Shown here: positions 1 through 64,000 of the stretch, one piece after another
Layout: every line of letters starts with the position of its first letter
Numbering within the stretch: the stretch's first letter is position 1
IMG/VR virus record: IMGVR_UViG_3300030104_003872
Span: 1 to 64,000 of that record
From: a virus
Length of the DNA stretch: 64,000 nt
Strand: one strand, 5' to 3'
Made by a program: the position numbers and the translations under genes
Notes under the pieces: model-generated
Told to the model about the DNA's origin: nothing
What the model saw: only the letters and a program-made list of their open reading frames with translations
Databases searched by the model: none

Positions 1-2773
1 ATATAGCACCAACAGTATTTTTGTATTCAAAACAGAAGTGGTGATTATCTATTATTTTCTTAACGACAATATCTAAACCATTCTTACCGTCACCTGTTCT
101 AGTAAAGGCATTACCGCCATACTCATCGTAAATCTTGAACTCGTCATTAACTTCAAGACCATGCTCTATACAATGTGCTATGATGTAACTTGTTCCATGA
201 CTCCTACCGTCACTAAATCCTATAATTTTCCTAGTATTCCACATACGCCAAATGTTTTTATCTGAATCTATTGCGGTCGGTGCAGTATTATACACATCAG
301 GTTCAGCACTAGGTCCAAAAGTATCTTGACCAACATACATCTGTATAGGGTTAGCGGAAAATAACCTAGTTCTTTGGTCGTATCTAGCAGAATAATACCC
401 CGATATTGCTCCTATTTCTGTTGTTGATGCTTGGGGATGTAAAGCCCTTGTTTGGTGGTCCATACCTATTGATTGTTGACCACGAAGAAGTGCTCTAGCA
501 CCCATATAGAAGTTATCACTTATCATTAATGCTTCTTCTTCTCTATATGTATATTCTGTTGATAAAGTCTTTTCGTTTTGACCAACTTCCCAATAAGGCA
601 TTATACTATCTAACCTGCTTATAGCATCTCTTGAAGTTATTTTTATTTCCCTAGTATTCTGTTTAGCATTTTGTTTTATAGTAACTTGTTCTAAAAACCC
701 GACCCACGATGGGGAATCAATATTATTCTTGAAAAATAACAACATCCATTCTGATGGAGAATCTTGGAATATATCTTGTATCTGTCTTTCGTTATTATCA
801 TCTAAGATTTTTATTTGCATATTAGATGCTCTGTTTATACCTGCCGTGAATGCAACTTCGTTTATACTCATATCACTTCCGGCACTAATAGTATTGGGGC
901 TATTTCTTACCGGATTTGTAATTTCATTTATTAGACCAACCCTATCTATCAAAGTCCACATAGTACCTGTTCTTTCTGATTTTGGACCCCACCACTTACC
1001 CGCCGTTAATCCGTACTCGTTAGTACCGTTATCGGGTGTGAATGTTCCGTCTTTTTGTAAGGAAGCATGGTCTATGTGATAGCCGTATAAATCAGTCGCA
1101 CTCCAATTACCACCGGACGGTTTAGTTTCAAAGTTAAATGTTCCACCTTCGTAACCATCCACATAGACCTTGTATCGTTGGTTGGTGAAGTCCATCACAA
1201 CATCAACATCGAGCCACTGTTGCCACTCATTAGAATAATTAGGTGTGGTAACTGTACTTGTGGAATCTAAATCAATGAAGGATTGTTTATGTACTGTTGA
1301 TATATTAGAATCAAGAGCACTTACTCTTACTTGGTTAATATCTTTCATTATTTTTTGACTTTCGCTTGTTGGGTGAGGTTGTAATTCAAACTGTATTGCT
1401 GATATGCAATGCGAAGGATTATGGTCTGTATTAGCAGGGGTATATCTATTCCCCCTTGAAGTCATATCTAAACGGGATGAATCAAACCCGACTCGTATGA
1501 TGTAGTGGCTTATTCTATCACTATCGGGTAATCCGTTGTCTTTGATATTCAAAGGACAGAATCTAAAGTGGAATGTATCACCATTTCCTACGCAATTCAA
1601 ATCACCATCAAAAGTCATTACAGGCTCAAACCACTTTCTAATATCAACATTACCTTCTGACGCACCACCGCCTATGTATTCTCCATTAGTGGATTTGAAC
1701 TTACTAACATCTAGTAATTCGTTTCTGCTAAGACTGTATAGTTTAGTAATTTTATTATTAGTAAGGTCTATTGCCTGTATAACACCGAACTCATCATGCT
1801 TTCCTATCTGCACTATATCTCCTATACGGAAGTGTTCTAGTTCTCTTTTGTTGCCTGTGTAACGCCAATTACCATCTGCTCCGACAGGGTCGACATCACC
1901 ATTTATTCTATGTGTTGCGGGCATAGTATGTCTGATAGCGAGGAATGGTGTTCGGGATGGGGATTTAATTTCAGCACCTAATATATGAGCGTCTTGTTGG
2001 TTAGCATCCCAATCTGATATTGTTAGTATGTTACTAGGGGTAGTGTCTATTGTGAAAGAACCTGTTGTGACCGCACTAGCAGTATGAAAAATAGTTGCAT
2101 CTTCGCCACTATCATTAAACAATGCAGAGTAATCGTAATAAGAAGAAACAGTTGTACCTGCTATATTTGTGTTATAAGTCTGACTGTTAGCAGAGGAAAT
2201 ACCTGCGGATTGGTGAAATCTATAACCTGCCGTCATTCCTTCTCTCATAAAAGATGGGTCAGTATCACCATTGTTAATGAAATATTTTCCACCGGACATA
2301 AAGGATGTACTCATTAAGATATAATTATCCAGTTCTCCTTTCCCACCTAATTTATATCTATTACTGTGAGTATGCGAATCAAGAAACTCGTTGTTAATCT
2401 TTGCTGAATATGCTCTTCCTTTGTCTAGCCTAGTAACATCCACTGTTAGCCATTCGGCCATAGATAGATTGTGTAATTCTTTAATGTCATTAGTGACCTT
2501 ACCCCCACCATATACGGTAGCACCACTAAATGTTGATGTTCTATCTGCGTAAGACCATCTGTAATGAGGATTTAAGCGTGCTTCTGCATTAAGGGGATTC
2601 CCATAGTGAGTATTTGTAGTGGAAAGGCTATTATCCTGTGCTTCCGGCAAAGAATAAGAACCAGAGAAATCTTCCCAATAACCCGCTAACCAAAACTGAT
2701 AATCTTCATCAAAGGGTTGACCAGAAGTATATTTTCTGGTCTGAGTACCATTTAGCATTGCATATCTTGTCAA
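1..2773 (-). CDS. Large tail/baseplate-region protein, partial (runs off window start; absent from ORF track)
   Basis: Frame starts TTG at 2773 (or ATG at 2758): (M)TRYAMLNGTQTRKYTSGQPFDEDYQFWLAGYWEDF...; the same frame is open at the window edge (..KIIDNHHFCFEYKNTVGAI). Only the two ends were translated. Lies directly downstream of the tape measure gene. Confidence 0.7.
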   Translation of the reverse strand, partial: MTRYAMLNGTQTRKYTSGQPFDEDYQFWLAGYWEDFSGSYSLPEAQDNSLSTTNTHYGNPLNAEARLNPHYRWSYADRTSTFSGATVYGGGKVTNDIKELHNLSMAEWLTVDVTRLDKGRAYSAKINNEFLDSHTHSNRYKLGGKGELDNYILMSTSFMSGGKYFINNGDTDPSFMREGMTAGYRFHQSAGISSANSQTYNTNIAGTTVSSYYDYSALFNDSGEDATIFHTASAVTTGSFTIDTTPSNILTISDWDANQQDAHILGAEIKSPSRTPFLAIRHTMPATHRINGDVDPVGADGNWRYTGNKRELEHFRIGDIVQIGKHDEFGVIQAIDLTNNKITKLYSLSRNELLDVSKFKSTNGEYIGGGASEGNVDIRKWFEPVMTFDGDLNCVGNGDTFHFRFCPLNIKDNGLPDSDRISHYIIRVGFDSSRLDMTSRGNRYTPANTDHNPSHCISAIQFELQPHPTSESQKIMKDINQVRVSALDSNISTVHKQSFIDLDSTSTVTTPNYSNEWQQWLDVDVVMDFTNQRYKVYVDGYEGGTFNFETKPSGGNWSATDLYGYHIDHASLQKDGTFTPDNGTNEYGLTAGKWWGPKSERTGTMWTLIDRVGLINEITNPVRNSPNTISAGSDMSINEVAFTAGINRASNMQIKILDDNNERQIQDIFQDSPSEWMLLFFKNNIDSPSWVGFLEQVTIKQNAKQNTREIKITSRDAISRLDSIMPYWEVGQNEKTLSTEYTYREEEALMISDNFYMGARALLRGQQSIGMDHQTRALHPQASTTEIGAISGYYSARYDQRTRLFSANPIQMYVGQDTFGPSAEPDVYNTAPTAIDSDKNIWRMWNTRKIIGFSDGRSHGTSYIIAHCIEHGLEVNDEFKIYDEYGGNAFTRTGDGKNGLDIVVKKIIDNHHFCFEYKNTVGAI

Positions 2774-2783
2774 TCAAATCCCT

Positions 2784-5624
2784 CTAATACCCCGACATTG
2801 TTTGTAATGCCCCACTATCCTTTAACCTTTCTTCTATTGCCTCGGTTACTAATTGAGCCGCTCCTTCGTATGTTACACCGCTAAAGTTATTTGTTACATA
2901 TATCTCTGGGGAAAAGTATAGGTTTTCAACACCATTTTGTTTTAAGTCATTGAATAAAGCATTGTTCATGGCTGATTTCCTTCCACCAAAGAATATTTCT
3001 AATCTTTTATTGTCAAAAGAGGACATAGCATCTTCGGAATCTTGTAATGCACTATTGAAATCTGATAAATTATCTATTTGATTTTCCGTACTATTAGAAA
3101 AAGCATCATATTCTGCTCGCATTGCCTCGTAGGCTGATTGGTTAGCGTCTATTTCTTTTTGAAGTTGGTCTAACTCGTTATTTAGTTCGCTAGTTCCGAA
3201 AATATCATACTTGTCGGCGGCGTACATGGCGGCGGCTCCGGCGATAAGTGCAGTTAGTATTGTTAAACCACCTGTTGCGAATGCAGTCGCCGTACTTAAC
3301 TTCATCATAGCAACTGTTTGAGCAAAAGTCATTGCTATCATTGGAACGAAAGCGGCGGTCATAAGAATCATTTGTGCTTCTGCTCTATCTGTTTCATCAC
3401 CCATGAACCCTACCGCTAGTGAAGATAGCATCATAGCATTAGTTAATAGCATAGAACCACGCATAAGCATGGTTGTTACACCTACCTTTTGTCCTAATAT
3501 TGCGGTATGTATCTTATCTGCTTGGGCTTGTGTCAAAGTACCTTGTGTAACTAATCTATCAACGTCTGTTCTAAGTTTTGATAGATTTATATTAGCCAAT
3601 TTCATCATAGCATCATCTTGGTCTGTTTGAAGAACCAGAGATTTAAGCAATAAGTTATTGTAAAGTTTCTTTTCTTCTTCTGTCAAGGATTTGTTATAAA
3701 CATCGACTGATTGAGCACTAAGAAGTTTAGCAGTAAACTCACTTTCTATTAAGTCTATTTTATTTTGTATGAAAAGACCTTCGTTTGCAAGAGCACTCAT
3801 TTCATTCTTTAAGTCAGTTTGTCTTTGTATAGAACCTGCGTGTTCTATGTCATCAACCATAGCCACACTAGATGCGTAAATCATTTCAGTCGTGAGTAAA
3901 TCTTGTTTAATTCCCATCTCATTTGCTATTTGAGTTAGTCTTTCTTGATGACCCTTTTTTTCAGTCATTTGTTTTGATAACTCTACCTGAAGTCCCATAA
4001 AGGTCATTTCAGTCATTCCCATCTGTGCTTGGGAGTGGAATGTCATTATCTGAGTATTTTCACCCAATAATTTTTGTTGTTTAATTAATAAGTTAATTTG
4101 TTGTATCTTTAGATTTACATTGTGAGCATTAACTAAGGCTTGATTTCCTAATAGTTTGAGGCTTATTTCATCACTATAAACCCCATTTGCTCTTAGTATA
4201 TTCAATACCTTTTCCGCTTCTGCTATATTGACAGTCGTTGTTGCTTCTAGTCCTTTTAATGTGGTTAGTGCTTTTTGTGCGTGGGTTTGTGCAATTGTCT
4301 GTGCTAAAAGAGTTTTTTGTGCAACACCTAGAACAGTTATTGCTAACGCAAACTGCATAAGAGGTTTCATTACTTCATAGACTGCACTTCCCATCAAAAG
4401 CCATTGTGAAATCATTTTACCGGGTCCAGTACCCATAAGAGTATTTTGAGCATCTGCTTGCATATACTGAACCTTAATAAGTTGAAGATTCGTGGGGATT
4501 AATTTCTTTGCTATTTCATATTCAATAGCCGCTATATGCTTTTCGTATTGCTGAATCTGATACATATTGTTTTCTTGGAAAGTACCAAACTCTTCTAGAG
4601 CACTGTTTGCAGAGTTTTGGGAACTTGTTTGAATCTGAACTGCACGGTCATATCCTTCCATCAATTTGATGAATCTAACATAGTGGTGAGCACCCGCAAC
4701 ACCAATAGCAATGTTAGTTTGTTGGGAAGAGGATAATCCATCCCATTGTGGTTTTAGTTGCTCCATTACTTGCATTAGAGTAAACATATTCCCTGTTTCG
4801 TCTTTTACCTGTACGTTGTATTCTGCTAAAAGAGCATTGTTACCTGACCTATCAGATGCTAACCTAGCAAGCATTTGTTTGATAGAACGTCCCGCCTTTG
4901 ATGATTGCTCACCTTGTTCGATAAGTACCGCACCTAAAGCAATCTGCTCATCTAATGATGTATTTACTAGGCTCGCCGCCGAAGCGTATTGGTTAAGAGC
5001 CTGTATCATATTTTGTATAGTTGCACCGCTAGTATTTTCCACTTCGTTAAGTCTATCAACTAAGCGGATAGTATTTTCTAATACAACTATTCTTTGCTCT
5101 TCTGCACTAAGATTATCTTTTTGTATGTTACCATACATAAACCCTGTTTGCATTTGTAACTGCATGAGGGCTTGCATTGCTGATTCGGTTTCCATCATAC
5201 CTACCGCACCTAGCAACATAGAACCTGTTGTAACACCCATCTGAGCATCATCACCACCAATCTGCATTTCTAACTGCTTCATGGTAGCGGCCGCTTCTAG
5301 AGATTCTGCGGCTGACTGATTAAACGCGGCTCCAATGCTTATGATTTGTGATTCTAGGTCTTCTGCTAAGTCTATGTTATCATCAAAGAACTTCTCAAAA
5401 TGTATTCTTGCTTCTTCAATAGGCTCTGCTAAATCCATTAGGGCATCGTTCCATTGCTGAATACCCATGAATACTTCCTCGAAAGCAATCATCATACCTT
5501 CGATAGCGTCGGTGAATACGGCAGTCATTACTGCACCTAGAGCATTAGCATCATCTAGGATTTGTTCAGATTTAATAGACGCATAGACCGTGAAGAAGGT
5601 CCTTGCACCACCCATCTTTGCCAT
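2784..5624 (-). CDS. Tail tape measure protein
   Basis: 946 aa, Ala/Gln/Leu-rich and helical, TP901-type core (GEQSSKAGRSIKQMLARL...), hydrophobic segments; follows tail tube and chaperone genes. Confidence 0.9.
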   Translation of the reverse strand: MAKMGGARTFFTVYASIKSEQILDDANALGAVMTAVFTDAIEGMMIAFEEVFMGIQQWNDALMDLAEPIEEARIHFEKFFDDNIDLAEDLESQIISIGAAFNQSAAESLEAAATMKQLEMQIGGDDAQMGVTTGSMLLGAVGMMETESAMQALMQLQMQTGFMYGNIQKDNLSAEEQRIVVLENTIRLVDRLNEVENTSGATIQNMIQALNQYASAASLVNTSLDEQIALGAVLIEQGEQSSKAGRSIKQMLARLASDRSGNNALLAEYNVQVKDETGNMFTLMQVMEQLKPQWDGLSSSQQTNIAIGVAGAHHYVRFIKLMEGYDRAVQIQTSSQNSANSALEEFGTFQENNMYQIQQYEKHIAAIEYEIAKKLIPTNLQLIKVQYMQADAQNTLMGTGPGKMISQWLLMGSAVYEVMKPLMQFALAITVLGVAQKTLLAQTIAQTHAQKALTTLKGLEATTTVNIAEAEKVLNILRANGVYSDEISLKLLGNQALVNAHNVNLKIQQINLLIKQQKLLGENTQIMTFHSQAQMGMTEMTFMGLQVELSKQMTEKKGHQERLTQIANEMGIKQDLLTTEMIYASSVAMVDDIEHAGSIQRQTDLKNEMSALANEGLFIQNKIDLIESEFTAKLLSAQSVDVYNKSLTEEEKKLYNNLLLKSLVLQTDQDDAMMKLANINLSKLRTDVDRLVTQGTLTQAQADKIHTAILGQKVGVTTMLMRGSMLLTNAMMLSSLAVGFMGDETDRAEAQMILMTAAFVPMIAMTFAQTVAMMKLSTATAFATGGLTILTALIAGAAAMYAADKYDIFGTSELNNELDQLQKEIDANQSAYEAMRAEYDAFSNSTENQIDNLSDFNSALQDSEDAMSSFDNKRLEIFFGGRKSAMNNALFNDLKQNGVENLYFSPEIYVTNNFSGVTYEGAAQLVTEAIEERLKDSGALQTMSGY

Positions 5625-5626
5625 AA

Positions 5627-5890
5627 TTAATCACCCCCTTCTTTCTTCATACGAGCCGCTCTACGCTGATTCCTACGAGCCACTGCTCCTTTAGCGTCTT
5701 TGGCTAAGTTTTTGTTTGATTTATCAGATTTACTGTAAGCCTCGCTTAATTGGTCATTTATTTCAGATGCTACACAAGCGTCTATTTCCATACGGGCTAA
5801 ACCAACTTCGGGGTCACCCCACCTTTCAGCAAAAGTTGATGGTGAAATACCCTTAAATGTAGAGCAAACTGCGGGTAATAGAAAACTCAT
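5627..5890 (-). CDS. Tail assembly chaperone, C-terminal 'T' part (likely expressed as G-T fusion)
   Basis: Sits between chaperone G and tape measure, in the -1 frame reached from the CCCTTTG slippery site at 5896-5902. Confidence 0.7.
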   Translation of the reverse strand: MSFLLPAVCSTFKGISPSTFAERWGDPEVGLARMEIDACVASEINDQLSEAYSKSDKSNKNLAKDAKGAVARRNQRRAARMKKEGGD

Positions 5891-6249
5891 CTGACCAAAG
5901 GGACTGCTCCTTCATCCTCCTCACCTCTAATAAAAGCAAGCAGGGGTACTATTTCTTCTGAAAGAAGTTCCGAAGCATCACATTGAGTACCATCTTCAAA
6001 CTTTCCAACACATAGGGGAACAAGTGTTCTAATCTGAGAATCTAATCCTGCTCCGTACTCTTCCACCATATCGAAGAACTCGTCTTGTTGCTCATCGGTC
6101 CAATCAGCAGGGCTATTGCCAAAATGTCGGCATTTACGAAGAGCTTTTGCGTGTGCCGTTTCTAGTGGTAATTTTTCAAGACCGGATGCTTGACGTACCC
6201 AGACCTTTTTTCCGTTATTTAATTCAAACAATTTACTTTTTATCGGCAT
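5887..6249 (-). CDS. Tail assembly chaperone 'G'
   Basis: 120 aa acidic protein between tail tube and tape measure; ends just after an X-XXY-YYZ heptamer. Confidence 0.75.
   Translation of the reverse strand: MPIKSKLFELNNGKKVWVRQASGLEKLPLETAHAKALRKCRHFGNSPADWTDEQQDEFFDMVEEYGAGLDSQIRTLVPLCVGKFEDGTQCDASELLSEEIVPLLAFIRGEEDEGAVPLVR
5896..5902 (-). other. Putative programmed -1 ribosomal frameshift site (C CCT TTG)
   Basis: Minus strand reads GTC CCT TTG GTC AGA TGA; a -1 slip gives CCC TTT GGT CAG ATG AGT..., the frame of 5627-5890. Confidence 0.7.
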
Positions 6250-6517
6250 CTTTCTTCACACTCTTCTTTGCTTTACTTTTCTTTTTAGGCTTGGCTTCTG
6301 CTTTCGCCTTCTCTTCAACCTCTTTCTTCAAGGCCTCTAACTCTTCCGCTTGTTCTTTGTCCATCTCAGCAATAAGTTTATTGTATCTTGCTGGTCGACC
6401 ACCGGATAATTTGTATAGACGCTTTTTCTCGTCCATCTCGAACTTTCTTGAACCCCCTCTAATAGAAGGGTCGTATTTATTATGCTTATTATTCTTTACC
6501 ATACTTAACCACCTCAT
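6233..6517 (-). CDS. Small Lys/Glu-rich hypothetical protein
   Basis: ORF coupled to neighbours in the tail operon; basic C-terminus; true start probably the internal Met (MVKNNK). Confidence 0.6.
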   Translation of the reverse strand: MRWLSMVKNNKHNKYDPSIRGGSRKFEMDEKKRLYKLSGGRPARYNKLIAEMDKEQAEELEALKKEVEEKAKAEAKPKKKSKAKKSVKKDADKK

Positions 6518-7596
6518 GCAAGCGGGGCGGTTGATTTAGTACTCTTCCAAACTGCTTTAGACATTGCTCCGACCCCTTCGTCAAATAATGCAGTAAAGGA
6601 AACTGTCATAGTTTGTCTATCCCTACCGCTTATTGTTGAATCCGGTGCATCGTACTGAACCTTGTATAAGTCAATTTGAAGATTTTCGTTTGTTGCACCT
6701 TCAAAGTAAAGACTTATCGCAGGGTCACTTGTTGTACCATTAACTAGAAGTCCGCCCGCTAGTTGTTTATAGAATGGTTCGTTAGTTACATCATTTAGAC
6801 CAGTATCACTGCTCACGTTATCGTGAATAACTCTGTTAAAAGTAATAGAACCTGTGATTTCCCTCATACCACAAACAGGAATCTTAGTGTAAGTATTATT
6901 ACCTAGTGCAGTAGCAGAATCAACATCTCTGTTTAGATTGATAGTCAATTCAACAGACTGAACAAGTTTTGACCTTTCACCACTAACTGATGCAAGACCT
7001 TGGAAAGCAACGTGTGCTCCTTCAAAGTGGAAAGCATCATTAGCATGGAAATCATTGTTTCCGGGAGCAGAATCTGCGTGTTCTGCGGAATTATTTTCAC
7101 CGCAACCTATGAACTCTGCTGAACACATTACATACTCGTTCATGTTAGCACCAATAGTCAAACTGTTTAGAAGTTGACCGGGGAATCTGTGTGACCTTCC
7201 TTCACGCCCAATAACGCAAGTTAGTGAGTTCCATCCTGTGTATGCTCCGCTTGCTAGGGTAGCCGCAGAATCAACTGTACTTTGTTCCTCTAGTGTGTGG
7301 ACGTAAGCACTTCCGCTTCCTGTGGTTGTTGATTTACCAAAAGCGTTAGCCAATATTTTTCCTGTGAACTCGTCTCCAAGCATAGCAAATGAAATTGAAC
7401 CTGCTACCGTTTCCATTCCTATCGCAGTTGCTCTAGGTCCGTATCTTGACACATCACTTCTTGTCATTATCTCAAAATTGGGTACAAAAGATTCGTCATC
7501 AATTTCCCCATATTTTAGTCCACTTACTATTGGTGTTCCGTATGCGTTTGCGGGTTCTGTGTTAATTGCGAAAAATCTATCAGCCATATTTGCCAT
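6514..7596 (-). CDS. Major tail tube protein
   Basis: 360 aa beta-rich protein with tube-like pattern (GSISF..., ELTINLN, REITGSITF, TMTVSFTAL); upstream of chaperones and tape measure. Confidence 0.8.
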   Translation of the reverse strand: MANMADRFFAINTEPANAYGTPIVSGLKYGEIDDESFVPNFEIMTRSDVSRYGPRATAIGMETVAGSISFAMLGDEFTGKILANAFGKSTTTGSGSAYVHTLEEQSTVDSAATLASGAYTGWNSLTCVIGREGRSHRFPGQLLNSLTIGANMNEYVMCSAEFIGCGENNSAEHADSAPGNNDFHANDAFHFEGAHVAFQGLASVSGERSKLVQSVELTINLNRDVDSATALGNNTYTKIPVCGMREITGSITFNRVIHDNVSSDTGLNDVTNEPFYKQLAGGLLVNGTTSDPAISLYFEGATNENLQIDLYKVQYDAPDSTISGRDRQTMTVSFTALFDEGVGAMSKAVWKSTKSTAPLA

Positions 7597-7644
7597 ATTA
7601 TTACCTCGGCAGTAGTCTTACCACGAGCCATGCCCTATTTAGTA

Positions 7645-8748
7645 TCACCGTATCGTCATCCTTTCTCGTCGCATATATGTTACATTTAGCATATGTATGC
7701 AAACCATTTCATCATTATCGACCTTAGTATCTAATTGTACTTGATAACCTGTTAGGCTATCTTTAGAACCATTTAGCCCTGTGGTTGTATAGAGTTCATC
7801 GAAAACATCACCTAGTATTCTTAGGCCAAGACGATAGGATTCTTGATAGTCTGTTCCTTTGGTTGTTACCATTATTTGAGCATCGTTTTCTGTTTGTATG
7901 CTAGTACCGCCTAAAGTCTCAAAGCCATCAGAAGCAGTTCCTTGTACTATAATATGAATGGTAGGTGGGGATAGACGCATTATCATACCGGAAGAAAGGT
8001 CATAACCATATAGTATGCTAGAATCGGGGATTTCTTTAATGTATGCTCTTTTACTATTTCTTAGTGTATCTCGTATAGCAAGACCTAATCTGTTAAGTGT
8101 TGATTGATAGAAAGCAGACATACTTAATTCATCGGGACTAAATGCTCCGTGATGTGTTGCATATACTGAACCCCATTTTGTTTCACCGTCATTACTTCCC
8201 CATGTTATTGTCCTTCCGGTAGTATCAGAAGTCCCTGTTACTTCTAGTGACCTTTGTGTTCCGAAATCATCTTCCATAATCTCATGAACATACATCTTAG
8301 CATTACCTGTTGCGTCTAATGTGAGCCTAATTGTTGTGATATATGGTTCTATTTCTGCTTTAGTTAAATCTAAATCTGTGAAAGTCTTAGTAGTCGTACC
8401 AACGATTTTAAGCCCAGTAGCAGTACCATTGGACTGCACTTCAACCTTATGTGAATCACTTCTGAGTCGAAGAAGAGTAGTACCGTCTGCGGGTATGTCT
8501 GATGCGTTAGGATAGAACATTGTAACCAATATAGTTAAATCGTCTGATGTTGATGGTGTAACTGAGTAATAAGCACTAGATGTTATCTTCCAATAATGAC
8601 CTTCTGCTGAACCCGAACCACTTACTGACCATGCTTCATTATGATTAGTGTTACTAGGGGATAAAGGATTTTCACCATTGATTCTGCTAGTCCAAAATTG
8701 TTCTGTTGTTGCTATCGCCATTCTAATAACCTCCTCTTGTTGGACCAA
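7645..8748 (-). CDS. Tail terminator/completion-like protein with N-terminal beta-rich (lectin-like) extension
   Basis: Position just before tail tube; Ser/Thr-rich N-domain plus ~150 aa C-domain (PPTIHII...AQIMVTTKG...HMLNVTY); probable start MAIATTEQ near 8721. Confidence 0.5.
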   Translation of the reverse strand: MVQQEEVIRMAIATTEQFWTSRINGENPLSPSNTNHNEAWSVSGSGSAEGHYWKITSSAYYSVTPSTSDDLTILVTMFYPNASDIPADGTTLLRLRSDSHKVEVQSNGTATGLKIVGTTTKTFTDLDLTKAEIEPYITTIRLTLDATGNAKMYVHEIMEDDFGTQRSLEVTGTSDTTGRTITWGSNDGETKWGSVYATHHGAFSPDELSMSAFYQSTLNRLGLAIRDTLRNSKRAYIKEIPDSSILYGYDLSSGMIMRLSPPTIHIIVQGTASDGFETLGGTSIQTENDAQIMVTTKGTDYQESYRLGLRILGDVFDELYTTTGLNGSKDSLTGYQVQLDTKVDNDEMVCIHMLNVTYMRRERMTIR

Positions 8749-9397
8749 TTCGTGTACTTACTGTCGCTCCGGGAGAAAGATTCTGCTCTAGTACCCTATC
8801 CATGTGATTAATAAACTTATCTACTACCTTATTACGAGCCCTAGCCATATATCCTAATCTTGGATAACCTTTGTGAGTAAAAGTTTGTTTCCCTTCAATA
8901 CCTGTACCGCTTATCGTAAATGGACCTCGGCCTTGTTCATAATATTGTGCTATCTTACCTTCATAGGTTCTACCGCTTCTTGCTCTTGAACCACGAACAC
9001 CTGCACTATCAAATCTTTCAGGTCTTTCTTGGTCTTGGCTCCACATAGATACTGCAACTTGTCCTTTTTCTTCTGCTTTAGTTTCTCTTACAGTTAGTGA
9101 TTTTGCTATCTTTTGCATTGCTGATTCAGACTCATCCCAAAAACCACTCTTCCTTTCCCAAACAACCCTTCCTTCTGGTCCATTATCTCTATTCTTAAGG
9201 TATCTTTTAGTGTCTGACATAACTTGACGCATCCATTGTTGAAGATGCTTATTGATTACTTGCGGTCCCATATCCTTTATTTGTCTAGCGTACTTTTTCG
9301 TTTCTTTAGTGTTGGCGTGCATTTTGAAATGCAAACCACTTTTGCTAGATACTGATTTAACATAACCAGAGGATGTTTTCATTCCGTATTGGGACAT
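8723..9397 (-). CDS. Putative neck/tail completion protein (HK97 gp10-like position)
   Basis: Basic 224 aa protein with IAQYYEQG...HKGYP..GYM motif; in head-tail joining block. Confidence 0.5.
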   Translation of the reverse strand: MSQYGMKTSSGYVKSVSSKSGLHFKMHANTKETKKYARQIKDMGPQVINKHLQQWMRQVMSDTKRYLKNRDNGPEGRVVWERKSGFWDESESAMQKIAKSLTVRETKAEEKGQVAVSMWSQDQERPERFDSAGVRGSRARSGRTYEGKIAQYYEQGRGPFTISGTGIEGKQTFTHKGYPRLGYMARARNKVVDKFINHMDRVLEQNLSPGATVSTRIGPTRGGY

Positions 9398-9924
9398 TAA
9401 ATAACACCACCGAGGTGTGCAAGTCTAGTTAATGACTGTTTCGTTCTTTCACGAAGAACAGAAGCCCTCATACCTTCACCATCGGTTCTTTGAAATGTTG
9501 ATTCATCTTCAAGATAAAGCGAGGCCGCTAAATCAGCACATATTTCTCTTAATACGTGAGCCATTTCACCTTCTTGTACCGTAACACCCGATGCGTGGTC
9601 AAGTGTAATACCGGTCACACCTGTTAATTGATTAGAGGATTTACCAGTCCATTGAAATGAATCACCATCAATATTTCCTTTGCCCGAATTAGAAAAAGAG
9701 GTTCCGCTTGCCAAATCTACCGTTGTACTTTCGGGGGTATGTGCTCCACTAAGCGTTGATTCGCCTATTTCCTGTGAAGGTGTTGCCCTGCCGTAATACT
9801 TGAACTCTTGGTCTATTTCTATTGATGCCCTTCTGATATGGCTTAGTATTTTTGTATTAGCCTGTACCCTTTGAGCACTATTTAGACCAAGACGGAGGCC
9901 AACATCAGCAACCGAACAATACAT
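9397..9924 (-). CDS. Head-tail adaptor-like protein
   Basis: N-terminal MYCSVADV, ASIEID and LREICADLAA motifs typical of gp36/gp6-like adaptors, with an inserted beta segment. Confidence 0.6.
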   Translation of the reverse strand: MYCSVADVGLRLGLNSAQRVQANTKILSHIRRASIEIDQEFKYYGRATPSQEIGESTLSGAHTPESTTVDLASGTSFSNSGKGNIDGDSFQWTGKSSNQLTGVTGITLDHASGVTVQEGEMAHVLREICADLAASLYLEDESTFQRTDGEGMRASVLRERTKQSLTRLAHLGGVI

Positions 9925-9929
9925 TTATC

Positions 9930-10322
9930 TCACTCTTGTGCATCCTTTAATCTTTGAATTAGGTCTGCTTTCTTTCCTTGTACTGAAAGACCTGCTGACT
10001 TCAATTTTTCTTTTAGTTCTACAACACTATGAGATTCAAGAGTCTTTTCAATCTTTTGTACTTCTGCCTCTGCATCCTTAACTGCTTCTTTAACATCACT
10101 AACGGAATCTAACAACTCGTCTAGAGTTATTTTTCCATCAGCACTAATGGATAGGTACTTCTTATACAAAAGTGACCCTATACCTGCTAGGGCAACAATC
10201 GCTAAAAGTATAATTTCTATATCATCAATTAATGAAGAACTCTCTAACGGTATGCAATCTATTGTTTCGTTTAGTGCATTAAGGCACTGCTCTGCTGTCG
10301 TATTATTACTCATCTTATTCAC
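9930..10322 (-). CDS. Membrane-anchored protein with C-terminal SAP-like domain
   Basis: TM segment IILLAIVALAGIGSLLY; C-terminal SVVELKEKLKSAGLSVQGKKADLIQRL matches the SAP consensus. Confidence 0.7.
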   Translation of the reverse strand: MNKMSNNTTAEQCLNALNETIDCIPLESSSLIDDIEIILLAIVALAGIGSLLYKKYLSISADGKITLDELLDSVSDVKEAVKDAEAEVQKIEKTLESHSVVELKEKLKSAGLSVQGKKADLIQRLKDAQE

Positions 10323-10489
10323 CTATATTCTATTTGTTTGACCGCACTAAATGGGATAAATGATAATGGCCTAGTGTCACCTCTTTCTTTGAACACTTTA
10401 TAACCATGTGCAGTTTCTTCAATATGCACATTAGTGTAGCATTTTTCCGGCGGGCAATAAACAATCTTGCCGAACCTAGTCTCACTCAT
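10319..10489 (-). CDS. Small hypothetical protein (56 aa, not in ORF track)
   Basis: MSETRFGKIVYCPPEKCYTNVHIEE...IPFSAVKQIEYR*; fills the gap and overlaps both neighbours. Confidence 0.6.
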   Translation of the reverse strand: MSETRFGKIVYCPPEKCYTNVHIEETAHGYKVFKERGDTRPLSFIPFSAVKQIEYR

Positions 10490-10877
10490 CTTTTCCCTCC
10501 TTCTTTGGTTGTTTTGTGCTCACTACCGATGAAGGCATTAGTGGGGAAATTGTTTCTGTTCCTGTTACTGAAAATCTATCCATTTGTAACTCGTGTGCTT
10601 TCTTTTGTGCAACTAGTTCCATATTATGTGCGTTGATAGAAGGGATTAATTGAATCTCTGCGGTTTGTTGTTGTTTCCACATATCTAGAGCATCTTTAAT
10701 AATCAATAAAGCAGGACCGCCTATGATTGCTATTAGTGTAGTATAACCATCGAGGTTATCCAAAACTGCTTGATTGTGCATACCCGCCCAAATAATATAA
10801 CAGGCGAAAAGAACCCATGAAAGGACTATTGGTGCTCCGATTATTATTATGAATCTGTCATTAAACTTTGTACTCAT
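10482..10877 (-). CDS. Two-TM membrane protein (holin-like candidate)
   Basis: Two hydrophobic helices and a charged C-terminus. Confidence 0.5.
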   Translation of the reverse strand: MSTKFNDRFIIIIGAPIVLSWVLFACYIIWAGMHNQAVLDNLDGYTTLIAIIGGPALLIIKDALDMWKQQQTAEIQLIPSINAHNMELVAQKKAHELQMDRFSVTGTETISPLMPSSVVSTKQPKKEGKDE

Positions 10878-10952
10878 ACCTCTTCCTCATACTATACTGT
10901 TAGTGCAAGTGGTCCTTTTCTCTTATGAAGGTAGCCCTTAAAACATACTATT

Positions 10953-11300
10953 TTATTCCAATACACCACTTTCCAATAATTGGTCTATTATTCTTTTGAA
11001 TGTGGAATAATCACTAAACGTACATATTTCCTCAACGTGTGTATCGCCTACCGAATAATTTTGATAAGCCTCTGGAGAAACATAAACTTTATAGTTTGTT
11101 GTGTCCCCTCCTATTCTATCATTTACTACGACTAGTATTGTGATAGGGGGTTCTTTTCCTACAATTTCTCCATCAACTTGACTGCAAGTAATAGTACCTT
11201 GCTCATAATAATCACTTGTACTAGGCATACCACCTGTTGATGCCAAAGCGGCTCCAAATAAAAGTACGGCTATGAAAAATACTCCTGCGTTTTCCATCAC
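10953..11300 (-). CDS. Secreted/membrane-anchored hypothetical protein
   Basis: N-terminal hydrophobic segment followed by an OB-like beta pattern (VYVSPEAYQNYSVGD). Confidence 0.55.
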   Translation of the reverse strand: MMENAGVFFIAVLLFGAALASTGGMPSTSDYYEQGTITCSQVDGEIVGKEPPITILVVVNDRIGGDTTNYKVYVSPEAYQNYSVGDTHVEEICTFSDYSTFKRIIDQLLESGVLE

Positions 11301-11539
11301 ATCAACCCATCTATGCCGTATATTGAGGCAATAGTTGCGAGTCCAATTTTCATAAACTTGAATCCTTCGGTTAATATTTGATTAGTAACTGCTTGTGTCT
11401 CATAAAGAGCCGCCTGTTGAACATGAAGTGATGCTAGACCATCACCCATCTTCTCAATCAATTCATCATGCTTTTCAACACGTTTTTCTAAGTTTTCAAG
11501 CCGTAAATCTTGTACTGCTGGACCTGACGCTCGGCTCAT
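11297..11539 (-). CDS. Coiled-coil + C-terminal TM protein (XhlA-like architecture)
   Basis: RLENLEKRVEKHDELIEK coiled coil followed by a hydrophobic tail. Confidence 0.5.
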   Translation of the reverse strand: MSRASGPAVQDLRLENLEKRVEKHDELIEKMGDGLASLHVQQAALYETQAVTNQILTEGFKFMKIGLATIASIYGIDGLM

Positions 11540-11572
11540 TAGTGAACAAGAAGTCCAATCCCTGTATGAACC

Positions 11573-12142
11573 TTATGTGTAGCGGGGTCCACGATACCAA
11601 CCAACTAGGCTAGTCCTAGAACCATCTAGTATTGATTCAACACAATGCTCTTGATAAGAAAGAAATGCTATGATTGTACCTTTTTTCTTTACTGCTACCG
11701 GATTGGGATTTTCTATGTGCTTGAATCTAAAATCCCCACCTTCATATTCTGATGGGTCTGTTAGTTGTAAGACTAATGATATTTTTCTATGTGTTCCTGT
11801 TTGGTTTGAAAAATCGACATCGTGATGCCAACCGTACTTGTAACCTATATCTTTGTACTCGGTAAATTGTAATTCTGGAAGATAGGATAATTCCATACCA
11901 AAAACTACATTCGCTACCATTGCGTATTTTTCAAAAATCTCATTTATCCAATCGTGTTCATCATCTTTTGGGACCCATCTAATCTGTGTCTTTCTGTTAG
12001 GGTCTTCGTATAGTGGGTCTTCACCTGCCCTAAATGTTGTTGCATTTTTACTAGGTAATTTTTCACACCATTCTACTATCTTATCACATAATTCACTAGG
12101 AAGTGCTTCTTCCCATAATAACCAGTCGGGGAATTGTTGCAT
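11573..12142 (-). CDS. 2OG-Fe(II) oxygenase (prolyl-hydroxylase/PKHD-like)
   Basis: HxD (WHHD), RKISLVLQL..EYEGGDF, distal His (HCV) and RxS (RTSLVGW) motifs. Confidence 0.9.
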   Translation of the reverse strand: MQQFPDWLLWEEALPSELCDKIVEWCEKLPSKNATTFRAGEDPLYEDPNRKTQIRWVPKDDEHDWINEIFEKYAMVANVVFGMELSYLPELQFTEYKDIGYKYGWHHDVDFSNQTGTHRKISLVLQLTDPSEYEGGDFRFKHIENPNPVAVKKKGTIIAFLSYQEHCVESILDGSRTSLVGWYRGPRYT

Positions 12143-12176
12143 ACCTATCGCACCTAGCCATTACTTTTAAGGCTTT

Positions 12177-12767
12177 CTAACTAACACCCCAAAACCCTAT
12201 GTTTGTAGTGTAAGGTGAGTATTTATCACTTACTAATGTCTGATATTCATTAATTGTAATTGGGTTATCAGATAACCATGTATCAGCCCATACAGTATCA
12301 AAAGAACTACCTTCGGGGGGATTCCATGTTTCAAAGTCTGCAACTATAAGATTAAACGTGTCGTCCTTTGCACAATGCTCCCATACTAAATCGACCACAT
12401 CTTGTTCTAATTCAATAATAGTAACGGCAGTTACATTTGGATTATCAACAAGTGCTTGGTTTATCATTCCTATACCAAGACCGCCCACTAAAACGTGTCC
12501 TGTTGCATTATCCCATAACCATTGATGTTCATTGTATTCTGCTTCTGAATCTTGCATTATAGGCATATCGCAACCTTTTTTCAATAAGACTTTGTGAGAA
12601 GAATGTGATTCCCTTTTCATTTGTAAATAGACCTGCCACATATTATCTGTGGTTTCGGTAGTATATTCAGCAATTTCATAAATGCCCGATACTCCATTTG
12701 GAATATTAACTTGTATTCTGCTCATATTATGTCCACTCGTGAGTCCAATAAACGTAATCTGATTCAA
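12177..12767 (-). CDS. Class I SAM-dependent methyltransferase (spermidine-synthase-like fold)
   Basis: VLVGGLGIG motif I, VTIIE, IVADF, FDTVWADTW; probable start MSRIQV at 12725. Confidence 0.8.
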   Translation of the reverse strand: MNQITFIGLTSGHNMSRIQVNIPNGVSGIYEIAEYTTETTDNMWQVYLQMKRESHSSHKVLLKKGCDMPIMQDSEAEYNEHQWLWDNATGHVLVGGLGIGMINQALVDNPNVTAVTIIELEQDVVDLVWEHCAKDDTFNLIVADFETWNPPEGSSFDTVWADTWLSDNPITINEYQTLVSDKYSPYTTNIGFWGVS

Positions 12768-13632
12768 ATGTCTGGTCTGGATTTGGTGCAGTCCAAGTTT
12801 TAACTACCCTTATCTTGCAGGTAAATGTATCTCCAACAGAAGGTAAAATCACTCCTCCTCTGCCTCCTCCCCACACTTGCATAAAGGCTTCTCCAGTATG
12901 AATACCATTTCTATTTGAATTAGGAGTATAGCCGGAATTAGTCGCCGCTATGATAGTACCATCTTGAAACCAAGGGTCAGCAAGGTTTCCAGAGCCATAT
13001 ACCCCATTTCCATTACTCATAGACTGTGAATGAACTGACCTTTCCCATTTATAACTTGTGTTTGTTGTGGTTGTGCTTAAGTCTCTTGCGGCCGCTAAAA
13101 TGTAAAATACTATTGCCCCTGTTGTACGACCACTCATCCATGAAGTAATGTCAGATACACTACAAGTAGTCCAAACTGTTCCCCCATTTTGAGGCCCTCT
13201 GCCCACGCCCCATAGAAGATTATCTTCGTCACCATCCAAGTCGTTAAGAGCCTTATAACCACCTCTATAATGACCCGAGCCACCATAAAAACCATCTGTA
13301 ACCCCCAATGCGAAACCAGACTGAGGGATTAGTGGGCTTGAACCAGATTGACAAGCATATACTTGAAATCCATTAATAGCACCATTGGCTACATCTTTAT
13401 GAGATTTATCCCATTCAGAAACTAATGCTGAACCTGCCGTACCGTGTAGTGGAGTAACTGTCGTACCGATAAACAACAATTTATTTCCCGAATGCGATTG
13501 TCCTCCAGTACCCGCACCATAAGGACCTGCACCTCCAGCACCATTATCCGGCCAATCCGAAGGCTCTAATAGAGTTTCATATCCTCCAGCCTCAACACAA
13601 CCAAGTAGTGCCGTTACCATTCTATCAACCAC
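12727..13632 (-). CDS. Gly/Ser/Thr-rich virion (fibre-associated) protein
   Basis: Composition and position immediately after the collagen fibre gene. Confidence 0.5.
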
Positions 13633-16600
13633 CTAGATGAATCCATGTACTAGCACTACCATTATTAGCAATACAGATAAATGTCCTTGCCCCACTAGGA
13701 GCAATACTATGGGCTTGTCTCCAATTTGTTGAAATGCTACCACCATTAAGGGCAACAGTCTTATTAAAATTGGTATTGTTTAATACAGTAAATGATACTC
13801 CGACAGCACAATTTGACGGTAGAGTAAGATTGTTACCAGTCCAATTTATTACATAACCATCTTGCGTACTTGCGTTTAATGTGGTATTGCTTGCTACGCC
13901 TAGAACAGTCATTCCACCCGACCCAGATGGACCAGTAGGTCCTGTTGGACCGGTCGGTCCTGTGGGACCTGTTGGTCCTGCTGAACCATTTGACCCATCA
14001 GAGCCATCGCTACCGGCAGGTCCAGTAGGACCCGTAGGACCAGTCGGACCCGTAGGTCCCGTAGGTCCTGCTGAACCGTCTGAACCATCATCACCGTCTG
14101 CTCCCGCAGGACCGGTTGGTCCGGCTGGACCTGTAGAACCTGTGGGTCCAGTTGGTCCTGTAGGACCTGTTGCACCCGCCGGAATACTAAACGCAAAGAC
14201 TTTAGCAGTTGCAGGTCCACTTGCACTCACACCAATAGGTCCTGTGCTTGCGGTCGGTGTTCCAAAACCAGCCGCCGTTCCGGTGGGTCCAGTTGGACCC
14301 GTAGGTCCTGTTCCTCCGTCCGAACCATCGTCTCCATCTGCTCCTGCCGGTCCCGTTGGACCAGTAGGTCCTGTTGGTCCAGTTGCTCCATTTGACCCAT
14401 CACTACCTGCTGGTCCCGAAGGTCCTGTCGGACCAGTAGGTCCCGTTGGACCCGTACTTCCAGTAGGTCCTGATGGTCCGGTTGAACCTGTTATGTCTGC
14501 AATTTCAGACCATGAGCCCGATGCTTTCTTGTAAATCTTATCGTTGCTTGTATTGAAATGAAAGTCTCCGTTTGAACCCCCGCTTGGTGTTGTATTGCTT
14601 GAAGTCCATGTGGCTCCATTAGTACCTGCACTTCCCGTACTTCCTGTCGGACCATTTGGTCCAGTTGGTCCAGTAGGTCCGGTGGGACCACTAGGTCCTG
14701 TGCTTCCATCATTACCGTCATCTCCGTCTGCCCCTGCTGGACCCGTAGGACCCGCTGCTCCCGTTGGTCCTGTGGGACCGGCCGCTCCTGTGGGTCCTGT
14801 TGGACCAGTAGCACCATCTGACCCTGCACTTCCTTGTGGTCCTGCTGGACCTTGTGGACCCGTTGGACCTGGAGGCCCTGCTGAGCCATCACTCCCGTCT
14901 GAACCCGAAGGTCCAGTTGGTCCGGTTGGACCGGCCGGTCCAGTAGGTCCTGTACTTCCTGTGTCTCCTTTATCACCTGTTCGGGCAAAGGTTACGCTTA
15001 CATCTTCTCCATTTGAAAATGGTGCTGATGCAGAAGAATCTACTGTGCTTACTGTAATATCGAAATAACCACTTTCTTCTGTTAGTGAGGATATAGTATG
15101 TAATGTAAATTGAGATGAATCGGTTAAGTTAGAAATCTTCACATGGCCTTTAATAGTCGAAGTGGAATCATCTATTGTACGAAGGAATGATTGAATGTCT
15201 GTTCCATCAAGGTCGCTATCATCAATATAGATTCCAGTTGCTCCGCTTTGTGTTGCGTTATCTAATCTAATCTTTCCTGCTCCGGGGTCAGATTTTGAAG
15301 TGGTTGTGGAAAAATCATACTTAAAAGTTGCTCCACCAAAAGAACCTTGAGCTCCTGTTGGTCCTGTGGGACCTGTTGGTCCTGTATTTCCTTGACTTCC
15401 CGAAGGTCCGCTAGGTCCTGTGGGTCCTGTTGGACCAGTAGGACCTGTACTTCCGTCGCTTCCATCCGAGCCAGCGGCTCCTGTTGGACCTGGAGGCCCT
15501 GCACCCCCACTTGGTCCCGAAGGACCTGTTGGACCGGTAGGTCCTGTGGGTCCGGCACTTCCATCAGAACCGTCTGAACCTGCGGGTCCACCCGGTCCAG
15601 TTGGACCTGTTGCTCCAGTTGGACCTGCTGGTCCAGTAGGACCAGTTGCTCCTGTACTTCCTGTAATATCTGCTATTTCGCCCCAAGAACCGGAAGTCTT
15701 TTTGTATATTTTATCATTAGATGTGTTAAAGTGGAAATCACCATTAGAGCCACCCGAAGGTGTGGTGTTTGAAGAAGTCCATGTTGCTCCATCACTTCCA
15801 CTTGGTCCTGTTGGACCGGAAGGTCCCGTACTTCCCTGTGGTCCCGTTGGACCAGAACCTCCTGTTGGACCTGTTGGTCCAGTTGCTCCTTGAGGACCTG
15901 TCGGACCTGCTGGACCGGCCGCTCCTGCATCACCATCTGCTCCTGCTGGACCAGTAGAACCTGAGGGTCCGGTTGGTCCTGCTGAACCTGCGGGTCCTGT
16001 TGGACCTGTCGCTCCATCGTTACCATCTGAACCATCTGAACCACTTGGTCCTGTGGGACCTGGAGGACCTGCTGAGCCTGTACTGCCTGTGGGTCCGGAT
16101 GGTCCTGCCGGACCAGTTGGACCACTTGGTCCTGCCGGACCTGTGGCTCCGGTATCACCCTTATCTCCAGTTCTTGCGAATGTAATATAAACATCGTCAT
16201 CATTTGCGAATGGGCTTGATGCAGATGAAGCAACATTGGCTACTGTAACTTTGAAGTAACCTGTTGCATCAACTAGGGAAGCGATAGTAAATAATAAGAA
16301 ATCAGATTGGTCGGACTTCTTACTAATCTTAATATGCCCTTTGATTGTTGAAGTTGAATCATCAATAGTTTGAAGGAAAGAGGATATATCGTCATTGTTT
16401 TTATCGTCATCGTCTATGTAGAGAATAGTAGCAGATGTTTGGGTGCTAAAGTTATTGAATCTGAAATATCCACTACCGGGAGCAGAATCAGTTGTGTGGC
16501 TAGATGTATCATAGTGGAATGTTGCCCCACTAAAAGCACCATCTGGTCCCGTTGGACCCGTTGGACCCGTAGGTCCTGTTGGACCAGTGCTTCCGGCAGG

Positions 16601-19060
16601 TCCACTTGGTCCGGTTGGTCCCGTACTTCCGGCGGCTCCATCGCTACCATCATTTCCCGCAGGTCCAGTTGGTCCAGCAGGACCAGTTGGTCCCGTTGCT
16701 CCTTGTGGACCTGTACTTCCGCTAGGTCCGGCTGGTCCCGAAGGTCCTGTACTTCCTTGTGGACCAGTTGCACCCGAAGGTCCTTGAGAACCCGTTGCAC
16801 CTGTTGGACCACTAGGTCCAGTTGGACCCGCTGGTCCTGTATCACCTTTAGATGCTAAAACATCCCAATAAGATGTGTTAGTTGGTAATATCGAGCCGGA
16901 TGAAGTGTGTGCTTGGTTACAGATATAAGATGTACCGGAATAGAAAACTCCATCATCAACAGAATATGTTGTTCCACTAGCCCACGCATCACGCCATGTT
17001 ATTCCTTCTGCCCCTTGTGCTCCTGCTGGTCCAGTTGGACCTGTGCTTCCTGTTGGTCCCGCCGGACCGGTCGGACCTGTGGGTCCTGTTGAACCATCTG
17101 AGCCGTCGCTTCCGTCTGAACCTGCCGGACCTGCTGGTCCCGTAGGTCCGCTTGGACCTGTCGGACCCGTTGGTCCTGTGGCTCCGTTTGAACCATTAGA
17201 ACCTGCTGGTCCAGTTGCTCCCTGTGGACCAGTTGGTCCTGTTGCACCAGTAGCACCTGCTTGTACTAAAACATTCCAATATGCTCCTGTTGTTGGAAGA
17301 ATAGACCCAGATGAAGTATGTGCTTGTATGCAAATGTAAGATTGTCCGTTACTTGTGTAATATACTGCGTCATCGACCGCATAAGCAGTTGAAGTAACCC
17401 AATTCCCATCCCAATTTATTCCATCCGGTCCTGTTGGACCTGTTGGACCCGATGGACCGTTTGGTCCTGTTGGACCAGTAGGTCCGGCTGGACCTTGTGT
17501 TCCTTGTGGTCCTGTTGCTCCCACAGGTCCTGTTGCACCAGTAGCACCAGTAGGTCCGACAGGACCTAACGCACCAGTAGAACCTGTTGGACCTGCATCA
17601 CCTTGCGGTCCACTAGGACCACTAGGACCAGTTGGTCCGGTATTACCTGCTGGACCAGTAGGTCCACTTGGTCCCGCAGGACCCGTTGGTCCAGTTGAAC
17701 CTATATCACCTGTTCTAGTGAATGTGACCGCAAGGTCTTCACCATCAGAAAATGGGGAATTAGCGGATGAATCAATAGCGGTTACTGTTATCTCGAAATA
17801 ACCTATCTTTTCAGCAAGAGCCGTGATTTGCCATATAATAAAATCAGAGGAATCATCGTAATCACTTATTCTAACGTGTCCTTTTACTGTTGATGTGGAA
17901 TCGTCAATAGTTCTCAAAAAAGATTGAATATCATTTGAATCCTTATCTGAATCGTCAATGTAAATACGGGATGCTCCATTTTGTGTTGAATCATTAAACT
18001 TTACCTTTCCTGCTCCGGGGTCGCTATCTGCAATACTTCCTGTTTCCATTTCATACTTGAAAGATGCTCCACCAAAAACACCTGCTGGACCTGTTGGACC
18101 CGTAGGACCAGATGCCCCAGTAGGACCCGCTGGTCCTGTGGCTCCGGTTGCACCTGCTGGTCCTGTAGGACCTGTGGGACCTGTTGCCCCATCATCTCCA
18201 TCTGCTCCTGATGGTCCGGCTGGACCTGTTGGTCCAGAGGGTCCTGTATTTCCTGTTGGTCCCGAAGGACCCGGAGGACCTGCCGCTCCATCTGGTCCTG
18301 TTGCTCCGGCATTTCCGGTTGGACCCGCTGGACCTGTCGCCCCTTGTGGACCTGTTGGTCCTTGTGGTCCTGTTGCTCCATCTGAACCGGAAGGTCCTGC
18401 TGGACCGGATGGACCTGCTGCTCCTGCTGGACCAGTTGGACCAGTAGAACCGTCATTCCCATCTGAACCGGAAGGTCCCGAAGGTCCTGTCGGACCTGTT
18501 GCTCCTTGAGGACCTGTCGGACCTGATGGTCCAGTCGCACCGTCGCTTCCATCAGAACCCGCTGGTCCTGTGGGTCCTGCTGGACCTGTTGCTCCAGTTG
18601 GTCCATCTGCACCTGCTCTTGCTAATAATACAAGCCATGTGTTAGTATCTGTTTTAATTAGTTCTCCACCTTCATATTGTGCTACCGAATGTGAAGAAGG
18701 GTTTATTGTTACCCCTGTACCTGCACTAAATGTTAATGCACCTGCTCCTAGATTGATGAAAGGGATTCTTGTTAAGTCTGTTGGGAATGGAATAGATGAA
18801 TTAGGGGGAATAGTAATTGCTACTGCTGAACCACTAGTAACATGAAGAATACGACCTTCATCAGTTCTTGTTAATGTTGTTGATGATGTTATGTTATTAA
18901 ATGGCCTTGTATCAACTGCTCGCCCACCTGCGGTTGAACCATCACCAACGAATAGTGCTCCTGATGTGGTGTCTTTTATTAATTGTTCAGTTGCAGGGGT
19001 AACTGATAATCTATTACCTTGTGTATCGGAAATAAGGTTCTTATTGCTTGTGATACTCAT
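13625..19060 (-). CDS. Collagen-like tail fibre/adhesin with repeated globular domains
   Basis: 1811 aa; long G-P-T/G-P-S/G-A-T tracts; three copies of a ~120 aa domain (..IYIDD.D...[16 protein letters not shown]..), two CBM5/12-like modules (W...T.Y.V.D.V.Y.G.SYIC.QAHTS), two [29 protein letters not shown] units. Confidence 0.9.
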
Positions 19061-19413
19061 TTACGCTTACCCCCGTAGTATTCTTGAGCAAGCCCCGACG
19101 CTATTAAATGTTCGCCTACGTTCTTTTTTTCGCCATTTTTCTCGATAAAGATTTCACCTAAGCATCGACCGAACTTACCAACACCATGCGATTTCATAAT
19201 AACTTCGTCTGCTTCGTTTAGAAGTTTTGTTAAAACTGCTTTGGCCGCTAAACCTCGTTTCTTTTCTTCTAAGTCCCTAGTCCTTGTTTCGGGTGTGTTT
19301 ATCCCGTACATTCTCACACGAATATTCCTATGTGTGAAAAAACCTAAATCAACACTAACGTCGATAGTGTCACCATCAATTATTCTTAATACTTTAACTC
19401 TATATTCCCACAT
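19057..19413 (-). CDS. Thermonuclease (SNase-like) family protein
   Basis: [20 protein letters not shown] and GKFGRCLG motifs. Confidence 0.9.
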
Positions 19414-19487
19414 CTAAACCACTATGCCTATAAACTTCATGACCTTAAGCATGATAGCGGGTGCGTCTAATTCCACTCCATCATCAG

Positions 19488-20183
19488 TCATCTTCTTACC
19501 TCTACTGCGTACCAATCAGTACCTCTAGTATATTTGCCACTTAAACCGAAAGTGGAATGAATATCGTAAATCCCATGTGTTATATTCCCTAATGTGATAT
19601 TAACATAATCCCATGAAGAACCTTGTGTTTCATATGTAAGATAATCTTGTGAAGTAAAGTTACCTGTTGCATTCTCATACACAGTCCAATATACAGTAAG
19701 ATTGAATACTTCATCTTCGCAAGATATATCCGCATCCCAACTAATAGTCAAGTTTGTTCCGTTATAATCTAAAATATATGCGTCATACATCATAGCCATA
19801 CAGTCATGCTCTACTGTTTCGTTATCAGTATTATTAGCGGGTGGATTGACAATTACAGTAGTATTATTAGTAGGTTGAATTACATTAGGTTCATCCGGTT
19901 CATCCGAACCATCACGACAATTCTTGTAACCGTCATTTACTAAAGAGGCTTCTATAATCGAACCATCTCCACATTCAAAATCGTCGCCCATTTCCCAATC
20001 ATCGTCAGTAACCCATTCGTCATCACCTTCACCATAAGGTGTAAGGTCAAGAACACCAACTGCTTCTAGACCGGGCATTACTAAGGCAATAATAGATGCT
20101 AATGTTATGATTAAAGAGCGTATCTCTTGAGCCCTTTCATTAACAGTATCAATAATGGAATCTGCTTCTTCTTGACTCAACAC
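19488..20183 (-). CDS. Membrane-anchored acidic protein with LDL-receptor class A-like motif and Ig-like C-domain
   Basis: TM segment; FECGDGSIIEASLVNDGYKNCRDGSDE; several N-x-T sequons. Confidence 0.7.
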   Translation of the reverse strand: MLSQEEADSIIDTVNERAQEIRSLIITLASIIALVMPGLEAVGVLDLTPYGEGDDEWVTDDDWEMGDDFECGDGSIIEASLVNDGYKNCRDGSDEPDEPNVIQPTNNTTVIVNPPANNTDNETVEHDCMAMMYDAYILDYNGTNLTISWDADISCEDEVFNLTVYWTVYENATGNFTSQDYLTYETQGSSWDYVNITLGNITHGIYDIHSTFGLSGKYTRGTDWYAVEVRR

Positions 20184-20191
20184 AATTCACC

Positions 20192-22780
20192 TCACACAAC
20201 AAGCGACCCAAAAGTTATCACACTCTGAGTACCACTTACGACCAACGGACCCATATCAAGGCTTCCCTTACCTTCTGCTGAAAGCGTCCCTTGTGGTCCA
20301 GTAGGACCGGAAGGTCCGGCCGCTCCAGTCGCACCTGTGGGACCGGTAGGACCAGTTGCTCCTGTTGGTCCTGTGGGACCAGCAACACCTTGTATTCCTT
20401 GCGGACCTGCACTTCCAGTAGGTCCTAAATTACCTGTTGGACCAGAGGGTCCCGTTGGACCAGTAGGTCCAGTTCCTCCGGTTGCCCCAGTTGCTCCAGT
20501 TGCCCCTGCGGGTCCAGTGGCTCCAGAAGGACCAGAAGGTCCGCTAGAACCACTAGGTCCGGTATTACCTGTGGGTCCGCTAGGTCCGGTTGGACCATTA
20601 GCCCCCGTTGGACCGGCGGGTCCCGCAACTGTTGAATCTGCTCCGGCAGGACCGGTAGGACCAGATGGTCCCGAAGGTCCAGTAGGTCCCGAAGGTCCAG
20701 TAGGTCCTGTATTTCCAGTAGGACCAGCAGGTCCTGTTGGACCAGCATCTCCATCATCACCTTTCACTCCTGTTGCACCCGTTGGACCTGTCGCTCCTGT
20801 ATTTCCGGCAGGTCCACTAGGACCTGTGGGTCCTGTAGGTCCGGTTGCCCCAGTAGGTCCGGAAGCACCATCTGAACCATCCGCTCCTGCTGGACCTGTC
20901 GCTCCTGTACTTCCTGTGGGACCAGCGGGTCCGGTGGGACCTGTGGGTCCGTCATCACCCTTAGCACCTGTGACTCCTGTTGGACCAGTTAATCCAGTAG
21001 GACCAGCGGGTCCACTAGGTCCGGCAGGTCCAGTTGCACCATCCGACCCATCGTTACCGTCTGCTCCAGCAGGTCCAGTCGCCCCAGTCGCTCCAGTCGC
21101 TCCAGTTGGACCCGCTGCTCCGGCTGGTCCCGAAGGTCCTGAGGGTCCCGCAATACCTTGTAATCCTTGTGCTCCAGTAGCACCTGTGGGTCCTGTATCT
21201 CCTTTATCACCATCTGCTCCAGTCGGACCTGTTGGACCCGTAGCACCTGTCGCACCCGCAGGACCAGTAGGACCAGTAGGTCCAGTCGAACCATCTGCTC
21301 CGTCATTACCACTAGGTCCCGTTGCCCCTGTGGCTCCGGTCGCACCAGTAACCCCTGTGGGTCCAGCAGGACCAGTAGGTCCAGTAGAGCCATCTGCTCC
21401 AGCGGCTCCTGTTGCTCCTTGAGGACCTGTTGGTCCAACTGCACCTGTTGTTCCGGTACTTCCTGTGGCTCCTGTGGGACCTGCGGGTCCAGTTGGTCCG
21501 TCAGGACCTTCGGGTCCGGTGGGACCAGTTGGTCCTGCACTTCCAGATGGACCTTGTGCTCCCGCCGAACCATCTTGACCGGCTGGTCCTGTAGGACCGG
21601 TGGGTCCAGCAGGTCCTGTTGAGCCAGTTGGACCGCCACTTGTTACTGTCGCCCATTCTAAGCCTGTTGCGGTTGAATTAACACGAAGGACTTGATTAGA
21701 TGTACCTATTGTTGTTACACCTGTTCCACCTTGAAAAATAGGGGTTAGTTCCTGTTCTAAAGGTCCTGTCCCATCAACTGCTCGGTAAAGACCATCACTA
21801 ACCTGTACGAAGTTACCTATACTTCCATTTACTTTAGGTAAAGAGGAAACTTCTATTTCTGCTTTACTATTTCCATAAAGCATACAACCCGCATCTATTT
21901 CTAATTTATGCACGCTTAGGCGGGAATCACCCACCAACTTAGCAAAAAGCCCTACGTTTGCTTTGTAGGTTGCAGGAGTAGGATTATAGATATGAAGCCC
22001 ATACATCTTAGCAACAAACTGCCCCGAACTGCCTCCGTAAGCCCGACCAGAAGAATGATTATTGCTAGTTGGTACTGTTCTAAAACCACTTGCAGTTCCG
22101 GGTAGAGATAATGTAGCATATCCTAAGTTAAGTGTGTTTATAGAAACGGTAAAGGCATTAGCATCAACATTTGTTATTCTAATTTTGACTTCTCTATCTC
22201 TTCTTCCTGAGCCGGATGGGGATATACTAGAGAATGTTGACTGAACATCTAACTTTTCAATATCTATTGTTTCGTTATCTGAATAATATGGTTGCACATA
22301 CTGAGGTCTAAATGTTCCTGTATGAAAAATCACAATAGGATGAACTCCCCTATCCATGTGGAATATTCCACCGGAAAACTTAAAAGTAAGGTTAGAAATA
22401 TGTGAGCCGTATTCTAAGTTAGCCCCGTTCTTAACATATCTGCCGTCATAGGGGGGTGTTCCGCTAAAAGTTAAGGTTTTTCCGACCGGACACTTGACTA
22501 TACCATCTGCTATAAATCCATTTAATGCAACATTCACATCAAACTTTAAGTACCCTTGAAATCTTCTTTCTGTATTATCTGATGTATCAACATCCATTTC
22601 TATTTTACTTACGCTCGCAATATCCCAATCACAATTCTCTTCTGAATAATAACCAAAATGTGCGGTATCAGATGCTCCGGGAGCGGCGAGGGCATTTGCA
22701 CCTGTTGGAGAACCTGCGTGCCAATTAGATGCCGTAGAGGCATCGGTATCTGTATCTCCTATCCAATATAAATCAGCCAT
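20192..22780 (-). CDS. Collagen-like fibre protein 2
   Basis: ~380 aa N-terminal globular domain followed by ~450 aa nearly uninterrupted Gly-X-Y. Confidence 0.85.
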
Positions 22781-22786
22781 AAGTCA

Positions 22787-23191
22787 TCAAACCGTATTGT
22801 CTCCGGACAATCGGCTCGTTGTGCTCTTTGTGCTAAACGCAGTACCACCTACTTCTCTAACTTGTGCATACAAGTCATCGGCTCTTTTACTCATTTCTTT
22901 CAACTGCTCACGGAATCTTTGTTCCGCGTACCGACCATCTTCTTCTGTATAGTATGAGGGGATTGTGTCAATTAAGACTAATAAACAATCTACCGCAACT
23001 CTTGTTTTGATTACTGCTTCTTTTAAGTCTGTTGAAACTGCGTTTTCTGCGGTAACTCCAAAAAGAGTACTGCTTCTAGCCGTCTTGTTTATTTCTAGTG
23101 TACGAATGCTAATATATTCGTTAATAGTACCTTCCAAAAGACCTCTAGGACGATTTAACAAGTCTCTGACGTTATCAGTTGTTACTGCCAT
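22787..23191 (-). CDS. Head completion/connector-like protein
   Basis: Likely start MAVTTDNVRDLL at 23191 (GGAGTGG upstream); helical ~134 aa protein downstream of the capsid gene. Confidence 0.5.
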   Translation of the reverse strand: MAVTTDNVRDLLNRPRGLLEGTINEYISIRTLEINKTARSSTLFGVTAENAVSTDLKEAVIKTRVAVDCLLVLIDTIPSYYTEEDGRYAEQRFREQLKEMSKRADDLYAQVREVGGTAFSTKSTTSRLSGDNTV

Positions 23192-23519
23192 ACCACTCCT
23201 CCGGTACATCCATGACCCGCATGGTATTTGGGACTTGTGCTTCGTTAAGCCTCCCAACAACCGTAACAATGTGTGGTTTTGAATCAACTATTGCTCTAGC
23301 ATAAGCACTAGATGGGACCCAAACGCTTTCGTTGTTTGGAAAGTCCCTTGCAGGACCTGTTCCTCTAGATGTTGGCTTAATAGACCTAAGCACATACCCT
23401 TTACCGCTTTCGCGGGTCGCTAGTATAGTTTCTAATTCAGTGACCGTTGCTTTGCTAGGGAAGTCGATGCCTTTGTCTTTTAATTTCTTAATCAGACTTG
23501 CTCGGTTGCTTTTCGCCAT
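23175..23519 (-). CDS. Hypothetical protein with N-terminal HeH/LEM-like helices
   Basis: LIKKLKDKGIDFPSKATVTELETIL; common motif in post-capsid genes. Confidence 0.5.
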   Translation of the reverse strand: MAKSNRASLIKKLKDKGIDFPSKATVTELETILATRESGKGYVLRSIKPTSRGTGPARDFPNNESVWVPSSAYARAIVDSKPHIVTVVGRLNEAQVPNTMRVMDVPEEWYGSNN

Positions 23520-23622
23520 CTTTCTTCACCTTCTTTGCTTTAGCCTTTGGTTTCACTTCGGGTTCGGCAGGTGGAGCCGTTTCTGACTCCACCCACTGAT
23601 TTCCGATGCGTATTCTCGCCAA
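23488..23622 (-). CDS. Small Lys/Pro-rich protein (44 aa, not in ORF track)
   Basis: TTG start after AGGTGG; MARIRIGNQWVESETAPPAEPEVKPKAKAKKVKKDGEKQPSKSD*. Confidence 0.55.
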   Translation of the reverse strand: MARIRIGNQWVESETAPPAEPEVKPKAKAKKVKKDGEKQPSKSD

Positions 23623-23632
23623 TCTAACCACC

Positions 23633-24586
23633 TTAAGCGATTAGGTCAGTCATCTTAACTATGCGGTTGTTAACACCGCTACCGGCCGCGTTTCCTGTGT
23701 CTTGGTGCTCGTGGATAACCATACCGAAGTATGATGTTAGCAACCAATCGTAACCTAGACCTGGAATCCTTGTTAATTCGGTTTCCATAAAGCCCGGTCC
23801 GTTGTACTGGAAGAACTCTGCGGTTGTTGCTCCGGGGACCAAAAGAAGTCCATCGTTCTGCAATGCACCGCTTGTACCTGCCGCACCTGCTCCGTTTCCG
23901 AAGTCACGGGTGTAGTAGACTGCAATGTTAGCAATGTCAGCCATGTGCTCTTGTAGTGATAGGATTACGTTACCAAACAGTTGTGTGTTTAGCATAGTGC
24001 TTCTGCACAGTGTTGGTAGAACCAAAGCAAGTCCTTCGTCACCACTAACTCTAGCGTTAGTGAAGATTAAGTCCATAGCGTCAAGCATATTCTGCTCTGG
24101 GTCTGCCGCATTTCCACCGTTCCACTTTGCAGTTCCTCCACCGATAGCAAGGGTTTGTCCTGCTCCAGCACGAAGGTTTGTTAGAATTAGGTTATCAATA
24201 ACTGATGCCCTGTTAGTAATGATAGCAAGTTGTTGCCTGTCAAGGGTTTCCCAAGTCTCGCCACGTAGTCTTACTGAATCTAGGAAGGTTGTTCGACCTT
24301 GTCCTTTCTTCAATACAACACTGTAGGATTTGGTTAATTCTTTGGTTGCGTCAACGATTGCGTTATCATCTAGTGGGTAGGTGAATGTTCCTTCAACACC
24401 TGTGTACCACTTGAATGTTAGCCAAGGTACTGTTCGTACTCCAACTAATTTTGTACCTACCGAAATGGTTAGTGACTGCAATTGGATAAAGTCTCTTAGA
24501 GTCTGCTCCAATACAGAATCGCCCTTTCCAAAAGGACCATCTTTCGCTTCTACTTGCAATATTTCTTCTAGTGTTCTACCTGCCAT
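23633..24586 (-). CDS. Major capsid protein (HK97 fold)
   Basis: 317 aa; canonical order portal-protease-cement-MCP. Confidence 0.8.
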   Translation of the reverse strand: MAGRTLEEILQVEAKDGPFGKGDSVLEQTLRDFIQLQSLTISVGTKLVGVRTVPWLTFKWYTGVEGTFTYPLDDNAIVDATKELTKSYSVVLKKGQGRTTFLDSVRLRGETWETLDRQQLAIITNRASVIDNLILTNLRAGAGQTLAIGGGTAKWNGGNAADPEQNMLDAMDLIFTNARVSGDEGLALVLPTLCRSTMLNTQLFGNVILSLQEHMADIANIAVYYTRDFGNGAGAAGTSGALQNDGLLLVPGATTAEFFQYNGPGFMETELTRIPGLGYDWLLTSYFGMVIHEHQDTGNAAGSGVNNRIVKMTDLIA

Positions 24587-24592
24587 ACTTAA

Positions 24593-25018
24593 TCACCATC
24601 CTGAGTTGTTAGTATTGATAGGCACTAACTCGCCCGCCACAACAACTTTTGCGTGGTCTCCAACGTACATCCCAACTGCGGTTGCACCTGAGGACTGTGT
24701 AGCGTCAACATGACCTGCGGCCGTGTCTGAAAGATAAACTGTTGCACCTAGATTGTAAGTACCTGCGTCTGCTCGCATCCATAGTACTCCACCGGAAGGA
24801 CAGTATGTTACTGTACCTGCCGCAACTAATGCTCCATCCACATCTCGGGATGATTCATCAAGTGAAACTGCAAATGGTGTATCTGCATCAGCAGAAGTTG
24901 TTCCACCTGCAACTGTAAGAGCTCCGCTTGCTACCTTTAGTATGTAACCGCTTGATGCTACTGTCTGTCCGCTCGCTAGTGTTCCTGTTCTTGTATTACT
25001 GTTACCAATGCTACTCAT
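24593..25018 (-). CDS. Capsid cement/decoration protein
   Basis: Small Ala/Gly/Thr-rich beta protein (GATVYLSDTAAG..AVG) between protease and MCP. Confidence 0.7.
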   Translation of the reverse strand: MSSIGNSNTRTGTLASGQTVASSGYILKVASGALTVAGGTTSADADTPFAVSLDESSRDVDGALVAAGTVTYCPSGGVLWMRADAGTYNLGATVYLSDTAAGHVDATQSSGATAVGMYVGDHAKVVVAGELVPINTNNSGW

Positions 25019-25019
25019 A

Positions 25020-26756
25020 TTATCTTTCCTCCGTGAAGTTTAGAATGTCTTTTTGTCCTTGTGATAGGTCTTCGTATCGTGTTGCCCTATCATCAGCGGC
25101 TCCAAGACCTCTGTTGTATGCACTAACCCATGAATTGAATGCTCTAGCGTAAATGCTTTCAGCAGTCTTTAGGTGTGTACCGTTGAAGTAGTTAGCCACG
25201 AATACGCCGTCATCAGATGCGATAGGGGCTGATGCCTCTACCATTTTTTCTGTTGCCGCCTCAACTGGCTTCATTTCAACAACCTCGGGTTCGGGGTTAG
25301 AAGCCTTCCATGAAGCAATAAGGTTAGTTATTACATCAGCAGACAAAGTTTCGTGTCCCTTTAGTCCGAGGGCAGTCGCGTCCGCAACCAAAGATTCGCG
25401 TACTGCTTCCGCTTTTTCCGCTTCTCTGGCCTCGAACTGCTCAATGGTTGCTTTGCTAAGAATTAACTCTGCTTTCAACGCATCGAGCTCATCGTTATTT
25501 ATTTCAGATACTATTGTCTCGTCTGTCATGTTCAATGCCTCGTTGGCTTGCACTTGAGCCGAACCATACTTAAAGTTAGCGACAGTTGCAGTTGGTTTTG
25601 CCCGCTCTTTAACAGAAACAACCCTCGCCTCGTCGATAGAGGCATCGGGATAAGCAGGGTGATGAACGATAGCCAAATGGTCTAAAGTAAAGTCACTAGC
25701 GAAGAAAGCATATCCTGTTTTCTCCTCATACTTAGTAGGTACTCCGTACCCACCGATAGATACTCCGTACTCTGGTCTTAGCCATAGGCCGGATTCAAGT
25801 GCTTCAAAGAGTTCTTTTCTATGGACTTCTGCTTCATAGGTTACTTTCCAGTACTCTTCTTCTTCTGTTAATTCCGCTCCTGTAACAACACCAACAACGG
25901 CTTCATCTACGCCACCGTCCATATTCCTTCCGAAACCACCTGCGGTCGCTTTGGGATGATTTAGTGTTAAGTCTATACCTTTTAGTTGCTCGACAACATT
26001 TCTACCTGCTTCTAATCCTAATTCCCAATTGTTTTTGTTTTTACCACTATGGAATGCAATACCTTTAATCATAACAACAGTCTTACCTGTGGATGCGTTA
26101 AGATACAATTTAGATTCGTCAACTGTTAGTTGTATAGCCACATTTACCATTTCATCTTCTGCACAACCACACCCACACGGTCCTTTTGCTTCTTGGGTTA
26201 GTTTATTGACAGGGGTTTTAGACCACATCTTACATGACCAGTAACCTGCTTTAGTTTTATCTTTCTTTTCGGCACAATTATGCCTATCACGGAATGCCTT
26301 TCTTCTTTTAGGGTCATCACGCTTGATTTCCATGTTTGGGTCACCGAATCGTACTATTACAACACGACCGGACTTGTTCTTGACATATACGGCAAACTTT
26401 TTATTACCACCCTTTGTTCTGAACGGTTTGTTAAGGGAAACTTTTTTTCCACCATACTCGGCCGCAATATCTTCAAAATATGTTGCTTCTTCTGATTCTT
26501 CCCCCCAATCTTCATATGCAATTGCTTTTTCTTTGCAGTTATCTAATTCTTGACATTCTGCTTCACAACCGCAGTCTGCACTTGCTTTGTGGTCAGCAGG
26601 GGAATGGGCTTTGTCTTGGTCCATAAAGGTGTGTCCTTCATGTGCAACCATGCAAGCATCTTCTGAATGACCTGCAAGTGTGCATCTAGCCATATATTCA
26701 TCATGCGTCTCATTATCTACAGGAGTTGGTGGGTTGACACCTTCAGCAGATTTCAT
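25020..26756 (-). CDS. Prohead protease/scaffold fusion with N-terminal Cys/His-rich and DUF6321-like basic domain
   Basis: Protease-like core (GIAFH..NKNNW, LNHP, VSIG, DHLAIVHHPAY); C-terminal coiled scaffold; inserted KKFAVYVK...VRFGDPNM...RRKAFRDRHNC...AGYWSC domain. Confidence 0.75.
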   Translation of the reverse strand: MKSAEGVNPPTPVDNETHDEYMARCTLAGHSEDACMVAHEGHTFMDQDKAHSPADHKASADCGCEAECQELDNCKEKAIAYEDWGEESEEATYFEDIAAEYGGKKVSLNKPFRTKGGNKKFAVYVKNKSGRVVIVRFGDPNMEIKRDDPKRRKAFRDRHNCAEKKDKTKAGYWSCKMWSKTPVNKLTQEAKGPCGCGCAEDEMVNVAIQLTVDESKLYLNASTGKTVVMIKGIAFHSGKNKNNWELGLEAGRNVVEQLKGIDLTLNHPKATAGGFGRNMDGGVDEAVVGVVTGAELTEEEEYWKVTYEAEVHRKELFEALESGLWLRPEYGVSIGGYGVPTKYEEKTGYAFFASDFTLDHLAIVHHPAYPDASIDEARVVSVKERAKPTATVANFKYGSAQVQANEALNMTDETIVSEINNDELDALKAELILSKATIEQFEAREAEKAEAVRESLVADATALGLKGHETLSADVITNLIASWKASNPEPEVVEMKPVEAATEKMVEASAPIASDDGVFVANYFNGTHLKTAESIYARAFNSWVSAYNRGLGAADDRATRYEDLSQGQKDILNFTEER

Positions 26757-26758
26757 GC

Positions 26759-26809
26759 TTAGTACCCCTTTTTCTTCTTCTTACTTATTTTTTTCTTTTT
26801 GTATGCCAT
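26759..26809 (-). CDS. Putative 16-aa poly-lysine micropeptide
   Basis: MAYKKKKISKKKKKGY*; ATG overlaps the portal stop (TAATG), GAGGTGA upstream. Confidence 0.5.
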   Translation of the reverse strand: MAYKKKKISKKKKKGY

Positions 26810-28224
26810 TATTCAGTCACCTCTTTATCTTGTTTGAGTGTATTATCACGAGGGTTGCGACCTTGCGGTGCAGTCTCTGGCTCAGGCTTAAAGTCCTCGC
26901 CTCCTTTAACCTTTTCCATGTGTACTATGTCTCTCGCCTCATTCTTCGTCATTAAGCCCATAGTATATCCGGTAGTTGCCCTTTTCATTGATTCACCCCT
27001 AGATTCTTCTTCTATTGGTTTGAAAGTCATTAGAGGTAAATCTTCTTTGGTTGCCTGTATTCCTAGTAATTCTAGGTGTTTCAAAAAGAGGTGACAACAT
27101 GATTCTATCGCTACCGCTTGAAGCCTTCTGATAGCATTTATACTCCACATAGAAGCAGAGTAGGTAGCCGCAAACGTCGAACCCCTTTCTTGACCTGCCG
27201 CGACCCTTGGTACTTGTAAAACTGCTGATATATCCCCATTTACTATGTCTAAGAAAGCAGTTGGGTCGGGGATAGTGTTTTTCAAATCAACGTGGTGCAT
27301 TTCAACATAGGAAGGAAGTATGGGTATCTGGTCACCCCTTAGTCCTTCTAGCAATTCTGCAACCTGCGTCATTATGTATGCTAGTCTTTGTTGTTGTTCG
27401 TCTGGGTCTGTGATATGTTCAACAGATTGTGCATCAATAGTAATGTATTGCTTAGTTAGTGCTTCTTCTAAGGCAATTCTGTTATTTATCATGTTGTATT
27501 TTGCTCGGATGGGTTGCTTTAGGCTTGAGAACCTAGAAGCACCCCAAACGCCGTAACTCCAGCGTCCGAGCCTATCTTGAAACCAATTGCTTCTGTAATC
27601 TATACGGGTGTGCCATATTTCGTCAGTAGGAAACTCTTGTGGATAAGTACCTTGCTCTTGTAGCATATAGAGCGTAGGCTTCATAATAGGTGACTCGCGT
27701 GTAACCGAAGGTGGTTGAATACCTCTGCTATCCTTTATAGTTATTTGATGAACAGGAAGAGATTGTACTTCTGTTACCCCAACCCCTGTCTTACCAACTA
27801 ACTTATTGATGTCGTTGCCATAAACCATTAGGTTACGAAGCATATTAATAAGAATATCATCAAAGTCAATTGCATACACAAATTGTTCGATAGCATTTCT
27901 AATTTTCCTATTCCTTCCTTTTGAATAGTCTATTTCCCAATTGTTAGCGGTCAGGCTTACTGAACGGACCGCACCATTCAACTCAGGGTCTAATTTTAAC
28001 ATTTCATCGTACAAATCGAACTCGTCATCATATTTTGTCCTTCCAAAAGACCTCTTGTGGTCACGAAGATGCTTTGTGTCCTCAAAAACATCAGATAAGC
28101 CCGCCACTTGTGCAAAACTCATAGGTCTATTTACTGCTACACGCTCGACACGCTTTTCTCCATCAATTTGACCGTCTTTTGGTGTAGAACGACGGAAGAA
28201 ATCAAATATTGACCGCTCAGCCAT
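26809..28224 (-). CDS. Portal protein
   Basis: 471 aa; LYDEMLKLDPEL, NLMVYGN, YGVWG.S, ISAVLQVP, MTKNEARDI portal-like motifs; first gene of the head operon. Confidence 0.85.
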   Translation of the reverse strand: MAERSIFDFFRRSTPKDGQIDGEKRVERVAVNRPMSFAQVAGLSDVFEDTKHLRDHKRSFGRTKYDDEFDLYDEMLKLDPELNGAVRSVSLTANNWEIDYSKGRNRKIRNAIEQFVYAIDFDDILINMLRNLMVYGNDINKLVGKTGVGVTEVQSLPVHQITIKDSRGIQPPSVTRESPIMKPTLYMLQEQGTYPQEFPTDEIWHTRIDYRSNWFQDRLGRWSYGVWGASRFSSLKQPIRAKYNMINNRIALEEALTKQYITIDAQSVEHITDPDEQQQRLAYIMTQVAELLEGLRGDQIPILPSYVEMHHVDLKNTIPDPTAFLDIVNGDISAVLQVPRVAAGQERGSTFAATYSASMWSINAIRRLQAVAIESCCHLFLKHLELLGIQATKEDLPLMTFKPIEEESRGESMKRATTGYTMGLMTKNEARDIVHMEKVKGGEDFKPEPETAPQGRNPRDNTLKQDKEVTE

Positions 28225-28304
28225 GACACTACCGAAAAGCCTTAACTGTTAAAAGGGTTCTGTTAAACCAAATCCTTAAATATGGATATACTTTCGGATA
28301 TACC

Positions 28305-29807
28305 ATGAGCGGCGAAAGAAGGATAGCACTAAGGGAAAAAACATTAAATTACATACGACCACATTTAGAGCATTGGACTGGAACTGATGCTCAGTTCGCT
28401 GATTTTCTTTACGAAGTTAATTATCTTCAGAAAGGCGAAGGACCTGCAAAACCTCTTTCTTGGAGAAACACAGTATCAAGATTTAGAAAACTATACCCTA
28501 GAGAAGCACCTATAAATGACATTTTCACTAATGGAAAAGAAATGTCTTTAGATGAAGCAGATGCAACATGGATTTCTGATGAACCTTACTATTACAATTC
28601 TGAAACCGATGTTTATGTTACTTTCATAAGGTCAGCAGGTAATAAGCCTGTTACAGTTAGTGGGGATGTTCATAGGGCAATGAAATCTGCTTATAGCAAC
28701 ATGGTCAACAAACCTTCAAGTATGAATCAAATATCTAGGGATTTTCAGATTCCCCGTGCATGGTTTGACGAATATAGACGAGTTCATGGTTGGACTCACG
28801 ATATGGACCCATTTACTAATGAAGAATTGAAAGATGCTGATTCAGTCGAAGACCTTGTTGATGAATTAGTGTTACGCCGAAGGCGTTCTCTACATATAAC
28901 TTATGAAAAGAAAAAGTGGGATGAAATACAAAAAGACGCTGAAAAATGGAGAGAATTTGAAGATACCTTTATCGAGCACCTAAAGATTCATAAACCGGAA
29001 CATAGAGAAGTACAAATGATTACTTTACAAGAAACTGACCCCTATGCACTTGTTATATCCCCCACAGACCTCCATTATGGAAAATACGGATGGGAAGATG
29101 AAGTAGGGGAAAGATATGACTTTGACGAAGCACGAAAAAGACTTCACGAAGCGACTAGTGCATTAATTTCAAGATTAGGCGGAACACCGGAAAAAATTAT
29201 AGTCGCGGCTGGCTCAGATTGGTTTCATGTGGATAATGACGGTGGCACAACAACTGCGGGTACTGCACAAGACAGATACGGTAGTCCGGCACAGATTTTG
29301 ATGCAGGGTTGTGAATTAGCAAAAGAGCACATAGATATGCTTAGAAGTGTTGCACCTGTTGAAGTTGTTTTCATGGCGGGTAATCATGACCGTCATTCAA
29401 CCTTAGCATTAGGGCTATTTTTGAAAGCAACTTACGAATCTTGTGATGACTGTACCGTTATTCTTGATGCAAACATGAGCAGACAGTATATTACCTATGG
29501 AAATACACTTTTAGGCTTTACACATGGAGATGGTGTGCGATTTAATCAATTACCTTCAACTATGGCTAAAGAACAATGGGAGAATTGGGGTAAGTGCCGA
29601 TATAAGGTATGGTTTTCCGGTCATCTTCATCATCAAGCCCTAAAAGAGCATGGTGGTGCGTTTTGTGTTCAATTACCTAGTCTTGCCGGACATGACCGTT
29701 GGCATCATAGAAAAGGATTTGTGAGCCAAGCCGGAATGTCTGCACATTTAATTGACCGCGAAGAAGGTATGATAGGAAGTATGTTTAAGCCCGTAGTCGA
29801 TGAGTGA
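28305..29807 (+). CDS. Calcineurin-like metallophosphoesterase with N-terminal extension
   Basis: DLHYG, GSDWFH, GNHD, HGD and GHLH motifs. Confidence 0.85.
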   Translation: MSGERRIALREKTLNYIRPHLEHWTGTDAQFADFLYEVNYLQKGEGPAKPLSWRNTVSRFRKLYPREAPINDIFTNGKEMSLDEADATWISDEPYYYNSETDVYVTFIRSAGNKPVTVSGDVHRAMKSAYSNMVNKPSSMNQISRDFQIPRAWFDEYRRVHGWTHDMDPFTNEELKDADSVEDLVDELVLRRRRSLHITYEKKKWDEIQKDAEKWREFEDTFIEHLKIHKPEHREVQMITLQETDPYALVISPTDLHYGKYGWEDEVGERYDFDEARKRLHEATSALISRLGGTPEKIIVAAGSDWFHVDNDGGTTTAGTAQDRYGSPAQILMQGCELAKEHIDMLRSVAPVEVVFMAGNHDRHSTLALGLFLKATYESCDDCTVILDANMSRQYITYGNTLLGFTHGDGVRFNQLPSTMAKEQWENWGKCRYKVWFSGHLHHQALKEHGGAFCVQLPSLAGHDRWHHRKGFVSQAGMSAHLIDREEGMIGSMFKPVVDE

Positions 29808-29813
29808 TTTACG

Positions 29814-29939
29814 GTGCTAGTGTGCGACTACTGTCAAGAAACGTCTATCTCCGCTCCTTATATGACTCATGACATTTACTTAAAGACATTGGGACTATGC
29901 CCCGTATGTGGGAAAAACGGAAGTGTAAGAAATGTCTGA
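29814..29939 (+). CDS. Small Zn-ribbon protein (41 aa, not in ORF track)
   Basis: GTG start; CDYC...CPVC; overlaps the terminase start. Confidence 0.5.
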   Translation: MLVCDYCQETSISAPYMTHDIYLKTLGLCPVCGKNGSVRNV

Positions 29940-31434
29940 TATACTAAGAGGATTTAATTTAGAGCGTTCAAGAACAGATTTTAAGCATTTTTATGAATGG
30001 GTTGGTTATGTTTGGGGCGACCACATAGGCGAATGGGATAAATTGTATCGTGATAGGCAAGAAGCCAATGTTCACCGTGTTTGTATCATTGCTCCGCGTG
30101 ACCACAGTAAGTCAACAACCTTAAGAATGGTAATGTTGCATCAATGCCTATTCAATACATGGCGAGACAAGCCTTTTACTATATGGTTGTTCTCTGCGTC
30201 TAAAGAATTGGCCGCTAACAGGCTCGAAGAAATACGAGGCGATATGATGCGTCATAGAGAACTTAGAAAGTTTATTGATATGCGAAGGGGTGGAAAACTT
30301 AACTTAAGATTCACAAATGGGGCATGGATTAAGGCTACCGGTATAGGTTCTGCTATTCGTGGTGAACATCCGGCTTGTATTGCTATGGATGACGTACTCG
30401 ATGATACAGGAGACATTACCCCCGAATCCACTAGGCATTGGTTTAGAAAAAAGATAACACCGATGCTTTCTCCCGGAACTTGGATGTATTGTGTCGGCAC
30501 ACCAATGGGAATGACTGATTTATACCACACCGAAATGCTAGAGAACCCTGCTTGGAAAACATGGCTCGGTTCTGCTTTCCCCAATTGGGATGAATGGAAG
30601 TCTGACCCCGATGGTGTGGATTTAGAATGCCTATGGCCGGAACATCGGTCACTAGACTTCTTGATGGAACAAAAACAGGCTATGGGGGATTTAGCATTCG
30701 TACAAGAATATCTTTGTAAGGTTGTGGATGAAGATGCTCAAGTTTTTACTAGGTACGATACGCGAGCACACTTAGAATCAACCGATATAATGATGACAGG
30801 TAAAGAATTAGATGGAAAATACGCCATAGGCTTTGACCCTGCACATGGATTGGGAAGAGACTATTCTGTAATGGTTGTTGTTAGGCAAGATAAGGATGGT
30901 GACCTTCATGTTGTTGATTTATGGAGACGTAATGATTTTCCCCCTGCGAAGCAGGTCGATGAGATTTTGTCTATGTGTAAAAAATATGATAATCCGGCTT
31001 TTGCTTGCGAAGATGCGGGATTCCAAAGGCTCTATGAACAATTATTGTTAGAAAGGGGGGCAATGGTGGACTTTAGACCTTCTAAGGTAAGTAATAAGAC
31101 ACTAAAACAGGCACTATTGAATAGGTTGCGTGTTTGGTTTGAACAACAGAGGATTCACTTTCCATTTGGGGATGATAAAACTAGAAGAAACATGAACATC
31201 ATCTTAGAAGAATTAGACCACCATGTATGGAAGCAAGGCGAGATTATGGACGTTGGGAGACACAACGATACAGTAATGGCTCTTGCACACGCAGTTGACC
31301 AGTTTTATTCGTGGGATAGGGGAGCACCTGTTGCTACCGGAAAGATTGAATCAAGTGGTTGGCTTCGACCGGATGGTGAATCTAAAGCACCAAGATATAG
31401 CAGACCGCAGACAGGACGCTACCGCATACTTTAG
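29932..31434 (+). CDS. terL: Terminase large subunit
   Basis: Walker A APRDHSKST, IRGEH..IAMDD Walker B, VGTP motif III, QEYLC, RNase H-like GFDPA..DYS and HNDTVMA. Confidence 0.95.
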   Translation: MSDILRGFNLERSRTDFKHFYEWVGYVWGDHIGEWDKLYRDRQEANVHRVCIIAPRDHSKSTTLRMVMLHQCLFNTWRDKPFTIWLFSASKELAANRLEEIRGDMMRHRELRKFIDMRRGGKLNLRFTNGAWIKATGIGSAIRGEHPACIAMDDVLDDTGDITPESTRHWFRKKITPMLSPGTWMYCVGTPMGMTDLYHTEMLENPAWKTWLGSAFPNWDEWKSDPDGVDLECLWPEHRSLDFLMEQKQAMGDLAFVQEYLCKVVDEDAQVFTRYDTRAHLESTDIMMTGKELDGKYAIGFDPAHGLGRDYSVMVVVRQDKDGDLHVVDLWRRNDFPPAKQVDEILSMCKKYDNPAFACEDAGFQRLYEQLLLERGAMVDFRPSKVSNKTLKQALLNRLRVWFEQQRIHFPFGDDKTRRNMNIILEELDHHVWKQGEIMDVGRHNDTVMALAHAVDQFYSWDRGAPVATGKIESSGWLRPDGESKAPRYSRPQTGRYRIL

Positions 31435-31637
31435 AATATGTACCATATTAGTAAAAACATACAGTCAAACCAAATGAAAAGCCAAATTAGGTCGTCTATC
31501 CAATCATTTTCCCCCATGTCAATGAATCTGAGGAACCACTTAGGTATTTTCATCAAACAATGATGCGTCCATAGAGCATATAGACTTATCTTTATAATGT
31601 CACTCCGAAAAAAATTAGAGAAAACTCTCGTAGGCAC
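31431..31637 (-). CDS. Possible small hydrophobic protein
   Basis: Trp/Phe-rich C-terminus; convergent with terL; start uncertain. Confidence 0.3.
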   Translation of the reverse strand: MPTRVFSNFFRSDIIKISLYALWTHHCLMKIPKWFLRFIDMGENDWIDDLIWLFIWFDCMFLLIWYIF

Positions 31638-31876
31638 TAGGCGGAGATATATGGGCTAAATGCGTGATTTATGGCCTTCTATTATATACTAAGGCCGTAT
31701 TTCACCATTTGCTGATATCGGATATTGGTGTTGTCCTTCGGGGCTTCGGACGAAAGCATCTGAACATAACAGGCTAGAATTAGCCTTCCGAATGCTTTGC
31801 CGGACACAAGATGGAAGGCGAATGGAATAAACAAACCAATCGGGCAAATAATCAACATCTGAAAGGTGAAGAAGCA

Positions 31877-32314
31877 ATGGCTAAGGCTAAGGCTAAGGCA
31901 CTATATCAGATGGATGCGGAAGAAGCGATTGCTTCGTTCAATAGTACCCGTGCTGACAACAGTAAGGGATTGGGCAAAGCAATAGTGCATAAGCCCCGAA
32001 TGCGTAAGGCATCCGGCAGTCATGTTATGATTGTTGATTTGTCTAAACTGCCTAAGGGAAGCACGGTTGAACACCATCTAGGCTTGGCAACAAGTAAGGT
32101 GAATGGGAAACCTGCTAAATATGCTTGCGTGTGTCTAACACACAATAGAAGCGTACTATGCACAACACGCCATCAGGCAACCTTCGGGGCAGTCTTTACT
32201 GCCCTTAAGGACGCTAGGACACCGAAGCAACTGATTCAGTCTAAGGGATTTACCCTAACTGATGGAATCGGTTGGTGTGATGGTTGTGTGAAGGCTTCAT
32301 TAGCATCTGTCTGA
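31877..32314 (+). CDS. Small basic Cys/His protein, paralog family member 1
   Basis: Start MAKAKAK after AAAGGTGAA; CVCLTH...WCDGC; distant similarity to 33403, 34261 and 41112 proteins. Confidence 0.75.
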   Translation: MAKAKAKALYQMDAEEAIASFNSTRADNSKGLGKAIVHKPRMRKASGSHVMIVDLSKLPKGSTVEHHLGLATSKVNGKPAKYACVCLTHNRSVLCTTRHQATFGAVFTALKDARTPKQLIQSKGFTLTDGIGWCDGCVKASLASV

Positions 32315-32498
32315 AATGTGTCTTGCCACTATTAGGTGAAGTGGGCTTCCGTAATATGCTAGATATGTATGCGTCAATGAACAGTCAATCAGACTAACCA
32401 AACGATACCCAAGATTAGCACCTGTACAGGATGGATTTCAATGGCTATATCCCGCCGTTAAATCCTGTATAGTTTGAAGCCCCTTCCCACACGAAACC

Positions 32499-32651
32499 AT
32501 GATTTTGAAAAGGTATTTTATTGAATGGCGTGATGGAACAATAACCGAAATTAGCATTGATGAATTGAAGCGATTAGATGAATCAGGATTCCCGAAATCC
32601 ATGCTTAATTTCATGGAATATCGGGCGTTTAGGAAGTGGTTGAAGGATTAG
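32499..32651 (+). CDS. Small hypothetical protein (50 aa, not in ORF track)
   Basis: MILKRYFIEWRDGTITEISIDELKRLDESGFPKSMLNFMEYRAFRKWLKD*. Confidence 0.55.
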   Translation: MILKRYFIEWRDGTITEISIDELKRLDESGFPKSMLNFMEYRAFRKWLKD

Positions 32652-32700
32652 GCCGAAAGGCCACCTTCTTCCCTTTTTTTTGTGTTTTTTCAGATTTTTT
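32651..32700 (+). terminator. Hairpin plus long T-tracts
   Basis: GGCC-GAAA-GGCC followed by three runs of 6-8 T. Confidence 0.65.
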
Positions 32701-32738
32701 GAATCTACCGCATAAAAGATGGTTAAAGCCTTCGGTCC

Positions 32739-32835
32739 GCCCCTGTGAGAGAACAAAGGTCCGGAGAAAAAAGGTCAGGAGAAAAAGGTCTGGAGAAAAA
32801 GGTCACGCTGACAAAGGTCAGCCCCTGTGAGAGAA
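32739..32835. repeat. Tandem AAAGGTC(N)GGAGA repeats flanked by direct GCCCCTGTGAGAGAA copies
   Basis: AAAGGTC occurs five times in 32755-32819 at ~14-15 nt period; the 15-nt flank occurs at 32739 and 32821. Confidence 0.85.
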
Positions 32836-32890
32836 AACACGAGACGCCACCCATGATGACGCCTCGCTTACGTTAGTCCTCTGTCTCGAT

Positions 32891-33079
32891 TCAATTCATC
32901 TCAACAAGTGTCTGAATTAAGCATTGCTCCAGTTGTTGCGGGGTCATCTCTGCGTTTATGCCGAGGTCTATTGGTGTTCTCACTAGAGTTGTTATTACAC
33001 CTTCCTGACGCCCGTCGTCTCCAACGACTGCGTGTTGCACGATTTTCGCGGTCACTTCTCCTATCTTTATTTTTCTCAT
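32891..33079 (-). CDS. Small hypothetical protein
   Basis: Own TATA (TATATATA ~33135) and GAGG RBS. Confidence 0.55.
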   Translation of the reverse strand: MRKIKIGEVTAKIVQHAVVGDDGRQEGVITTLVRTPIDLGINAEMTPQQLEQCLIQTLVEMN

Positions 33080-33402
33080 TTCATTTCCTCCTATGGGCTT
33101 TCCGCCCTACCTCCTCATGGAAGCCATAGTATATATACTTTGTGTATTTACGACCTCCACCTGAGAACTCTTTCTCGGCTCGGGGTGAGGCCCCCAAAAA
33201 GTAGTGTCGGGGAGAGAGAGGCTCGGGGAGAGGCCCTAAAAGACGCTCTCTCGCCCGGTCCGCCCCCGAGTAGGCGTTTGAGTGCGAGTCGTGATGCCAG
33301 ACCGCCCCTCCGAGATGTCGTGGCTGAGTCGTACGTTTCTCCGGAGACCGCAATGTTTATAACCCCCTACCCCTACAGCGAGGTAGGCCAAGAGGCCGGG
33401 AG

Positions 33403-33750
33403 GTGAAAAATCTGGAAACTGAGAATTACTGGGAGAACTGCGAGAGAAAGACAGGAGCGGCGCTCGGAAAGTTGGGAGTCAAGACCGCCAAGAGTATTGG
33501 CGTAAAAGGAGCATGGACTCTAAAATACCGAGGCAAGGCAAAAATACTCGTTGGTTGCATGAGGAGAGTTGAATCCGAGTGGGCTGACAAGAGTATTCTG
33601 AACGAGAAAAAGGACAGAGTTGCTGAGCACGTTACAGTCTGTGAGCACGGAGTGGCAGTTGGAGCATCCACGAGAAAGGTTGCGATAGAGCTGGCTAAGA
33701 AATCCGAGCACTGGTGCGAGAAGTGTGCCGCGAGAACCGCCGTCCTTTGA
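33403..33750 (+). CDS. Small basic protein, paralog family member 2
   Basis: GAWTLKYRGKA..VGC..HVTVCEHG..VGASTRKVAIELA...WCEKC. Confidence 0.8.
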   Translation: MKNLETENYWENCERKTGAALGKLGVKTAKSIGVKGAWTLKYRGKAKILVGCMRRVESEWADKSILNEKKDRVAEHVTVCEHGVAVGASTRKVAIELAKKSEHWCEKCAARTAVL

Positions 33751-34260
33751 GACGCGACGTAAATCCAATGACCCCCGAAAGGGGCGAGGATGTACTCTCT
33801 GGGGTCACGACTCTCTAGTATTGAGGCTCGACCCTATTTGCACAAAGGTCGGGGGGTCACGACTCCGCCCCTTCTCGACCCTAAACGCACAAAGGTCAGA
33901 AGCCTCCGGGTCCGCCCCAGAGAGAGAAGGCTCGATTCTCACTCATCTTAACCCCTAACCCGAGAACTCGAGCGTTTCTCCGTGTGCGGGCGGGCGAGCG
34001 AGTACTCAAATGTATGACATAAAAGGACCCTGAGCCGACGGGTCACGCCCCACGACTCACTGCTCATCACGACACGCATCTCAGGAGAGGAGCACGTTTT
34101 TTTAGTGGGAGCACAGGTCACCAGAGCCCCCCTACTCTACACGAGCGGACCCTAGAAGGCTTGAGCCCCTCAGGAATCTCGTGGGTGATGAGCTCCGGCA
34201 GGTATTTCTCCCACCAGAGCCTTTACGTCATCTCGAATAACTATCTCGGGGATAGAATAC

Positions 34261-34668
34261 TCAGACGCTCGCATCCTTGATGCTCTGTCTTGATTTCTCA
34301 CACCAGATGTGAGCCAGTTTGCATAGCTCGATTGCTTTCTTTCTCGATGATGCTCCCATCACTGACCCATAGTCTGTGACCGCAACATGAGTTGGTGCAA
34401 CCATCTCGCCATTTACGAGAATGGTCATGCCTTTGGTCGCTTCGGTAACTTGCTCATCCGCGTTCTCCACGAAAATGCAACCGACCCGACATCCAGCCTT
34501 CCTTCTCATCTTCAAAGTCCATGCTCCGGCTCTTCCGATGGTTCTCGCAGTCTTGGCTCCGTCCTTGCCGAGATGTGCTCCAGTTGAAACTGTTGCTCCA
34601 TCCCAATACATGGTCGGGGTTTTCTCTGCTTTACTGCTCTTCTTAGTGCTCTTACTAGTTTTGCTCAT
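34261..34668 (-). CDS. Small basic protein, paralog family member 3
   Basis: GAWTLKMRRKA..VGC..HVAVTDYG..MGASSRKKAIELC...WCEKS. Confidence 0.8.
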   Translation of the reverse strand: MSKTSKSTKKSSKAEKTPTMYWDGATVSTGAHLGKDGAKTARTIGRAGAWTLKMRRKAGCRVGCIFVENADEQVTEATKGMTILVNGEMVAPTHVAVTDYGSVMGASSRKKAIELCKLAHIWCEKSRQSIKDASV

Positions 34669-34902
34669 AAAGTTCTCCTCCTTGTCTCCAATACGTGTCT
34701 CCGAGTCACGGTAAGGTTCTCATTCAATGTCATTCTCATCGTCCGCCCTACATGACCAGATAGAAGTTATAGGATATAAAGTTTTCGGACTCTTGAGTTA
34801 GACCGCCCTCACCGTGAGAGTAGTGGAGAAGTCGTAATGTTTTCACTCGAGTTGTCGATGCCTACGTAAAAGAGAACAGGGAGGCAATTCTCCGCCCCTG
34901 TC

Positions 34903-35331
34903 TCAATCTCTTCTAGTTTGACCATATAGCCGAGATTCAAATGCTTGCTCGGCTTGTTTCTCTAGTCTCTGTACTTCTGCGTGCTCGTCAATTTTCTCTA
35001 GTACCTCTGCCACATCTTTCTCGGCCTGTCTCTTATTGTATATCTCCCAAACTTTGTCGGTTACGTTTCTCTTAACCATTTCTCCGAAGTGTCTCCATTG
35101 TCCCTCGTTTATGATATCTCTAGTCTTGTCATCAGTCAATGACCCAAGACCCATGTGTGATAATTTCTCCATTAGAGAATCTATTACGACCGGACTGTCA
35201 TGGAGTTTATCGTACTCTATTGAGTATATTTTGTCTATCTCATTTATTGTGAGTACGTCATCGGTATTTCTCCGGAGGTCTAATCTCCAACCTCTGCTGA
35301 AATAGGTCCATTTTATCTCAGAGTATGACAC
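34903..35331 (-). CDS. Hypothetical protein
   Basis: 142 aa ORF downstream of a boxed promoter. Confidence 0.6.
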   Translation of the reverse strand: MSYSEIKWTYFSRGWRLDLRRNTDDVLTINEIDKIYSIEYDKLHDSPVVIDSLMEKLSHMGLGSLTDDKTRDIINEGQWRHFGEMVKRNVTDKVWEIYNKRQAEKDVAEVLEKIDEHAEVQRLEKQAEQAFESRLYGQTRRD

Positions 35332-35478
35332 CTATCTCCACCAACAGTCGAAATGTTCAGGCTCAATCGTTTCCTTCTCGGACTTGGTGGCTCCTTTCTT
35401 AACGAGAACCACTCGCCCCTTAAAGAGTTTATTAGCCAACTCTTTTGTTATCTCATATTCATTACTTCTCAATTTCAT
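35332..35478 (-). CDS. Small hypothetical protein (48 aa, not in ORF track)
   Basis: MKLRSNEYEITKELANKLFKGRVVLVKKG...FDCWWR*; AGGTGA RBS; first gene after the 35551 promoter. Confidence 0.55.
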   Translation of the reverse strand: MKLRSNEYEITKELANKLFKGRVVLVKKGATKSEKETIEPEHFDCWWR

Positions 35479-35672
35479 TTCTCTATTTCACCTTTCCTCG
35501 GCCTTCCGGCCTACTCTGAGGATGGAAGTCATAGGATATAAACATTTCTGACTCTTGAGTTGTCGCGTGTAGCGTAATAATTTACTCGAGTTGTCGATGA
35601 CTACACAAAAGGTCTTGCTCTTGACGACTCCGCCCCAACTCTACCGCGTGAGGCAAAGGGGGTATCTCGCAA

Positions 35673-36485
35673 TCACTCGTAATGCGGAGAATCCGCGTAC
35701 TCGTAAAGACCAGTTATAGGTTCGACCTTATAGAAGTGCTCTTTTGCACAGACCCATCCGGTCGGTGTATATCCCTCGGGATAAGTCGAACTAACTGTCT
35801 CGTCACCGCCTAGAGATTCCCAATCCGGCTCCCATTGTGCTCCATTCGCTCGCCTGTCTTTTATCTCTTGTAACCATTGTATTCTCTTAAGTTCTCTGAG
35901 AACGGCATAGGCTTCTCGGAATGTATTAAGTGGTCCGAGGAAAGCATCGTGGCTCACAATAGAGCGATACCATCCGCCCTCCTCTGGTCCGCCGTATGCT
36001 CTTACTTTCTCGTACCTGCTCACATATATTTGGTCGCCGTGATTCTTCTCCCAATAACCTTCCTCGGGGAAGAAATCGTACTCACCTTCTTTGAGCAGAT
36101 ATAGTTTCTCCATACCTGAGCCAGCGTAATGCCATCTCTGATAGTCCCACTGCTCTTTGCGGTACTCGTAAAGTGTAACGAGCCAGTCGCCGTTGATACT
36201 CTGATATTTATCTCCTATTCGCTCAGGAAGACCATTTTCGTCTTGTTCTCTGCAATATTGCTCAAACGCCTGTTGCTCAGTCTGATGTCGAATTCTCTTC
36301 TGCTTGTGCTCACGCCTTGACTCGCTATGCTTTAGGTCATAGACCCAAGCACGAGTGGATAGCAATGTTCTCGCTAAACCGGTCAGTTCTGCATTCTCTT
36401 CAAAACTTCTCTTTTCGTCGTATAATTCTTTCTCTTTCTCGTAATCTGTCATATTTTTCTCACCTCCCTTATGGTCTGACTCCAT
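35673..36485 (-). CDS. Hypothetical protein (Tyr/Trp/Glu-rich)
   Basis: Contains YGGPEEGGWY motif; probable start MTDYEK. Confidence 0.65.
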   Translation of the reverse strand: MESDHKGGEKNMTDYEKEKELYDEKRSFEENAELTGLARTLLSTRAWVYDLKHSESRREHKQKRIRHQTEQQAFEQYCREQDENGLPERIGDKYQSINGDWLVTLYEYRKEQWDYQRWHYAGSGMEKLYLLKEGEYDFFPEEGYWEKNHGDQIYVSRYEKVRAYGGPEEGGWYRSIVSHDAFLGPLNTFREAYAVLRELKRIQWLQEIKDRRANGAQWEPDWESLGGDETVSSTYPEGYTPTGWVCAKEHFYKVEPITGLYEYADSPHYE

Positions 36486-36503
36486 TTCATTGTATTCTCT
36501 TGA

Positions 36504-36860
36504 TTATAACTCATTAACTGCATCTCTTAATTCGACTTCATTGGCTATTCGAGTTGCTTCTCGATGTGCCTTTAATCTCCGGATGTAACTCCTATCTTCT
36601 TTCTCTAATGTATCGAACTCTTCACCTGCGAATCTCGCATAGTTGGTCAATAATGCGTGGAGATTAATACGATGCACTCCGCAACTATATCTCATTAGTT
36701 TTAACGAGTGCCTATCTCCCTTCATGGGAGATGATTGCATCTCTAATAGTTCGACCTGTAAGTCAAACTCTTTCATTTTCTCTAGTAACTCTTTCTGTAA
36801 CTCAACTGCTCTAATCATAGAGTTTATGAGTTCCATTTCTTCATCCTCCGTTTCCGCCAT
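36504..36860 (-). CDS. Hypothetical coiled-coil protein (leaderless)
   Basis: ATG about 23 nt after the TATA of the boxed promoter at 36898. Confidence 0.65.
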   Translation of the reverse strand: MAETEDEEMELINSMIRAVELQKELLEKMKEFDLQVELLEMQSSPMKGDRHSLKLMRYSCGVHRINLHALLTNYARFAGEEFDTLEKEDRSYIRRLKAHREATRIANEVELRDAVNEL

Positions 36861-36989
36861 GTAGAGGTATAGGGGTTCTAGGTATTAAACCTTTCTAACT
36901 CCTGAGTATCCTCAGAGAATGATAGATTTACTCGAGTTGTCGATGGGTTGGTAAAAGAGAATAGGATTGTGAATCTCCGCCCCACACGA

Positions 36990-37466
36990 CTAGTAATTAA
37001 AATCGGTCAGGGGAAAGTCATTCTCTTCGACTATCCTTTCGTTGTTCTCAAAGAACTTCCTCACATGCTCAAGACCTATCAGATGGGCTCTACCGGACTT
37101 ACTTCTATTGTCGATAACTGATGGGTCATCTGCAAACTGCTCGTTCAGTATGCTCAGATATAATCTCTTAGCCACATCATACTCTTGAGGTTTCCATAAT
37201 AAGACCTCTTCTGTCTCGACATATCTTTGCTCAGTTCTAAATCGAGTGTTGATTCGCTCTAATTGCTCATCATCCATGATTTCTCTGCTTCTGAGCAGAA
37301 TAAAACCATGCTCATGATGACCTAGTTCCTCGTCATAACTCTTATTCACAGACCATATTAAATCTCTTAATTCAGATTTCTCTTCACCAGTTCTGCTCAT
37401 CCATGAACGAGCAAGTGATTGTGGTGTCGTGTGTCGCCACTCTGTACGTGACCTGACCAAAATCAT
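36990..37466 (-). CDS. Hypothetical protein
   Basis: 158 aa ORF in a minus-strand cluster. Confidence 0.55.
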   Translation of the reverse strand: MILVRSRTEWRHTTPQSLARSWMSRTGEEKSELRDLIWSVNKSYDEELGHHEHGFILLRSREIMDDEQLERINTRFRTEQRYVETEEVLLWKPQEYDVAKRLYLSILNEQFADDPSVIDNRSKSGRAHLIGLEHVRKFFENNERIVEENDFPLTDFNY

Positions 37467-37546
37467 CCTGTCCTCTGATATTTTATACTCGTATTCGTCT
37501 ATCTCTATTCACCTCCTTTAGACTCCAAATCTCCCATCTATGAATC

Positions 37547-37885
37547 TCATTGCAGAGAACTTTCCTTCTCTTGCTTTTGCATCTCGTACATCATCTTTCT
37601 CCCTTCTATACGAGCCTTCCACATAGAGATACCAAAACTCATTGCTTGTTGTCTCTTTTCCATATCCTCATCAAACGGGTCCATACCCATTCTCGCGGGT
37701 AAGACCATAGTGGCGTCGCATAAGTCGCAACATCTCGAATCGAAATCTTTTGGGTCAGCAAGGAGTGGGTAGGGATTATTACCCATGTATTCTCCGGTCT
37801 TGAATAATAACTCGTTGGTATGAGGGTGTCTTGGTCCCTTAATCTCTTTCTTACAGAGACAACACTTAAGATTACTCTTCCTCAT
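37547..37885 (-). CDS. Zn-binding hypothetical protein
   Basis: CCLC...GNNPYPL...RCCDLCD. Confidence 0.65.
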   Translation of the reverse strand: MRKSNLKCCLCKKEIKGPRHPHTNELLFKTGEYMGNNPYPLLADPKDFDSRCCDLCDATMVLPARMGMDPFDEDMEKRQQAMSFGISMWKARIEGRKMMYEMQKQEKESSLQ

Positions 37886-38069
37886 CGTTGATTGCTCCTT
37901 CTAATAGTCGTCGAATGACACTAGGGTCAATAGCAGACTCTTTGATAAGAGCCATAAACTCTTCGGCCGTTTGACCTGTTGCTACCGTTTCGCCTGTCTC
38001 TTTGCTTACAACTCTGAATAAAGGAGCATCCGCACCCGCATTCTCTGTCTCTACATCAATTACGGTCAT
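37872..38069 (-). CDS. Small acidic hypothetical protein
   Basis: Coupled to 37885 gene; GGAG RBS. Confidence 0.55.
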   Translation of the reverse strand: MTVIDVETENAGADAPLFRVVSKETGETVATGQTAEEFMALIKESAIDPSVIRRLLEGAINDEEE

Positions 38070-38390
38070 ACTTATGCACTCCTAGCCTCATACTGTTTTT
38101 TGGTCAGTCCATACCTTCTCAGGTAATATTTGTCGTTCATCTCTTCAATCATATTTCTCATCTTGTTGCTCATCTTCTATTCGCTCCTGTTTCATGTGGG
38201 CTCGCCACGCTAATATCTCTATATGTATTTTACTCATCTACTTTCCTCCTTATCCTTAAATACTCATGGCAGGGCTCGCAAAGAGTTGCACTCTCACCTG
38301 CCCGACCTGAATGGAAATCAGTCGGCATATTACCGACAACCCACCATGACTCGGCATGGAATAAGTCGTCACCACATTGGTCGCAATAGG

Positions 38391-38522
38391 TCATTCTAAA
38401 TCATACTCCTCATATACCCACTCTGGGGTTTCTAGTCGAAACTTGAATCTGGTCACCAAGAGTTTATTCCGTAGTCGGGAATACTTAACTCGGGTGATGT
38501 TTCCATCGTCGCCGTCCGCCAT
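38391..38522 (-). CDS. Small hypothetical protein (43 aa, leaderless, not in ORF track)
   Basis: MADGDDGNITRVKYSRLRNKLLVTRFKFRLETPEWVYEEYDLE*; directly after the 38560 boxed promoter. Confidence 0.5.
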   Translation of the reverse strand: MADGDDGNITRVKYSRLRNKLLVTRFKFRLETPEWVYEEYDLE

Positions 38523-38715
38523 ATCTACCAATTATCGTCTTAGGATATAAAGGTTTTGGACTCTTGAGTTATGGTGTATTTTAACTCGAGTTGTAGGTTA
38601 TAGTAGTAAAAGGTTCGGTAGAGCACTACTCCGCCCCAACTCAAGAGTTGGAAAGGTTTATATTCTAGTTAGATGATTCCCTCATGTAGCGGAAGCACAG
38701 GAGACATCAGATAAA

Positions 38716-39417
38716 ATGAGTGAAAATGAAAACAGAGTAATTGAACAAGAGACAGAGCGTGAAGCAGGTAAGAGTATAACCCTGACCTTCACACCTATCG
38801 GAGCAATCATAGATTCCGAGAAAGAAAGCAAAGTACAAGAGCAAGATGAAAATGCAGACCTGTTCTTTATGAGAAGTATCAACACGACCTTCGGGTTCAA
38901 GATGTTGAGAAACTCATGGGATAGTGAGCACGACATCAAAGCAGGAGCAACTGAGACTAATACCAAGAGTACAAATGGACTAAGAATCGGAGATACAACC
39001 GTGACGAGTTTCATAACATCAGAGTTGGAGTGGTTCAAAGAGGCACTAATGCCTCTGCTTATCGACCAAAGTGATGTGGAGATAATCCAGACCACTAAGG
39101 AAGAGATAGTAATAGTTGAGCCACTAGGCAGATACGAGCACTTCGGTTGGGACGAGACACCAGAGTGGGCTGATGAAAGAGTAACCCTCGAATACATCGA
39201 CCTTCGTAATGGTAAGGCCTCTATTCTCGTACAAGGCGAGACAGGTTCTGACCTTCAAGGGGATGAGGTGAACGAGGCAGTTAAGGGCTACCACGATATG
39301 CTTATGAGTACCATCAGAAGTATGACCTGCACAGACGAGAATGAATATAGCAGAGATTGTAAGAGTTTGCTTAAAGTGGAGTCTCATAGAGTTTGCGACA
39401 CATCCTTCTTGAATTGA
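38716..39417 (+). CDS. Acidic hypothetical protein
   Basis: 233 aa, Glu/Asp-rich; boxed promoter at 38639. Confidence 0.7.
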   Translation: MSENENRVIEQETEREAGKSITLTFTPIGAIIDSEKESKVQEQDENADLFFMRSINTTFGFKMLRNSWDSEHDIKAGATETNTKSTNGLRIGDTTVTSFITSELEWFKEALMPLLIDQSDVEIIQTTKEEIVIVEPLGRYEHFGWDETPEWADERVTLEYIDLRNGKASILVQGETGSDLQGDEVNEAVKGYHDMLMSTIRSMTCTDENEYSRDCKSLLKVESHRVCDTSFLN

Positions 39418-39535
39418 GTTCTTTGGGGGAGAGAACTTCGTAAGCCTCGGCGTGGGTAAATCTCACGCTGAGGTGAAACATCTTATGCTCTCAGTAGGAG
39501 GAACGATAGGATGACAGACCTGAAACTTCGAGGGG

Positions 39536-40735
39536 GTGATGAGAATGTCAGATGAAAGAGGATTAATACCTTACTCTAACAAAGAAGAGATGATTCTCGC
39601 TATGCAAGATTTGTCGGATGAAATGCTTAAGGTAGGTCACGATAATGTGGAAGAGTTCCTAGCACTCGTAAAACAAGAGATGTGGGATAGAGAACACGCT
39701 ATGGTGGTCACATACAATGAAGAGTTCAAAGAAAAGTGGGCTCATGTATTCGACTTATTTAACGAAGGTTGGTCTATATTAAGAGAACTATACCAAATAT
39801 GCGAGGACTATGATGGAGATAATAATTTTATCACAGAGAAGAATGAGCATCCGAATTATCCTCATTGCGAGTTAGAAAAGGCTTGGGTCGTAAGATACGA
39901 GTCATTTTTAGCAAGAGCAAAAGATATGCCTAGTCGTGGTTATACACATGAGGGACCATATGGAACTCTAGTATTCAGAGAAGAATATCTAAAAGAGTTG
40001 GATTTAGAGTCTTATTGGGCGACTACATATTCAACGGAGATAGCAAGGAGATTGGAGCCTAAAGAGAAGGACTTAAAGTATGGTCTTACTTTTGCTCATT
40101 ATCCTACAGACCCTTTCAAAGAGGAAGAGGAATACATCGAAGATTGGAGCAGATACAAATATGTTAGAGATACTAAGATAGAGGCCTTTGATAAAGTCGT
40201 ATATTTCTTGAGAAATGTTATGGTTAAGTCGGAGACAAAGGATATAAGACCTTCACAAAACGACGATTGGAAAACCAATGAGCTCAAACACTATAATCTC
40301 GAAACACATCAGTTAGAGAGACCTTTAGAGTGGAAGATAATAGAGGATGAGCAGATAGTGGGTGCTATTTACGGTAGAGGTAGGAGCGATAATAAATATG
40401 CGACTTGTTTCGACTGTGATGAAAATGGTCGAAATAGATTAGCCGTGAGAACATATTACGAGCGTGGGTATCAAGAGATGCCAGGAGCTCCTGTTCATGC
40501 TACATGCGAGTACTTTACTTGTATGAGATGTGGAAGTGAGCGTAAAGGTGGAGAACATGGAGATTTCCCTGTTGGTGGAGTTGACTTAATAGGTCAGCCA
40601 CTCTTTGCAGGTATGAGCACAGAAGAAGTATGTCGTCAATGCTCATGTTATACTACCAAACAGTACGGTGGTAGCGGAGAACGAGGAAGCGATAGGGAGT
40701 GTTGGGCTTGCTATGGAGAACCCGGTCATTACTAG
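39536..40735 (+). CDS. Hypothetical protein with C-terminal Cys clusters
   Basis: CFDC, CMRC, CRQC and CWAC motifs. Confidence 0.7.
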   Translation: MMRMSDERGLIPYSNKEEMILAMQDLSDEMLKVGHDNVEEFLALVKQEMWDREHAMVVTYNEEFKEKWAHVFDLFNEGWSILRELYQICEDYDGDNNFITEKNEHPNYPHCELEKAWVVRYESFLARAKDMPSRGYTHEGPYGTLVFREEYLKELDLESYWATTYSTEIARRLEPKEKDLKYGLTFAHYPTDPFKEEEEYIEDWSRYKYVRDTKIEAFDKVVYFLRNVMVKSETKDIRPSQNDDWKTNELKHYNLETHQLERPLEWKIIEDEQIVGAIYGRGRSDNKYATCFDCDENGRNRLAVRTYYERGYQEMPGAPVHATCEYFTCMRCGSERKGGEHGDFPVGGVDLIGQPLFAGMSTEEVCRQCSCYTTKQYGGSGERGSDRECWACYGEPGHY

Positions 40736-41111
40736 ACAGGTCTGGTGGTAGAGATACCGCCATTCCTCTCACTCTAAGATAAAAGAAAAGAGCGCTCCTC
40801 TCTCCGCCCCTTGAGAGAAGAAGGTGGTGGGTCTAGATTGCAGTATGCCTACCCAGCAATGTCTCCCCGACCCACCGAAAGGAGTATTAGGTGGAGGCTT
40901 ATCCGACTTGTTACCGCCTGTTTTAGACTCACTTCCTCGTTGCATTTCTGCCTCTTTCGAGATAAGGGTAGTGTGCGGCTCGGTTACGGTTTGGTCTACC
41001 ACCTGTTTATGTAGACTCGCCCCCTTTTTGTATGCTCCGTCATGTACCCGTTCTCATGGTGGACGGAGCCACACCATGTGGTCGTTTCGTGCGGAAGAAC
41101 GCTCGAATTGT

Positions 41112-41591
41112 CTAAGCAGTCGCTTTAACTTCTGTCTCTGTGACTTCTGTCTCAGCCTCTGCCGTTGCTTTAGCCTCTTCCTCGGCTTTCGCCTTAGCCT
41201 CGGCTAATTTCTCCACTATCTTTTGAGCCTTGTTGCTCCATGTGGCCGGATGTCTCGCTAGTTCGAGTGCCTTTTTCCTTGAAGTTGCTCCGTGCTTCTG
41301 GAGAATCTTCATTTTTAGGTCTTTTGCTCCCTTTTCGTGAGTTCCTGTGATAACGACTGTATGCTTGTCTGGTCTGTTACAGATAGGCTCGTCAGATGCC
41401 TCGGTTAAGTAAATTCTCACTTGCATACCTCCAATCTCCTGACAACCCTTCTCACGCCACAATCCTCTGATGCCGTAAAGGTCAACATTAGAGTGTCCGT
41501 GTGTTTCTGTATCTCCCTTAGACCACTTTGGGATAGGTTTCTCATCTTCTGTGGTCTTTGATTCTGATTTAGTCTCTTTCTTTGTGCTCAT
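41112..41591 (-). CDS. Small basic protein, paralog family member 4
   Basis: HTVVI...HGATSRKKALELARHPATWS; Ala/Glu/Lys tail; GAGGTGA RBS; boxed promoter 41674. Confidence 0.75.
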   Translation of the reverse strand: MSTKKETKSESKTTEDEKPIPKWSKGDTETHGHSNVDLYGIRGLWREKGCQEIGGMQVRIYLTEASDEPICNRPDKHTVVITGTHEKGAKDLKMKILQKHGATSRKKALELARHPATWSNKAQKIVEKLAEAKAKAEEEAKATAEAETEVTETEVKATA

Positions 41592-41884
41592 AACATTTCA
41601 CCTCCTCGGGGTTTCGCAGTCCTCCCGCTTCGCATATCTACAACTACATTTATCTAGTATATATAATGTTCTAACTCTTGAGTTGTGCTTGAGTTGTAGC
41701 CTACTGCCTTACTACTAGAGTAGATACTACGCGTGTAGTGAGTGAGTGCTCTTATTATTGGTAAAAGATTCGGTAGAGGTATTCTCCCGCCCGTAACTCG
41801 TGAGATGGAAACATTTATGTGCCGTCAAGATATATTAGTAGATATGTACGGTACGACGATAAGTTTTACACAGGAGGCTGAATA

Positions 41885-42313
41885 ATGAAATGCGAGGCAA
41901 TGGGGTGCGACAGCGAGGCTACGCTTATGTGTCACCAGAGTTACTTATGCGAGGGTTGTGGTGTTGAGATGGCGAAGGCGACAGGCCACGATACTCAACC
42001 TATTATACTGTCGTCTGTACTCAAAACTATGAGTGAAGAAGAAAAGGAGTTTCTTGACCCACTTACTGTTCTTGTCGATGACGAAGAGCATGACCACCGC
42101 ACATTTGATTTACAAGATGTCGGTACAATTGACCACATAGTACCTACTAATGGTTTGACCATATTCCATGAGCCTATTGTCATGGCGAGGTGCGTTCATT
42201 GTGAGGCATACGCTATCGGTCATATCAACAAGGTAGGAGGTTGGTTCGCGAGACACCAACACTACCACACGCACGCAGAGGCAAATGATGACGACTTTGC
42301 CATGCCGTCGTGA
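41885..42313 (+). CDS. Cys/His-rich hypothetical protein
   Basis: C..GC...LCEGC; CVHC...HQHYH. Confidence 0.65.
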   Translation: MKCEAMGCDSEATLMCHQSYLCEGCGVEMAKATGHDTQPIILSSVLKTMSEEEKEFLDPLTVLVDDEEHDHRTFDLQDVGTIDHIVPTNGLTIFHEPIVMARCVHCEAYAIGHINKVGGWFARHQHYHTHAEANDDDFAMPS

Positions 42314-42376
42314 GTTCAAAAACTTTATATCCTAGAATTAATTATTGGTAGTATAGCGGAAGCGGAGGAAAGTATA

Positions 42377-42943
42377 ATGAGCAAATCAGCCGAAGAAGAG
42401 TTAATAGAAGAGTGGAAAGAACCAGAGCAACCAATGGATTATCTGATTCGACAACAAGAGAATGCTATCACGCAGACCAAGTATCTATTCTACAAACTCT
42501 ATGATAAGAGTGACAAAGGATGGAGTGACGAGCAGAAAGAAGAGTGGGGTAATCATATCGACGAAAACGGTTTCCGCAAGTCGGAGTTATTCCAAGAAGT
42601 ACCTGCTCAACACAGATATGTGGTCGCTATACCAGAGACAGGCGAGTGGAAATCATTTAAGACTCGTTCCGAGGTAACACAAGACCGGCAAGGTGGAGCA
42701 ATGTACCCCTATGCTAAGTGGTCTAAGCACGAGTCAGCCCGAATGGAGGCCTATGGTGCTATGAAACTCATGAGTTTAGCGTGTTCTAAGGTCTTACCTG
42801 AGAACTGTGATGACGAGCAAGCGTATTTACGACCTTCCGACATTGAAAGAGTTGCACTTATCCTATTAGAGATTGACGCAGAGCGAAGGGAATTATCAGA
42901 GTATTACGATGAGTTAGCCCAAGAATTAGAGGTTTCAGCATGA
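42377..42943 (+). CDS. Hypothetical protein
   Basis: 188 aa; coupled to the helicase gene (ATGA overlap). Confidence 0.65.
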   Translation: MSKSAEEELIEEWKEPEQPMDYLIRQQENAITQTKYLFYKLYDKSDKGWSDEQKEEWGNHIDENGFRKSELFQEVPAQHRYVVAIPETGEWKSFKTRSEVTQDRQGGAMYPYAKWSKHESARMEAYGAMKLMSLACSKVLPENCDDEQAYLRPSDIERVALILLEIDAERRELSEYYDELAQELEVSA

Positions 42944-44571
42944 GTATTGAAGAAGAGAACCTTCCAGTTAGAGTTTCAGAAAGACTCAAGGAATTGAGTG
43001 ACACGAAAAGAAGTGAAATGAGCCTATATCTCTGGCAAGAAGGAGCAATACAGGCTTGGTCAGGCAACGGAGTTGCACGTGACCCTATTTCTGATAAACC
43101 TCTAGATGGTGATAAAGAGTTCTTTGGTATTGTCTCAGCCGTGACCGGTTCTGGAAAGACCTATGTTGCATCAGAGTGTGCGTGGGTCTGGTTACAGAAG
43201 AACCCAACCGGTAGAGTAACCGTATTGGTCCCGTCAAGAGCATTACAGAATAAGTGGAGAAAAGACATGGCCGGAGCGTTCCCCCACATGAGAATAGGTA
43301 TGATGGGTGGTGGTAGAAGAGATTTCCGACAAATATCAATAGTGACCATGAATACGGCCGCTAAAGGTCTTCCAGAGACAGACGGTGAGCATCTTATCAT
43401 TGTAGATGAGTGCCATAATATCGGTTCAGAGTTTCGACAATATGCTATTCGTAATAATTCTCATACTGCGGTATTAGGTCTTAGTGCAACTCCAGCGAGG
43501 GAAGATAGCGGTTTGACCGTTGTATCACACCTATGCGGTCCGGTCGTTTATCAATACAAGTATGACCAAGCACTCAACGACGATGTTATTATCCCGTTTA
43601 GAGTTAGGGCGGTTGCAGTTCCTCTAACCCATATGGAGCGTTCAGAATATGAAGAGATTACAAATCAGATTAGGAAAATCTCTTTCATCCTCCGTAAGCG
43701 ATATGGAGCAGGTACAAATTGGTTTGCACTCAAACAAGACCCATCAGACCCCGATACTGCTTTGACCACGTTCAAAGACCTATGTATGAAGCGTAAGAGA
43801 CTTGTAAATGAGTGTCATCTAAGATTCGAGTGCGTTGATGATATATTGAGGTTACACGAGAACAGTAAGACCATGATATTTCACGAGCGTATCAAACAAA
43901 TAGAGTGGATGCACGATAAATACCGAGGCCTATGTCCAGAGACAATACCAAATTGCGAGGACACATGGGAAGAAGTCGCTTTGACCCCACCGGACTGTTC
44001 CGAGTGGTTAGGCATGAATCCAGAGTTATATCACGGTGATATGACCAAAGGGGAAAATGATAGAGCGTTTGAGGCATTTGCCGAGGGCGATGCTAGTATT
44101 CTCTTGTCATGTAAGGCTCTTCGTGAAGGAGTTGATGTACCCTCGTGCGACTTAGGTATTATGGTGAGTGGTACTAATTCCGCTCGTGCTAGAGTTCAGA
44201 CACTTGGTCGTTGCTTGAGACGTGGAGAAGGTAAAACAGGAGCGATTGTATATTTACTCTATGTCCCAAATACGACTGATGCGAAAGGACTCGCTAATCT
44301 CAAATATGGTGGAAAACTACCCGACGGTACTATCGAATGGTGGAGATACACCCCCAACAAAGGTCTAGTTAAGTATGGTGAGGAAGAGCAACCCGAAATA
44401 CCTAAGAGGAAACCAAAAGCCGAGAAGAAGAAACATATATGTGACTCGTGTCATAAGGTCTTTCATACGGAGTCAGCATCGTTGTCAGAGAACCACCATT
44501 GCTATCCTCGATTAACCAAGACAGGTCGAAAGCCTATTGACCTTTGGGGTGATATGATTGGTCGAAAGTGA
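42940..44571 (+). CDS. Superfamily 2 helicase (XPB/Rad25-like DExH)
   Basis: Q motif (LYLWQ), TGSGKT, DECH, SAT, EGVDVP and QTLGRCLR. Confidence 0.9.
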   Translation: MSIEEENLPVRVSERLKELSDTKRSEMSLYLWQEGAIQAWSGNGVARDPISDKPLDGDKEFFGIVSAVTGSGKTYVASECAWVWLQKNPTGRVTVLVPSRALQNKWRKDMAGAFPHMRIGMMGGGRRDFRQISIVTMNTAAKGLPETDGEHLIIVDECHNIGSEFRQYAIRNNSHTAVLGLSATPAREDSGLTVVSHLCGPVVYQYKYDQALNDDVIIPFRVRAVAVPLTHMERSEYEEITNQIRKISFILRKRYGAGTNWFALKQDPSDPDTALTTFKDLCMKRKRLVNECHLRFECVDDILRLHENSKTMIFHERIKQIEWMHDKYRGLCPETIPNCEDTWEEVALTPPDCSEWLGMNPELYHGDMTKGENDRAFEAFAEGDASILLSCKALREGVDVPSCDLGIMVSGTNSARARVQTLGRCLRRGEGKTGAIVYLLYVPNTTDAKGLANLKYGGKLPDGTIEWWRYTPNKGLVKYGEEEQPEIPKRKPKAEKKKHICDSCHKVFHTESASLSENHHCYPRLTKTGRKPIDLWGDMIGRK

Positions 44572-44801
44572 GAAAATACATAGATGCGACTTAGAGATTA
44601 TTGGTTTTGATTATGACCAAAAGAAATGGGAGGTCACAGAACACCTCCGATGTAAAGAGTGCGGTGCTAGAGCAACAAAGATAGTAAAAGAGGTATATGT
44701 TCTTGACTCTTACTCAAAAAATATTAAGACATAGCCGGTAGCGACGTCTACTTGACTCAAGAGTCAGCAATGTTTATATCCTAGTTTGATATTTTGGTAG
44801 T

Positions 44802-46034
44802 ATGGCGAAAGACGGAGGCTTCGGAAGAAGCATGAGCAAGGAAAAGCGTAAAGAGTTTGAGCGTCAACTTGCTGATGAGTTCATTGAGAAAATAAAAAGT
44901 GGCGATGTCGGTGCTTGGAGTTCAGGTTGGACCAACTTAGGAGGCAATACTATGCCTCATAATACAAAAGGTCGCCCATATAGAGGTATAAACACAATAA
45001 TTCTCTGGCTTAGAGGTTCAGATTATAACTCTAATACATGGGGTACTTATCACTCTTGGAAAGAGGTTGCGAGGAAACACGCAATAAAAGAGGGTAAGTT
45101 TGAGTTAAAAATCGGTAGAGATGGAAAACCATACAAGCATACGACTGAGTGGTATGGAGTAAAGCAAGGAGAAAGCGGTACAAGCATTATTCTCTGGAAA
45201 CCACTCACATACAAGAACGAGAAAACCAATAAAAAGACAGGTGAGATAGAAGAGTCTATCGGTATGACCATGTTAATGCGAGTATTTACAGTATTCAATC
45301 GTGACCAGACAGGATTACCTGAGATTATTACAGAAACAGAGTTAGAAGAAGCAGAAGAGTTCAACAGTAGAGAAAAACAATTAGAAAACTGCCTCAATTG
45401 GTACATTGAGAACCCAAATCGTAAGGTGGTCAAGACTGGTGAGATGCTAGTACATCCTCATCCGAAGGCAGGTGAGAAACATACAGGTGAAGACCCTATA
45501 TGGGTCGTAAAAGATGGTGATATTATTCTCAAACACGGCGGAGATAGAGCGTTCTATACATCTAGCAGAGATAGGATAGCACTTCCTCTTCGTGAGCAAT
45601 TCAAAGAAAATGCGAGATACCTATCTACTAAAGGGCATGAGATTATCCATAGTACAGGTCACCCACTTCGACTTAATCGTGCTCTTGGTAATAGATTCGG
45701 GAGCGAAGATTATGCTAAGGAGGAATTGATTGCCGAGTTCGGTACTGCCTTTCTCATAGGCTCATTCGGCATACAGGGAGAACTTCGTAATGTTGAGTAT
45801 ATCAATAATTGGGCTTCGGTCTTGAGTAAAGAACCTAGATTCCTCATTACTGCGGCTCAAAGAGCACAAAAAGCAGTTAATTATGTACTCGAACCTTGGG
45901 TAGAACACGAGGCATGGCGTGACCAAGAAATAAATGACTTAAGAGAATATCTTGAGGGCAAAGAAATACAAATTACTCCTATGGGTCTTAACAGATTACA
46001 CGGAGATTTATCAGTTATGGAGGAAGAAGAATGA
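44802..46034 (+). CDS. ardC: ArdC-like antirestriction protein (DUF1738 ssDNA-binding + zincin-like domain)
   Basis: YRGIN.IIL, WGTY..W, VFNRDQT, AFY....DRIALP...F, HEIIHSTGH..RLNR, YAKEELIAE. Confidence 0.85.
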   Translation: MAKDGGFGRSMSKEKRKEFERQLADEFIEKIKSGDVGAWSSGWTNLGGNTMPHNTKGRPYRGINTIILWLRGSDYNSNTWGTYHSWKEVARKHAIKEGKFELKIGRDGKPYKHTTEWYGVKQGESGTSIILWKPLTYKNEKTNKKTGEIEESIGMTMLMRVFTVFNRDQTGLPEIITETELEEAEEFNSREKQLENCLNWYIENPNRKVVKTGEMLVHPHPKAGEKHTGEDPIWVVKDGDIILKHGGDRAFYTSSRDRIALPLREQFKENARYLSTKGHEIIHSTGHPLRLNRALGNRFGSEDYAKEELIAEFGTAFLIGSFGIQGELRNVEYINNWASVLSKEPRFLITAAQRAQKAVNYVLEPWVEHEAWRDQEINDLREYLEGKEIQITPMGLNRLHGDLSVMEEEE

Positions 46035-46104
46035 GTAAAAAGAAATTGAGTAAAGATGGGTTAGAGATATTTGAGTTCAAACTACCATCAAAGGAGGAAG
46101 AAGA

Positions 46105-46248
46105 ATGAGTTATAAGATATTGAGATTTAGATTTGAAGGAAAAACAAGAGTAATAAAAAGAGGATTGACACTCGAAGAAGCCCAAGAGCATTGCCGTGAC
46201 CCAAAAACAAGTGGAGATGGTTGGTTCGACGGTTATACGGAGGAATAA
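46105..46248 (+). CDS. Small hypothetical phage protein (47 aa, not in ORF track)
   Basis: MSYKILRFRFEGKTRVIKRGLTLEEAQEHCRDPKTSGDGWFDGYTEE*; GGAGG RBS. Confidence 0.6.
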   Translation: MSYKILRFRFEGKTRVIKRGLTLEEAQEHCRDPKTSGDGWFDGYTEE

Positions 46249-46249
46249 A

Positions 46250-46406
46250 TATGGCTATGAGCAGAAAACATTATAGAGTAATAGCAGAGGCAATAAGAAC
46301 AAACGACGATAAGAGGAAAATGATACTAGAACTCAGTATGTTTTTCAAGGAGGATAATCCTAATTTTAACTTGAGTAAGTTTTTGGAGGCGTGTCATTTT
46401 GAGTGA
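46250..46406 (+). CDS. Small hypothetical phage protein
   Basis: MAMSRKHYRVIAEAIR...DNPNFNLSKFLEAC; GGAGG RBS; start approximate. Confidence 0.6.
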
Positions 46407-46584
46407 ATACAAGAAGTGCAACGAGACACAACACGAATGGACTCGACAAGACATGGATGATAGCGAGTTCGATAAATTATCATTGACCTACCATTGTTTG
46501 CATTGCGGAGCAACGTGCGAGATGGAGGGTGATGTAAGGACAGATGATGGTAGGTTCATAGAGTGGGTGCTGACCGATGAGTAA
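46399..46584 (+). CDS. Small Zn-ribbon-like protein
   Basis: C...HEW...CLHCG. Confidence 0.55.
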   Translation: MSEYKKCNETQHEWTRQDMDDSEFDKLSLTYHCLHCGATCEMEGDVRTDDGRFIEWVLTDE

Positions 46585-47068
46585 TTGGTACTGTGGCGAC
46601 CCTTGTTATGTTATACACGACGAAAGATGGGGAGAGTTTTGTAATAAACTCTTTGCACACCCTAGTTATGAGAAAAACAACTACCCAATTGGTATAGAGT
46701 GGGAAGTCGATGGGAAAAAATACGAATTAGAGATATGGGGTTCTCCCGGAGGCGACGGGGTCTGGCGTTTTAGTGCAGGAGAACTTGGAGTTGATGCGGG
46801 ATTACTTTCTATCATTCCGGTAGAGTGCCTTGACCCTCAAGAGGCACCATTCGACAGACTAGGTATTATGTTCGAGGAAAAGCCAGTACTCGATGCCGAC
46901 TATAATGAGGGTAAAGTATGGTTAAATGGAGAACTAGATAATGATTGGGTCATGTGCGATTGTGGAGAAATGCAAAGGACAGAGCAGATTTGGGATTGTG
47001 AGCATTGTTTTAGTGCAGAGTGCGACAACTGTTACCCATGTTGCGACGGAAATGGTGAAGAGGAATGA
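46577..47068 (+). CDS. Hypothetical protein
   Basis: YCGDPCY and GVDAGLLSI motifs, Cys-rich C-terminus. Confidence 0.65.
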   Translation: MSNWYCGDPCYVIHDERWGEFCNKLFAHPSYEKNNYPIGIEWEVDGKKYELEIWGSPGGDGVWRFSAGELGVDAGLLSIIPVECLDPQEAPFDRLGIMFEEKPVLDADYNEGKVWLNGELDNDWVMCDCGEMQRTEQIWDCEHCFSAECDNCYPCCDGNGEEE

Positions 47069-47280
47069 GTAAGATGAATTGTGGATGCGAGTTTGATGAA
47101 GTAGAGTTGGATGAGCGTGTGTTAGGCGAGGCTTGTGGTTGCTCATCATGTCTGGACTGTGGACTCATCAACACACAAGACCCTAATCCTCAGAATTGGA
47201 AATGCTACCCCGACCACCCATGTTCCTGTGACTAACTCAAGAGTTACAAATGTTTATGTACTAGTTAGCGTTAGGTGTAG

Positions 47281-47392
47281 ATGTAGGGGGTTGTGAGGTG
47301 ATTACGGTTTTTCCAGACTCGTGTCTTTCATTCAAACGAGTCATCACATTTCATTGTAATTCTCTGGCTGTTGTTGTCTCCACCTCCTGCAA
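47281..47392 (+). ncRNA. Candidate structured leader/ncRNA
   Basis: Follows boxed promoter 47235; GTAGGGGGT pairs with ACCTCCTGC; internal GACTCGT/ACGAGTC and GTGAT/ATCAC stems. Confidence 0.4.
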
Positions 47393-47407
47393 TCAAGGAG
47401 ATTTAAT

Positions 47408-47758
47408 ATGAGAACAGATAGTTGGTCGGTACATGGAGATGAAATTGACGCAAAAGAGTATAAGAGCCTTGTTGAAGAGGCAGTTGTCAAAAACATGACC
47501 GAAAACAGAGATGTGGAATTAGAATTACTCATCCATGATGGCGAGTTTATGTCTGATGAAGAGATAATAGACAACCTTAGAGGTATGTTAGATGAGCACG
47601 TTTGGTATAGAGTTCTTTTAGACAAATATAGAGCACGCATAAGAACGGCCGAGACACTAATCAAAATGGTCCGTGACCATAATGGCTCTTTCGCGAGTGA
47701 AATTGCTATACAGACCAATGTTGACCTATTCCTAAGACACGGAGGCGAAGAAGAGTGA
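47408..47758 (+). CDS. Hypothetical protein
   Basis: 116 aa; AGGAG RBS. Confidence 0.6.
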   Translation: MRTDSWSVHGDEIDAKEYKSLVEEAVVKNMTENRDVELELLIHDGEFMSDEEIIDNLRGMLDEHVWYRVLLDKYRARIRTAETLIKMVRDHNGSFASEIAIQTNVDLFLRHGGEEE

Positions 47759-47873
47759 CGACAACATATAGACTAGAGATAATAATGGATGCAGACGACA
47801 AAGACGACTTTATTGATGTGGTTATGAGTCTGAATAGAAGAGAGTTAAGAGAACACGTTAAGGAGATGGATTA

Positions 47874-48452
47874 ATGGCGATAGAGATACTACAACAACCT
47901 TCTGTTGTGTGGCCGGTAGACCTTGATGCAGAGGATGATGACAGTTTCGGACGGACCTATGCAGAACAGGCTCAAGCATATTTTGAGCGTCTAAAAGAAA
48001 GCCCAGAGTACGGCGTGAGCACAGGTAAATTAGAAGCGACTTACGAAGATTGTCTCATATATGTATTGGCTAACTTCGGTCATGTCGATATGAAGCAACT
48101 AACACCCTCGGTTGTTAGAGATGCTTATGGAGATAACTGTTGGTACATACATACTCATAAAACTCCACAAAAGACTTTGAGATTATACATGAAAGTCGGA
48201 AATCCATTATCCGAGTTTGGGAGGCAGAATCAAGATTTGCTCCCAGATAACTACACTACTAGAAGAGTTGTATGTGAATGGTATGGTAGGGATGGAGGTA
48301 TAGTTATACTCTATGGTCCAACTCCGGAAGATACAAGATTATGGTCTTTCGGGTGTAATCACTCGATGGCGACTAGGAAGCGGATAGGTAGTTGTTATAA
48401 CGAGTATTCGTGCGAATGTGGAGCGAAATGGACGGTGGATTCGAGTGGTTAA
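47874..48452 (+). CDS. Hypothetical protein with C-terminal Zn-ribbon
   Basis: GCNH...GSCYNEYSCECG..WTVDSSG. Confidence 0.65.
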   Translation: MAIEILQQPSVVWPVDLDAEDDDSFGRTYAEQAQAYFERLKESPEYGVSTGKLEATYEDCLIYVLANFGHVDMKQLTPSVVRDAYGDNCWYIHTHKTPQKTLRLYMKVGNPLSEFGRQNQDLLPDNYTTRRVVCEWYGRDGGIVILYGPTPEDTRLWSFGCNHSMATRKRIGSCYNEYSCECGAKWTVDSSG

Positions 48453-48720
48453 ATTATTGAGATGGACAGGTAAAGTTGAGGACTTAGGTTCTGAGAAAGA
48501 TATATCAATGGAGCGTTATCAGCAGTTAGTCGGTGGTTACTTCGAGTCAATAGTCCTCAAGACAGGCGAAAGAGCGTATGTCAATGAGGATGCTTCTTAC
48601 TCTAACTTACCCCTCAATCCACTATGTTTTCTCCATCATATATACACGCAAGGTAGAGATATTCACCCAAGAGGAAATGTAATAGTTTTCTCTGATAAAG
48701 AATGGAGACAAATGACATGA
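48418..48720 (+). CDS. DUF3846-like protein
   Basis: QQLVGGYFE...YVNEDA...LPLNP...GNVIV. Confidence 0.6.
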   Translation: MERNGRWIRVVKLLRWTGKVEDLGSEKDISMERYQQLVGGYFESIVLKTGERAYVNEDASYSNLPLNPLCFLHHIYTQGRDIHPRGNVIVFSDKEWRQMT

Positions 48721-48953
48721 GAATTAATGAATTATACGACAAAATATATTGGAACGACAAGAATAGCATAGTAATACTCTGGCACACAGACGACGTGAAG
48801 TCGATAAGACCGGATTTAGATGATGACCAGTGTATGAAAGTTCTCAATAAGGTTTCTCGCAACCATGACGCTCAGATTGGAGTAAATTGGGATGTTTTAG
48901 AGTTTTGGGCTGACGAGTTATATGGTGTAATGAGGTCAGAGGAAGAAGAATGA
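48702..48953 (+). CDS. Hypothetical phage protein
   Basis: W..DDV...RPDL.DDQC..VL.....HDAQIGVNW. Confidence 0.6.
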   Translation: METNDMRINELYDKIYWNDKNSIVILWHTDDVKSIRPDLDDDQCMKVLNKVSRNHDAQIGVNWDVLEFWADELYGVMRSEEEE

Positions 48954-49419
48954 TTCGACCTATGGGACCTTGGTTTAATGAGCCATGCAAAAATTGTGGC
49001 GAGAAAGCAGACAAACAGGTCATTCTAGACCAAGATATTGTCTATCTCTGCGAAAAATGTTACTCTAAAATATGAGTCTTTTTTTGTAGTTTATTTCCGG
49101 TAGAGTTAAAGAGAAAATGCTTCTGCGAGATGTAGCACTCCGACAAAACTATTATAGGGAGAAGGGACAAAAAGGACCACTTGGGGCTTTCTCACGAGTA
49201 GGTTTAACACCGAAGAAATTGACGAAGAGATTCCTGTTACTCTATGGGAATGCGTCTTTTGTGATTCTCAATTTTACATTATCACAGACTGTAGACCAGA
49301 TTATTGCCCCGAATGCCTTAAAAGAGGCACATTGGTCTTTCTCGACGACATAGAAAATGATTCTTGGAGACCTAGGGACTATGAATAAGTTTATATCAAA
49401 ATACGCCTAGCATCCATTA

Positions 49420-49881
49420 ATGACGTTACAGGCACGAAGAAGAGGACCACTACACGCAGTTGAAGCGTTCTCAGAAAATAAAAATACTGTTCTTGATACT
49501 AGGAAAATGGAAGCGAAGCAATTATACTTTGGTTGGTGGCAGAGATACAATAAAACTCGAATAGATGAACCATGTCTTGTTCTTTGGTCGAAACAACTTA
49601 AGAGAAATATTCTTATTAGGGGGAATAAGATGGTAGGAAAATTATTCGGACAGATATTGTATGGAGAGGACATGGATGAAGATTTTGTATTAGAATCAAT
49701 GTTAGGAGAAGATTCTTTGGAATGGTTTTTGGCTAATCTCAAAACAATGTTAGAGGATAATGAAGATACTTATGATTATGAACCAAACTTTACATTAACT
49801 GGTGGCGGTCCACATCCTACAACACCTTCCCTTTGGTTTAACGGGTACGAGTTAGCAGATATATTATCAACAGGTGAATAA
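49420..49881 (+). CDS. Hypothetical protein (leaderless)
   Basis: TTTATAT at ~49390, ATG ~25 nt downstream. Confidence 0.55.
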   Translation: MTLQARRRGPLHAVEAFSENKNTVLDTRKMEAKQLYFGWWQRYNKTRIDEPCLVLWSKQLKRNILIRGNKMVGKLFGQILYGEDMDEDFVLESMLGEDSLEWFLANLKTMLEDNEDTYDYEPNFTLTGGGPHPTTPSLWFNGYELADILSTGE

Positions 49882-50254
49882 AATGGTAAGAGTAAAAACA
49901 AGAGAACAGATAAATGAAGATATGCCTAAGAGAAACAACGCAATTAGGGTTCAACATAGAATACACGCCCGACATTGTTGGGGTTGTGATAGTGTGATAG
50001 CAAGAGGAAACAAAAGACAGAAAAATCACGTAGGTTTGTGTAGACCTTGTATGACAAATCCAGACATAAGGCCAAAATGCTTAGGTAAAACGGTCAAAGG
50101 AAAACCATGCAGGGCAATGGCGACTAAACAACTTGATTATTCATACCCACAACCGGTAGGTTATTGTATAAGACATGACCCGCAAGGAGATTGGGATTAC
50201 TACAAGGATAGAATCACTAGAGGACCCAATAGTAAAGATAGAAAGAGGAATTGA
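49874..50254 (+). CDS. Basic Cys-rich protein
   Basis: CWGC, CRPC and C.G.T.KG.PC...YC.RH motifs. Confidence 0.6.
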   Translation: MNKMVRVKTREQINEDMPKRNNAIRVQHRIHARHCWGCDSVIARGNKRQKNHVGLCRPCMTNPDIRPKCLGKTVKGKPCRAMATKQLDYSYPQPVGYCIRHDPQGDWDYYKDRITRGPNSKDRKRN

Positions 50255-50451
50255 AAATGAGTCAGAATACTAATTGTGTGGTTTGTGATGCAGACCTTAG
50301 CGAGTATATTGGTCATGCAAGTTATGGTGACCTGTATTTAACTTGTACTGAATGTGGTAGAGTTGTATGTACTTACCACGATGAAATAGATTGGGAGATT
50401 GGTGCTTGTCCCAAGTGTGCGAATGGGAAAGGACGAAAAGGAAACCTTTAA
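50251..50451 (+). CDS. Small Zn-finger protein
   Basis: CVVC, CTEC, CTYH and CPKC. Confidence 0.6.
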   Translation: MKMSQNTNCVVCDADLSEYIGHASYGDLYLTCTECGRVVCTYHDEIDWEIGACPKCANGKGRKGNL

Positions 50452-50475
50452 TATCTAGTTCGTGTAGGGTACTTT

Positions 50476-50973
50476 ATGAACATATTTATCCTAGATGAAG
50501 ACCCAATAATGTCTGCAAAGTTTTACTGCGACAAGCACATACCTAAGATGGTTGTTGAGTTATACCAACAACTAGGTAGTGCAGTTATCCGACACGGTGC
50601 AACGCCCGACATGATGCCACTTACTAAAAAAGGTACGCCCCTACGCGGAGGTTACCACAACCACCCTTGTACCCGTTGGGTAGGAGATTCACGGGCTAAC
50701 TTTCTATGGGCTTCTTATCACGCCGCTATGCTCTGCGAAGAATATACAAAGCGATTCGACAAAACACATTTCTGCGAACATGGGATAGAAAAATTATACG
50801 AGTTACACAAACTTATTCCCGATGGCGAATTGACACCGTTTGCTCAGGCTATGCCCGATGAGTACCGTGATGAAGATGCGGTGGTAGCATATCGCAACTA
50901 CTATATGTACGACAAGTCAAGATTTGCACAATGGAATCGTGGTCGTGACGCACCTTATTGGTGGGTAGTTTAA
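50476..50973 (+). CDS. Pyrimidine-dimer DNA glycosylase/endonuclease V-like protein
   Basis: MNIFILD..P...A...CDKH..KM, NHPCT.W, EY..RF.K.H, AMPDEY, AYRNYY, P.WW. Confidence 0.8.
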   Translation: MNIFILDEDPIMSAKFYCDKHIPKMVVELYQQLGSAVIRHGATPDMMPLTKKGTPLRGGYHNHPCTRWVGDSRANFLWASYHAAMLCEEYTKRFDKTHFCEHGIEKLYELHKLIPDGELTPFAQAMPDEYRDEDAVVAYRNYYMYDKSRFAQWNRGRDAPYWWVV

Positions 50974-51189
50974 TTCTTTTTATTCTTTCAATCCCCTACT
51001 GAAATAATAACAAGGGCGTAGTACAACGGTTTTAGGTATATATTTTATTTCGTGTAGGGTGTAGATATATACTACTAAGGCCAGTAGTTATCATATACCT
51101 ACATAGGGAAATAAAAGAATTAGTACAACAGGGGCGTAGTATAGCGTTTTATTCTTTTTGTAGGCTACAGAAATAATAAAAAGAATTAA
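50970..51189. other. Candidate replication origin (AT-rich, repeats)
   Basis: 15-bp inverted repeat at 50970-50984/51175-51189; direct repeats CTACWGAAATAATAA (50996, 51165) and GGGCGTAGTA (51014, 51132); upstream of the MCM-like gene. Confidence 0.55.
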
Positions 51190-51323
51190 TTCCATGCAAA
51201 GGTTTAATACTAAATGGGTTATGTCAAGGCTATAAGCCGAACAATGCGATAAGAGCAATAACAATTAAAGAGATTAATAAGGATGAAAAATAAAATATGT
51301 GAGGCTTACCAAAAGGTGAGCAA

Positions 51324-52649
51324 ATGGATGTATTCAAATCAACACAAAATTACTGCGACTTAAATTATCTAATTGATTTAGAGGATAAGATACCTATATT
51401 CCTAGCGTCAGTTGGCTCGCATATATTCAATTCTATGAACAAGTGTGCTACCTGTGACTTTACAGAAGGCGAAGAGTTTGTAATCGAACCATGCCCTATG
51501 AGACACCCTAATGCCCCATTCTATACACCCGGAGCAAGAGCGGCCGACACACGCCTACATATATTAATGAGAGGCATGAAGGGTTCGGGTAAGTCAATCC
51601 TAATCGACACATTTTTAGCACAAGGCACAGGTCTGCTTTGGAATCCAAAAGGGTTTAAGGGAGAAGGCTTCCGAACCATGATAGGACCTAATAGCGTAAC
51701 AGAAGCAGGTATGTTTGGGTCAGTAAATGAAGATGGTATTATAGTGGGGCGACCACTTGCACGTGAGATGTGTGGTGGGTTCTTAGGTTTTGAAGAGTTT
51801 AGTACATTAGTTGATGCAGGGAATAAAGACCATAGTACCGATATGATGAATCAAATGCTTACATCAACAGATAATGGTCGTGTGAATAAATCTATGCGAA
51901 GTGGATGGGTGAGATACACAACCCGATATACTGTATGGGGTGGAACACAACCCGGTCGTTTTGAATTAGAATCCGGTATGGATAGGAGATTCTTTATCAT
52001 AGATATAGACATGAACCCCGAAAAGGAATTAGCATTCAAAAGAGCAAATCAACAACAGGCAAATATGCCCCACGAAAGAAGGCTCAAGATACACAACTTA
52101 AGAGAAGCAATAAGAAAGTTTTTGATGCACAGGCAATTAGAGGCTATTTTGAATCCCCCTGTTCAAGTACGATTCGGTAGTGATGTTCAAGATTGGTTAG
52201 AGAATAAAGATGTTCGTTCATGGGAAGCGGATTTGTTTAGGAGATTAATGATAGGGTATTGGATGATGCAACCTGAGTATAAACCAATGCCTATATTTGA
52301 GATTTCGATAAACCCTCAACTAAGAAAGTATCTTGATGATGCTTTGAGAATGCGAAGAACTGTAATGGACGCAGACATGGAGTTAATCAAATCAACTTTC
52401 TGGGGTCAAGACTTGCCTAAATCAACACTAGTGAAAGAGGTTGCTAGAATGGTTACTAACGGGGATTATCAGTCATCGAAGAGATGGATTGAAGAATCAT
52501 TACAAGGTAATTCTTGGTACAGAGAGTTCAAAGCAACTAAAGAAGGTAGGGGCAGAAAGGGGGTTATGTGCCGAATAGGTTATGAACCCTCGCCTGTTCG
52601 GAAGAAACCAGAGTTGAACTGGGGCGAATGGAAGGAGGCATCGGCATGA
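51324..52649 (+). CDS. MCM-like AAA+ replicative helicase
   Basis: HILMRGMKGSGKS Walker A, SVTEAGMFG, GFLGFEEF Walker B, MDRRFF Arg finger. Confidence 0.75.
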   Translation: MDVFKSTQNYCDLNYLIDLEDKIPIFLASVGSHIFNSMNKCATCDFTEGEEFVIEPCPMRHPNAPFYTPGARAADTRLHILMRGMKGSGKSILIDTFLAQGTGLLWNPKGFKGEGFRTMIGPNSVTEAGMFGSVNEDGIIVGRPLAREMCGGFLGFEEFSTLVDAGNKDHSTDMMNQMLTSTDNGRVNKSMRSGWVRYTTRYTVWGGTQPGRFELESGMDRRFFIIDIDMNPEKELAFKRANQQQANMPHERRLKIHNLREAIRKFLMHRQLEAILNPPVQVRFGSDVQDWLENKDVRSWEADLFRRLMIGYWMMQPEYKPMPIFEISINPQLRKYLDDALRMRRTVMDADMELIKSTFWGQDLPKSTLVKEVARMVTNGDYQSSKRWIEESLQGNSWYREFKATKEGRGRKGVMCRIGYEPSPVRKKPELNWGEWKEASA

Positions 52650-53287
52650 AAACAAGAAAATTGGTAGAAGAAAAATTAATGAAGTTGGGTTCTAAAGGAG
52701 ATTGGGCTGACGCTCTTAGATGGGTTCTTACACCGCCCGACTGTCCTTTGTGTGAATCACCTAATAGAGTTGAATTAGAAATGAAGTTATACAGGGGCGA
52801 GACTACCGCATCATTCTTAGAACAAAAGTATGGTTGGCTACCCGGCTCAGTAAATGTTCATTTATCAGACCACGAAGATTACGACCCACTAAAAGCAGGG
52901 CTTATAGAAGCAATGCGACAAGATACAATAAACACAGTTAATCTAGCAGAAAATATGGCTCAAAGACTAACAACTTGGATTGATGAATTAGAAGCACAAC
53001 GGTCTGCGGATTTCATAGATAGCGACTTTATTGCTGACGCAACTAGACTTACTTCTCAACTAGGTGGTTATCTAAAATTAGCAGGGCAACTAAAGAAGGA
53101 GATTGGTGTTGATAATCAACTACTATTAGCACAACGTCAATTAGATGATATTATGTATGTTCTTGTCGATACTTTGAAGGAACATCCTAAATTACTAGAC
53201 CAAGTGGAATTAAGAGTATCAACAATGAAAGCACCTGCAATAGATGTGAGTTATACAGTTGAGGATGTTGAAGATAAAGATGACTAA
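52628..53287 (+). CDS. Zn-finger/HTH plus helical protein (terminase small subunit-like candidate)
   Basis: CPLC.SP.R..LE..L..G.....L..KYG.....H...H pattern; probable start MKTRK at 52646. Confidence 0.45.
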   Translation: MEGGIGMKTRKLVEEKLMKLGSKGDWADALRWVLTPPDCPLCESPNRVELEMKLYRGETTASFLEQKYGWLPGSVNVHLSDHEDYDPLKAGLIEAMRQDTINTVNLAENMAQRLTTWIDELEAQRSADFIDSDFIADATRLTSQLGGYLKLAGQLKKEIGVDNQLLLAQRQLDDIMYVLVDTLKEHPKLLDQVELRVSTMKAPAIDVSYTVEDVEDKDD

Positions 53288-53609
53288 GTTCAAGTTTCTC
53301 GATACTGATTACATTCCCGATAAAGAGGAAATTGAAGTAATAGCAGATATGATTCCGAAAAGCGGAAGGGAAAAGTGGAGGAAAAGAAATAGACACATAG
53401 CGACTAAACCTATACCAACAGAATTATTTCCCACGCTCGCTAATCTAATGATAGAAGATAATGTGAGATTTGTTTTGAATGACGAAGGTTATCAATGGTT
53501 TCATGGAGAATACAAGGTTACAACTACCGCTATCCGTGAAGTATGGGGTTTGACAGAACATCAATGGAGACGGTTTATGCGGTGGTGTTATAAGGGGTGG
53601 CCTTGCTGA
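53259..53609 (+). CDS. Hypothetical protein
   Basis: ORF in the replication operon. Confidence 0.55.
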   Translation: MRMLKIKMTKFKFLDTDYIPDKEEIEVIADMIPKSGREKWRKRNRHIATKPIPTELFPTLANLMIEDNVRFVLNDEGYQWFHGEYKVTTTAIREVWGLTEHQWRRFMRWCYKGWPC

Positions 53610-53615
53610 CTTAAT

Positions 53616-54185
53616 ATGGATGAATGGGCGGAATATGAACTTTATCAGATTGAGCTCAATGATTACATGAATAAATTGGAGGAACAATATATGGAACAAG
53701 AAAAAGAATACGACAGCATAGAATGGAATCACGAAGCATGGGCTGAAAGGGACGAAGGAGCCTACAGCATCGTGGCGGTGATGGCCGGAGCAATAATGGA
53801 AAAAGGACAAGAACATCACTTTGTAGAGATGGTTCGTAACTTAGGTGCAAAGCATGAGCCACTATTGATAGGACAATCAGTTACACTTCCTGACCTAGAA
53901 GATAGAGACCACCCACTTCCAGAGACAGGTGGAAGGCATGATTTGTTTTTCGCATTTCATAACCTAGATATTGCTAGAGTTGCAGTACCTAGACTTATGT
54001 ATGGTATTAGGTGGTGGTCAGATGTTGTGGATAATGAATGGAATCATATGTCCCTAGAGAATAAAGCAAACTACCGCGAACACACTATATATCCCGAATA
54101 TGTATTTGAGACTTGCGGGTTTGGTGAAAATGAAGTTGCTGAGTTTTGGAATAATCCTTCACCTGTAAGGAGTGAAGAAGAGTGA
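53616..54185 (+). CDS. Hypothetical acidic protein
   Basis: TGGRHDLFF...RL.YGIRWWSDV motif. Confidence 0.6.
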   Translation: MDEWAEYELYQIELNDYMNKLEEQYMEQEKEYDSIEWNHEAWAERDEGAYSIVAVMAGAIMEKGQEHHFVEMVRNLGAKHEPLLIGQSVTLPDLEDRDHPLPETGGRHDLFFAFHNLDIARVAVPRLMYGIRWWSDVVDNEWNHMSLENKANYREHTIYPEYVFETCGFGENEVAEFWNNPSPVRSEEE

Positions 54186-54466
54186 AGAAGTATGATAGGA
54201 GAATGGCTTTACTAAAGGCAGTTGAGAATTGGTCTGGTTTGACTAATAATCATCACTTTACTACCATAGACATAATTAACTCGGGTGTTCTTGATAATGC
54301 TAGAGGTGCAAGTGGTAGGAAAATACCAAGAGGCTTTGGAATCAGTTTTTTCACCGTAAATGGTGGTCTATGTGAATTAGAGCGAATGGGTTTTATTAAA
54401 CAAATTACAGACCAAGAACAAGGACAGATGAGATTATGGCGGTTCAATGGAGAGGCTACTGTATAG
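54182..54466 (+). CDS. Winged-helix-like protein
   Basis: FTTIDI...VNGGLCELERMGFIKQ....LWRF. Confidence 0.5.
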   Translation: MKKYDRRMALLKAVENWSGLTNNHHFTTIDIINSGVLDNARGASGRKIPRGFGISFFTVNGGLCELERMGFIKQITDQEQGQMRLWRFNGEATV

Positions 54467-54675
54467 AATGTTGTAAATGGCGACATTCCAAACACGTTAT
54501 AGAAAATATTAGGTCAGGTGAAATGAGATGCAAGATATGTATTACACGACTTCTGATGATATGCAAGGCTTGTAAAGGAGATGGTAAATTGAAACATAAA
54601 GAAGGAGTTGAATTATGTTCCGCTTGTGCTGGTCATAGAGTTATACCACAACAACCTGTGAAGGAGATGATATAA
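54436..54675 (+). CDS. Multi-CxxC Zn-finger protein
   Basis: Four CxxC pairs including CKACKGDG and CSACAG. Confidence 0.6.
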   Translation: MAVQWRGYCIECCKWRHSKHVIENIRSGEMRCKICITRLLMICKACKGDGKLKHKEGVELCSACAGHRVIPQQPVKEMI

Positions 54676-55340
54676 TGGGAGTAATAATTTATGCGGGTGA
54701 TGATAAGGATTTCAAGAACGGAGACCATATAGTAATGTATGGTGAAATGACTTCTCCCCCTACTGCACCTAACACAACATATATTCTTCATTGTGAATCA
54801 TTCCCCCTATCTATGGCTAAAGAATGGGCTAATTTAGTAACATATAGGCTAGTTGTGATACCTAGAAAGGGTATTAGGGGCATTCGTGAAGGGGATAATA
54901 TTCTAATCCACAAATCGGCTAAAACGGCTAAAAATAACTATAATTCACCAATCAATGCTATGATGAAGTGGTCAGACCGCAACAGGGCATGGAAGGCTAT
55001 GAAACCTGTCCCATTTGCTTTAGCAGAGGCATTTCATAAAGTAAATAGACCGAATGGTATAGAAGAGCAAAGGATAATCAGCAAAGCCCGCTATCAGATG
55101 GAAGAAGAATATGCAAAGGCGGCTCTTGTATTCGGAACAGAAGCGATTCACAGTCATGTCTCATGGCCTAAGAAGAAAGCAGACGAAAATGATACAATCC
55201 CCTTTGGGTTCAGGTCTACTGATGTGTATGCTGATATGATAGTACAACACGCCCCCGAAGTACGAAATAAACTTAGAGCGATTGACCAAGCACCTTCTAG
55301 TATCAAGAAAACAAAGGAGTCATTGTTAGAATGGCTTTGA
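54675..55340 (+). CDS. Hypothetical replication-associated protein with C-terminal PIP-like motif
   Basis: Ends KKTKESLLEWL; lies near RFC and PCNA genes. Confidence 0.5.
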   Translation: MGVIIYAGDDKDFKNGDHIVMYGEMTSPPTAPNTTYILHCESFPLSMAKEWANLVTYRLVVIPRKGIRGIREGDNILIHKSAKTAKNNYNSPINAMMKWSDRNRAWKAMKPVPFALAEAFHKVNRPNGIEEQRIISKARYQMEEEYAKAALVFGTEAIHSHVSWPKKKADENDTIPFGFRSTDVYADMIVQHAPEVRNKLRAIDQAPSSIKKTKESLLEWL

Positions 55341-55501
55341 TTTGGGTTTTCCTTGCCTGTGTGGTATTTTACGCTCTCTTTCTAGTATTTTATGTATGTT
55401 TTATAAACCTCTTTCCAAAATATTCACCAGAAAAATTCTCCGGCCGAACTACCGATGATGATATAGATTTGTTGCTATCATCACTCTTCTTAGAACAGTA
55501 A
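55331..55501 (+). CDS. Small membrane protein (56 aa, not in ORF track)
   Basis: MALIWVFLACVVFYALFLVFYVCFINLF...LFLEQ*. Confidence 0.5.
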   Translation: MALIWVFLACVVFYALFLVFYVCFINLFPKYSPEKFSGRTTDDDIDLLLSSLFLEQ

Positions 55502-55538
55502 CCCTTTTAAGCAATGACAGGTCCGACAAAGTGGTAGT

Positions 55539-56063
55539 GTGGTTGGGCGAAGAAAGTCTTGGGGTTCGCGTGGGGATGAACATGAAGCCTTTGACCGAAC
55601 ACTAAGAAAAGGCCAATCATTATACTACATGGGAAGAAGAACGAAGGGAAATAGGATGACGGCACATAACGCAAGAATAAGAAGGGAATTAATCTATATC
55701 CTATGGGATGTCGATGAACCTTTGACCAAACAAGAGATTACAACACACTTAGAAAAAAGAATGAAACTAATTAACGCTCCTAGTGCTATATCTTTAGGTA
55801 CTATACTATCCCGAAACCCTCAAGTTAATTCTGAAAAGACCGTTATTATTACAACGGGTGATGGTAGAAGAAGGCGTGTTCCGCAGTACGAAATAAATAG
55901 CGAATTGATATATGAGATAGAAGATATAATCTTTACCTTGCCTTACAATGCACTAACTAAGAAAGAGCAAGAATCGGCAGTATTGTGTAAGGGATGCGGT
56001 AGGAGAAGATACTTCGATAATGATATGGATTTATGCCTTCAATGTACTAGGCTTCCAAAATGA
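55539..56063 (+). CDS. Winged-helix + Zn-ribbon putative transcription factor
   Basis: LIYILW...EPLTKQEI...SLGTILSRNP; CKGC...CLQC. Confidence 0.55.
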   Translation: MVGRRKSWGSRGDEHEAFDRTLRKGQSLYYMGRRTKGNRMTAHNARIRRELIYILWDVDEPLTKQEITTHLEKRMKLINAPSAISLGTILSRNPQVNSEKTVIITTGDGRRRRVPQYEINSELIYEIEDIIFTLPYNALTKKEQESAVLCKGCGRRRYFDNDMDLCLQCTRLPK

Positions 56064-56091
56064 TTATAACCCCTGTCCTTTAGGGTTAGTT

Positions 56092-56280
56092 ATGTCTGTA
56101 CGTCCCGTAACTATGTCAGTACCTCAAAACGAAGAACTCAACTGTTATTTCTGTAATCTGAAATTAAATAATGAAGAAATAATATTTTACAGAGTCTGTA
56201 TGAATAATAAGTGGGGTACAGGTAGTGTATGTGAGATGTGTTGGCGTGTAGCAGAAGAAGTAAGGGGATGGTACTCGTGA
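56092..56280 (+). CDS. Small Zn-finger protein
   Basis: CYFC...CEMC; leaderless start after TTATAA at ~56064. Confidence 0.5.
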   Translation: MSVRPVTMSVPQNEELNCYFCNLKLNNEEIIFYRVCMNNKWGTGSVCEMCWRVAEEVRGWYS

Positions 56281-57179
56281 AAGTAATTTGGGCTGAAAAG
56301 TATCGACCTAAGATTTTGGATGAAGTATTATCACAGGATTCGGTAGTATCTGAAATGCGAGCGATTGTTAGCGGGGATGCACCCATGCAACATTTCTTAT
56401 TCCACAGTCCTGAGCCGGGTAGTGGTAAAACAACTATGGCGAGGGTTATGGCTGATGAATTAGGTTATCAACTACATGAGTTTAATGCTTCCACTAAGAA
56501 ACAAAGAGGAATAGATTTTGTCGAAGATGATATTGCCCCTATGTCTAGGATTGGTCAGTTTGAAACTATATTCCTTCTTGACGAGGCAGATAGAATTACA
56601 CCGACTGCACAAGACGCATTGAAAGGTGTTATTGAGAACGCACAGGGATATTTCATTCTAACCTGCAACGACTTGAACAAAGTATCTCCTTGGCTCAAAT
56701 CTAGGTGTCAAGTTAGGACCTTCAAACCTATACCCGATGACTTAGTAATGGAGCGTCTAAAACATATATGTGTTCAAGAAGCGGTAGAGATGACCGAAGA
56801 TGATTTGTTAATAATTATTAAGAAACATGGTGGTGATATGAGAAACGCTATTGGTGCATTACAGGCGGCCTCTTATCTATCCCCCATAGATAGACAACAA
56901 TTTATTGCATCCATAAGCACTCCGACCATAGATGCAGGTTCGGTTTTGACTATTTGCTTCAAAATGGGTAATGTTCCCGAAGCGGTCAAGATATTGAGCC
57001 AAGCACCTGCACGTGAGGCTATTCATCAAGTATTCCTTAAAGCAATAGAGGCAAACATAACAGACCATGAAAAGAAGATGTTGGTTGTTGAAGCATCCAT
57101 TCAAGCACGCAGAGACCTAATAAATGGTGTTCCCGAAGTGTATGTTATTTGGGAGTTTTGCCGATTTATAAGCCAATAA
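56238..57179 (+). CDS. rfcS: Replication factor C small subunit (clamp loader)
   Basis: WAEKYRP, PGSGKTT, EFNAS..RGID, LDEAD, AQDAL, SRC and GDMR motifs. Confidence 0.92.
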   Translation: MLACSRRSKGMVLVKVIWAEKYRPKILDEVLSQDSVVSEMRAIVSGDAPMQHFLFHSPEPGSGKTTMARVMADELGYQLHEFNASTKKQRGIDFVEDDIAPMSRIGQFETIFLLDEADRITPTAQDALKGVIENAQGYFILTCNDLNKVSPWLKSRCQVRTFKPIPDDLVMERLKHICVQEAVEMTEDDLLIIIKKHGGDMRNAIGALQAASYLSPIDRQQFIASISTPTIDAGSVLTICFKMGNVPEAVKILSQAPAREAIHQVFLKAIEANITDHEKKMLVVEASIQARRDLINGVPEVYVIWEFCRFISQ

Positions 57180-57238
57180 AAGCAAATCCTTATAAGGGGT
57201 GGCTTGCGTGGGATAAGTAGGAGTAAAATGGTGATTAT

Positions 57239-58486
57239 ATGACCGATATTAATACAGAACAAATAGTAAAAGACCTTGCAAGCAACTTAGGTGTTGCTGA
57301 GGATAGGTTAAGACAGAAGATGAGTGAGGTGCTTGCAGAAAACGGAGCATCTTGGGCTAATGCAGGTAAAGACGAAACGACTTGCACTATCCTTTCAGCC
57401 CGCGTTGCGGGTCGCCAACTAAAAATGATTGGTGAAAGACTGAAAAAGAGTGGACTAGAACAATTCGAGGGAATGTTCATTCGTGTACCACCTTACAAGG
57501 ATTGGGCTCAGATTGCTTACAGAAAGGCAGAACGCGAGTTGTCAGCAAGAGGTAACGTAAGTGACCCTGCAACACAGGCACAACTTAGAAATGGTGCTTT
57601 AGTATATTACGAGGCTAGTGGAACAGGATATACCCGATATGCAAATGCCGGTCTAATGAACAAAACAGGTTTGAATGATGAGATTAGCGAAGCAACAGTT
57701 GATTCTCTTCCAAAGAATCATCACGAGTTACCTAACGGAGATGCTTTCTATCTGATTTGGAATAACACAACACCGACTTTCCCAAGCGGTGATGCTAACT
57801 TCAAATACGGAGCACCACGCCCCGCATCTGAAAAGGAGCGAACCTGCGTATTTTTGGGGAGAAAGGTTGGTTCAACTAGTGAGCCAGCATTAATTAATGT
57901 TAGAGCAAACGGTAAGACTGCTGATACTCAGCACGCAACATTCCTACCCGGAACAATCGGACTTAGACCCGGACGAGATGGGAAAGTTGCTTATGCTAAA
58001 GAACTAAGCGACCTTGTACCTAACGATGAAGTGGCGGGAATATTCTCATCACCACCATTCGCTATCGGTGAAGCGGGTCCAGAAGGTATTGTACCGGATA
58101 TGCTAGGCGGTCTTTACCCTAACGGAGGTATTCTGCCTTCATTCGCAACACTAGAACAATACCACACCGACCACAAAGATGATTCAGATTGGTGGGACCA
58201 GTGGGTAGGTATCGTTGGTGAAGTGGTACATATAGACCCGCGTGAGCGTGGTGGATATACAGTAACCCTCGGGGATATTGACATTACAAGTGTTGCACCC
58301 GGTCAGGATTTGGTTATTCCAAAGGCACAAGAGCACCTAGTTAATTTCGGTATCGGTTCGCAAATACTAATTGTCGGACAGACATACAAATCTAGGGATG
58401 ATGAAATGAGATTTACAACACATGGTTGGTGGTGCGTCGATTCAGTTGAGGCAGTATCGGTTGATGCAGAATCTTGGGAGGACTAA
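57239..58486 (+). CDS. RPA-like OB-fold ssDNA-binding protein
   Basis: C-terminal OB pattern (GIVGEVVHID...VTLGD...FGIGSQILIVGQT), acidic tail, replication context. Confidence 0.55.
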   Translation: MTDINTEQIVKDLASNLGVAEDRLRQKMSEVLAENGASWANAGKDETTCTILSARVAGRQLKMIGERLKKSGLEQFEGMFIRVPPYKDWAQIAYRKAERELSARGNVSDPATQAQLRNGALVYYEASGTGYTRYANAGLMNKTGLNDEISEATVDSLPKNHHELPNGDAFYLIWNNTTPTFPSGDANFKYGAPRPASEKERTCVFLGRKVGSTSEPALINVRANGKTADTQHATFLPGTIGLRPGRDGKVAYAKELSDLVPNDEVAGIFSSPPFAIGEAGPEGIVPDMLGGLYPNGGILPSFATLEQYHTDHKDDSDWWDQWVGIVGEVVHIDPRERGGYTVTLGDIDITSVAPGQDLVIPKAQEHLVNFGIGSQILIVGQTYKSRDDEMRFTTHGWWCVDSVEAVSVDAESWED

Positions 58487-59433
58487 GTATGGCATGGGCT
58501 CAGAATACCAAGCCGAAGGCGTCGACCAAACCTGCATACACGGTTGACCATTATAGGGATTTATTCAATAAGAATGCCGACCGGAAATTGGGGGCAACCC
58601 CTGTCCGTATGGCTCTTGTTGGTAAAGAGAATACTGCTAAGACAGGACTCGCATTATCCCTATCAAGAACACCGGAAGAGGTTAAAGAAGGTAAAAAAGT
58701 TATTATCTTTGACTTCGACAATTCAGCAGAAGCAACCGTAAGGTTTGTTTATCCTAACGACCCTAATGTAATAATATTGAAACTGTTTGACGAGATGGAT
58801 GATTCTATCTTTGAAGAGGATGGTGTAACAGTATTGTGGCATGGTCTAGTAAAGAAAGTAAAGGCATTCGTGACCATAGCAGGGGATTTAGTCAACGAGG
58901 GTAATGTTGCTTCGATTATATTCGATGGCGGTAGTACCTTTTCCAAGTGGTGCGAGTTTAGTATGCGTGAATCACTATTAGAAAGAGGTGTAACAGAACA
59001 CGAAGGCGATTCATTCAATCAGAAAGAGTGGCAGGAGAGAAACAGACTTTTCCGTGATACACTATATCGAGTACAGGCTTTACCTGTTGATAGAGTATTC
59101 TTTACCTTCCATCTGAAAGACCACAAACAATATCTAGGTGATGGTGGAGGCAAAAAGGTTCTCATGAAAGTTGGTGAAAAGCCCGACTGGATTGACGGTA
59201 CTCAAAGAAATATGAGTCAACAGATATTCCTAGCGAGATACACCAAGAAAGGAGACGACGCGGCAGGGGTCAAATCTGATAAAACTCTTAAAGAAGGCGA
59301 GTTTGTTGTCCGTGCAACTGTTGAGGAAATGAAAGGGACAGGAAGTGAGTTTGTGGGAACAACTCACGATGTTCTCTTAATCAAGAATAACAAAGTAACG
59401 TGGAACGGTCTACCTGACATGGGGTTGATATGA
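58474..59433 (+). CDS. P-loop ATPase, Sak4/AAA_24-like recombinase
   Basis: GKENTAKT, IFDFD, IIFDG, FTFH; next to the SSB gene. Confidence 0.65.
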   Translation: MGGLSMAWAQNTKPKASTKPAYTVDHYRDLFNKNADRKLGATPVRMALVGKENTAKTGLALSLSRTPEEVKEGKKVIIFDFDNSAEATVRFVYPNDPNVIILKLFDEMDDSIFEEDGVTVLWHGLVKKVKAFVTIAGDLVNEGNVASIIFDGGSTFSKWCEFSMRESLLERGVTEHEGDSFNQKEWQERNRLFRDTLYRVQALPVDRVFFTFHLKDHKQYLGDGGGKKVLMKVGEKPDWIDGTQRNMSQQIFLARYTKKGDDAAGVKSDKTLKEGEFVVRATVEEMKGTGSEFVGTTHDVLLIKNNKVTWNGLPDMGLI

Positions 59434-59600
59434 TGGATGATATGAAACAAACTCTTCAATACTTAAGGTCAGACATAGACACTTTGATGCTAGAAATGCG
59501 TACATTAAAAGAGGAAAATAGACAATTAAAATCAAGCCTAGAAATTATGGCTCAAAGATTGGCTAATGAAAGGAACGAACCTCTGATAAAATGGACATAA
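59430..59600 (+). CDS. Small coiled-coil protein (56 aa, not in ORF track)
   Basis: MMDDMKQTLQYLRSDIDTLMLEMRTLKEENRQLKSSLE... Confidence 0.55.
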   Translation: MMDDMKQTLQYLRSDIDTLMLEMRTLKEENRQLKSSLEIMAQRLANERNEPLIKWT

Positions 59601-59632
59601 TCCTTATAAGTGGGTGCTAGGTGGAATAGAAT

Positions 59633-60460
59633 ATGTTAGTCAAGGCAAGCAACATGAAAAAGTTACTAGAAGTAACTGCGAGAAAACAATTTGTAAATGG
59701 AAAACCTCAACAACAGGTAATAGGTTGTGTATTAAGAGGAACTCAGATGGATGAAGTAAGCACAACGAGTTTAGTTCGTGATGGTAAAACATCTATCGCA
59801 CAGTTCTCAACTGTATGCGACTGGAAAGATGATGAACAGGCTATTGTTATCCCCGACATTGATAGAACACTAGGAGTTCTTTCAGCACACAACGGAGATA
59901 TAACTATGACGCAAGATGGTGGCTCATTAAGAATAAAGAGCAAAGGCAAGCAAACAACCATTGTTGCAGAGCCCGGTAGTTTAGCATTTCCTCACACACA
60001 AGAAACTATTGCTGAGTGGGAAAGTAAATCACTAACCCTTTCTGAGCAAGTCAATGAAGATGCAGGTTCTTACAAAATGCGAGATGGTTCTGACAGAAAA
60101 GCATTCTTTATGGCTGAGACTTCTGCGTCTATACTTCACGAGGCTTTGAAGGCTGATAACATGAACTCGCAGAAACTTAACCAATACACATTCAGATATG
60201 ACGGTCAAAATGTTCTATATGTTCAGACTGGTACTGACCTAAAAGGACAGACAGAAACAATACTGAACGACGATTGTCAGCAACAGGTTGAATCTTTCGA
60301 GGCAACTTATGAAGGTGGGCTTGAGCAAATACTATCACACTATGACGGTATGGTCAAACTATACTTCTTAGACTTCCGACCAGAAGGACAGGGTATCAGA
60401 CTAATTGTTAGTTTTGATAACGGAGATTGGGTTTTCCAAGCGTGCGTTCTAAAGAGGTGA
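59633..60460 (+). CDS. PCNA-like sliding clamp
   Basis: 275 aa two-domain alpha/beta pattern; co-located with RFC and PolB. Confidence 0.6.
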   Translation: MLVKASNMKKLLEVTARKQFVNGKPQQQVIGCVLRGTQMDEVSTTSLVRDGKTSIAQFSTVCDWKDDEQAIVIPDIDRTLGVLSAHNGDITMTQDGGSLRIKSKGKQTTIVAEPGSLAFPHTQETIAEWESKSLTLSEQVNEDAGSYKMRDGSDRKAFFMAETSASILHEALKADNMNSQKLNQYTFRYDGQNVLYVQTGTDLKGQTETILNDDCQQQVESFEATYEGGLEQILSHYDGMVKLYFLDFRPEGQGIRLIVSFDNGDWVFQACVLKR

Positions 60461-60465
60461 TTTGA

Positions 60466-60663
60466 ATGATAAGAAAAATTCTCCGGACTACCTTTAATAC
60501 TTCTTACGGAACGACGCATATTAACGTGTCTGATATTTCCGCTATCACAGAAACTAGAGATAGATTTGAAATCCATATGACTTCCGGTACTATATTTACT
60601 ACCGTTGATAAAGAAGGACCATATGTGTTTGTTACTAAATGGATGGAGGGGCGAATTGAATGA
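60466..60663 (+). CDS. Small hypothetical protein
   Basis: HINVSDISAITE....IHMTSG; GAGGTGA RBS. Confidence 0.55.
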   Translation: MIRKILRTTFNTSYGTTHINVSDISAITETRDRFEIHMTSGTIFTTVDKEGPYVFVTKWMEGRIE

Positions 60664-61838
60664 GTATCGAAAGACATATCATTAGAACCCCATTAAGGGA
60701 GCGTTATGGTGCTCCACCTTTCAGCATCCTAGATGCACGACAAGGTTATTGGCAAGACAGAAAGCGTTGGTGGACTCGTAAAGGCATCCGGTCAGAATTA
60801 GGAAGGGGTGAGGCACTTATCGCTATGTCTAAATCGAACATGAAGTATATGTTTGGTAAAAAAGAGTACGATGTTGACCAGTTACAGAAAGAGGGAATCC
60901 TTCTAACTGATGAAGAAGTTGAAGTTGGTGGAGATTCTAAAGGTAACGCTAAGACATTCGCTATTGGAGATAAAGCAACGTGGAATGAAACTAAGAGCGA
61001 TACTAGAGCAATTCCAGGAGGAGGGACAGGTAAAAATAGTGTTTGGCTTCATAAGAAAGAAGATGGGAGCATGGGTGCTTCCCTAAAGGAAGAAGATGCT
61101 TTCAAGAATAGAGCAACAGGTACTTCTATATTCGACCCAGTCCTAACAGAATTAATGTACGATTGGTTTTGTCCGAAAGACGGTAGTATTCTTGACCCTT
61201 TCTGTGGTGGTTCTGTTAGAGGGATTGTCGCGGCTCATGGTAATCATCAGTATGCGGGTATGGAATTACGTTCCGACCAAGTACAAGCAAATAGGATTCA
61301 AGGATTAGAGATACTAGGCGATACTGATTATCCTATGCCTAATTGGGTTGTTGGAGATGCACTAGACATACAAGATAAGATAGGTGGTCAATGGGACATG
61401 GTATTTTCATGCCCCCCTTATGGTGACCTTGAAGTCTATTCAGAAGATGATAGGGATTTATCCACTATGGAACACCACGAGTTTTTAGATTCATATAGAA
61501 ATATTATTCAGCGTTCTGTTGATATGCTCAAGGATAATAGATTTGCAGTATTTGTTGTTGGGGATTTTAGAAACGAAAAAGGATTCTATCGTAACTTCGT
61601 TAGCGACACTATTGACGCATTCCAATCAGCAGGTGCTACCTTATACAATGAATGTATCTTAATTACAGTTGCAGGTAGCCTTCCTATAAGAGTACATAAG
61701 CAATTCGCTAACAATAGAAAGTTAGGTAAAACTCATCAGAATGTTTTAATCTTCTTCAAGGGTGACCCCAAGACTATACAGGATGAGTTCCATTATCTTG
61801 ATGTTGAAGATAAGACAGAGGACGTGGAATGGCTTTAG
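60660..61838 (+). CDS. Amino (N6A/N4C) DNA methyltransferase
   Basis: PPFSILDAR.GYWQ.RK..W, TSIFDPVL, LDPFCGG (motif I), SCPPY (motif IV). Confidence 0.85.
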   Translation: MSIERHIIRTPLRERYGAPPFSILDARQGYWQDRKRWWTRKGIRSELGRGEALIAMSKSNMKYMFGKKEYDVDQLQKEGILLTDEEVEVGGDSKGNAKTFAIGDKATWNETKSDTRAIPGGGTGKNSVWLHKKEDGSMGASLKEEDAFKNRATGTSIFDPVLTELMYDWFCPKDGSILDPFCGGSVRGIVAAHGNHQYAGMELRSDQVQANRIQGLEILGDTDYPMPNWVVGDALDIQDKIGGQWDMVFSCPPYGDLEVYSEDDRDLSTMEHHEFLDSYRNIIQRSVDMLKDNRFAVFVVGDFRNEKGFYRNFVSDTIDAFQSAGATLYNECILITVAGSLPIRVHKQFANNRKLGKTHQNVLIFFKGDPKTIQDEFHYLDVEDKTEDVEWL

Positions 61839-62791
61839 ACTTTAGCGAGTTTGTACCATTAACATTTGATAATTACAGAGCCTTTAGGAATGGATTGTTC
61901 CGTGCCTACCGTCATCCACGATATTATCAATCACCTATGAGGCTTCTTCACCAACCCCATGTATTCAAGTTAGGGTATGTTGATGATGACTTGGTCGTTC
62001 TAAAAGACAGGCAAATAATGGGAACACAGGTTCTCTATTCTATATTGCCCCCGAATAATTGGGAGGTAATACATAAACTAACAGAAGGAGGTGTCCCTTG
62101 TTTTCTAAGTGACGAAGATGTGTTTAATGCTCCTGATAAGCATGGGGTTGTTCCTGTAAAGGACAACATAGAGTATGTGTATCATCTATCAGCATTTTCG
62201 GATAGATATGGGGTGAATAAGAACCAACTTAGAAGGCCATGTAACAAGGCTGAGTCGCTTTGTGAGTCGGGTGAAATAACTATTGAAGCACATTGGGGTA
62301 ATGTTCCCTATGAAACGCTTAATTCATGCAATGTTTTGACCGCTAAGTGGTTAGCCCAAAGGGATAAGAAAGCATGGAAACCTAACTTCTTTATTGACTC
62401 TTTCAATAAGTATTCTAAACTAGAACACGCTCTTCTTTTGACTGTTATGCAGGGGGATAGATGTTTAGGCTACCACCTATCACATAGGGTATGTAATGGT
62501 TTAATTTACGATGTGGCCTGTAAGGATTATGAGAACACACCTATTAAGAATATGACTCCTGTCCTTCTTCACTATGCTTCTAAAGCGTGGGCGGAGAAGT
62601 TCCCTTCACAGTTAGAATACACAAGGGTTAATAGAGGAGCGGCAGTTAGGGGTGCGTCTAGCCGGATAGCCAAAGACAAACTAAGACCGCTATTAAAGAA
62701 TCAGATATACAAGACAGTTCCCCCTATCAAGATGACTAAAGAATTAAAATCATCATACTTTGAAGTAAAACAGAATGTCGAATGGTTATAA
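61829..62791 (+). CDS. DUF2156/MprF C-terminal-like (aminoacyl-tRNA-dependent GNAT-fold) transferase
   Basis: EYVY....S..YG..K.QLRR..NK and VNRG....A..R.AK..LRP match the family pattern (DYIY..L.GKK...RN..N; INRE.D.G..GLR.AK.SY.P); no TM domain. Confidence 0.6.
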   Translation: MALDFSEFVPLTFDNYRAFRNGLFRAYRHPRYYQSPMRLLHQPHVFKLGYVDDDLVVLKDRQIMGTQVLYSILPPNNWEVIHKLTEGGVPCFLSDEDVFNAPDKHGVVPVKDNIEYVYHLSAFSDRYGVNKNQLRRPCNKAESLCESGEITIEAHWGNVPYETLNSCNVLTAKWLAQRDKKAWKPNFFIDSFNKYSKLEHALLLTVMQGDRCLGYHLSHRVCNGLIYDVACKDYENTPIKNMTPVLLHYASKAWAEKFPSQLEYTRVNRGAAVRGASSRIAKDKLRPLLKNQIYKTVPPIKMTKELKSSYFEVKQNVEWL

Positions 62792-62859
62792 TACGAAGCC
62801 TTATAAGTAACCGCCTCTTCGGATATAGTAGAAAGCCCATAGGCAGAAGGCCATAACAA

Positions 62860-63144
62860 ATGAAGTACAGTTTAGTAATAGAAGATGAAGATAGCACAAG
62901 AACAATTCCGATTGACCCTAATGAACGATTAGTAGTTGATAATGTATGGTACTCACTTGAACTAGGTCAAGCAAAAACAGATAGACCATATAGAAGTGAA
63001 GAATGGCTAACTGCCGTATATCATGGTGAAGGTAAGACTCTTAAAGAAATAGGAGATATGTGTGGCGTAAGTCCGATGACCATAAATCAATGGTTAGTAA
63101 AGCACGGAATCACTAGCAGACCTCGTGGGAGGAGAAGAGAGTGA
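62860..63144 (+). CDS. HTH DNA-binding protein
   Basis: EEWL...Y..EGKTLKEIGDMCGVSPMTINQWLVKHGI..R. Confidence 0.8.
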   Translation: MKYSLVIEDEDSTRTIPIDPNERLVVDNVWYSLELGQAKTDRPYRSEEWLTAVYHGEGKTLKEIGDMCGVSPMTINQWLVKHGITSRPRGRRRE

Positions 63145-63644
63145 ATGTTACTTTCTATCTTTGCGGACCGATACTTAGTGAAAATGAAAGATGGCGTTCA
63201 TTAGAGTGGCGTGAAATCGCTTTTGATATTCTCGATTCTAATGGCTTCAATGTTTTCAATCCTATGGTAAGTGAGGACTATGGGAATGTTCATTATGATG
63301 AGCAATTTAAGGAATTGATTGTTCCACGAGATAAACTAATGATAGACCGTTCAGATGTTATAATAGTGAATTGGATTCCTAAAGAAATGAGTATAGGGAC
63401 TTGCATGGAAGTCATGTATGCTCATCAGCAGGGGAAGAAGGTAATATGGTTCGCAGAAGACCAATCACTTGCTCTTGAACTCGAAGAAAACCCTTGGGTC
63501 ATAGCACACAACGATTGGGAGTTTGTTAGACCGTTTAGTTCCGATAACATAAGGGATATAGCAGAATGGTTTGGTTGCTTCAAAAAGACTAAGAGAATGG
63601 TCAAGTTTTTGAACAGTAACGAAAGGCCAAATGACTTTTGCTAA
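63141..63644 (+). CDS. Nucleoside 2-deoxyribosyltransferase-like protein
   Basis: FYLCGPI, WR, FNP, D..MIDRSDVII, SIGTCMEVMYA...GKKV. Confidence 0.85.
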   Translation: MNVTFYLCGPILSENERWRSLEWREIAFDILDSNGFNVFNPMVSEDYGNVHYDEQFKELIVPRDKLMIDRSDVIIVNWIPKEMSIGTCMEVMYAHQQGKKVIWFAEDQSLALELEENPWVIAHNDWEFVRPFSSDNIRDIAEWFGCFKKTKRMVKFLNSNERPNDFC

Positions 63645-63675
63645 GTGTTATAAGTAAATACGCATCCGCAAGTAT

Positions 63676-64000
63676 ATGATAGTGGATGGCTTAGGTGGAA
63701 GAAGGGTTGCAGTCAGGTATCGTGACCCAGTTACACTTGACCGGAAGCAAGATATTATTAATGATATTTACCCATACGCATTTATTAGTGATGTTGATGC
63801 TGACCTTATTCCGGCAGTAAAGAAAGAAAGTGGATTCACTGGTCTGTATGGTGAAAATATTACCAAGATTACACTTGCTGACCCTTACGAAACTTCACAA
63901 CTAAAGAATACATTTTCTCAGACATGGGAATGTAATATCCCCTTCACTAACAGAGTACTTATTGACAATGGTAAGCATTATGATTTCTATAAGCATCGTG
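63676..64000 (+). CDS. polB: Family B DNA polymerase, N-terminus (partial; absent from ORF track)
   Basis: MIVDGLGGRRVAVRYRDP...YPYAF...GLYGE...TWECNIPFTNRVLID matches the PolB N-terminal domain; TTATAAG promoter ~25 nt upstream. Confidence 0.75.
   Translation, partial: MIVDGLGGRRVAVRYRDPVTLDRKQDIINDIYPYAFISDVDADLIPAVKKESGFTGLYGENITKITLADPYETSQLKNTFSQTWECNIPFTNRVLIDNGKHYDFYKHR

Follow-up and report, generated by a model that had tools for sequence, protein, structure and literature searches.

A GAG/CTC-free segment beside a GAG/CTC-saturated block in a marine tailed virus and a possible self-written DNA mark

Introduction

P1 pac contains seven GATC-containing hexamers and oriC contains clusters of GATC, and both act as methylation-site switches. 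The chlorovirus enzymes M.CviQII/Nt.CviQII and M.CviPII/Nt.CviPII recognize the words RAG and CCD, respectively; we are aware of no account in which a word is excluded from, or saturates, particular domains of a chlorovirus genome. T4 RegB cleaves GGAG in early mRNAs, and motif-less transcripts mark mRNA-interferase immunity. Primases also read three-base words, GTC in the case of T7 and GTG in that of the pRN1 PrimPol. For bacteriophage T5, the termini are mapped, the terminal repeats are 10 kb long and transfer in two steps has been demonstrated; to our knowledge, this phage has no motif desert or saturation. The infection mechanics of archaeal viruses are almost unknown. The leading regions of Autographiviridae (T7, and Murciavirus versus the Type I restriction–modification system Mme2I) are free of the recognition motif (PMC12455610).

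Here, we analyse a 64 000-nt stretch of DNA (the window; IMG/VR record IMGVR_UViG_3300030104_003872, positions 1–64 000) from a marine, tailed and probably archaeal virus, in which a segment devoid of GAG and CTC adjoins a 16.4-kb block loaded with the same words. We found no earlier description in the literature of a GAG/CTC mark or of this layout of desert and saturation. The nearest cultured relatives of its large terminase subunit, TerL, are ∼24–25% identical and include Paenibacillus phages. A search for RFC homologues, made for the host, which is uncultured, returned virus-like contigs only.

Results and discussion

The GAG/CTC desert and its conservation

The GAG/CTC-free segment (the desert) lies downstream of terL.

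29932..31434, + strand: TerL, large terminase subunit (PF17289 Terminase_6C, 3.6e-07; phrog_38, 7.8e-45)
31435..31646, + strand: terL–desert intergenic element, partly conserved across relatives, with a TTTATAA box at 31591–31597
31647..32746, unstranded: desert, apparently one self-contained transcription unit, with 0 GAG/CTC sites versus 23–30 expected

An earlier note on this DNA, made by eye, had reported about 1.1 kb without either word. Exact counting agrees: consecutive GAG/CTC sites at 31644 and 32747 are separated by 1103 bp, and the runner-up gap in the window is 468 bp. The rough expectation of 25–30 sites given with that report is also reproduced (29.9 from base composition or 23.3 from a first-order Markov model, with none observed), and synonymous resampling of the desert ORF alone gives 9.1 ± 2.4 expected sites against zero. 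When all 3-mers were compared, as had been proposed, GAG/CTC showed the largest normalized gap genome-wide, at 29 times the mean spacing; the remaining large 3-mer gaps lie at 14–22 kb and are owing to composition, as they fall in GC-rich repeat ORFs. The GC content of the desert is ordinary (0.44). GAA is indeed the sole Glu codon in both desert ORFs, and CTC is never used for Leu. Gaps of 468 and 393 bp elsewhere were considered as further deserts and rejected, being within chance at 18 sites/kb. Scans of the window with Rfam (gathering thresholds) and for tRNAs detected no RNA genes. The original observation holds, and the signal is stronger than first claimed.

Relatives were gathered using TerL as an anchor, which gave 19 related loci, and further genomes came from an RFC-profile scan of viral contigs. 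The pattern sought in relatives was found: every close relative (TerL identity 80–91%) has a desert of 1.0–1.46 kb after terL, followed by an enriched block. Deserts at the homologous position measure 1002–1463 bp in L003, L004, L006, L007, L008 and L012, with a cut-off desert in L002, and relatives with TerL identities of 67% or less have neither desert nor block. In G003, none of the 3-mers shows a desert or block comparable to these. Desert DNA is only 40–55% identical among relatives (GC 0.39–0.61) versus 80–91% for TerL. When six independent desert segments were pooled (7104 bp), they contained 0 GAG/CTC versus 136 expected, and the observed/expected ratio was at least 0.78 for every other 3-mer. 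With GAG/CTC at zero in six independent, mutually near-unalignable relatives, the suggestion of strong selection on the desert against these words is supported.

Organization of the desert unit

The final GAG/CTC sites before the desert (31603, 31618, 31625, 31627 and 31644) lie in the intergenic element, which contains CACTCCGAAAAAAA...AACTCTCG downstream of its TTTATAA box. This element is also present upstream of the desert in L003, L004, L006, L007, L008 and L012 and is possibly a promoter, a terminator or a packaging site. The desert itself appears to be one transcription unit, with a promoter, a 145-aa protein, a 50-aa ORF and a terminator; it begins ∼35 nt before a conserved TATA box and ends at a candidate hairpin/oligo-T terminator.

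31680..31689, + strand: TATA-like box TATTATATAC, ∼35 nt into the desert, candidate promoter of the desert unit
31877..32314, + strand: desert gene 1, encoding a 145-aa basic protein, clade-restricted and fast-evolving (alignments A1–A3)
32499..32651, + strand: desert gene 2, a 50-aa ORF from the ORF lists, with a related ORF in L007
32651..32700, + strand: candidate terminator, a GGCCGAAAGGCC hairpin followed by long T runs, at the end of the desert unit

A conserved ttcTTTATAT is found in the relatives at an offset equal to that of the TATA-like box, which is the putative desert promoter and has no ACTC-NN-GAGT box; the hairpin is the putative terminator of the unit. Desert gene 2 is presumed to be coding, has the motif ...I.LDELKR... 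in common with the L007 ORF and gave no significant family match.

In the alignments, Arg41, Arg43, Cys86, Thr88, His89, Arg98, Trp133, Cys134 and Cys137 of the desert gene 1 protein are invariant and constitute a probable Zn site. The protein is 31–50% identical where TerL is 80–91% identical. A profile search of 1.8 billion proteins recovered only ten cluster representatives, all from one small family, a k-mer homologue search recovered only three proteins and an ESM Atlas search gave sub-threshold matches only. Of two AF2 models, a poor one (pLDDT 60) and a good one (pLDDT 87), neither had a fold match; for the good model, the best Z against the PDB was 4.0 and Foldseek E values were at least 1.4. 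With regard to a TerS identity, no TerS chain was among the structure matches listed, and the protein matched no family in Pfam, PHROG or NCBIfam. Paralogy to the small block proteins was unsupported (hhalign probability 0.6%).

The GAG/CTC-saturated block

Beyond the desert lies a repeat array, followed by the block.

32734..32835, + strand: junction array, from repeat finding and pattern search
32747..49400, unstranded: GAG/CTC-saturated block, ∼55 sites/kb versus ∼18/kb elsewhere
42940..44571, + strand: SF2 helicase in the block (PF04851, 4e-20; PF00271, 3.3e-16; phrog_16, 6.2e-51)
44802..46034, + strand: ArdC-like anti-restriction protein in the block, with ArdcN and zincin peptidase domains (PF08401, 6.5e-23; PF18818, 2.5e-34; phrog_7245, 8e-67)
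49390..49396, + strand: TTTATAT box without an ACTC-NN-GAGT box, before the gene at 49420–49881

The first GAG past the desert, at 32747, lies within the left flank repeat of the junction array, in which four tandem repeats of AAAGGTCNGGAGAAA (14–15 bp each, 32755–32821) are bracketed by 20-bp direct repeats GGTC[CA]GCCCCTGTGAGAGAA. Elements of the form GGTCCGCCCCTGTG...GAGA are found at the same junction in L004, L006, L007 and L012. By analogy, this 100-bp array could be a pac/ori methylation-site cluster of the P1 pac or oriC type. A compact cluster of this kind was rejected as the identity of the block, the enrichment of which extends over 16.4 kb, is mostly coding and is regularly spaced.

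Site density declines from 83 to 46/kb moving away from the desert. The per-kb counts from 33 kb are 83, 72, 65, 64, 57, 52, 59, 60 and 53, followed by 46, 40, 48, 52, 51, 47, 46 and 31 over the rest of the block to 49.4 kb, and counts outside 33–49.4 kb are 11–31. The dense stretch at 33421–33480 contains seven sites, as originally counted. The elevation downstream of the desert also stands, but per-kb and 200-bp densities place its end at ∼49.4 kb and not at 48 kb as had been estimated; in the 200-bp densities the right edge coincides with the TTTATAT box at 49390..49396, a predicted promoter. Boxes built from the same half-site were correctly assigned to this region, since nine of ten copies of ACTC-NN-GAGT and four of four copies of ACTCGAGT are inside the block. 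At the block promoters, the palindromic ACTC-NN-GAGT lies 8 nt from TTTATAT. Genes are directed leftward at 33–38 kb and rightward at 38.7–49.4 kb. On gene content and promoter boxes only, the block is probably an early/host-interaction module.

Within the block, GAG accounts for 63% of Glu codons (26% in the background) and CTC for 22% of Leu codons (5%), with other codon families barely shifted, and the observed sites amount to 2.0 times the expectation from protein sequence and background codon usage. Enrichment is threefold for sense GAG, 2.7-fold for sense CTC and 2–6-fold in non-coding DNA; it spans all frames and both strands, and the signal acts at the DNA level. A longer motif was rejected: GAG enrichment is similar in all 4-mer contexts and therefore no longer word explains it. 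Avoidance of a host restriction–modification site was likewise rejected as the reason for the desert, with GAG/CTC enriched threefold over the adjoining 16.4 kb.

These data bear on an RNA-level explanation, in which a RegB/MazF/MqsR-type endoribonuclease would cut GAG (or CUC), leaving early-block mRNAs short-lived and the desert transcript immune. The desert does match a transcription unit, and motif-less transcripts are the known signature of such immunity. However, an immune transcript should show strand-specific absence, and neither GAG nor CTC occurs on either strand of the desert, not even in the DNA upstream of the promoter or in the terminator. Block enrichment is strand-symmetric and extends to non-coding DNA, the structural and replication mRNAs carry ∼18 sites/kb and the explanation is silent on the AGCT/GAGCTC pattern described below. 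We rejected it as very improbable.

Relative to synonymous shuffles, spacings of 2–7 bp are depleted in the block (z = −7.7) and spacings of 13–20 bp are in excess (z = +9.9). G002 (z = +8.1) and G001 (z = +5.5) show the same excess, and the depletion is weak in both (z = −1.9 and −1.8, respectively). The inter-site CV is 0.65–0.76 and the largest gap is 84–94 bp, compared with a CV of 1.05 in G003; the block sites are placed for coverage. A Fourier scan of their positions revealed no 10–11 bp helical or other dominant period. The codon, non-coding and spacing evidence bears out the earlier note in that the block is selectively loaded with the motif.

The even 13–20 bp spacing and short-range exclusion resemble a footprint, as would be expected if, with no covalent mark, a viral DNA-binding protein on GAG/CTC coats or regulates the block, acting in early shut-off or activation, while the desert escapes and the sparse modules avoid cooperative binding. 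The match of domain borders to candidate promoters, the palindromic boxes at the block promoters and a depletion of site pairs less than 20 bp apart in the replication module would suit such a reader. A cooperative binder, however, should tolerate isolated sites in the desert, where there are none in 7.1 kb, and would leave incoming DNA unprotected unless packaged. We identified no candidate reader; the desert protein has no detected fold match, and it would be unexplained why AGCT survives solely within GAGCT(C), and why this is confined to the clade with the methyltransferase (see below). We consider a reader protein distinctly unlikely.

Enriched block homologues occur in G001, G002 and G006; in these and in G000, site density peaks beside the desert and declines with distance. 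Block orthologues have ∼40% of site positions in common and keep their density. No part of the genome evolves faster than the desert and block, and background GAG/CTC is mildly depleted (observed/expected 0.7–0.9), as might be the case if the pattern were a by-product of mutation or composition, with hypermutable modified sites lost as in CpG decay or the block a recent import with foreign codon usage. To reach 0 of 136 expected sites, however, destruction would have to be more than 100-fold faster than creation, and the equally fast-evolving block keeps ∼55 sites/kb with the positional conservation noted above. Furthermore, the enrichment is specific to GAG and CTC, with no general codon or GC3 shift, is regularly spaced and is kept in four diverged genomes. 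This origin is hardly credible. Neither do we give much credence to GAG/CTC as the word of a primase or other replication enzyme, abundant in regions that require frequent priming and absent from those in which priming is forbidden. Three-base recognition is typical of primases and the junction has iteron-like repeats, but there would be no reason for domain borders to track promoters, the GAGCTC-limited survival of AGCT would be unexplained and the scan of the genes revealed no primase; such a role is scarcely conceivable.

Restriction-site survival and the methyltransferase cassette

The window virus avoids GATC, AGCT and GCGC, with 0 GATC versus 234 expected and 12 AGCT versus 233 expected. 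GATC and AGCT methylation have been reported in marine archaeal MAGs (PMC8919816), making host pressure plausible. In the clade, all 50 of the 50 surviving AGCT sites (after de-duplication) overlap GAG/CTC: 40 are GAGCTC, ten are one-sided and none is unflanked, where the expected shares are 4, 33 and 62%, respectively. GAGCTC is close to zero in AGCT-avoiding relatives that do not have the cassette listed below, and survival of AGCT solely inside GAGCT/AGCTC is found only in the clade with this cassette. The rule that restriction sites overlapping GAG/CTC are tolerated and non-overlapping ones purged is true of AGCT and not of GATC or GTAC; neither GTACTC nor GATCTC is tolerated, and therefore the protection is not general.

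60660..61838, + strand: N6/N4 DNA methyltransferase (PF01555 N6_N4_Mtase, 6.1e-10), candidate writer of a GAG/CTC mark
61829..62791, + strand: DUF2156/LPG_synthase_C-like (GNAT-type) protein (PF09924, 2e-05, under the curated cut-off)
63141..63644, + strand: nucleoside 2-deoxyribosyltransferase-family (NDT-like) protein (PF05014, 1.8e-11), third clade-specific cassette gene

The second gene overlaps the end of the methyltransferase gene, is clade-specific and has the same presence/absence pattern. Methyltransferase orthologues are 88–95% identical across the clade (G001, 92%), and that of G006 is 66% identical. The replication module of G003 is syntenic, but this genome is without the methyltransferase, DUF2156-like and NDT-like genes, as well as the desert protein, desert and block; none of the other genes missing from it has a predicted DNA-modifying function. 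In the more distant G006, six of six AGCT sites are overlapped and an enriched block homologue is present. A sequence search with the methyltransferase identified no relative of solved structure. Its distant homologues on 86–289-kb viral contigs (L041–L044) show no GAG/CTC anomaly or GAGCTC rule and are therefore uninformative on its specificity.

Of the 50 surviving AGCT sites, 40 would be accounted for by a conventional enzyme specific for GAGCTC, and 3-bp methyltransferase specificities are rare. What would point to the 3-mer is only the ten one-sided versus zero unflanked sites (P ≃ 2.5e-5), together with the coincidence of the word with the desert and block. The link to the methyltransferase depends in essence on a single evolutionary gain, in one clade to which G006 belongs, and may reflect co-inheritance with other clade-specific genes. 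Of the three agents that the earlier note had listed as possibly recognizing the word (a host defence factor, a virus-made base modification and a virus-encoded DNA-binding protein), the virus-made modification is the one that gains independent support, from AGCT survival and clade restriction.

We favour, tentatively and judging its likelihood to be a little short of even, the explanation that GAG/CTC is a DNA mark written by the virus, with mark-free, mark-saturated and mark-sparse domains. GAG/CTC would be the recognition word of a modification that the clade writes on its own genome, one strand per site; from the clade distribution we infer that the methyltransferase at 60660–61838 may be the writer of a covalent mark, which the two clade-specific neighbours of this gene perhaps elaborate. 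The three densities would coincide with transcription units: a mark-free unit (31647–32746) encoding the fast-evolving Zn-type orphan protein and the 50-aa ORF; a 16.5-kb early/anti-defence block with about one site per 18 bp, evenly placed and at most ∼90 bp apart; and the replication and structural modules with sparse sites. The saturated block may serve as generic armour or as a self-label for DNA that works before other counter-defences exist. Armour does not by itself explain the need for zero marks in the desert. The mark-free unit may be a bootstrap gene set acting where even one mark is a liability, either because the mark is seen by a modification-dependent host nuclease or because it hinders the unaided host transcription machinery.

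A fuller version, which we regard as doubtful, would be a CpG-island-like architecture around a self-written 3-bp epigenetic mark, with a bootstrap unit, a shield or self-label block and sparse later modules. The block would shield against site-specific or guide-directed host defences in the first minutes of infection, and the mark-free unit would be read, or be invisible, before the mark is tolerated, possibly as the leading end in staged entry of an archaeal virus.

Genome ends and staged entry

Staged entry, raised in the earlier note, is compatible with a self-written mark and would add a physical mechanism to it. A fixed end at the terL/desert border would let the desert enter first, invisible to a host factor that reads the (modified) word; its product would neutralize the factor, and the armoured block would follow, with the rest later, as in T5 first-step or T7 transcription-coupled entry. 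The all-or-none, per-site constraint on the desert would suit a cleavage-type threat acting before an inhibitor exists, and the density maximum beside the desert in G000, G001, G002 and G006 agrees with this order. The nearest cultured TerL relatives (∼25% identity) include Paenibacillus phages with direct terminal repeats. Hypervariability is a feature that the desert shares with known leading regions (PMC12455610), and the adjoining region, probably early, contains the ArdC-like anti-defence gene.

Against this, the record is a circular-type assembly with a 98-bp head–tail overlap and ends inside a gene, and a Logan contig of the short-read source run spans 27000–34587, bridging terL, desert and block unbroken; Logan contigs of other runs are short identical pieces. 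The k-mer depth in the source sample of run X1 is ∼15×. The Terminase_6C TerL family also includes headful packagers, without a fixed leading end. A terminus at the junction array (32734–32835) would make the desert the last DNA to enter, and such a desert/block-junction terminus fits the data equally well. We consider entry of the desert first unlikely.

Implications

If GAG/CTC is self-written, each domain of the genome has its own programmed density of the virus's modification (zero, saturating or sparse), in place of a uniform one. DNA modification would then shift from a blanket anti-restriction trick to a positional code tied to the infection timetable, and a small orphan protein family would represent a product necessarily made from unmarked DNA. 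The signature, a k-mer desert beside an evenly spaced saturated block with selective survival of overlapping restriction sites, is purely computational and is therefore searchable across all viral metagenomes. For uncultured viruses, those of archaea among them, such a search could reveal modification motifs as well as early or leading regions.

Comparison with known systems

As in Autographiviridae, a short, hypervariable region of anti-defence type would open the early genes here and is free of a motif that is tolerated elsewhere. The motif of Autographiviridae is a 6–8-bp host restriction–modification site that is simply absent, whereas the word here is 3 bp, too short and frequent to be such a site, is probably the virus's own modification site and is enriched and evenly spaced over the adjoining 16 kb. 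Their leading regions are injected first; first entry of the present desert is a hypothesis. The likeness to T5 (bioRxiv 10.64898/2026.04.02.716235) lies in the proposed order of delivery, with one segment, bearing pre-early genes, acting before the remainder. In contrast to T5, with its mapped termini, the present virus is represented by a circular-type assembly.

The chloroviruses provide the parallel of a viral N6/N4-type methyltransferase acting on a 2–3-bp word genome-wide, although both specificity and chemistry are putative for the enzyme described here, which differs from the chlorovirus enzymes in having no detectable relative of solved structure. In T4 RegB and MazF-type systems, early messages are similarly rich in a 3–4-nt word that is missing from a protected gene, whereas the present signal is strand-symmetric and includes non-transcribed DNA. 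P1 pac, oriC and CpG islands share with this locus a function that would be carried by the local density of a methylation word. The clusters of P1 pac and oriC span 100–300 bp, compared with a block of ∼16.4 kb here that is mostly coding and regularly spaced. As in vertebrate CpG islands, the density domains align with (predicted) transcription units; CpG islands are unmethylated dense regions of a depleted genome, whereas here a zero-density unit adjoins a saturated one.

Genome organization

The 75,290-bp IMG/VR record, whose first 64 kb make up the window, is rated complete by CheckV. Window positions 1–98 recur at 75192–75289 of the record, differing only in the final base, and the record is a circular-type assembly of ∼75,191 bp. 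The record ends are not physical termini, as they carry this 98-base head–tail repeat and fall inside a gene, cutting a long, open-ended minus-strand ORF (2–2773). Assembled contigs span terL, the GAG/CTC-free segment behind it (31647–32746; the desert) and the GAG/CTC-saturated region that follows (the block) unbroken.

Principal genes of the record
Position 1 up to the portal gene, minus strand: structural genes
26809–28224, minus strand: portal gene
28305–29807, plus strand: Mre11-like exonuclease
29932–31434, plus strand: TerL
Block: small, mostly orphan genes, an SF2 helicase and an ArdC-like anti-restriction protein
From 49.4 kb: replication module with RFC-like AAA+ protein, candidate clamp, methyltransferase, DUF2156-like protein, NDT-like protein and PolB
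59633–60460: candidate clamp gene, named from its position and because G003, a related genome, has a homologue in its syntenic module; it has no family match

Features pointing to an archaeal host are the RFC-like gene, the candidate clamp, PolB and the TATA-type promoters. Two very long minus-strand ORFs (13625–19060 and 20192–22780; 1811 and 862 amino acids) have a GC content of 0.49–0.58, compared with 0.42 for the genome, long stretches without A-rich 3-mers and GAG mostly in codon frame 2; they probably encode repetitive proteins of the tail, fibre or tape-measure kind. Just beyond the right edge of the block, 50476–50973 encodes a T4 endonuclease V-type pyrimidine-dimer DNA glycosylase (PF03013, 3.2e-06), which, being conserved in G003, does not belong to the clade-specific system.

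The GAG/CTC-free segment

The earlier note had described a GAG/CTC-free gap after terL, and no site occurs between 31644 and 32747 (1103 bp; the runner-up gap in the window is 468 bp). The segment would be expected to hold 23–30 sites, with 9.1 ± 2.4 in the ORF alone under synonymous resampling, and among all 3-mers GAG/CTC has the biggest normalised gap genome-wide. TerL-anchored loci from other metagenomes separate into two groups by TerL identity. A GAG/CTC-free stretch of 1002–1463 bp is present in all relatives with 80–91% identical TerL and enough downstream DNA (L003, L004, L006, L007, L008 and L012; L002 is cut off). It begins 49–215 bp past terL, and beyond it the density leaps to 25–50 sites per 500 bp. 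The mutual identity of these stretches is 37–55%, except for two close pairs, and their GC content is 0.39–0.61. The pooled independent segments (n = 6; 7104 bp) contain 0 sites versus 136 expected from dinucleotides, with an O/E of at least 0.78 for all other 3-mers. In relatives with TerL identity of 67% or less (L013–L019, among them the complete 73.8-kb G003), both desert and block are absent, whichever 3-mer is considered. The desert is kept by selection, not by descent. Decay of hypermutable sites cannot account for 0 sites where 136 are expected, given that the block evolves just as fast and retains its sites.

The desert is predicted to be one transcription unit, followed directly, and exactly at the border with the block, by an iteron-like array.

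Elements of the desert and its junction with the block
∼35 nt inside the left edge: conserved ttcT(T/A)TATAT box
31877–32314: 145-aa gene, starting with ATG as in its database form
32499–32651: 50-aa ORF, second in the unit
End of the unit: GGCCGAAAGGCC hairpin and long T runs
32734–32835: junction array of four AAAGGTCNGGAGAAA tandem repeats (14–15 bp), flanked by the 20-bp direct repeat GGTC[CA]GCCCCTGTGAGAGAA

Related GGTCCGCCCC...GAGA elements are found at the same junction in relatives, and roles as an origin, packaging site or regulator array are conceivable for the junction array. The product of the 145-aa gene combines a conserved position with fast evolution; its invariant residues (C86, T88, H89, C134 and C137) suggest a zinc site. 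A search of 1.8 billion proteins yielded just 10 representatives of its family, and its model (pLDDT 87) has no counterpart in the PDB.

The GAG/CTC-rich block

Between 33.0 and 49.4 kb the density falls from 83 to 46 sites/kb, versus 11–31 elsewhere, which bears out the proposed enrichment; of its supposed extent to ∼48 kb the raised density stands, with the right edge at 49.4 kb rather than 48. The edge coincides with a TTTATAT promoter (49390) that has no ACTC-NN-GAGT box. GAG/CTC is the sole strongly deviating 3-mer in the block (3.05×), and because all 4-mer contexts are raised the unit is the 3-mer itself. GAG makes up 63% of Glu codons (26% in the background) and CTC 22% of Leu codons (5%), and the remaining codon families, Lys and Gln among them, do not change. 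GAG and CTC are each up 2–6× in the sense strand of genes, as are both words in noncoding DNA. The site count is 2.0× that expected from the protein sequences and background codon usage, and even synonymous shuffles keeping each gene's codon usage give 640 ± 10 sites versus 738 observed. The excess is a DNA-level property. Immunity acting on RNA fails on strand symmetry and the inclusion of nontranscribed DNA, and foreign origin or codon adaptation is contradicted by the specificity for one motif, the noncoding enrichment, the spacing and the persistence in diverged genomes.

Compared with synonymous shuffles, pairs of block sites 2–7 bp apart are depleted (z = −7.7) and pairs 13–20 bp apart are in excess (z = +9.9), the latter also in the independent blocks of the related genomes G001 and G002. 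The blocks of three genomes have an inter-site CV of 0.65–0.76 and a largest gap of 84–94 bp; spacing in G003 is Poisson-like (CV 1.05). Orthologous block genes (65–67% nucleotide identity) have ∼40% of site positions in common, with density kept, and peak density adjoins the desert in all four block-bearing genomes. In the replication module (49400–69000), pairs closer than ∼20 bp are strongly depleted versus synonymous shuffles (19 versus 71 at 2–7 bp; 19 versus 52 at 8–12 bp), more strongly than those of G003, as though the word were kept from clustering beyond the block.

Nine block promoters are preceded, on either strand, by a palindromic ACTC-NN-GAGT box at a constant distance of 8 nt from a TTTATAT box, and these pairs define a predicted block-specific promoter regulon; G002 has three copies of the arrangement.

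ACTC-NN-GAGT boxes: 34789, 35551, 36898, 38560, 38639, 41674, 42766, 44755, 47235

All four occurrences of ACTCGAGT also lie within the block. Three small basic block proteins (33403–33750, 34261–34668 and 41112–41591) are mutually related (46% and 23% identity); profile comparison did not support shared ancestry with the desert protein (hhalign probability 0.6%).

Restriction-site avoidance and the methyltransferase cassette

Restriction-site survival is a line of evidence, independent of the desert and block, for a probable modification of GAG/CTC. The genome contains 0 GATC (234 expected), 2 GCGC (90 expected) and 12 AGCT (233 expected), and every one of these AGCT and GCGC sites overlaps GAG/CTC. 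Clade-wide, the 50 de-duplicated surviving AGCT comprise 40 GAGCTC, 10 one-sided (GAGCT or AGCTC) and 0 unflanked sites, compared with 4%, 33% and 62% expected without constraint. A GAGCTC-specific methyltransferase would account for most of these survivors, but is weakened as an explanation by the one-sided sites (10 versus 0 unflanked) and by the coincidence with the desert/block word, both of which it leaves unexplained. Two-sided sites occur about as often as expected and one-sided ones are scarce, which fits a mark on one strand per GAG, so that GAGCTC alone would be protected on both strands. AGCT-avoiding relatives lacking the methyltransferase have virtually no AGCT (0 versus 155 expected in G003; ∼0 in ∼50 more loci).

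Both GCGC (33460 and 40792) are GCGCTC, a weak hint at C1 of CTC/G3 of GAG as the modified base pair; counter to this, relatives do not tolerate GTACTC or GATCTC. Totally purged palindromes are GATC, GCGC and AGCT in the present genome, GATC, GTAC and AGCT in G001, GATC, GTAC, CTAG and AGCT in G002, and GATC and AGCT in G003, suggesting that close viral kin meet hosts with differing restriction repertoires; some RFC-group relatives avoid neither AGCT nor GATC. Marine archaeal genomes have documented methylation at GATC and AGCT (PMC8919816), which makes host restriction–modification pressure on these words plausible.

The replication modules of G003 and the window are syntenic, with three genes (60660–63644) absent from G003: an N6/N4 methyltransferase, an overlapping DUF2156/LPG_synthase_C-like gene and a nucleoside-deoxyribosyltransferase (NDT)-like gene. 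A few small unannotated ORFs of this module are likewise unmatched, and outside it the desert protein is missing from G003, as are most block genes. The more distant lineage G006 has the cassette (methyltransferase 66%); six of its six AGCT are overlapped and its block homologue climbs to 53 sites/kb at a broken contig end. The association with the methyltransferase is essentially one phylogenetic event. The three-gene combination suggests a modification more elaborate than plain methylation.

Functional implications

The data support that GAG/CTC is read in double-stranded DNA, most probably because the virus modifies it, and that the genome is divided along transcription units into mark-free, mark-saturated and mark-sparse domains. 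In the desert, the all-or-none constraint on each site argues that even one is harmful. Since other modules tolerate isolated sites, a cleavage or block event would match this harm better than cooperative binding. In the block, the coverage-type spacing argues for selection against any long run of unmarked DNA; combined with the promoter regulon and the ArdC-like gene, it points to protection or labelling of DNA that acts early, the timing itself being inferred. An unmarked desert might serve unaided transcription by the host; alternatively, the lack of marks may hide it from a modification-dependent nuclease until an inhibitor has been made, whether or not entry is staged.

Follow-up and report, generated by a model that had tools for sequence, protein, structure and literature searches.

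What are the four small proteins that a magrovirus encodes between its terminase gene and a point some 10 kb further on, do they form one family, and what might that family do? They are referred to here as A, B, C and D, and the whole stretch of DNA analysed (64 kb) as the window. An earlier note, made from the sequence, had described them as divergent paralogs of a small, basic, partly zinc-binding protein. The window is part of the 75-kb genome of a magrovirus, one of the tailed viruses that infect Marine Group II (MGII; Poseidoniales) archaea, as identified by its RFC-like clamp loader and by its relatives in IMG/VR. No member of Marine Group II, the archaea that magroviruses infect and that abound in surface oceans, has ever been cultivated (PMC5434244), so that the function of magrovirus genes must come from sequence inference. 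In the GenBank phage records, neither the region nor A, B or D had a match at the DNA or protein level, and the terminase of the window matched only distant phages there (24-26% identity), suggesting that this collection contains no close relative of the virus. A tRNA scan and an Rfam scan of the window found nothing.

Four small basic proteins

The four reported open reading frames were all present, and every motif quoted for them was found in the translations. A (31877-32314, plus strand; 145 aa, pI 9.86) is the first gene after the terminase gene, and B (33403-33750, plus strand; 115 aa, pI 9.49) begins with a GTG start codon. C (34261-34668, minus strand; 135 aa, pI 9.76) has a Lys/Ser-rich N-terminal tail and the C-terminal end ASV, and its close relatives are P0005 (92%) and P0007 (61%). 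D (41112-41591, minus strand; 159 aa, pI 8.42) carries a Lys/Thr/Glu-rich tail at the N-terminus and an Ala/Glu/Lys-rich tail at the C-terminus, and its orthologs are P0010/P0032 and L005:18196-18699. The description of all four as small and basic is borne out by these values, compared with the acidic to neutral pI computed for five neighbouring proteins (4.9-7.5).

Relationships among the four proteins

Judged from sequence comparison, B, C and D are true paralogs. The clear alignment claimed for B and C was reproduced by BLASTP (45% identity over 105 aa, E 3e-24); C also matched D (26% over 129 aa, E 1e-7), and the match between B and D was restricted to the stretch GA(S/T)SRK.A.EL...W (E 6e-4). 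A profile constructed without any D-type sequence recovered D at E 4e-5 from 6,149 frames with no false hits.

A belongs to a separate conserved ortholog group directly downstream of the terminase gene, and its ortholog occupied the same slot in all seven close relatives with at least 1 kb of sequence downstream of the terminase. The resemblance of A to the others had been called weaker, and BLASTP of A against B, C and D was indeed non-significant. In profile-profile comparison with hhalign, the A profile and the B/C/D profile were collinear over about 80 columns on exactly the four motifs named in the earlier note, with C-x-H of the B/C/D profile paired with C-x2-H of A, and W-C-x2-C with W-C-x-G-C. 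The scores with three alignment sets were 29.9, 33.3 and 24.4, and the score of A against B/C/D was reached by none of the column shuffles in two null sets (11.4 +/- 2.4, maximum 22.4, 300 shuffles; 11.2 +/- 2.4, maximum 20.3, 200 shuffles). In the divergent relative L103, both profiles hit a 187-aa protein in the A slot (A, E 3.6e-5; B, E 3.7e-4) and also a second protein (B, E 4e-18; A, E 8e-3). The profile score and the bridging protein of L103 connect A to B, C and D, though only remotely.

Alternatively, A may stand outside the family, as an unrelated small Cys/His protein that acquired B-like motifs by convergence, such as a DNA-binding packaging or small-terminase-like protein whose gene lies beside the large terminase, and there would be only three paralogs. 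The BLASTP result, the nominal hhalign probability of only 12-60%, the drop in the hhalign score once both alignments were enlarged, the fixed position after the terminase and a different regulation (A does not have the promoter box described below) would all suit this explanation, whereas an alignment scoring above all 500 column shuffles, the L103 proteins matching both profiles and the viral C-terminal tail A-[AS]-[VLM], common to the A and B/C types, argue against it, and we consider it rather unlikely. As a TerS candidate, A had no Pfam or PHROG match. With A included as a remote member, the family is still tiny, with about 12 B/C/D-type and 15 A-type clusters; A may have a late, packaging-linked or other role.

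Predicted fold and search for known families

The AlphaFold2 model of B, based on a 22-sequence alignment, reached a pLDDT of 90.9 and a pTM of 0.82 (a first model from a 5-sequence alignment had a pLDDT of 48.7 and was unusable). The model predicts an orphan domain of about 95 residues in the order helix, beta-hairpin, loop, beta-hairpin and two helices, in which Cys-x-His lies at the turn of the second hairpin, after strand 76-80, and W-Cys-x2-Cys opens the last helix (106-114). Foldseek found no match to this model in the PDB at E<=1e-3, and the best Z in VIA-align (a wide search and a second look) was 4.1, with an unrelated MmoD chain. Two viral proteins were matched in BFVD, A0A6M9Z4B2 (probability 0.99, TM 0.50, E 0.1) and A0A9E7QAM7, and the values of 0.76-0.81 for unnamed clusters of the ESM Atlas were at chance level. 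When the sequences of A-D were searched, there was no Pfam family at E<=1, no meaningful NCBIfam match and no ribosomal family, and none of the defence or counter-defence families of PADLOC-DB at E<=0.1; the best PHROG matches were of unknown function (E 0.03-0.5). The earlier statement that the family was not recognised thus agrees with the Pfam, PHROG, NCBIfam and PADLOC searches and with the absence of a solved fold for the B model, and these results, together with the paralogy, support the claim of an expanded, unrecognised family.

Several candidates were rejected. The model of the archaeal OB-fold SSB (NF005051) scored B at 15 bits (E 0.019; curated cut-off 235) over only 42 residues, and the anti-CRISPR rows in the VIA-align list (Z 2.1-2.5) were noise. 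The sole PDB sequence match was the ribosomal protein eL32 (7pwg_e, E 1.1), through the motif H-A-x-I/C-x-H-G ... S-R-K-x-I-x-E-A-K. Although this one local motif is alike, hhalign of three family alignments against 34 archaeal eL32 sequences (Ribosomal_L32e, PF01655) gave probabilities of 0.1-0.2 and scores of 9-12, and we reject homology with eL32 because the profile-profile score of 11.6 is at the shuffle level. In the wide VIA-align search, in which absence is no exclusion, eL32 did not appear at Z>=2.

Putative zinc site

The earlier note had suggested that metal ligands are progressively lost across the copies, and the alignments bear this out: A and B have the complete CHCC site, whereas it has decayed in C and D lacks it. 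The residues C80, H82, C105 and C108 (B numbering) were intact together in 21 of the 27 family rows, including B, which also has C52. C in the window retains C105 alone (the other positions are T80, Y82 and S108), and D has lost all four ligands but retains R91 and W104; the ligands were lost together in the D-type. A has its own set, C86, H89, C134 and C137, invariant in 17 of 17 A-family sequences. R98-H99 and W133-C134-x-G136-C137 are likewise invariant in the A family, and the A protein ends in ASV. Across the 27-row alignment R91 was invariant, and K41 and R43 were near-invariant.

Treble-clef and zinc-knuckle structural zinc sites are a motif class of small nucleic-acid-binding proteins. 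The model of B resembles them in that the turn of a beta-hairpin carries one pair of putative ligands (C-x-H) and the start of a helix the other (C-x2-C), within a small basic domain, which in the model would be the usual layout of a structural zinc knuckle; A and B conform to this four-ligand layout, and C and D in the window do not. The N-terminal helix and the first hairpin (G-A-W-T-L-K-x-R) have no counterpart there, and no treble-clef, zinc-ribbon or other solved domain matched the B model (best Z 4.1). Since A and B keep the whole site, C little of it and D none, and copies survive its loss, the predicted metal is probably structural and not catalytic. This paralog series, which begins with a full putative zinc site and finishes without one, amounts to a natural experiment on the metal dependence of a zinc-stabilised fold.

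Promoters and possible roles in regulation or anti-defence

Each gene had been proposed to have its own promoter. This was correct for B, C and D, which share a box, but not for A, upstream of which there was only a TATA-like run about 190 nt away. The box, CTCNNGAG-N9-TWTATAW, occurred at 7 sites in the window against 0 expected, and takes the form CTC-NN-GAG-N9-TATA in the three promoters. That of B (33339-33362, plus strand; CTC-CG-GAG, 9 nt, TTTATAA) ends some 40 nt before the GTG codon. The box of C is at 34774-34797 (minus strand; CTC-AA-GAG, 9 nt, TTTATAT), with an AGGAGG ribosome-binding site ahead of the ATG, and that of D is at 41659-41682 (minus strand; CTC-AA-GAG, 9 nt, TATATAT), with the ribosome-binding site GAGGAGGTGA 6 nt ahead of the ATG. 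A metatranscriptome contig covered 34511-34732, the 5' part of the C gene and its leader. Only two contigs of an RNA library fell on 31600-35400, at B and at the 5' end of C; such contigs cannot prove transcription and are a weak hint that B and C are transcribed, and the stretches without cover are uninformative either way.

The earlier note had named these proteins as prime candidates for reading the GAG/CTC motifs. Nothing that we found links them to motif reading; the sole connection is that the promoters of B, C and D carry CTC-NN-GAG, as do those of four unrelated genes. In a broader form of that idea, the B/C/D family would consist of sequence-specific DNA-binding regulators or viral chromatin proteins, which target the CTC-NN-GAG boxes, or repeated sites in the GC-rich spacers flanking B and D, and control an early regulon including their own genes. 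The basic charge and the conserved Arg and Lys residues are compatible with this, a dimeric binder would go well with palindromic boxes, viruses commonly have early repressors that regulate themselves, and long spacers of 51-57% GC adjoin B and D. The B model also has a weak, non-significant resemblance to AP2/ERF DNA-binding domains (6sy0_A, Z 2.9; 7wq5_B, Z 2.0), within noise. However, Pfam, Foldseek and VIA-align gave no helix-turn-helix, ribbon-helix-helix or other known DNA-binding fold, the four unrelated genes with the same box mean that the binder could be any of several products, the only domain fusion seen is with a ribosomal RNA-binding protein and not with a transcription factor, and a profile-guided guess cannot separate DNA from RNA binding. 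A role as DNA regulators is rather improbable in our view. Among relatives, the GC-rich spacers were conserved in short pieces only.

The same promoter class precedes an ArdC-like anti-restriction gene (44802-46034). This co-regulation, the small size, the several fast-diverging paralogs with individual promoters and the narrow, patchy distribution in viruses and hosts would fit anti-defence or host-takeover proteins (inhibitors or decoys) acting by protein-protein contact, the paralog expansion reflecting an arms race with host defences, and basic proteins could bind acidic partners in the host, among them the acidic tail of the ribosomal protein uS3. Neither PADLOC nor any known anti-defence family gave a match, however, and invariant positive residues with Lys-rich tails are more typical of nucleic-acid binders; we regard this explanation as decidedly unlikely.

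Host copies and fusion to ribosomal protein uS3

In the sequences searched, the family was limited to one narrow clade of magroviruses and to cells of Poseidoniales; it is a confidently folded, unclassified domain common only to these viruses and their presumed hosts. Of 401 Poseidoniales genomes, 5 had a stand-alone cellular copy, and the chromosomal surroundings were ordinary and of three different kinds. A few MGIIb archaea instead have a B/C-type copy as an in-frame insertion in the acidic C-terminal tail of uS3 (P0013, P0021 and P0022, from NCBI, ENA and Tara). The N-terminal part of P0013 is uS3 (252 bits against NF003219, cut-off 147); after ...AGIES the protein runs into the domain and ends with QEEE, whereas the uS3 of L007, 98% identical to that of P0013, ends ...AEIEQKKEEE without the domain. 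In P0022 the fused domain shows partial degeneration: the strand motif W-T-L-K has gone, and there is an 8-residue insert. In the phylogenetic tree, the fused copies formed one group (87/88) within the B/C clade, which was separated by a 100/99 branch from a clade of D, MHGG and cellular sequences. The insertion marks gene exchange between the magrovirus clade and MGIIb. None of the 46 species-representative MGII uS3 loci had the fusion, nor did JGI metagenome contigs, in which a scan with P0018 gave only domain-free uS3 tails.

Nucleic-acid binding by the family is a plausible prediction, hinted at by the high pI, by R91, K41 and R43, by the Lys-rich tails of C and D and by the fusion to the RNA-binding uS3, which points to RNA or the ribosome and not to DNA motifs. 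We propose, with somewhat less than even confidence, that the B/C/D-type domain binds nucleic acid and has RNA or the ribosome as its target in early infection. The orphan domain would serve as the basic binding module; the viral B, C and D would be made early, act on RNA or on the small subunit of the ribosome at the place of uS3, close to where mRNA enters, and bias host translation or mRNA handling in favour of the virus, the paralogs being diversified versions with different tails. Against this proposal, the fusion is rare and, in P0022, partly degenerate; it could be a tolerated insertion without functional meaning, and the promoter class shared with the anti-restriction gene fits anti-defence or transcription roles equally. 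As a rare fusion made by nature, the uS3 insertion does offer a concrete hypothesis that can be tested, namely ribosome or mRNA binding.

In a bolder and unlikely version of the RNA or ribosome proposal, B, C and D would be a new class of virus-encoded ribosome accessory factors, docking on the head of the archaeal 30S subunit, close to uS3 and the mRNA entry channel, and reprogramming translation early in infection, and some MGIIb hosts would have captured a viral copy onto the uS3 tail as a domesticated regulator or as a decoy against the viral factor. If true, virus and host would be in an arms race on the ribosome itself, in one of the most abundant groups of archaea in the surface ocean. 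Virus-encoded ribosomal proteins such as bS21 are small and basic and have been proposed to act on the host ribosome (PMC6375957, PMC9723584). The orphan domain is likewise small, basic and virus-encoded, with a virus-host sequence link to a ribosomal component, but bS21 is homologous to a bona fide ribosomal protein, whereas the orphan domain belongs to no ribosomal protein family and is merely fused to uS3 in a few host lineages. Ubiquitin-eS31 and ubiquitin-eL40 are ribosomal proteins with an extra fused domain. eL40 has also been described in viruses (PMC11499249). Unlike these fusions, that of the orphan domain, for which neither a function nor processing is known, involves the C-terminal tail of uS3 and is lineage-restricted, not universal; in both cases a ribosomal protein carries an accessory domain as an in-frame fusion, and the accessory family also occurs in viruses.

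Four related genes and the position of A

The earlier note had proposed four divergent paralogs of a small basic protein, here called A (31877-32314, + strand), B (33403-33750, +), C (34261-34668, -) and D (41112-41591, -). All four open reading frames and all of the motifs quoted for them were found in the window, and the observation as a whole was confirmed; the family is real. B and C share 45% identity over 105 amino acid residues (E = 3e-24), C and D share 26% over 129 residues (E = 1e-7), and the alignment of B with D is limited to the G-A-[ST]-S-R-K-x-A-x-E-L...W stretch (E = 6e-4). A profile built without D-type sequences recovered D at 22.5 bits (E = 4e-5; 6,149 frames searched) with no false positives.

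In BLASTP, A had no significant match to B, C or D. We aligned 17 sequences of the A family (all 127-149 aa), taken from 15 database clusters and two related loci, and the resulting profile and that of B/C/D were collinear on precisely the four motifs named in the earlier note. Three pairs of alignments of A with B/C/D profiles scored 29.9, 33.3 and 24.4 in hhalign, compared with 11.4 ± 2.4 (maximum 22.4, 0/300) and 11.2 ± 2.4 (maximum 20.3, 0/200) for column-shuffled controls. The nominal hhalign probabilities were 12-60%, and the profile alignment taken alone would be suggestive of the membership of A, not proof of it. The link was strengthened by bridging sequences on L103, a fragment from a relative that is more divergent. 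There, the product of the A slot, directly after the terminase, is a 187-aa protein that is matched in the same region by the A profile (E = 3.6e-5) and the B profile (E = 3.7e-4), and a second protein, matched by the B profile at E = 4e-18 and by the A profile at E = 8e-3, has A-like ligand motifs (C-x-T-H and W-C-K-G-C). A is thus likely to be a member of the B/C/D family.

The virus and the distribution of the family

The IMG/VR record containing the window has 75,290 bases and was judged complete. The window carries a tailed-virus morphogenesis block, a large terminase (29932-31434) and an archaeal-type replication set including an RFC-like clamp loader, a superfamily-2 helicase and an ArdC-like protein. 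Related IMG/VR contigs have terminases 54-91% identical, and the cellular proteins with the family domain are from Marine Group II archaea (MGII, Poseidoniales). On the basis of this gene set, these relatives and the origin of the cellular proteins, we read the virus as a magrovirus, a group described previously (PMC5434244, PMC11706807).

When 1.84 billion representative proteins were searched exhaustively with a profile, 12 B/C/D-type clusters were obtained at E ≤ 1e-3, one of which, a CAP-domain protein, was spurious; the A family comprises 15 clusters. Family members were found on 74-76 kb contigs, which indicates sibling viruses, and Atlas searches and GenBank phage searches gave no relative. 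In relatives whose terminase is at least about 75% identical, all seven loci with enough sequence have an A-type gene 3' of the terminase, and all three loci with at least 2.5 kb of downstream sequence have B-type genes there, one of them (L112) in two tandem copies. A D-type ortholog is also present in the related locus L005. Six loci with terminases 54-67% identical had no family gene within 3-10 kb downstream. The domain is an unclassified one of the zinc-knuckle type, restricted to Poseidoniales and a single clade of magroviruses. On L103, which is a divergent magrovirus fragment, three family members are located 3' of the terminase (3329-3892, 5280-5606 and 5998-6309 of L103).

Charge, metal ligands and fold

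The description of the proteins as basic holds for all four (pI 9.86, 9.49, 9.76 and 8.42 for A, B, C and D), with pI 4.9-7.5 in the five neighbouring proteins computed for comparison. In the 27-row alignment of the B/C/D superfamily (B numbering), C80, H82, C105 and C108 are present together in 21 rows; three C-type rows, including C of the window, are down to one or two ligands, and none of the four remains in the three D-type rows. It was therefore fair to call the family partly zinc-binding with progressive loss of ligands. C52 is missing independently from three rows that retain the other four residues, and C86, H89, C134 and C137 are all invariant in the A family. The metal site is best described as a putative Cys-His-Cys-Cys site, from which we infer zinc binding. 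R91 is invariant, K41 is nearly so, and R43 occurs in 24/27 rows.

An AlphaFold2 model of B (22-sequence alignment; pLDDT 90.9, pTM 0.82) has a helix (22-32), strands (37-43 and 48-54), a loop, two further strands (76-80 and 85-88) and two helices (91-99 and 106-114). C80 and H82 are placed at the second hairpin turn, and C105 and C108 where the last helix begins, so that the predicted ligand layout is a knuckle-plus-helix arrangement. Foldseek of the model against the PDB returned nothing at E ≤ 1e-3, and the best Z in a VIA-align search of 48,161 representative chains was 4.1, or 2.8 on a second look; Z 7-8 is typical of models that have no clear match. In BFVD, two viral proteins were matched with probabilities of 0.99 and 0.93. 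That the family had not been recognised is consistent with these searches, in which a known fold was undetectable for the B model, a result that is no proof of a new fold. Leads to eL32 and to an OB-fold SSB were rejected.

Viral A-, B- and C-type members all end in A-[ASV]-[VLMT]-COOH (such as ASV, AVL, AAL and AAM; alignments A6, of the A family, and A4), encoded in the window at 32303-32311, 33739-33747 and 34264-34272. This ending, which may be a docking or degradation tail, does not occur in D-type or cellular members; EEE is frequent at cellular C-termini, and one L103 copy ends in DEEE, an ending of the kind seen in cellular and fused forms. Among the 271 frames of the window, an A[AS][VLMT] ending was found only in A, C and one antisense frame (0.64 expected).

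Promoters

The pattern CTCNNGAG-N9-TWTATAW has seven exact copies in the window, where none is expected. The claim that each gene has its own promoter stands for B, C and D, each downstream of such a box (33339-33362, +; 34774-34797, -; and 41659-41682, -, respectively), but not for A, which has no such box. The other copies, at 35536-35559 (-), 38545-38568 (-), 38640-38663 (+) and 44756-44779 (+), precede three other small genes (34903-35331, -; 38230-38394, -; and 38716-39417, +) and the ArdC-like gene (44802-46034, +). Together, the sites make up one promoter class, of early type, that B, C and D share. B, C and D each have a strong GGAGG-type ribosome-binding site. An identical box precedes the B-type genes of two relatives (L107 and L112) and no A-type gene. 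In the marine metatranscriptome library X4, the only contigs on 31600-35400 were two matching the window at 99% identity or more, one inside B (33449-33656) and one over the leader and 5' part of C (34511-34732); they give a weak hint that B and C are transcribed, which such contigs cannot prove.

Host copies

The most informative and most surprising feature of the family is its insertion into ribosomal protein uS3. P0013 (367 aa; NCBI, ENA), its near-identical Tara copy P0021 and P0022 (379 aa; NCBI) are uS3 proteins (252 bits against NF003219; cut-off 147) with the family domain in their acidic C-terminal tail. The insertion of this viral-type domain is in-frame, of about 110 aa, and occurs in a few archaea of the MGII subgroup MGIIb. 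In one MGIIb genome, a uS3 (L007:4001-4777) 98% identical to that of P0013 lies in its normal operon and ends ...AEIEQKKEEE without the domain; P0013 departs after ...AGIES into the domain and ends ...QEEE. Across the uS3 part the two fused forms are roughly 80% identical, and across the domain much less, below half (estimated from the alignment). They also cluster together in the tree (87/88), and for these reasons the fusion fits one old, vertically inherited insertion rather than an assembly chimera. It is rare, since the domain is absent from all 46 uS3 loci of MGII species representatives.

A stand-alone cellular copy was found in 5/401 Poseidoniales genomes, in three unrelated, ordinary chromosomal contexts (PEP carboxykinase and a dehydrogenase E1 subunit; an HxlR regulator and an aldo-keto reductase; a surface protein and a hydrolase). 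Such homologs, at L061:1492-1809 (-), L063:1498-1803 (+) and L064:1438-1743 (+), are about 101-105 aa long and start M-T-T-G. The tree has two clades separated by a 100/99 branch, one with B types, C types and uS3-fused copies and the other with D types, the stand-alone genes of cells and one group of viral proteins that begin M-H-G-G. It follows that at least two virus-host exchanges took place, to which the unrooted tree assigns no direction.

Possible function

The family domain is small, basic and probably zinc-stabilised. That it would bind nucleic acid is suggested by its charge, by invariant Arg and Lys residues and by the tails of C and D, which are rich in Lys, and its sole natural fusion partner, the 30S protein located where mRNA enters, points to RNA or the ribosome as the target. 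Action there during early infection is the reading that we tentatively prefer, at somewhat less than an even chance. The same proteins might instead be DNA-binding regulators of the CTC-NN-GAG boxes or of spacer repeats. The earlier note, whose view of an unclassified, expanded family was borne out, had favoured reading of GAG/CTC motifs; nothing was found tying the family specifically to these motifs, and we regard a DNA-binding role as rather unlikely. Protein-binding anti-defence factors would be less probable still.

Neighbouring spacers and genes

Long spacers without a long ORF flank B on either side (32652-33402 and 33751-34260) and lie downstream of D (40736-41111), with a GC content of 51-57% against 42.6% for the window; among relatives they are conserved only in short pieces. 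The first of them contains a 62-aa ORF (32891-33079, -). A further protein, acidic and 224-270 aa long (35673-36485, -, in the window; L005:12543-13262, -; L006:12931-13605, -), which had no Pfam match, is kept downstream of family genes in relatives; the stretch Y-G-G-P-E-E-G-G-W-Y-R is invariant in it, and it also has the motif S-L-G-x-D-x-x-V-x-S-T-Y-P-E-G-[YF]-[IT]-P. Several more small proteins or domains that are rich in Cys and carry CxxC pairs, unrelated to the A-D family, are encoded at 37547-37885 (-), 38230-38394 (-), 39536-40735 (+) and 41885-42313 (+), and the early region of the window has unusually many putative zinc-binding products.

Follow-up and report, generated by a model that had tools for sequence, protein, structure and literature searches.

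A one-way, two-part intergenic motif at early gene boundaries in an uncultured marine archaeal virus

Why should a short intergenic motif recur on a single strand of a viral genome, whichever way the neighbouring genes face? The question is raised by the window analysed here, positions 1 to 64,000 (64,000 nucleotides) of IMG/VR record IMGVR_UViG_3300030104_003872, part of the 75.3-kb circularly assembled genome (G000) of an uncultured marine archaeal virus. A preliminary description had noticed about ten co-oriented AAAAG-N16-18-TCCGCCC sites and had proposed polar DNA sites in the manner of KOPS, Chi or Ter, or recombination sites. The present analysis indicates that the motif is most likely a transcription control signal carried by reshuffled gene cassettes, rather than a Chi/KOPS-like guide for DNA-moving machines. 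The virus is, on strong indications, a magrovirus-like virus of an archaeal host: its promoters are of the BRE/TATA kind, its starts near-leaderless and its clamp loader RFC-type. Its assembly closes through a 98-bp self-overlap within a gene-dense stretch, so that it has no known fixed end to serve as a reference point for motif polarity.

Sequence, copies and strand of the motif

The motif consists of a left half, yAAAAGr or CAAAGGTC, and a right half, yCCGCCCC, 17-19 nt apart. All ten copies first described are real: seven match AAAAG-N16-18-TCCGCCC exactly (32714, 33238, 34868, 35607, 36953, 38608 and 40781), all on the + strand, where shuffled sequences predict 0.01, and three are variants, 33843 and 33890 reading CAAAG(GTC) and 41763 ending in TCCCGCCCG. 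The original list had missed a degenerate copy and a half-site array that ends in a fused copy, which are likewise intergenic and on the + strand. Every copy lies within 32.7-41.8 kb, or 12% of the genome. The copies, followed by the ordinary early promoters of the virus, are:

32713..32743, + strand: copy 1, class I, TAAAAG-N18-CCGCCCC; convergent gap, just past the T8/T6/T6 terminator of the rightward terminase operon
32755..32832, + strand: five AAAGGTC half-sites in an array that repeats every 14-15 bp, four at 32755-32804 and the last fused to a right half, AAAGGTCAGCCCC-TGTGAGAG (fused copy AAAGGTCAGCCCC at 32813-32825); relatives have full motif copies at this position
33237..33266, + strand: copy 2, class I; divergent gap; CTCGGGGAG starts 17 nt before AAAG
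33842..33871, + strand: copy 3, class II, CAAAGGTC; convergent gap; CTCGAC box 17 nt before AAAG
33889..33918, + strand: copy 4, class II; 47 nt past copy 3; CTCGAC box 17 nt before AAAG; then a conserved AGAGAGAGAAGGCTCGATTCTC
34020..34051, + strand: degenerate copy, TAAAAG-N19-CACGCCCC; convergent gap shared with copies 3 and 4
34867..34898, + strand: copy 5, class I; 4 nt from the stop codon of leftward gene 34903-35331, upstream of leftward TATA promoter 34774-34799
35606..35636, + strand: copy 6; between leftward gene 35673-36485 and leftward TATA promoter 35536-35561
36952..36983, + strand: copy 7; 6 nt from the stop codon of leftward gene 36990-37466, upstream of leftward TATA promoter 36882-36908
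38607..38637, + strand: copy 8; divergent gap; abuts the palindromic box of rightward TATA promoter 38638-38663
40780..40810, + strand: copy 9; convergent gap; homology with relatives L264 and L275 begins exactly here; a conserved structured non-coding stretch (40811-41110) follows
41762..41793, + strand: copy 10, variant CCCGCCCG; divergent gap; abuts the box of rightward TATA promoter 41796-41822
34774..34799, - strand: example of a gene-oriented early promoter; ACTC-NN-GAGT box, 8 nt, then TTTATAT
starts 35536, 36882, 38545 and 41659, - strand: further early promoters of the same box and TATA layout
starts 38639, 41796, 44755 and 47235, + strand: further early promoters of the same box and TATA layout

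The strand bias holds well beyond the window. CCGCCCC occurs ten times on the + strand of this 9-kb stretch and once in the rest of the 75-kb genome, and a two-block weight-matrix scan of the whole genome places all strong sites on the + strand at 32.7-41.8 kb, with none anywhere on the - strand. Five related genomes add about 30 unique sites, none on the opposite strand; a relaxed pattern yields 13, 11, 6, 8 and 5 + strand sites in five non-redundant genomes and zero on the - strand. No sites were found outside the early region in the virus or the relatives examined. Equal occurrence on both strands, the outcome that the preliminary description had set against its own proposal, is thus not what the genome and its relatives present.

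Pooling with the relatives gives 44 unique sites, in which AAAG and CCGCCCC are invariant and the spacer is rigid, with 17, 18 or 19 nt between the G of AAAG and the first C of CCGCCCC in 44/44. Orthologous sites keep the length of the spacer and change its sequence; the orthologues of copy 2 in L011, L014 and L266, for example, retain an identical 17-nt spacer length. A CTCG box starts 13-18 nt before AAAG in half of the unique sites (22/44, peak 16-17, background 7%), and in the family of copies 5-8 a box lies 23-24 nt upstream instead of 17. Across 28 sites no hairpin is shared and MFE z-scores are close to 0 on both strands, a terminator consensus scan flags just three copies, and the motif does not show the GC-rich stem-loop directly followed by a T-run of a bacterial intrinsic terminator. 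As had been stated, the series begins where a GAG/CTC-free segment ends: this segment (31644-32747) spans 1103 nt, against a mean spacing of 38 nt, and stops at the first copy.

Gene boundaries, promoter geometry and mosaicism

In the gene model of this analysis all copies are intergenic, and their polarity is independent of whether the flanking genes are convergent, divergent or in tandem, which bears out the preliminary description. Copies stand at nearly every boundary of the small early transcription units, either beside leftward stop codons, as arrays in convergent gaps, or directly against rightward promoters. Leftward units carry a copy at their 3' end in 6/6 cases in G000 and 7/8 in L266, often 4-10 nt from the stop codon; every convergent gap holds one to three copies, and the +/+ gaps of G000 hold none. 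Copies 38607, 41762, 33237 and L020:11916 have no leftward gene upstream in the leftward sense, yet rightward genes follow them. A single family of four small basic paralogues supplies flanking genes to each of the three array-bearing convergent gaps; no recognisable DNA-binding fold was found in this family. Two convergent terminators flank the first copy, which also neighbours the terminase operon and the GAG-free segment.

The ordinary promoters provide a ruler for the motif. In 7/7 of them the CTC of ACTC-NN-GAGT lies exactly 17 nt ahead of the first T of TTTATAT, and a C-rich tract (CCATCCTC, ATTCCCTC, ACCCCTAC) precedes the predicted start. In the motif, CCGCCCC lies 21-27 nt after the first A of AAAG, the place of that C-rich tract, and is followed by GAGAGAA or GAGTAGG, similar to the leaders of the ordinary promoters. 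The motif therefore shares with BRE/TATA-style promoters both the fixed spacing to a pyrimidine-purine start and the distance of the upstream box. It does not share the AT-rich TATA box ~26 nt before the start, a position that holds TAAAAG(A/G) or CAAAGGTC, not TTTATAT. RNA contigs from two RNA runs, which are unstranded and sparse and cannot show starts or strand, begin just downstream of the gene-oriented TATA promoters; at the 38657 promoter they begin 7 nt past the predicted start, in line with TATA geometry.

The early region is also mosaic. Homology between relatives is patchy although their TerL proteins are 80-91% identical, homologous cassettes are arranged in a different order in G000 and in L266, and the relatives' contigs often break here. 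At 40778, 34888, 38638 and L266:15953 an edge of homology falls on the motif, so that a comparison of gene gain and loss breakpoints, as the preliminary description had suggested, does find several that coincide with the motif. Breakpoints are equally frequent at promoters.

Competing readings of the motif

From co-orientation beside genes of either direction it had been concluded that the sites are not simply promoters or terminators. This does not follow, since a class of rightward promoters and a terminator of leftward units would each fit most copies. The reading that we tentatively put ahead of the others is that a mobile regulatory cassette has the motif as its core, fixed in polarity, and that this core acts as a TATA-less rightward promoter. 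Under this reading, a repeated mobile intergenic cassette would delimit the small early transcription units, and a sequence-specific factor would read the motif as a second promoter class that always fires rightward. AAAG, the A-rich half, would occupy the TATA-box position of the ordinary promoters, CCGCCCC would be the pyrimidine tract immediately before the start, and transcription would begin at the purine-rich TGTG/AGAG/GAGAG after the C-tract. Rightward genes in divergent gaps would thereby gain a second promoter, and where leftward early units end, the products might be counter-transcripts or short non-coding RNAs that oppose or bound leftward transcription. The one-strand occurrence, the rigid spacer, the CTCG box at promoter distance, the position of the C-tract and the TATA geometry borne out by RNA contigs all favour such a promoter. 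So do copies 38607, 41762, 33237 and L020:11916, which precede rightward genes and have no leftward gene to end, and the class II copies, whose - strand has just T3, not a terminator signal in M. maripaludis; the intergenic repeats of halovirus HF2 offer a possible precedent. Against it, the left half lacks the AT-rich character of a TATA box, most of all in class II, a GC-rich block would be odd at the melting region, and from the majority of copies transcription would run antisense into leftward genes. In the sparse, unstranded set, none of the metatranscriptome contigs has its start at a copy, and in contigs of unknown strand 40811-40976 has no RNA cover while 40977-41140 is covered. A T7 run on the + strand (~34097-34103) would, in one gap, halt rightward RNA before it reached the leftward gene, the family of copies 5-8 has its box at 23-24 nt and not 17, the promoter class is absent from the rest of the genome, and the half-site array (32755-32832) has no start-site half.

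Read on the other strand, the motif is GGGGCGG-N17-19-CTTTT(A), and its U4 tract would be an archaeal, aCPSF1-type termination signal, making the motif a polar terminator or insulator of leftward early units; a factor bound at the CTCG box could add a roadblock ~10 nt past the U4 tract, and the motif plus the next leftward promoter would form a composite terminator/promoter resembling the T4 PeSL. We consider this possible, although on balance doubtful. The lack of terminator hairpins, with MFE z-scores near 0 on both strands, supports the preliminary description, but its step from co-orientation to the exclusion of terminators does not follow. In favour stand the copies at the 3' ends of leftward units and in all convergent gaps, with none in the +/+ gaps of G000, together with the - strand tracts themselves: U4 once in class I copies and twice in copy 9, and U5/U5/U6 in the half-site array. 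U4 tracts are the core terminator signal in M. maripaludis, where T3 does not serve, and PeSLs are composite terminator/promoter cassettes at shuffling points. However, conservation is strongest in GGGGCGG, which keeps a fixed distance to the T-run downstream of it, and known archaeal terminators do without such a block; class II offers no more than T3; and neither the divergent-gap copies nor L020:11916 has a leftward gene that could end there. In the orientation that would match, the element is never used by rightward early units or by the long leftward late operons, a hairpin and T4 already serve leftward gene 32891-33079 ahead of the motif, and RNA cover of the 41112-41591 unit ends 170 nt short of copy 9.

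It is unlikely that the motif is foremost the binding site of a DNA-binding protein that the virus encodes chiefly for something other than transcription, whether as a cassette-exchange junction (a recombination hot spot) or as a polar nucleoprotein site for replication, packaging or genome organisation, with orientation kept because inverted copies would harm. The invariant AAAG and CCGCCCC and the rigid spacer are what sequence-specific contacts predict, and the lone half-sites with their 14-15 bp period, the paralogues flanking the array gaps, the location of the first copy, the reordered cassettes and broken contigs, and the breakpoints at the motif would all suit this reading. The recombination sites proposed earlier fare accordingly: the mosaic, reordered region and several breakpoints speak for them, but no tyrosine or serine recombinase (Phage_integrase, Resolvase) was matched in the genome, where control profiles did match, and the motif lacks an inverted repeat or hairpin of the attC kind. 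Breakpoints as frequent at promoters, a paralogue family with no recognisable DNA-binding fold, and one site per transcription-unit boundary, which is the prediction of a transcription signal, also weigh against a binding site of this kind. A related proposal, in our estimate distinctly unlikely, is that a virus factor, bound in a single orientation at each early-unit boundary, forms a one-way barrier or an exchange point. Leftward RNA polymerase or the replisome might meet a polar block there, by analogy with the Reb1/TTF-I/Fob1 rDNA barriers, or the site might be a junction in an integron-like, recombinase-independent cassette system of an archaeal virus; selection would then hold the orientation although cassette genes face either way.

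Strict co-orientation in all genomes examined, whatever the local gene direction, is what a KOPS/Chi/Ter-like site that steers or stops a DNA translocase, nuclease or replication fork would show. The analogy does not survive the site distribution, which largely refutes it and leaves it very improbable: the sites cluster within 9 kb of the 75-kb genome instead of spreading through the replicon, a mirror-image set exists nowhere, coding sequence holds none in the gene model used, promoter boxes and gene ends are where the sites keep, and the genome has no known fixed end as polarity reference. The proteins scanned included no recognisable candidate for a motor, nuclease or fork-arrest protein that would read such a site, and archaea are not known to have the FtsK-KOPS and RecBCD-Chi systems. 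Still harder to credit is a bacterial-type sigma promoter with AAAAG as -35, a 17-nt spacer and CCGCCCC as -10. Two boxes and a 17-19 nt spacer do resemble -35/-10 geometry, but the promoters of the virus are archaeal BRE/TATA elements with near-leaderless starts, its clamp loader is RFC-type, and its encoded proteins gave no match to sigma region 2 (Sigma70_r2) or a single-subunit RNA polymerase, the sole sigma-like match being a 94-aa HTH protein.

Known parallels and significance

A literature search found no description of regulatory signals in viruses of uncultured Marine Group II archaea; the words 'promoter' and 'motif' are absent from the founding magrovirus paper, and no paper joining 'magrovirus' with 'promoter' was found. 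We propose that the motif may be the archaeal-virus counterpart of the T4 PeSLs and the HF2 intergenic repeats. The latter (IR class I/II, also present in other Haloferacalesviruses) are conserved promoters with an essential conserved start-site motif; HF2 makes long counter-transcripts, and several repeats lie at the 5' ends of mapped transcripts (PMC8707807). The present virus, like HF2, is an archaeal tailed virus, and its motif, like the HF2 repeats, is short and intergenic-only, combines conserved blocks with variable positions, and is conserved in sequence and position among relatives. Unlike the HF2 repeats, which have clear AT-rich TATA boxes and measured activity (PMC8707807), it has AAAG(G/A) at the TATA position and a GC box as its start-site block, and its copies are one-way whatever the gene direction. 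T4-type PeSLs are likewise small and conserved, and separate small early genes of unknown function within a hyperplastic region, where close relatives differ by gene gain, loss, replacement and reordering at the motif (PMC2839356, PMC4122927); the present sites, too, coincide with points where a hyperplastic early region has undergone indels, replacement or reordering. A PeSL, however, joins a bacterial sigma-70 early promoter to a stem-loop terminator and is co-oriented because its genes are (PMC2839356, PMC4122927), whereas the motif has no stem-loop, accompanies archaeal promoters and keeps its orientation beside genes of either direction.

Class I copies resemble aCPSF1/FttA U-tract terminators in placing a - strand U4 ~30-35 nt past leftward stop codons, but known ones need no conserved GC box at a fixed distance (PMC8716108); class II copies offer U3 only, and some copies follow no leftward gene. 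Integron attC sites, too, are co-oriented and bound an array of small cassettes whose genes face either way with their own promoters; the motif is far shorter and has no imperfect inverted repeat, folded strand or integrase gene.

What emerges for one clade is a map of its early region that can be put to the test, with a BRE/TATA class that carries a palindromic box and a second, strictly one-way element. If the motif is a TATA-less promoter, it would imply programmed counter-transcription of early genes in an archaeal virus and would offer archaeal genetics a compact factor-dependent promoter; as a polar terminator or barrier, it would instead represent a new kind of archaeal termination signal. 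Under either reading, the motif marks the joints where these abundant ocean viruses swap accessory genes.

Genome organization and the gene-oriented promoters

The full IMG/VR contig is 75,290 bp long, and the window comprises its first 64 kb. The contig ends overlap by ~98 bases (window 1-98 = genome 75192-75289); because the first 98 bases recur at the contig end, the assembly ends are arbitrary, and the record, although listed as linear, reads as a closed (circular or permuted) assembly. The main landmarks are:

2.8-28.2 kb, leftward: structural genes, including a tape measure, collagen-like fibres and a weak portal match
29932-31434, rightward: large terminase (TerL)
42940-44571, rightward: helicase
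After the structural block, rightward: Mre11-like exonuclease and RFC-type clamp loader

The genes between terminase and helicase, hereafter the early region, are small, lack any family match, and run leftward in about half of the cases. Short transcription units follow one another along this region, and each has a boxed TATA promoter of its own. The gene-oriented module comprises an ACTC-NN-GAGT palindrome, 8 nt including a BRE-like AAA, and TTTATAT, with a CTC-to-TATA distance of 17 nt in 7/7 cases. A conserved GGTAG/ATGGCGG lies 23-30 nt beyond TTTATAT and in several cases holds the start codon, making those genes near-leaderless. This arrangement, kept in relatives, has archaeal promoter geometry with near-leaderless messages, and the boxed archaeal promoters at 33340-47262 together form a regulon. 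Examples are:

34774-34799, minus strand: boxed promoter
38639-38663, plus strand: boxed promoter
44755-44779, plus strand: boxed promoter
47235-47259, plus strand: boxed promoter

Unstranded RNA contigs from two metatranscriptome runs, in which absence of cover is uninformative, cover the 5' parts of genes adjoining TATA promoters, and those starting at 38691 and 38700 fit an ordinary-promoter start near 38684. The region's most abundant RNA contig (38691-39423) spans gene 38716-39417 and stops 6 nt past its stop codon at GTTCTTTGGGGG, while the next gene (39536-40735) is without cover, a pattern suggesting that RNA 3' ends form efficiently after gene 38716-39417, at a short T3 tract or a hairpin.

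Promoter geometry, near-leaderless messages and the RFC-type loader all agree in supporting an archaeal virus. Searches found no TFB, TBP, sigma region 2 or T7-type RNA polymerase encoded in the viral genome, no tRNA (ARAGORN), no near-identical phage record, and no relative of the clamp loader among cellular genomes. Few of the encoded proteins are recognisable as DNA-binding; among them is a candidate regulator, a 94-aa protein at 62860-63144 whose helix-turn-helix is Sigma70_r4/HTH_23-like (Pfam E 7e-6). At 50965-51330, rightward genes are separated by an AT-rich gap of 350 nt that contains TATA-like boxes and two direct repeats, each present twice (TTTTATTCTTT...CTACnGAAATAATAA and ACArGGGCGTAGTA...TTTTA). 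This gap may be a replication origin or a further control region; the GGGCG...TTTTA units in it run opposite to the motif described below and have a much shorter spacer.

A co-oriented two-part motif and its distribution

The motif joins an AAAG-containing left half (yAAAAGr or a variant) to the C-tract yCCGCCCC. The ten copies in the preliminary description (copies 1-10, at 32713, 33237, 33842, 33889, 34867, 35606, 36952, 38607, 40780 and 41762) are all real, although only seven match the exact pattern (all plus strand, against 0.01 matches expected) and the other three are variants of it. Further sites comprise a degenerate copy (34020-34051), a fused copy (32813-32825) and four additional AAAGGTC half-sites. 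Scanning the whole genome with a two-block weight matrix places every strong site on the plus strand at 32.7-41.8 kb, with nothing comparable on the minus strand, which upholds the co-orientation noted earlier. The motif is thus confined to 12% of the genome, stays outside coding DNA throughout and lacks a mirror set. It occurs in two forms, class I (yTAAAAG(A/G)) and class II (CAAAGGTC), the right half of the latter often starting GGTCC. Among 44 unique pooled sites, the spacer is 17 nt in 23, 18 nt in 13 and 19 nt in 8, and the commonest bases 3' of the C-tract are TGTG or AGAG.

Contigs with TerL 80-91% identical carry the motif, always in terL orientation. Plus/minus counts with a relaxed pattern, whose plus counts include a few chance matches, are 13/0 in the genome under study and 11/0, 6/0, 8/0 and 5/0 in the related contigs L266, L270, L020 and L275; ~200 kb of related sequence showed no inverted copy. 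Between orthologous copies the spacer changes in sequence but not in length, and both boxes are retained (33237 = L014:13790 = L266:13826; 40780 = L264:2768). In more distant relatives (TerL 56-67% identical), the motif was not found and gene order differs; these give no comparison, since structural genes follow terL and the motif is absent. Pattern scans of IMG/VR with both classes returned >100 single chance matches, with several sites together only in the known relative, and the strict class II pattern matched four unrelated bacteria, once each, among cellular genomes.

The copies are not hairpin terminators: folding of 28 sites on both strands gave z-scores around zero and no common structure, and a terminator consensus scan flags only three of them. 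An attC-like site was rejected, there being no fold and neither integrase nor resolvase in the virus. Nor does the motif correspond to a known RNA family: Rfam gave no match at gathering level and, at relaxed thresholds, one chance-level match around the arrays.

In the genome under study, a copy lies at the 3' end of every leftward unit, in two cases 4 and 6 nt away from the stop codon. Convergent gaps, of which there are three, each hold one to three copies, and the three divergent gaps hold one each; the tandem rightward gaps at 39.4, 42.3, 44.7 and 47.2 kb hold none. The C-tract directly abuts the rightward-promoter box in 2/3 divergent gaps, a junction repeated at L020:11916. Of the units in L266, 7 of 8 leftward ones are followed by the motif, but only 1 of 3 rightward ones is preceded by it.

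The four paralogous gaps of copies 5-8 (34867-38637) share a conserved ACTCGAGTTGTCGATG box 6-8 nt left of the motif. On the minus strand an AT-rich element lies 8 nt beyond this box, so these gaps may each contain a second leftward promoter in a distal position. By eye, two likely small genes running leftward can be read from the sequence under longer plus-strand shadow ORFs, at 35345-35494 (minus, 49 codons) and 38401-38523 (minus, 41 codons); translation of the latter would begin at its promoter's ATGGCGG, without a Shine-Dalgarno.

Mosaicism and neighbouring elements of the early region

Despite near-identical TerL, the early region is mosaic: homology to relatives is patchy, and homologous cassettes are ordered differently in the genome under study and in L266. 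Relatives' contigs often end here, and the source assembly is tangled at a repeated promoter. Several homology blocks begin or end at the motif (40778, 34888, 38638 and L266:15953), and others end at promoters. No cassette flipping between relatives was found, the sole inverted matches being those between two convergent paralogues. They belong to a family of four small basic proteins:

31811-32314, plus strand: small basic paralogue
33403-33750, plus strand: small basic paralogue
34261-34668, minus strand: small basic paralogue
41112-41591, minus strand: small basic paralogue

The four share a C-terminal G-A-S/T-S/T-R-K-x-A-I/L-E-L motif, and each 3' end faces a convergent gap with motif arrays. 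The family, a candidate for binding the motif, has ~14 representative relatives and no Pfam or PHROG match; its structural model is of middling confidence (pLDDT 67) and matched no known fold (Foldseek E > 1; VIA-align best Z 3.8).

Flanked by copy 9 and the stop codon of gene 41112-41591 is a conserved structured non-coding element of ~300 nt (40811-41110), for which indels rule out a coding role. Comparison with the related contigs L263 and L264 reveals compensatory changes in at least two helices, in an arrangement that looks pseudoknot-like. The element, a possible novel ncRNA or long 3' UTR, folds on both strands (-63.8 vs -70.6 kcal/mol, three sequences); one G-U vs C-A difference hints at the minus strand. 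A metatranscriptome contig covers part of it (40977-41140). A pattern scan with its conserved loop gave no match beyond the two contigs already known.

Several other features mark this stretch. Positions 31644-32747 (1103 nt) contain neither GAG nor CTC, which recur every 38 nt on average across the genome; directly beyond 32747 their density jumps from ~15 to 84 per kb, and as far as 48 kb it remains between 40 and 70 per kb. A plus-strand T7 run (34097-34103) lies in a GC-rich convergent gap, 45 nt past the degenerate motif copy. Any rightward RNA would end at this run and not reach the leftward gene; the run is not conserved in L014 or L266. Directly after leftward gene 32891-33079, a strong 13-pair hairpin followed by GTTTTCTCTC (32839-32867, minus) resembles a bacterial intrinsic terminator in an archaeal virus, and its arms are kept in L012 and L014.

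Possible functions of the motif

The motif probably acts in cis in transcription, as a signal to which a specific factor binds. More specifically, we tentatively favour a rightward promoter without a TATA box. The AAAG half would occupy the TATA position, because the CTCG box keeps the same distance to AAAG as to TATA: CTCG begins 13-18 nt before AAAG in 22 of the 44 unique sites (peak 16-17), against a 7% background. CCGCCCC falls 21-27 nt downstream of AAAG, where several real promoters have a C-rich tract, just before the predicted start. The GAGAGAA or GAGTAGG after the C-tract resembles the leaders of real promoters, and the 17-19 nt window fits the TATA-to-start tolerance. Such a promoter would account for the copies before rightward genes and for the T3-only class II arrays; it also predicts that antisense or short non-coding RNAs arise where leftward genes end. 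A leftward terminator or insulator is somewhat unlikely. On the minus strand, class I reads GGGGCGG-N-CTTTT directly past stop codons, in M. maripaludis the core of archaeal terminators consists of U4 tracts (PMC8716108), and the motif with the next promoter would mirror a PeSL, the T4-type terminator/promoter cassette; polarity would then arise because leftward units share one mobile cassette. However, aCPSF1 does not bind U3 (PMC8716108) and class II copies hold only T3, the fixed GC box is left unexplained, some copies have no leftward gene upstream, and the element is absent at rightward or late leftward gene ends. The RNA contigs favour neither the rightward promoter nor the leftward terminator.

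A non-transcriptional binding or recombination site, in which inverted copies would be selected against, is unlikely, and there is a minority chance that the motif belongs to a new polar barrier or exchange system. The likeness to KOPS, Chi or Ter put forward in the preliminary description now appears very improbable, given the confinement to 12% of the genome, the exclusion from coding DNA and the lack of a mirror set. A sigma-type promoter is scarcely credible, because the viral promoters are archaeal.

The closest known systems are the intergenic repeats of the halovirus HF2 and the T4 PeSLs. The HF2 repeats act as promoters in which a conserved block at the start site is essential, and HF2 also makes long counter-transcripts (PMC8707807). 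HF2 is a virus of the same type, with repeats measured as promoters; PeSLs share the motif's evolutionary role. Unlike both, the motif has no TATA box or stem-loop and ignores local gene direction. As a rightward promoter, it would owe its polarity to function: this half of the genome would be read rightward, and the leftward early islands would be the units to oppose.
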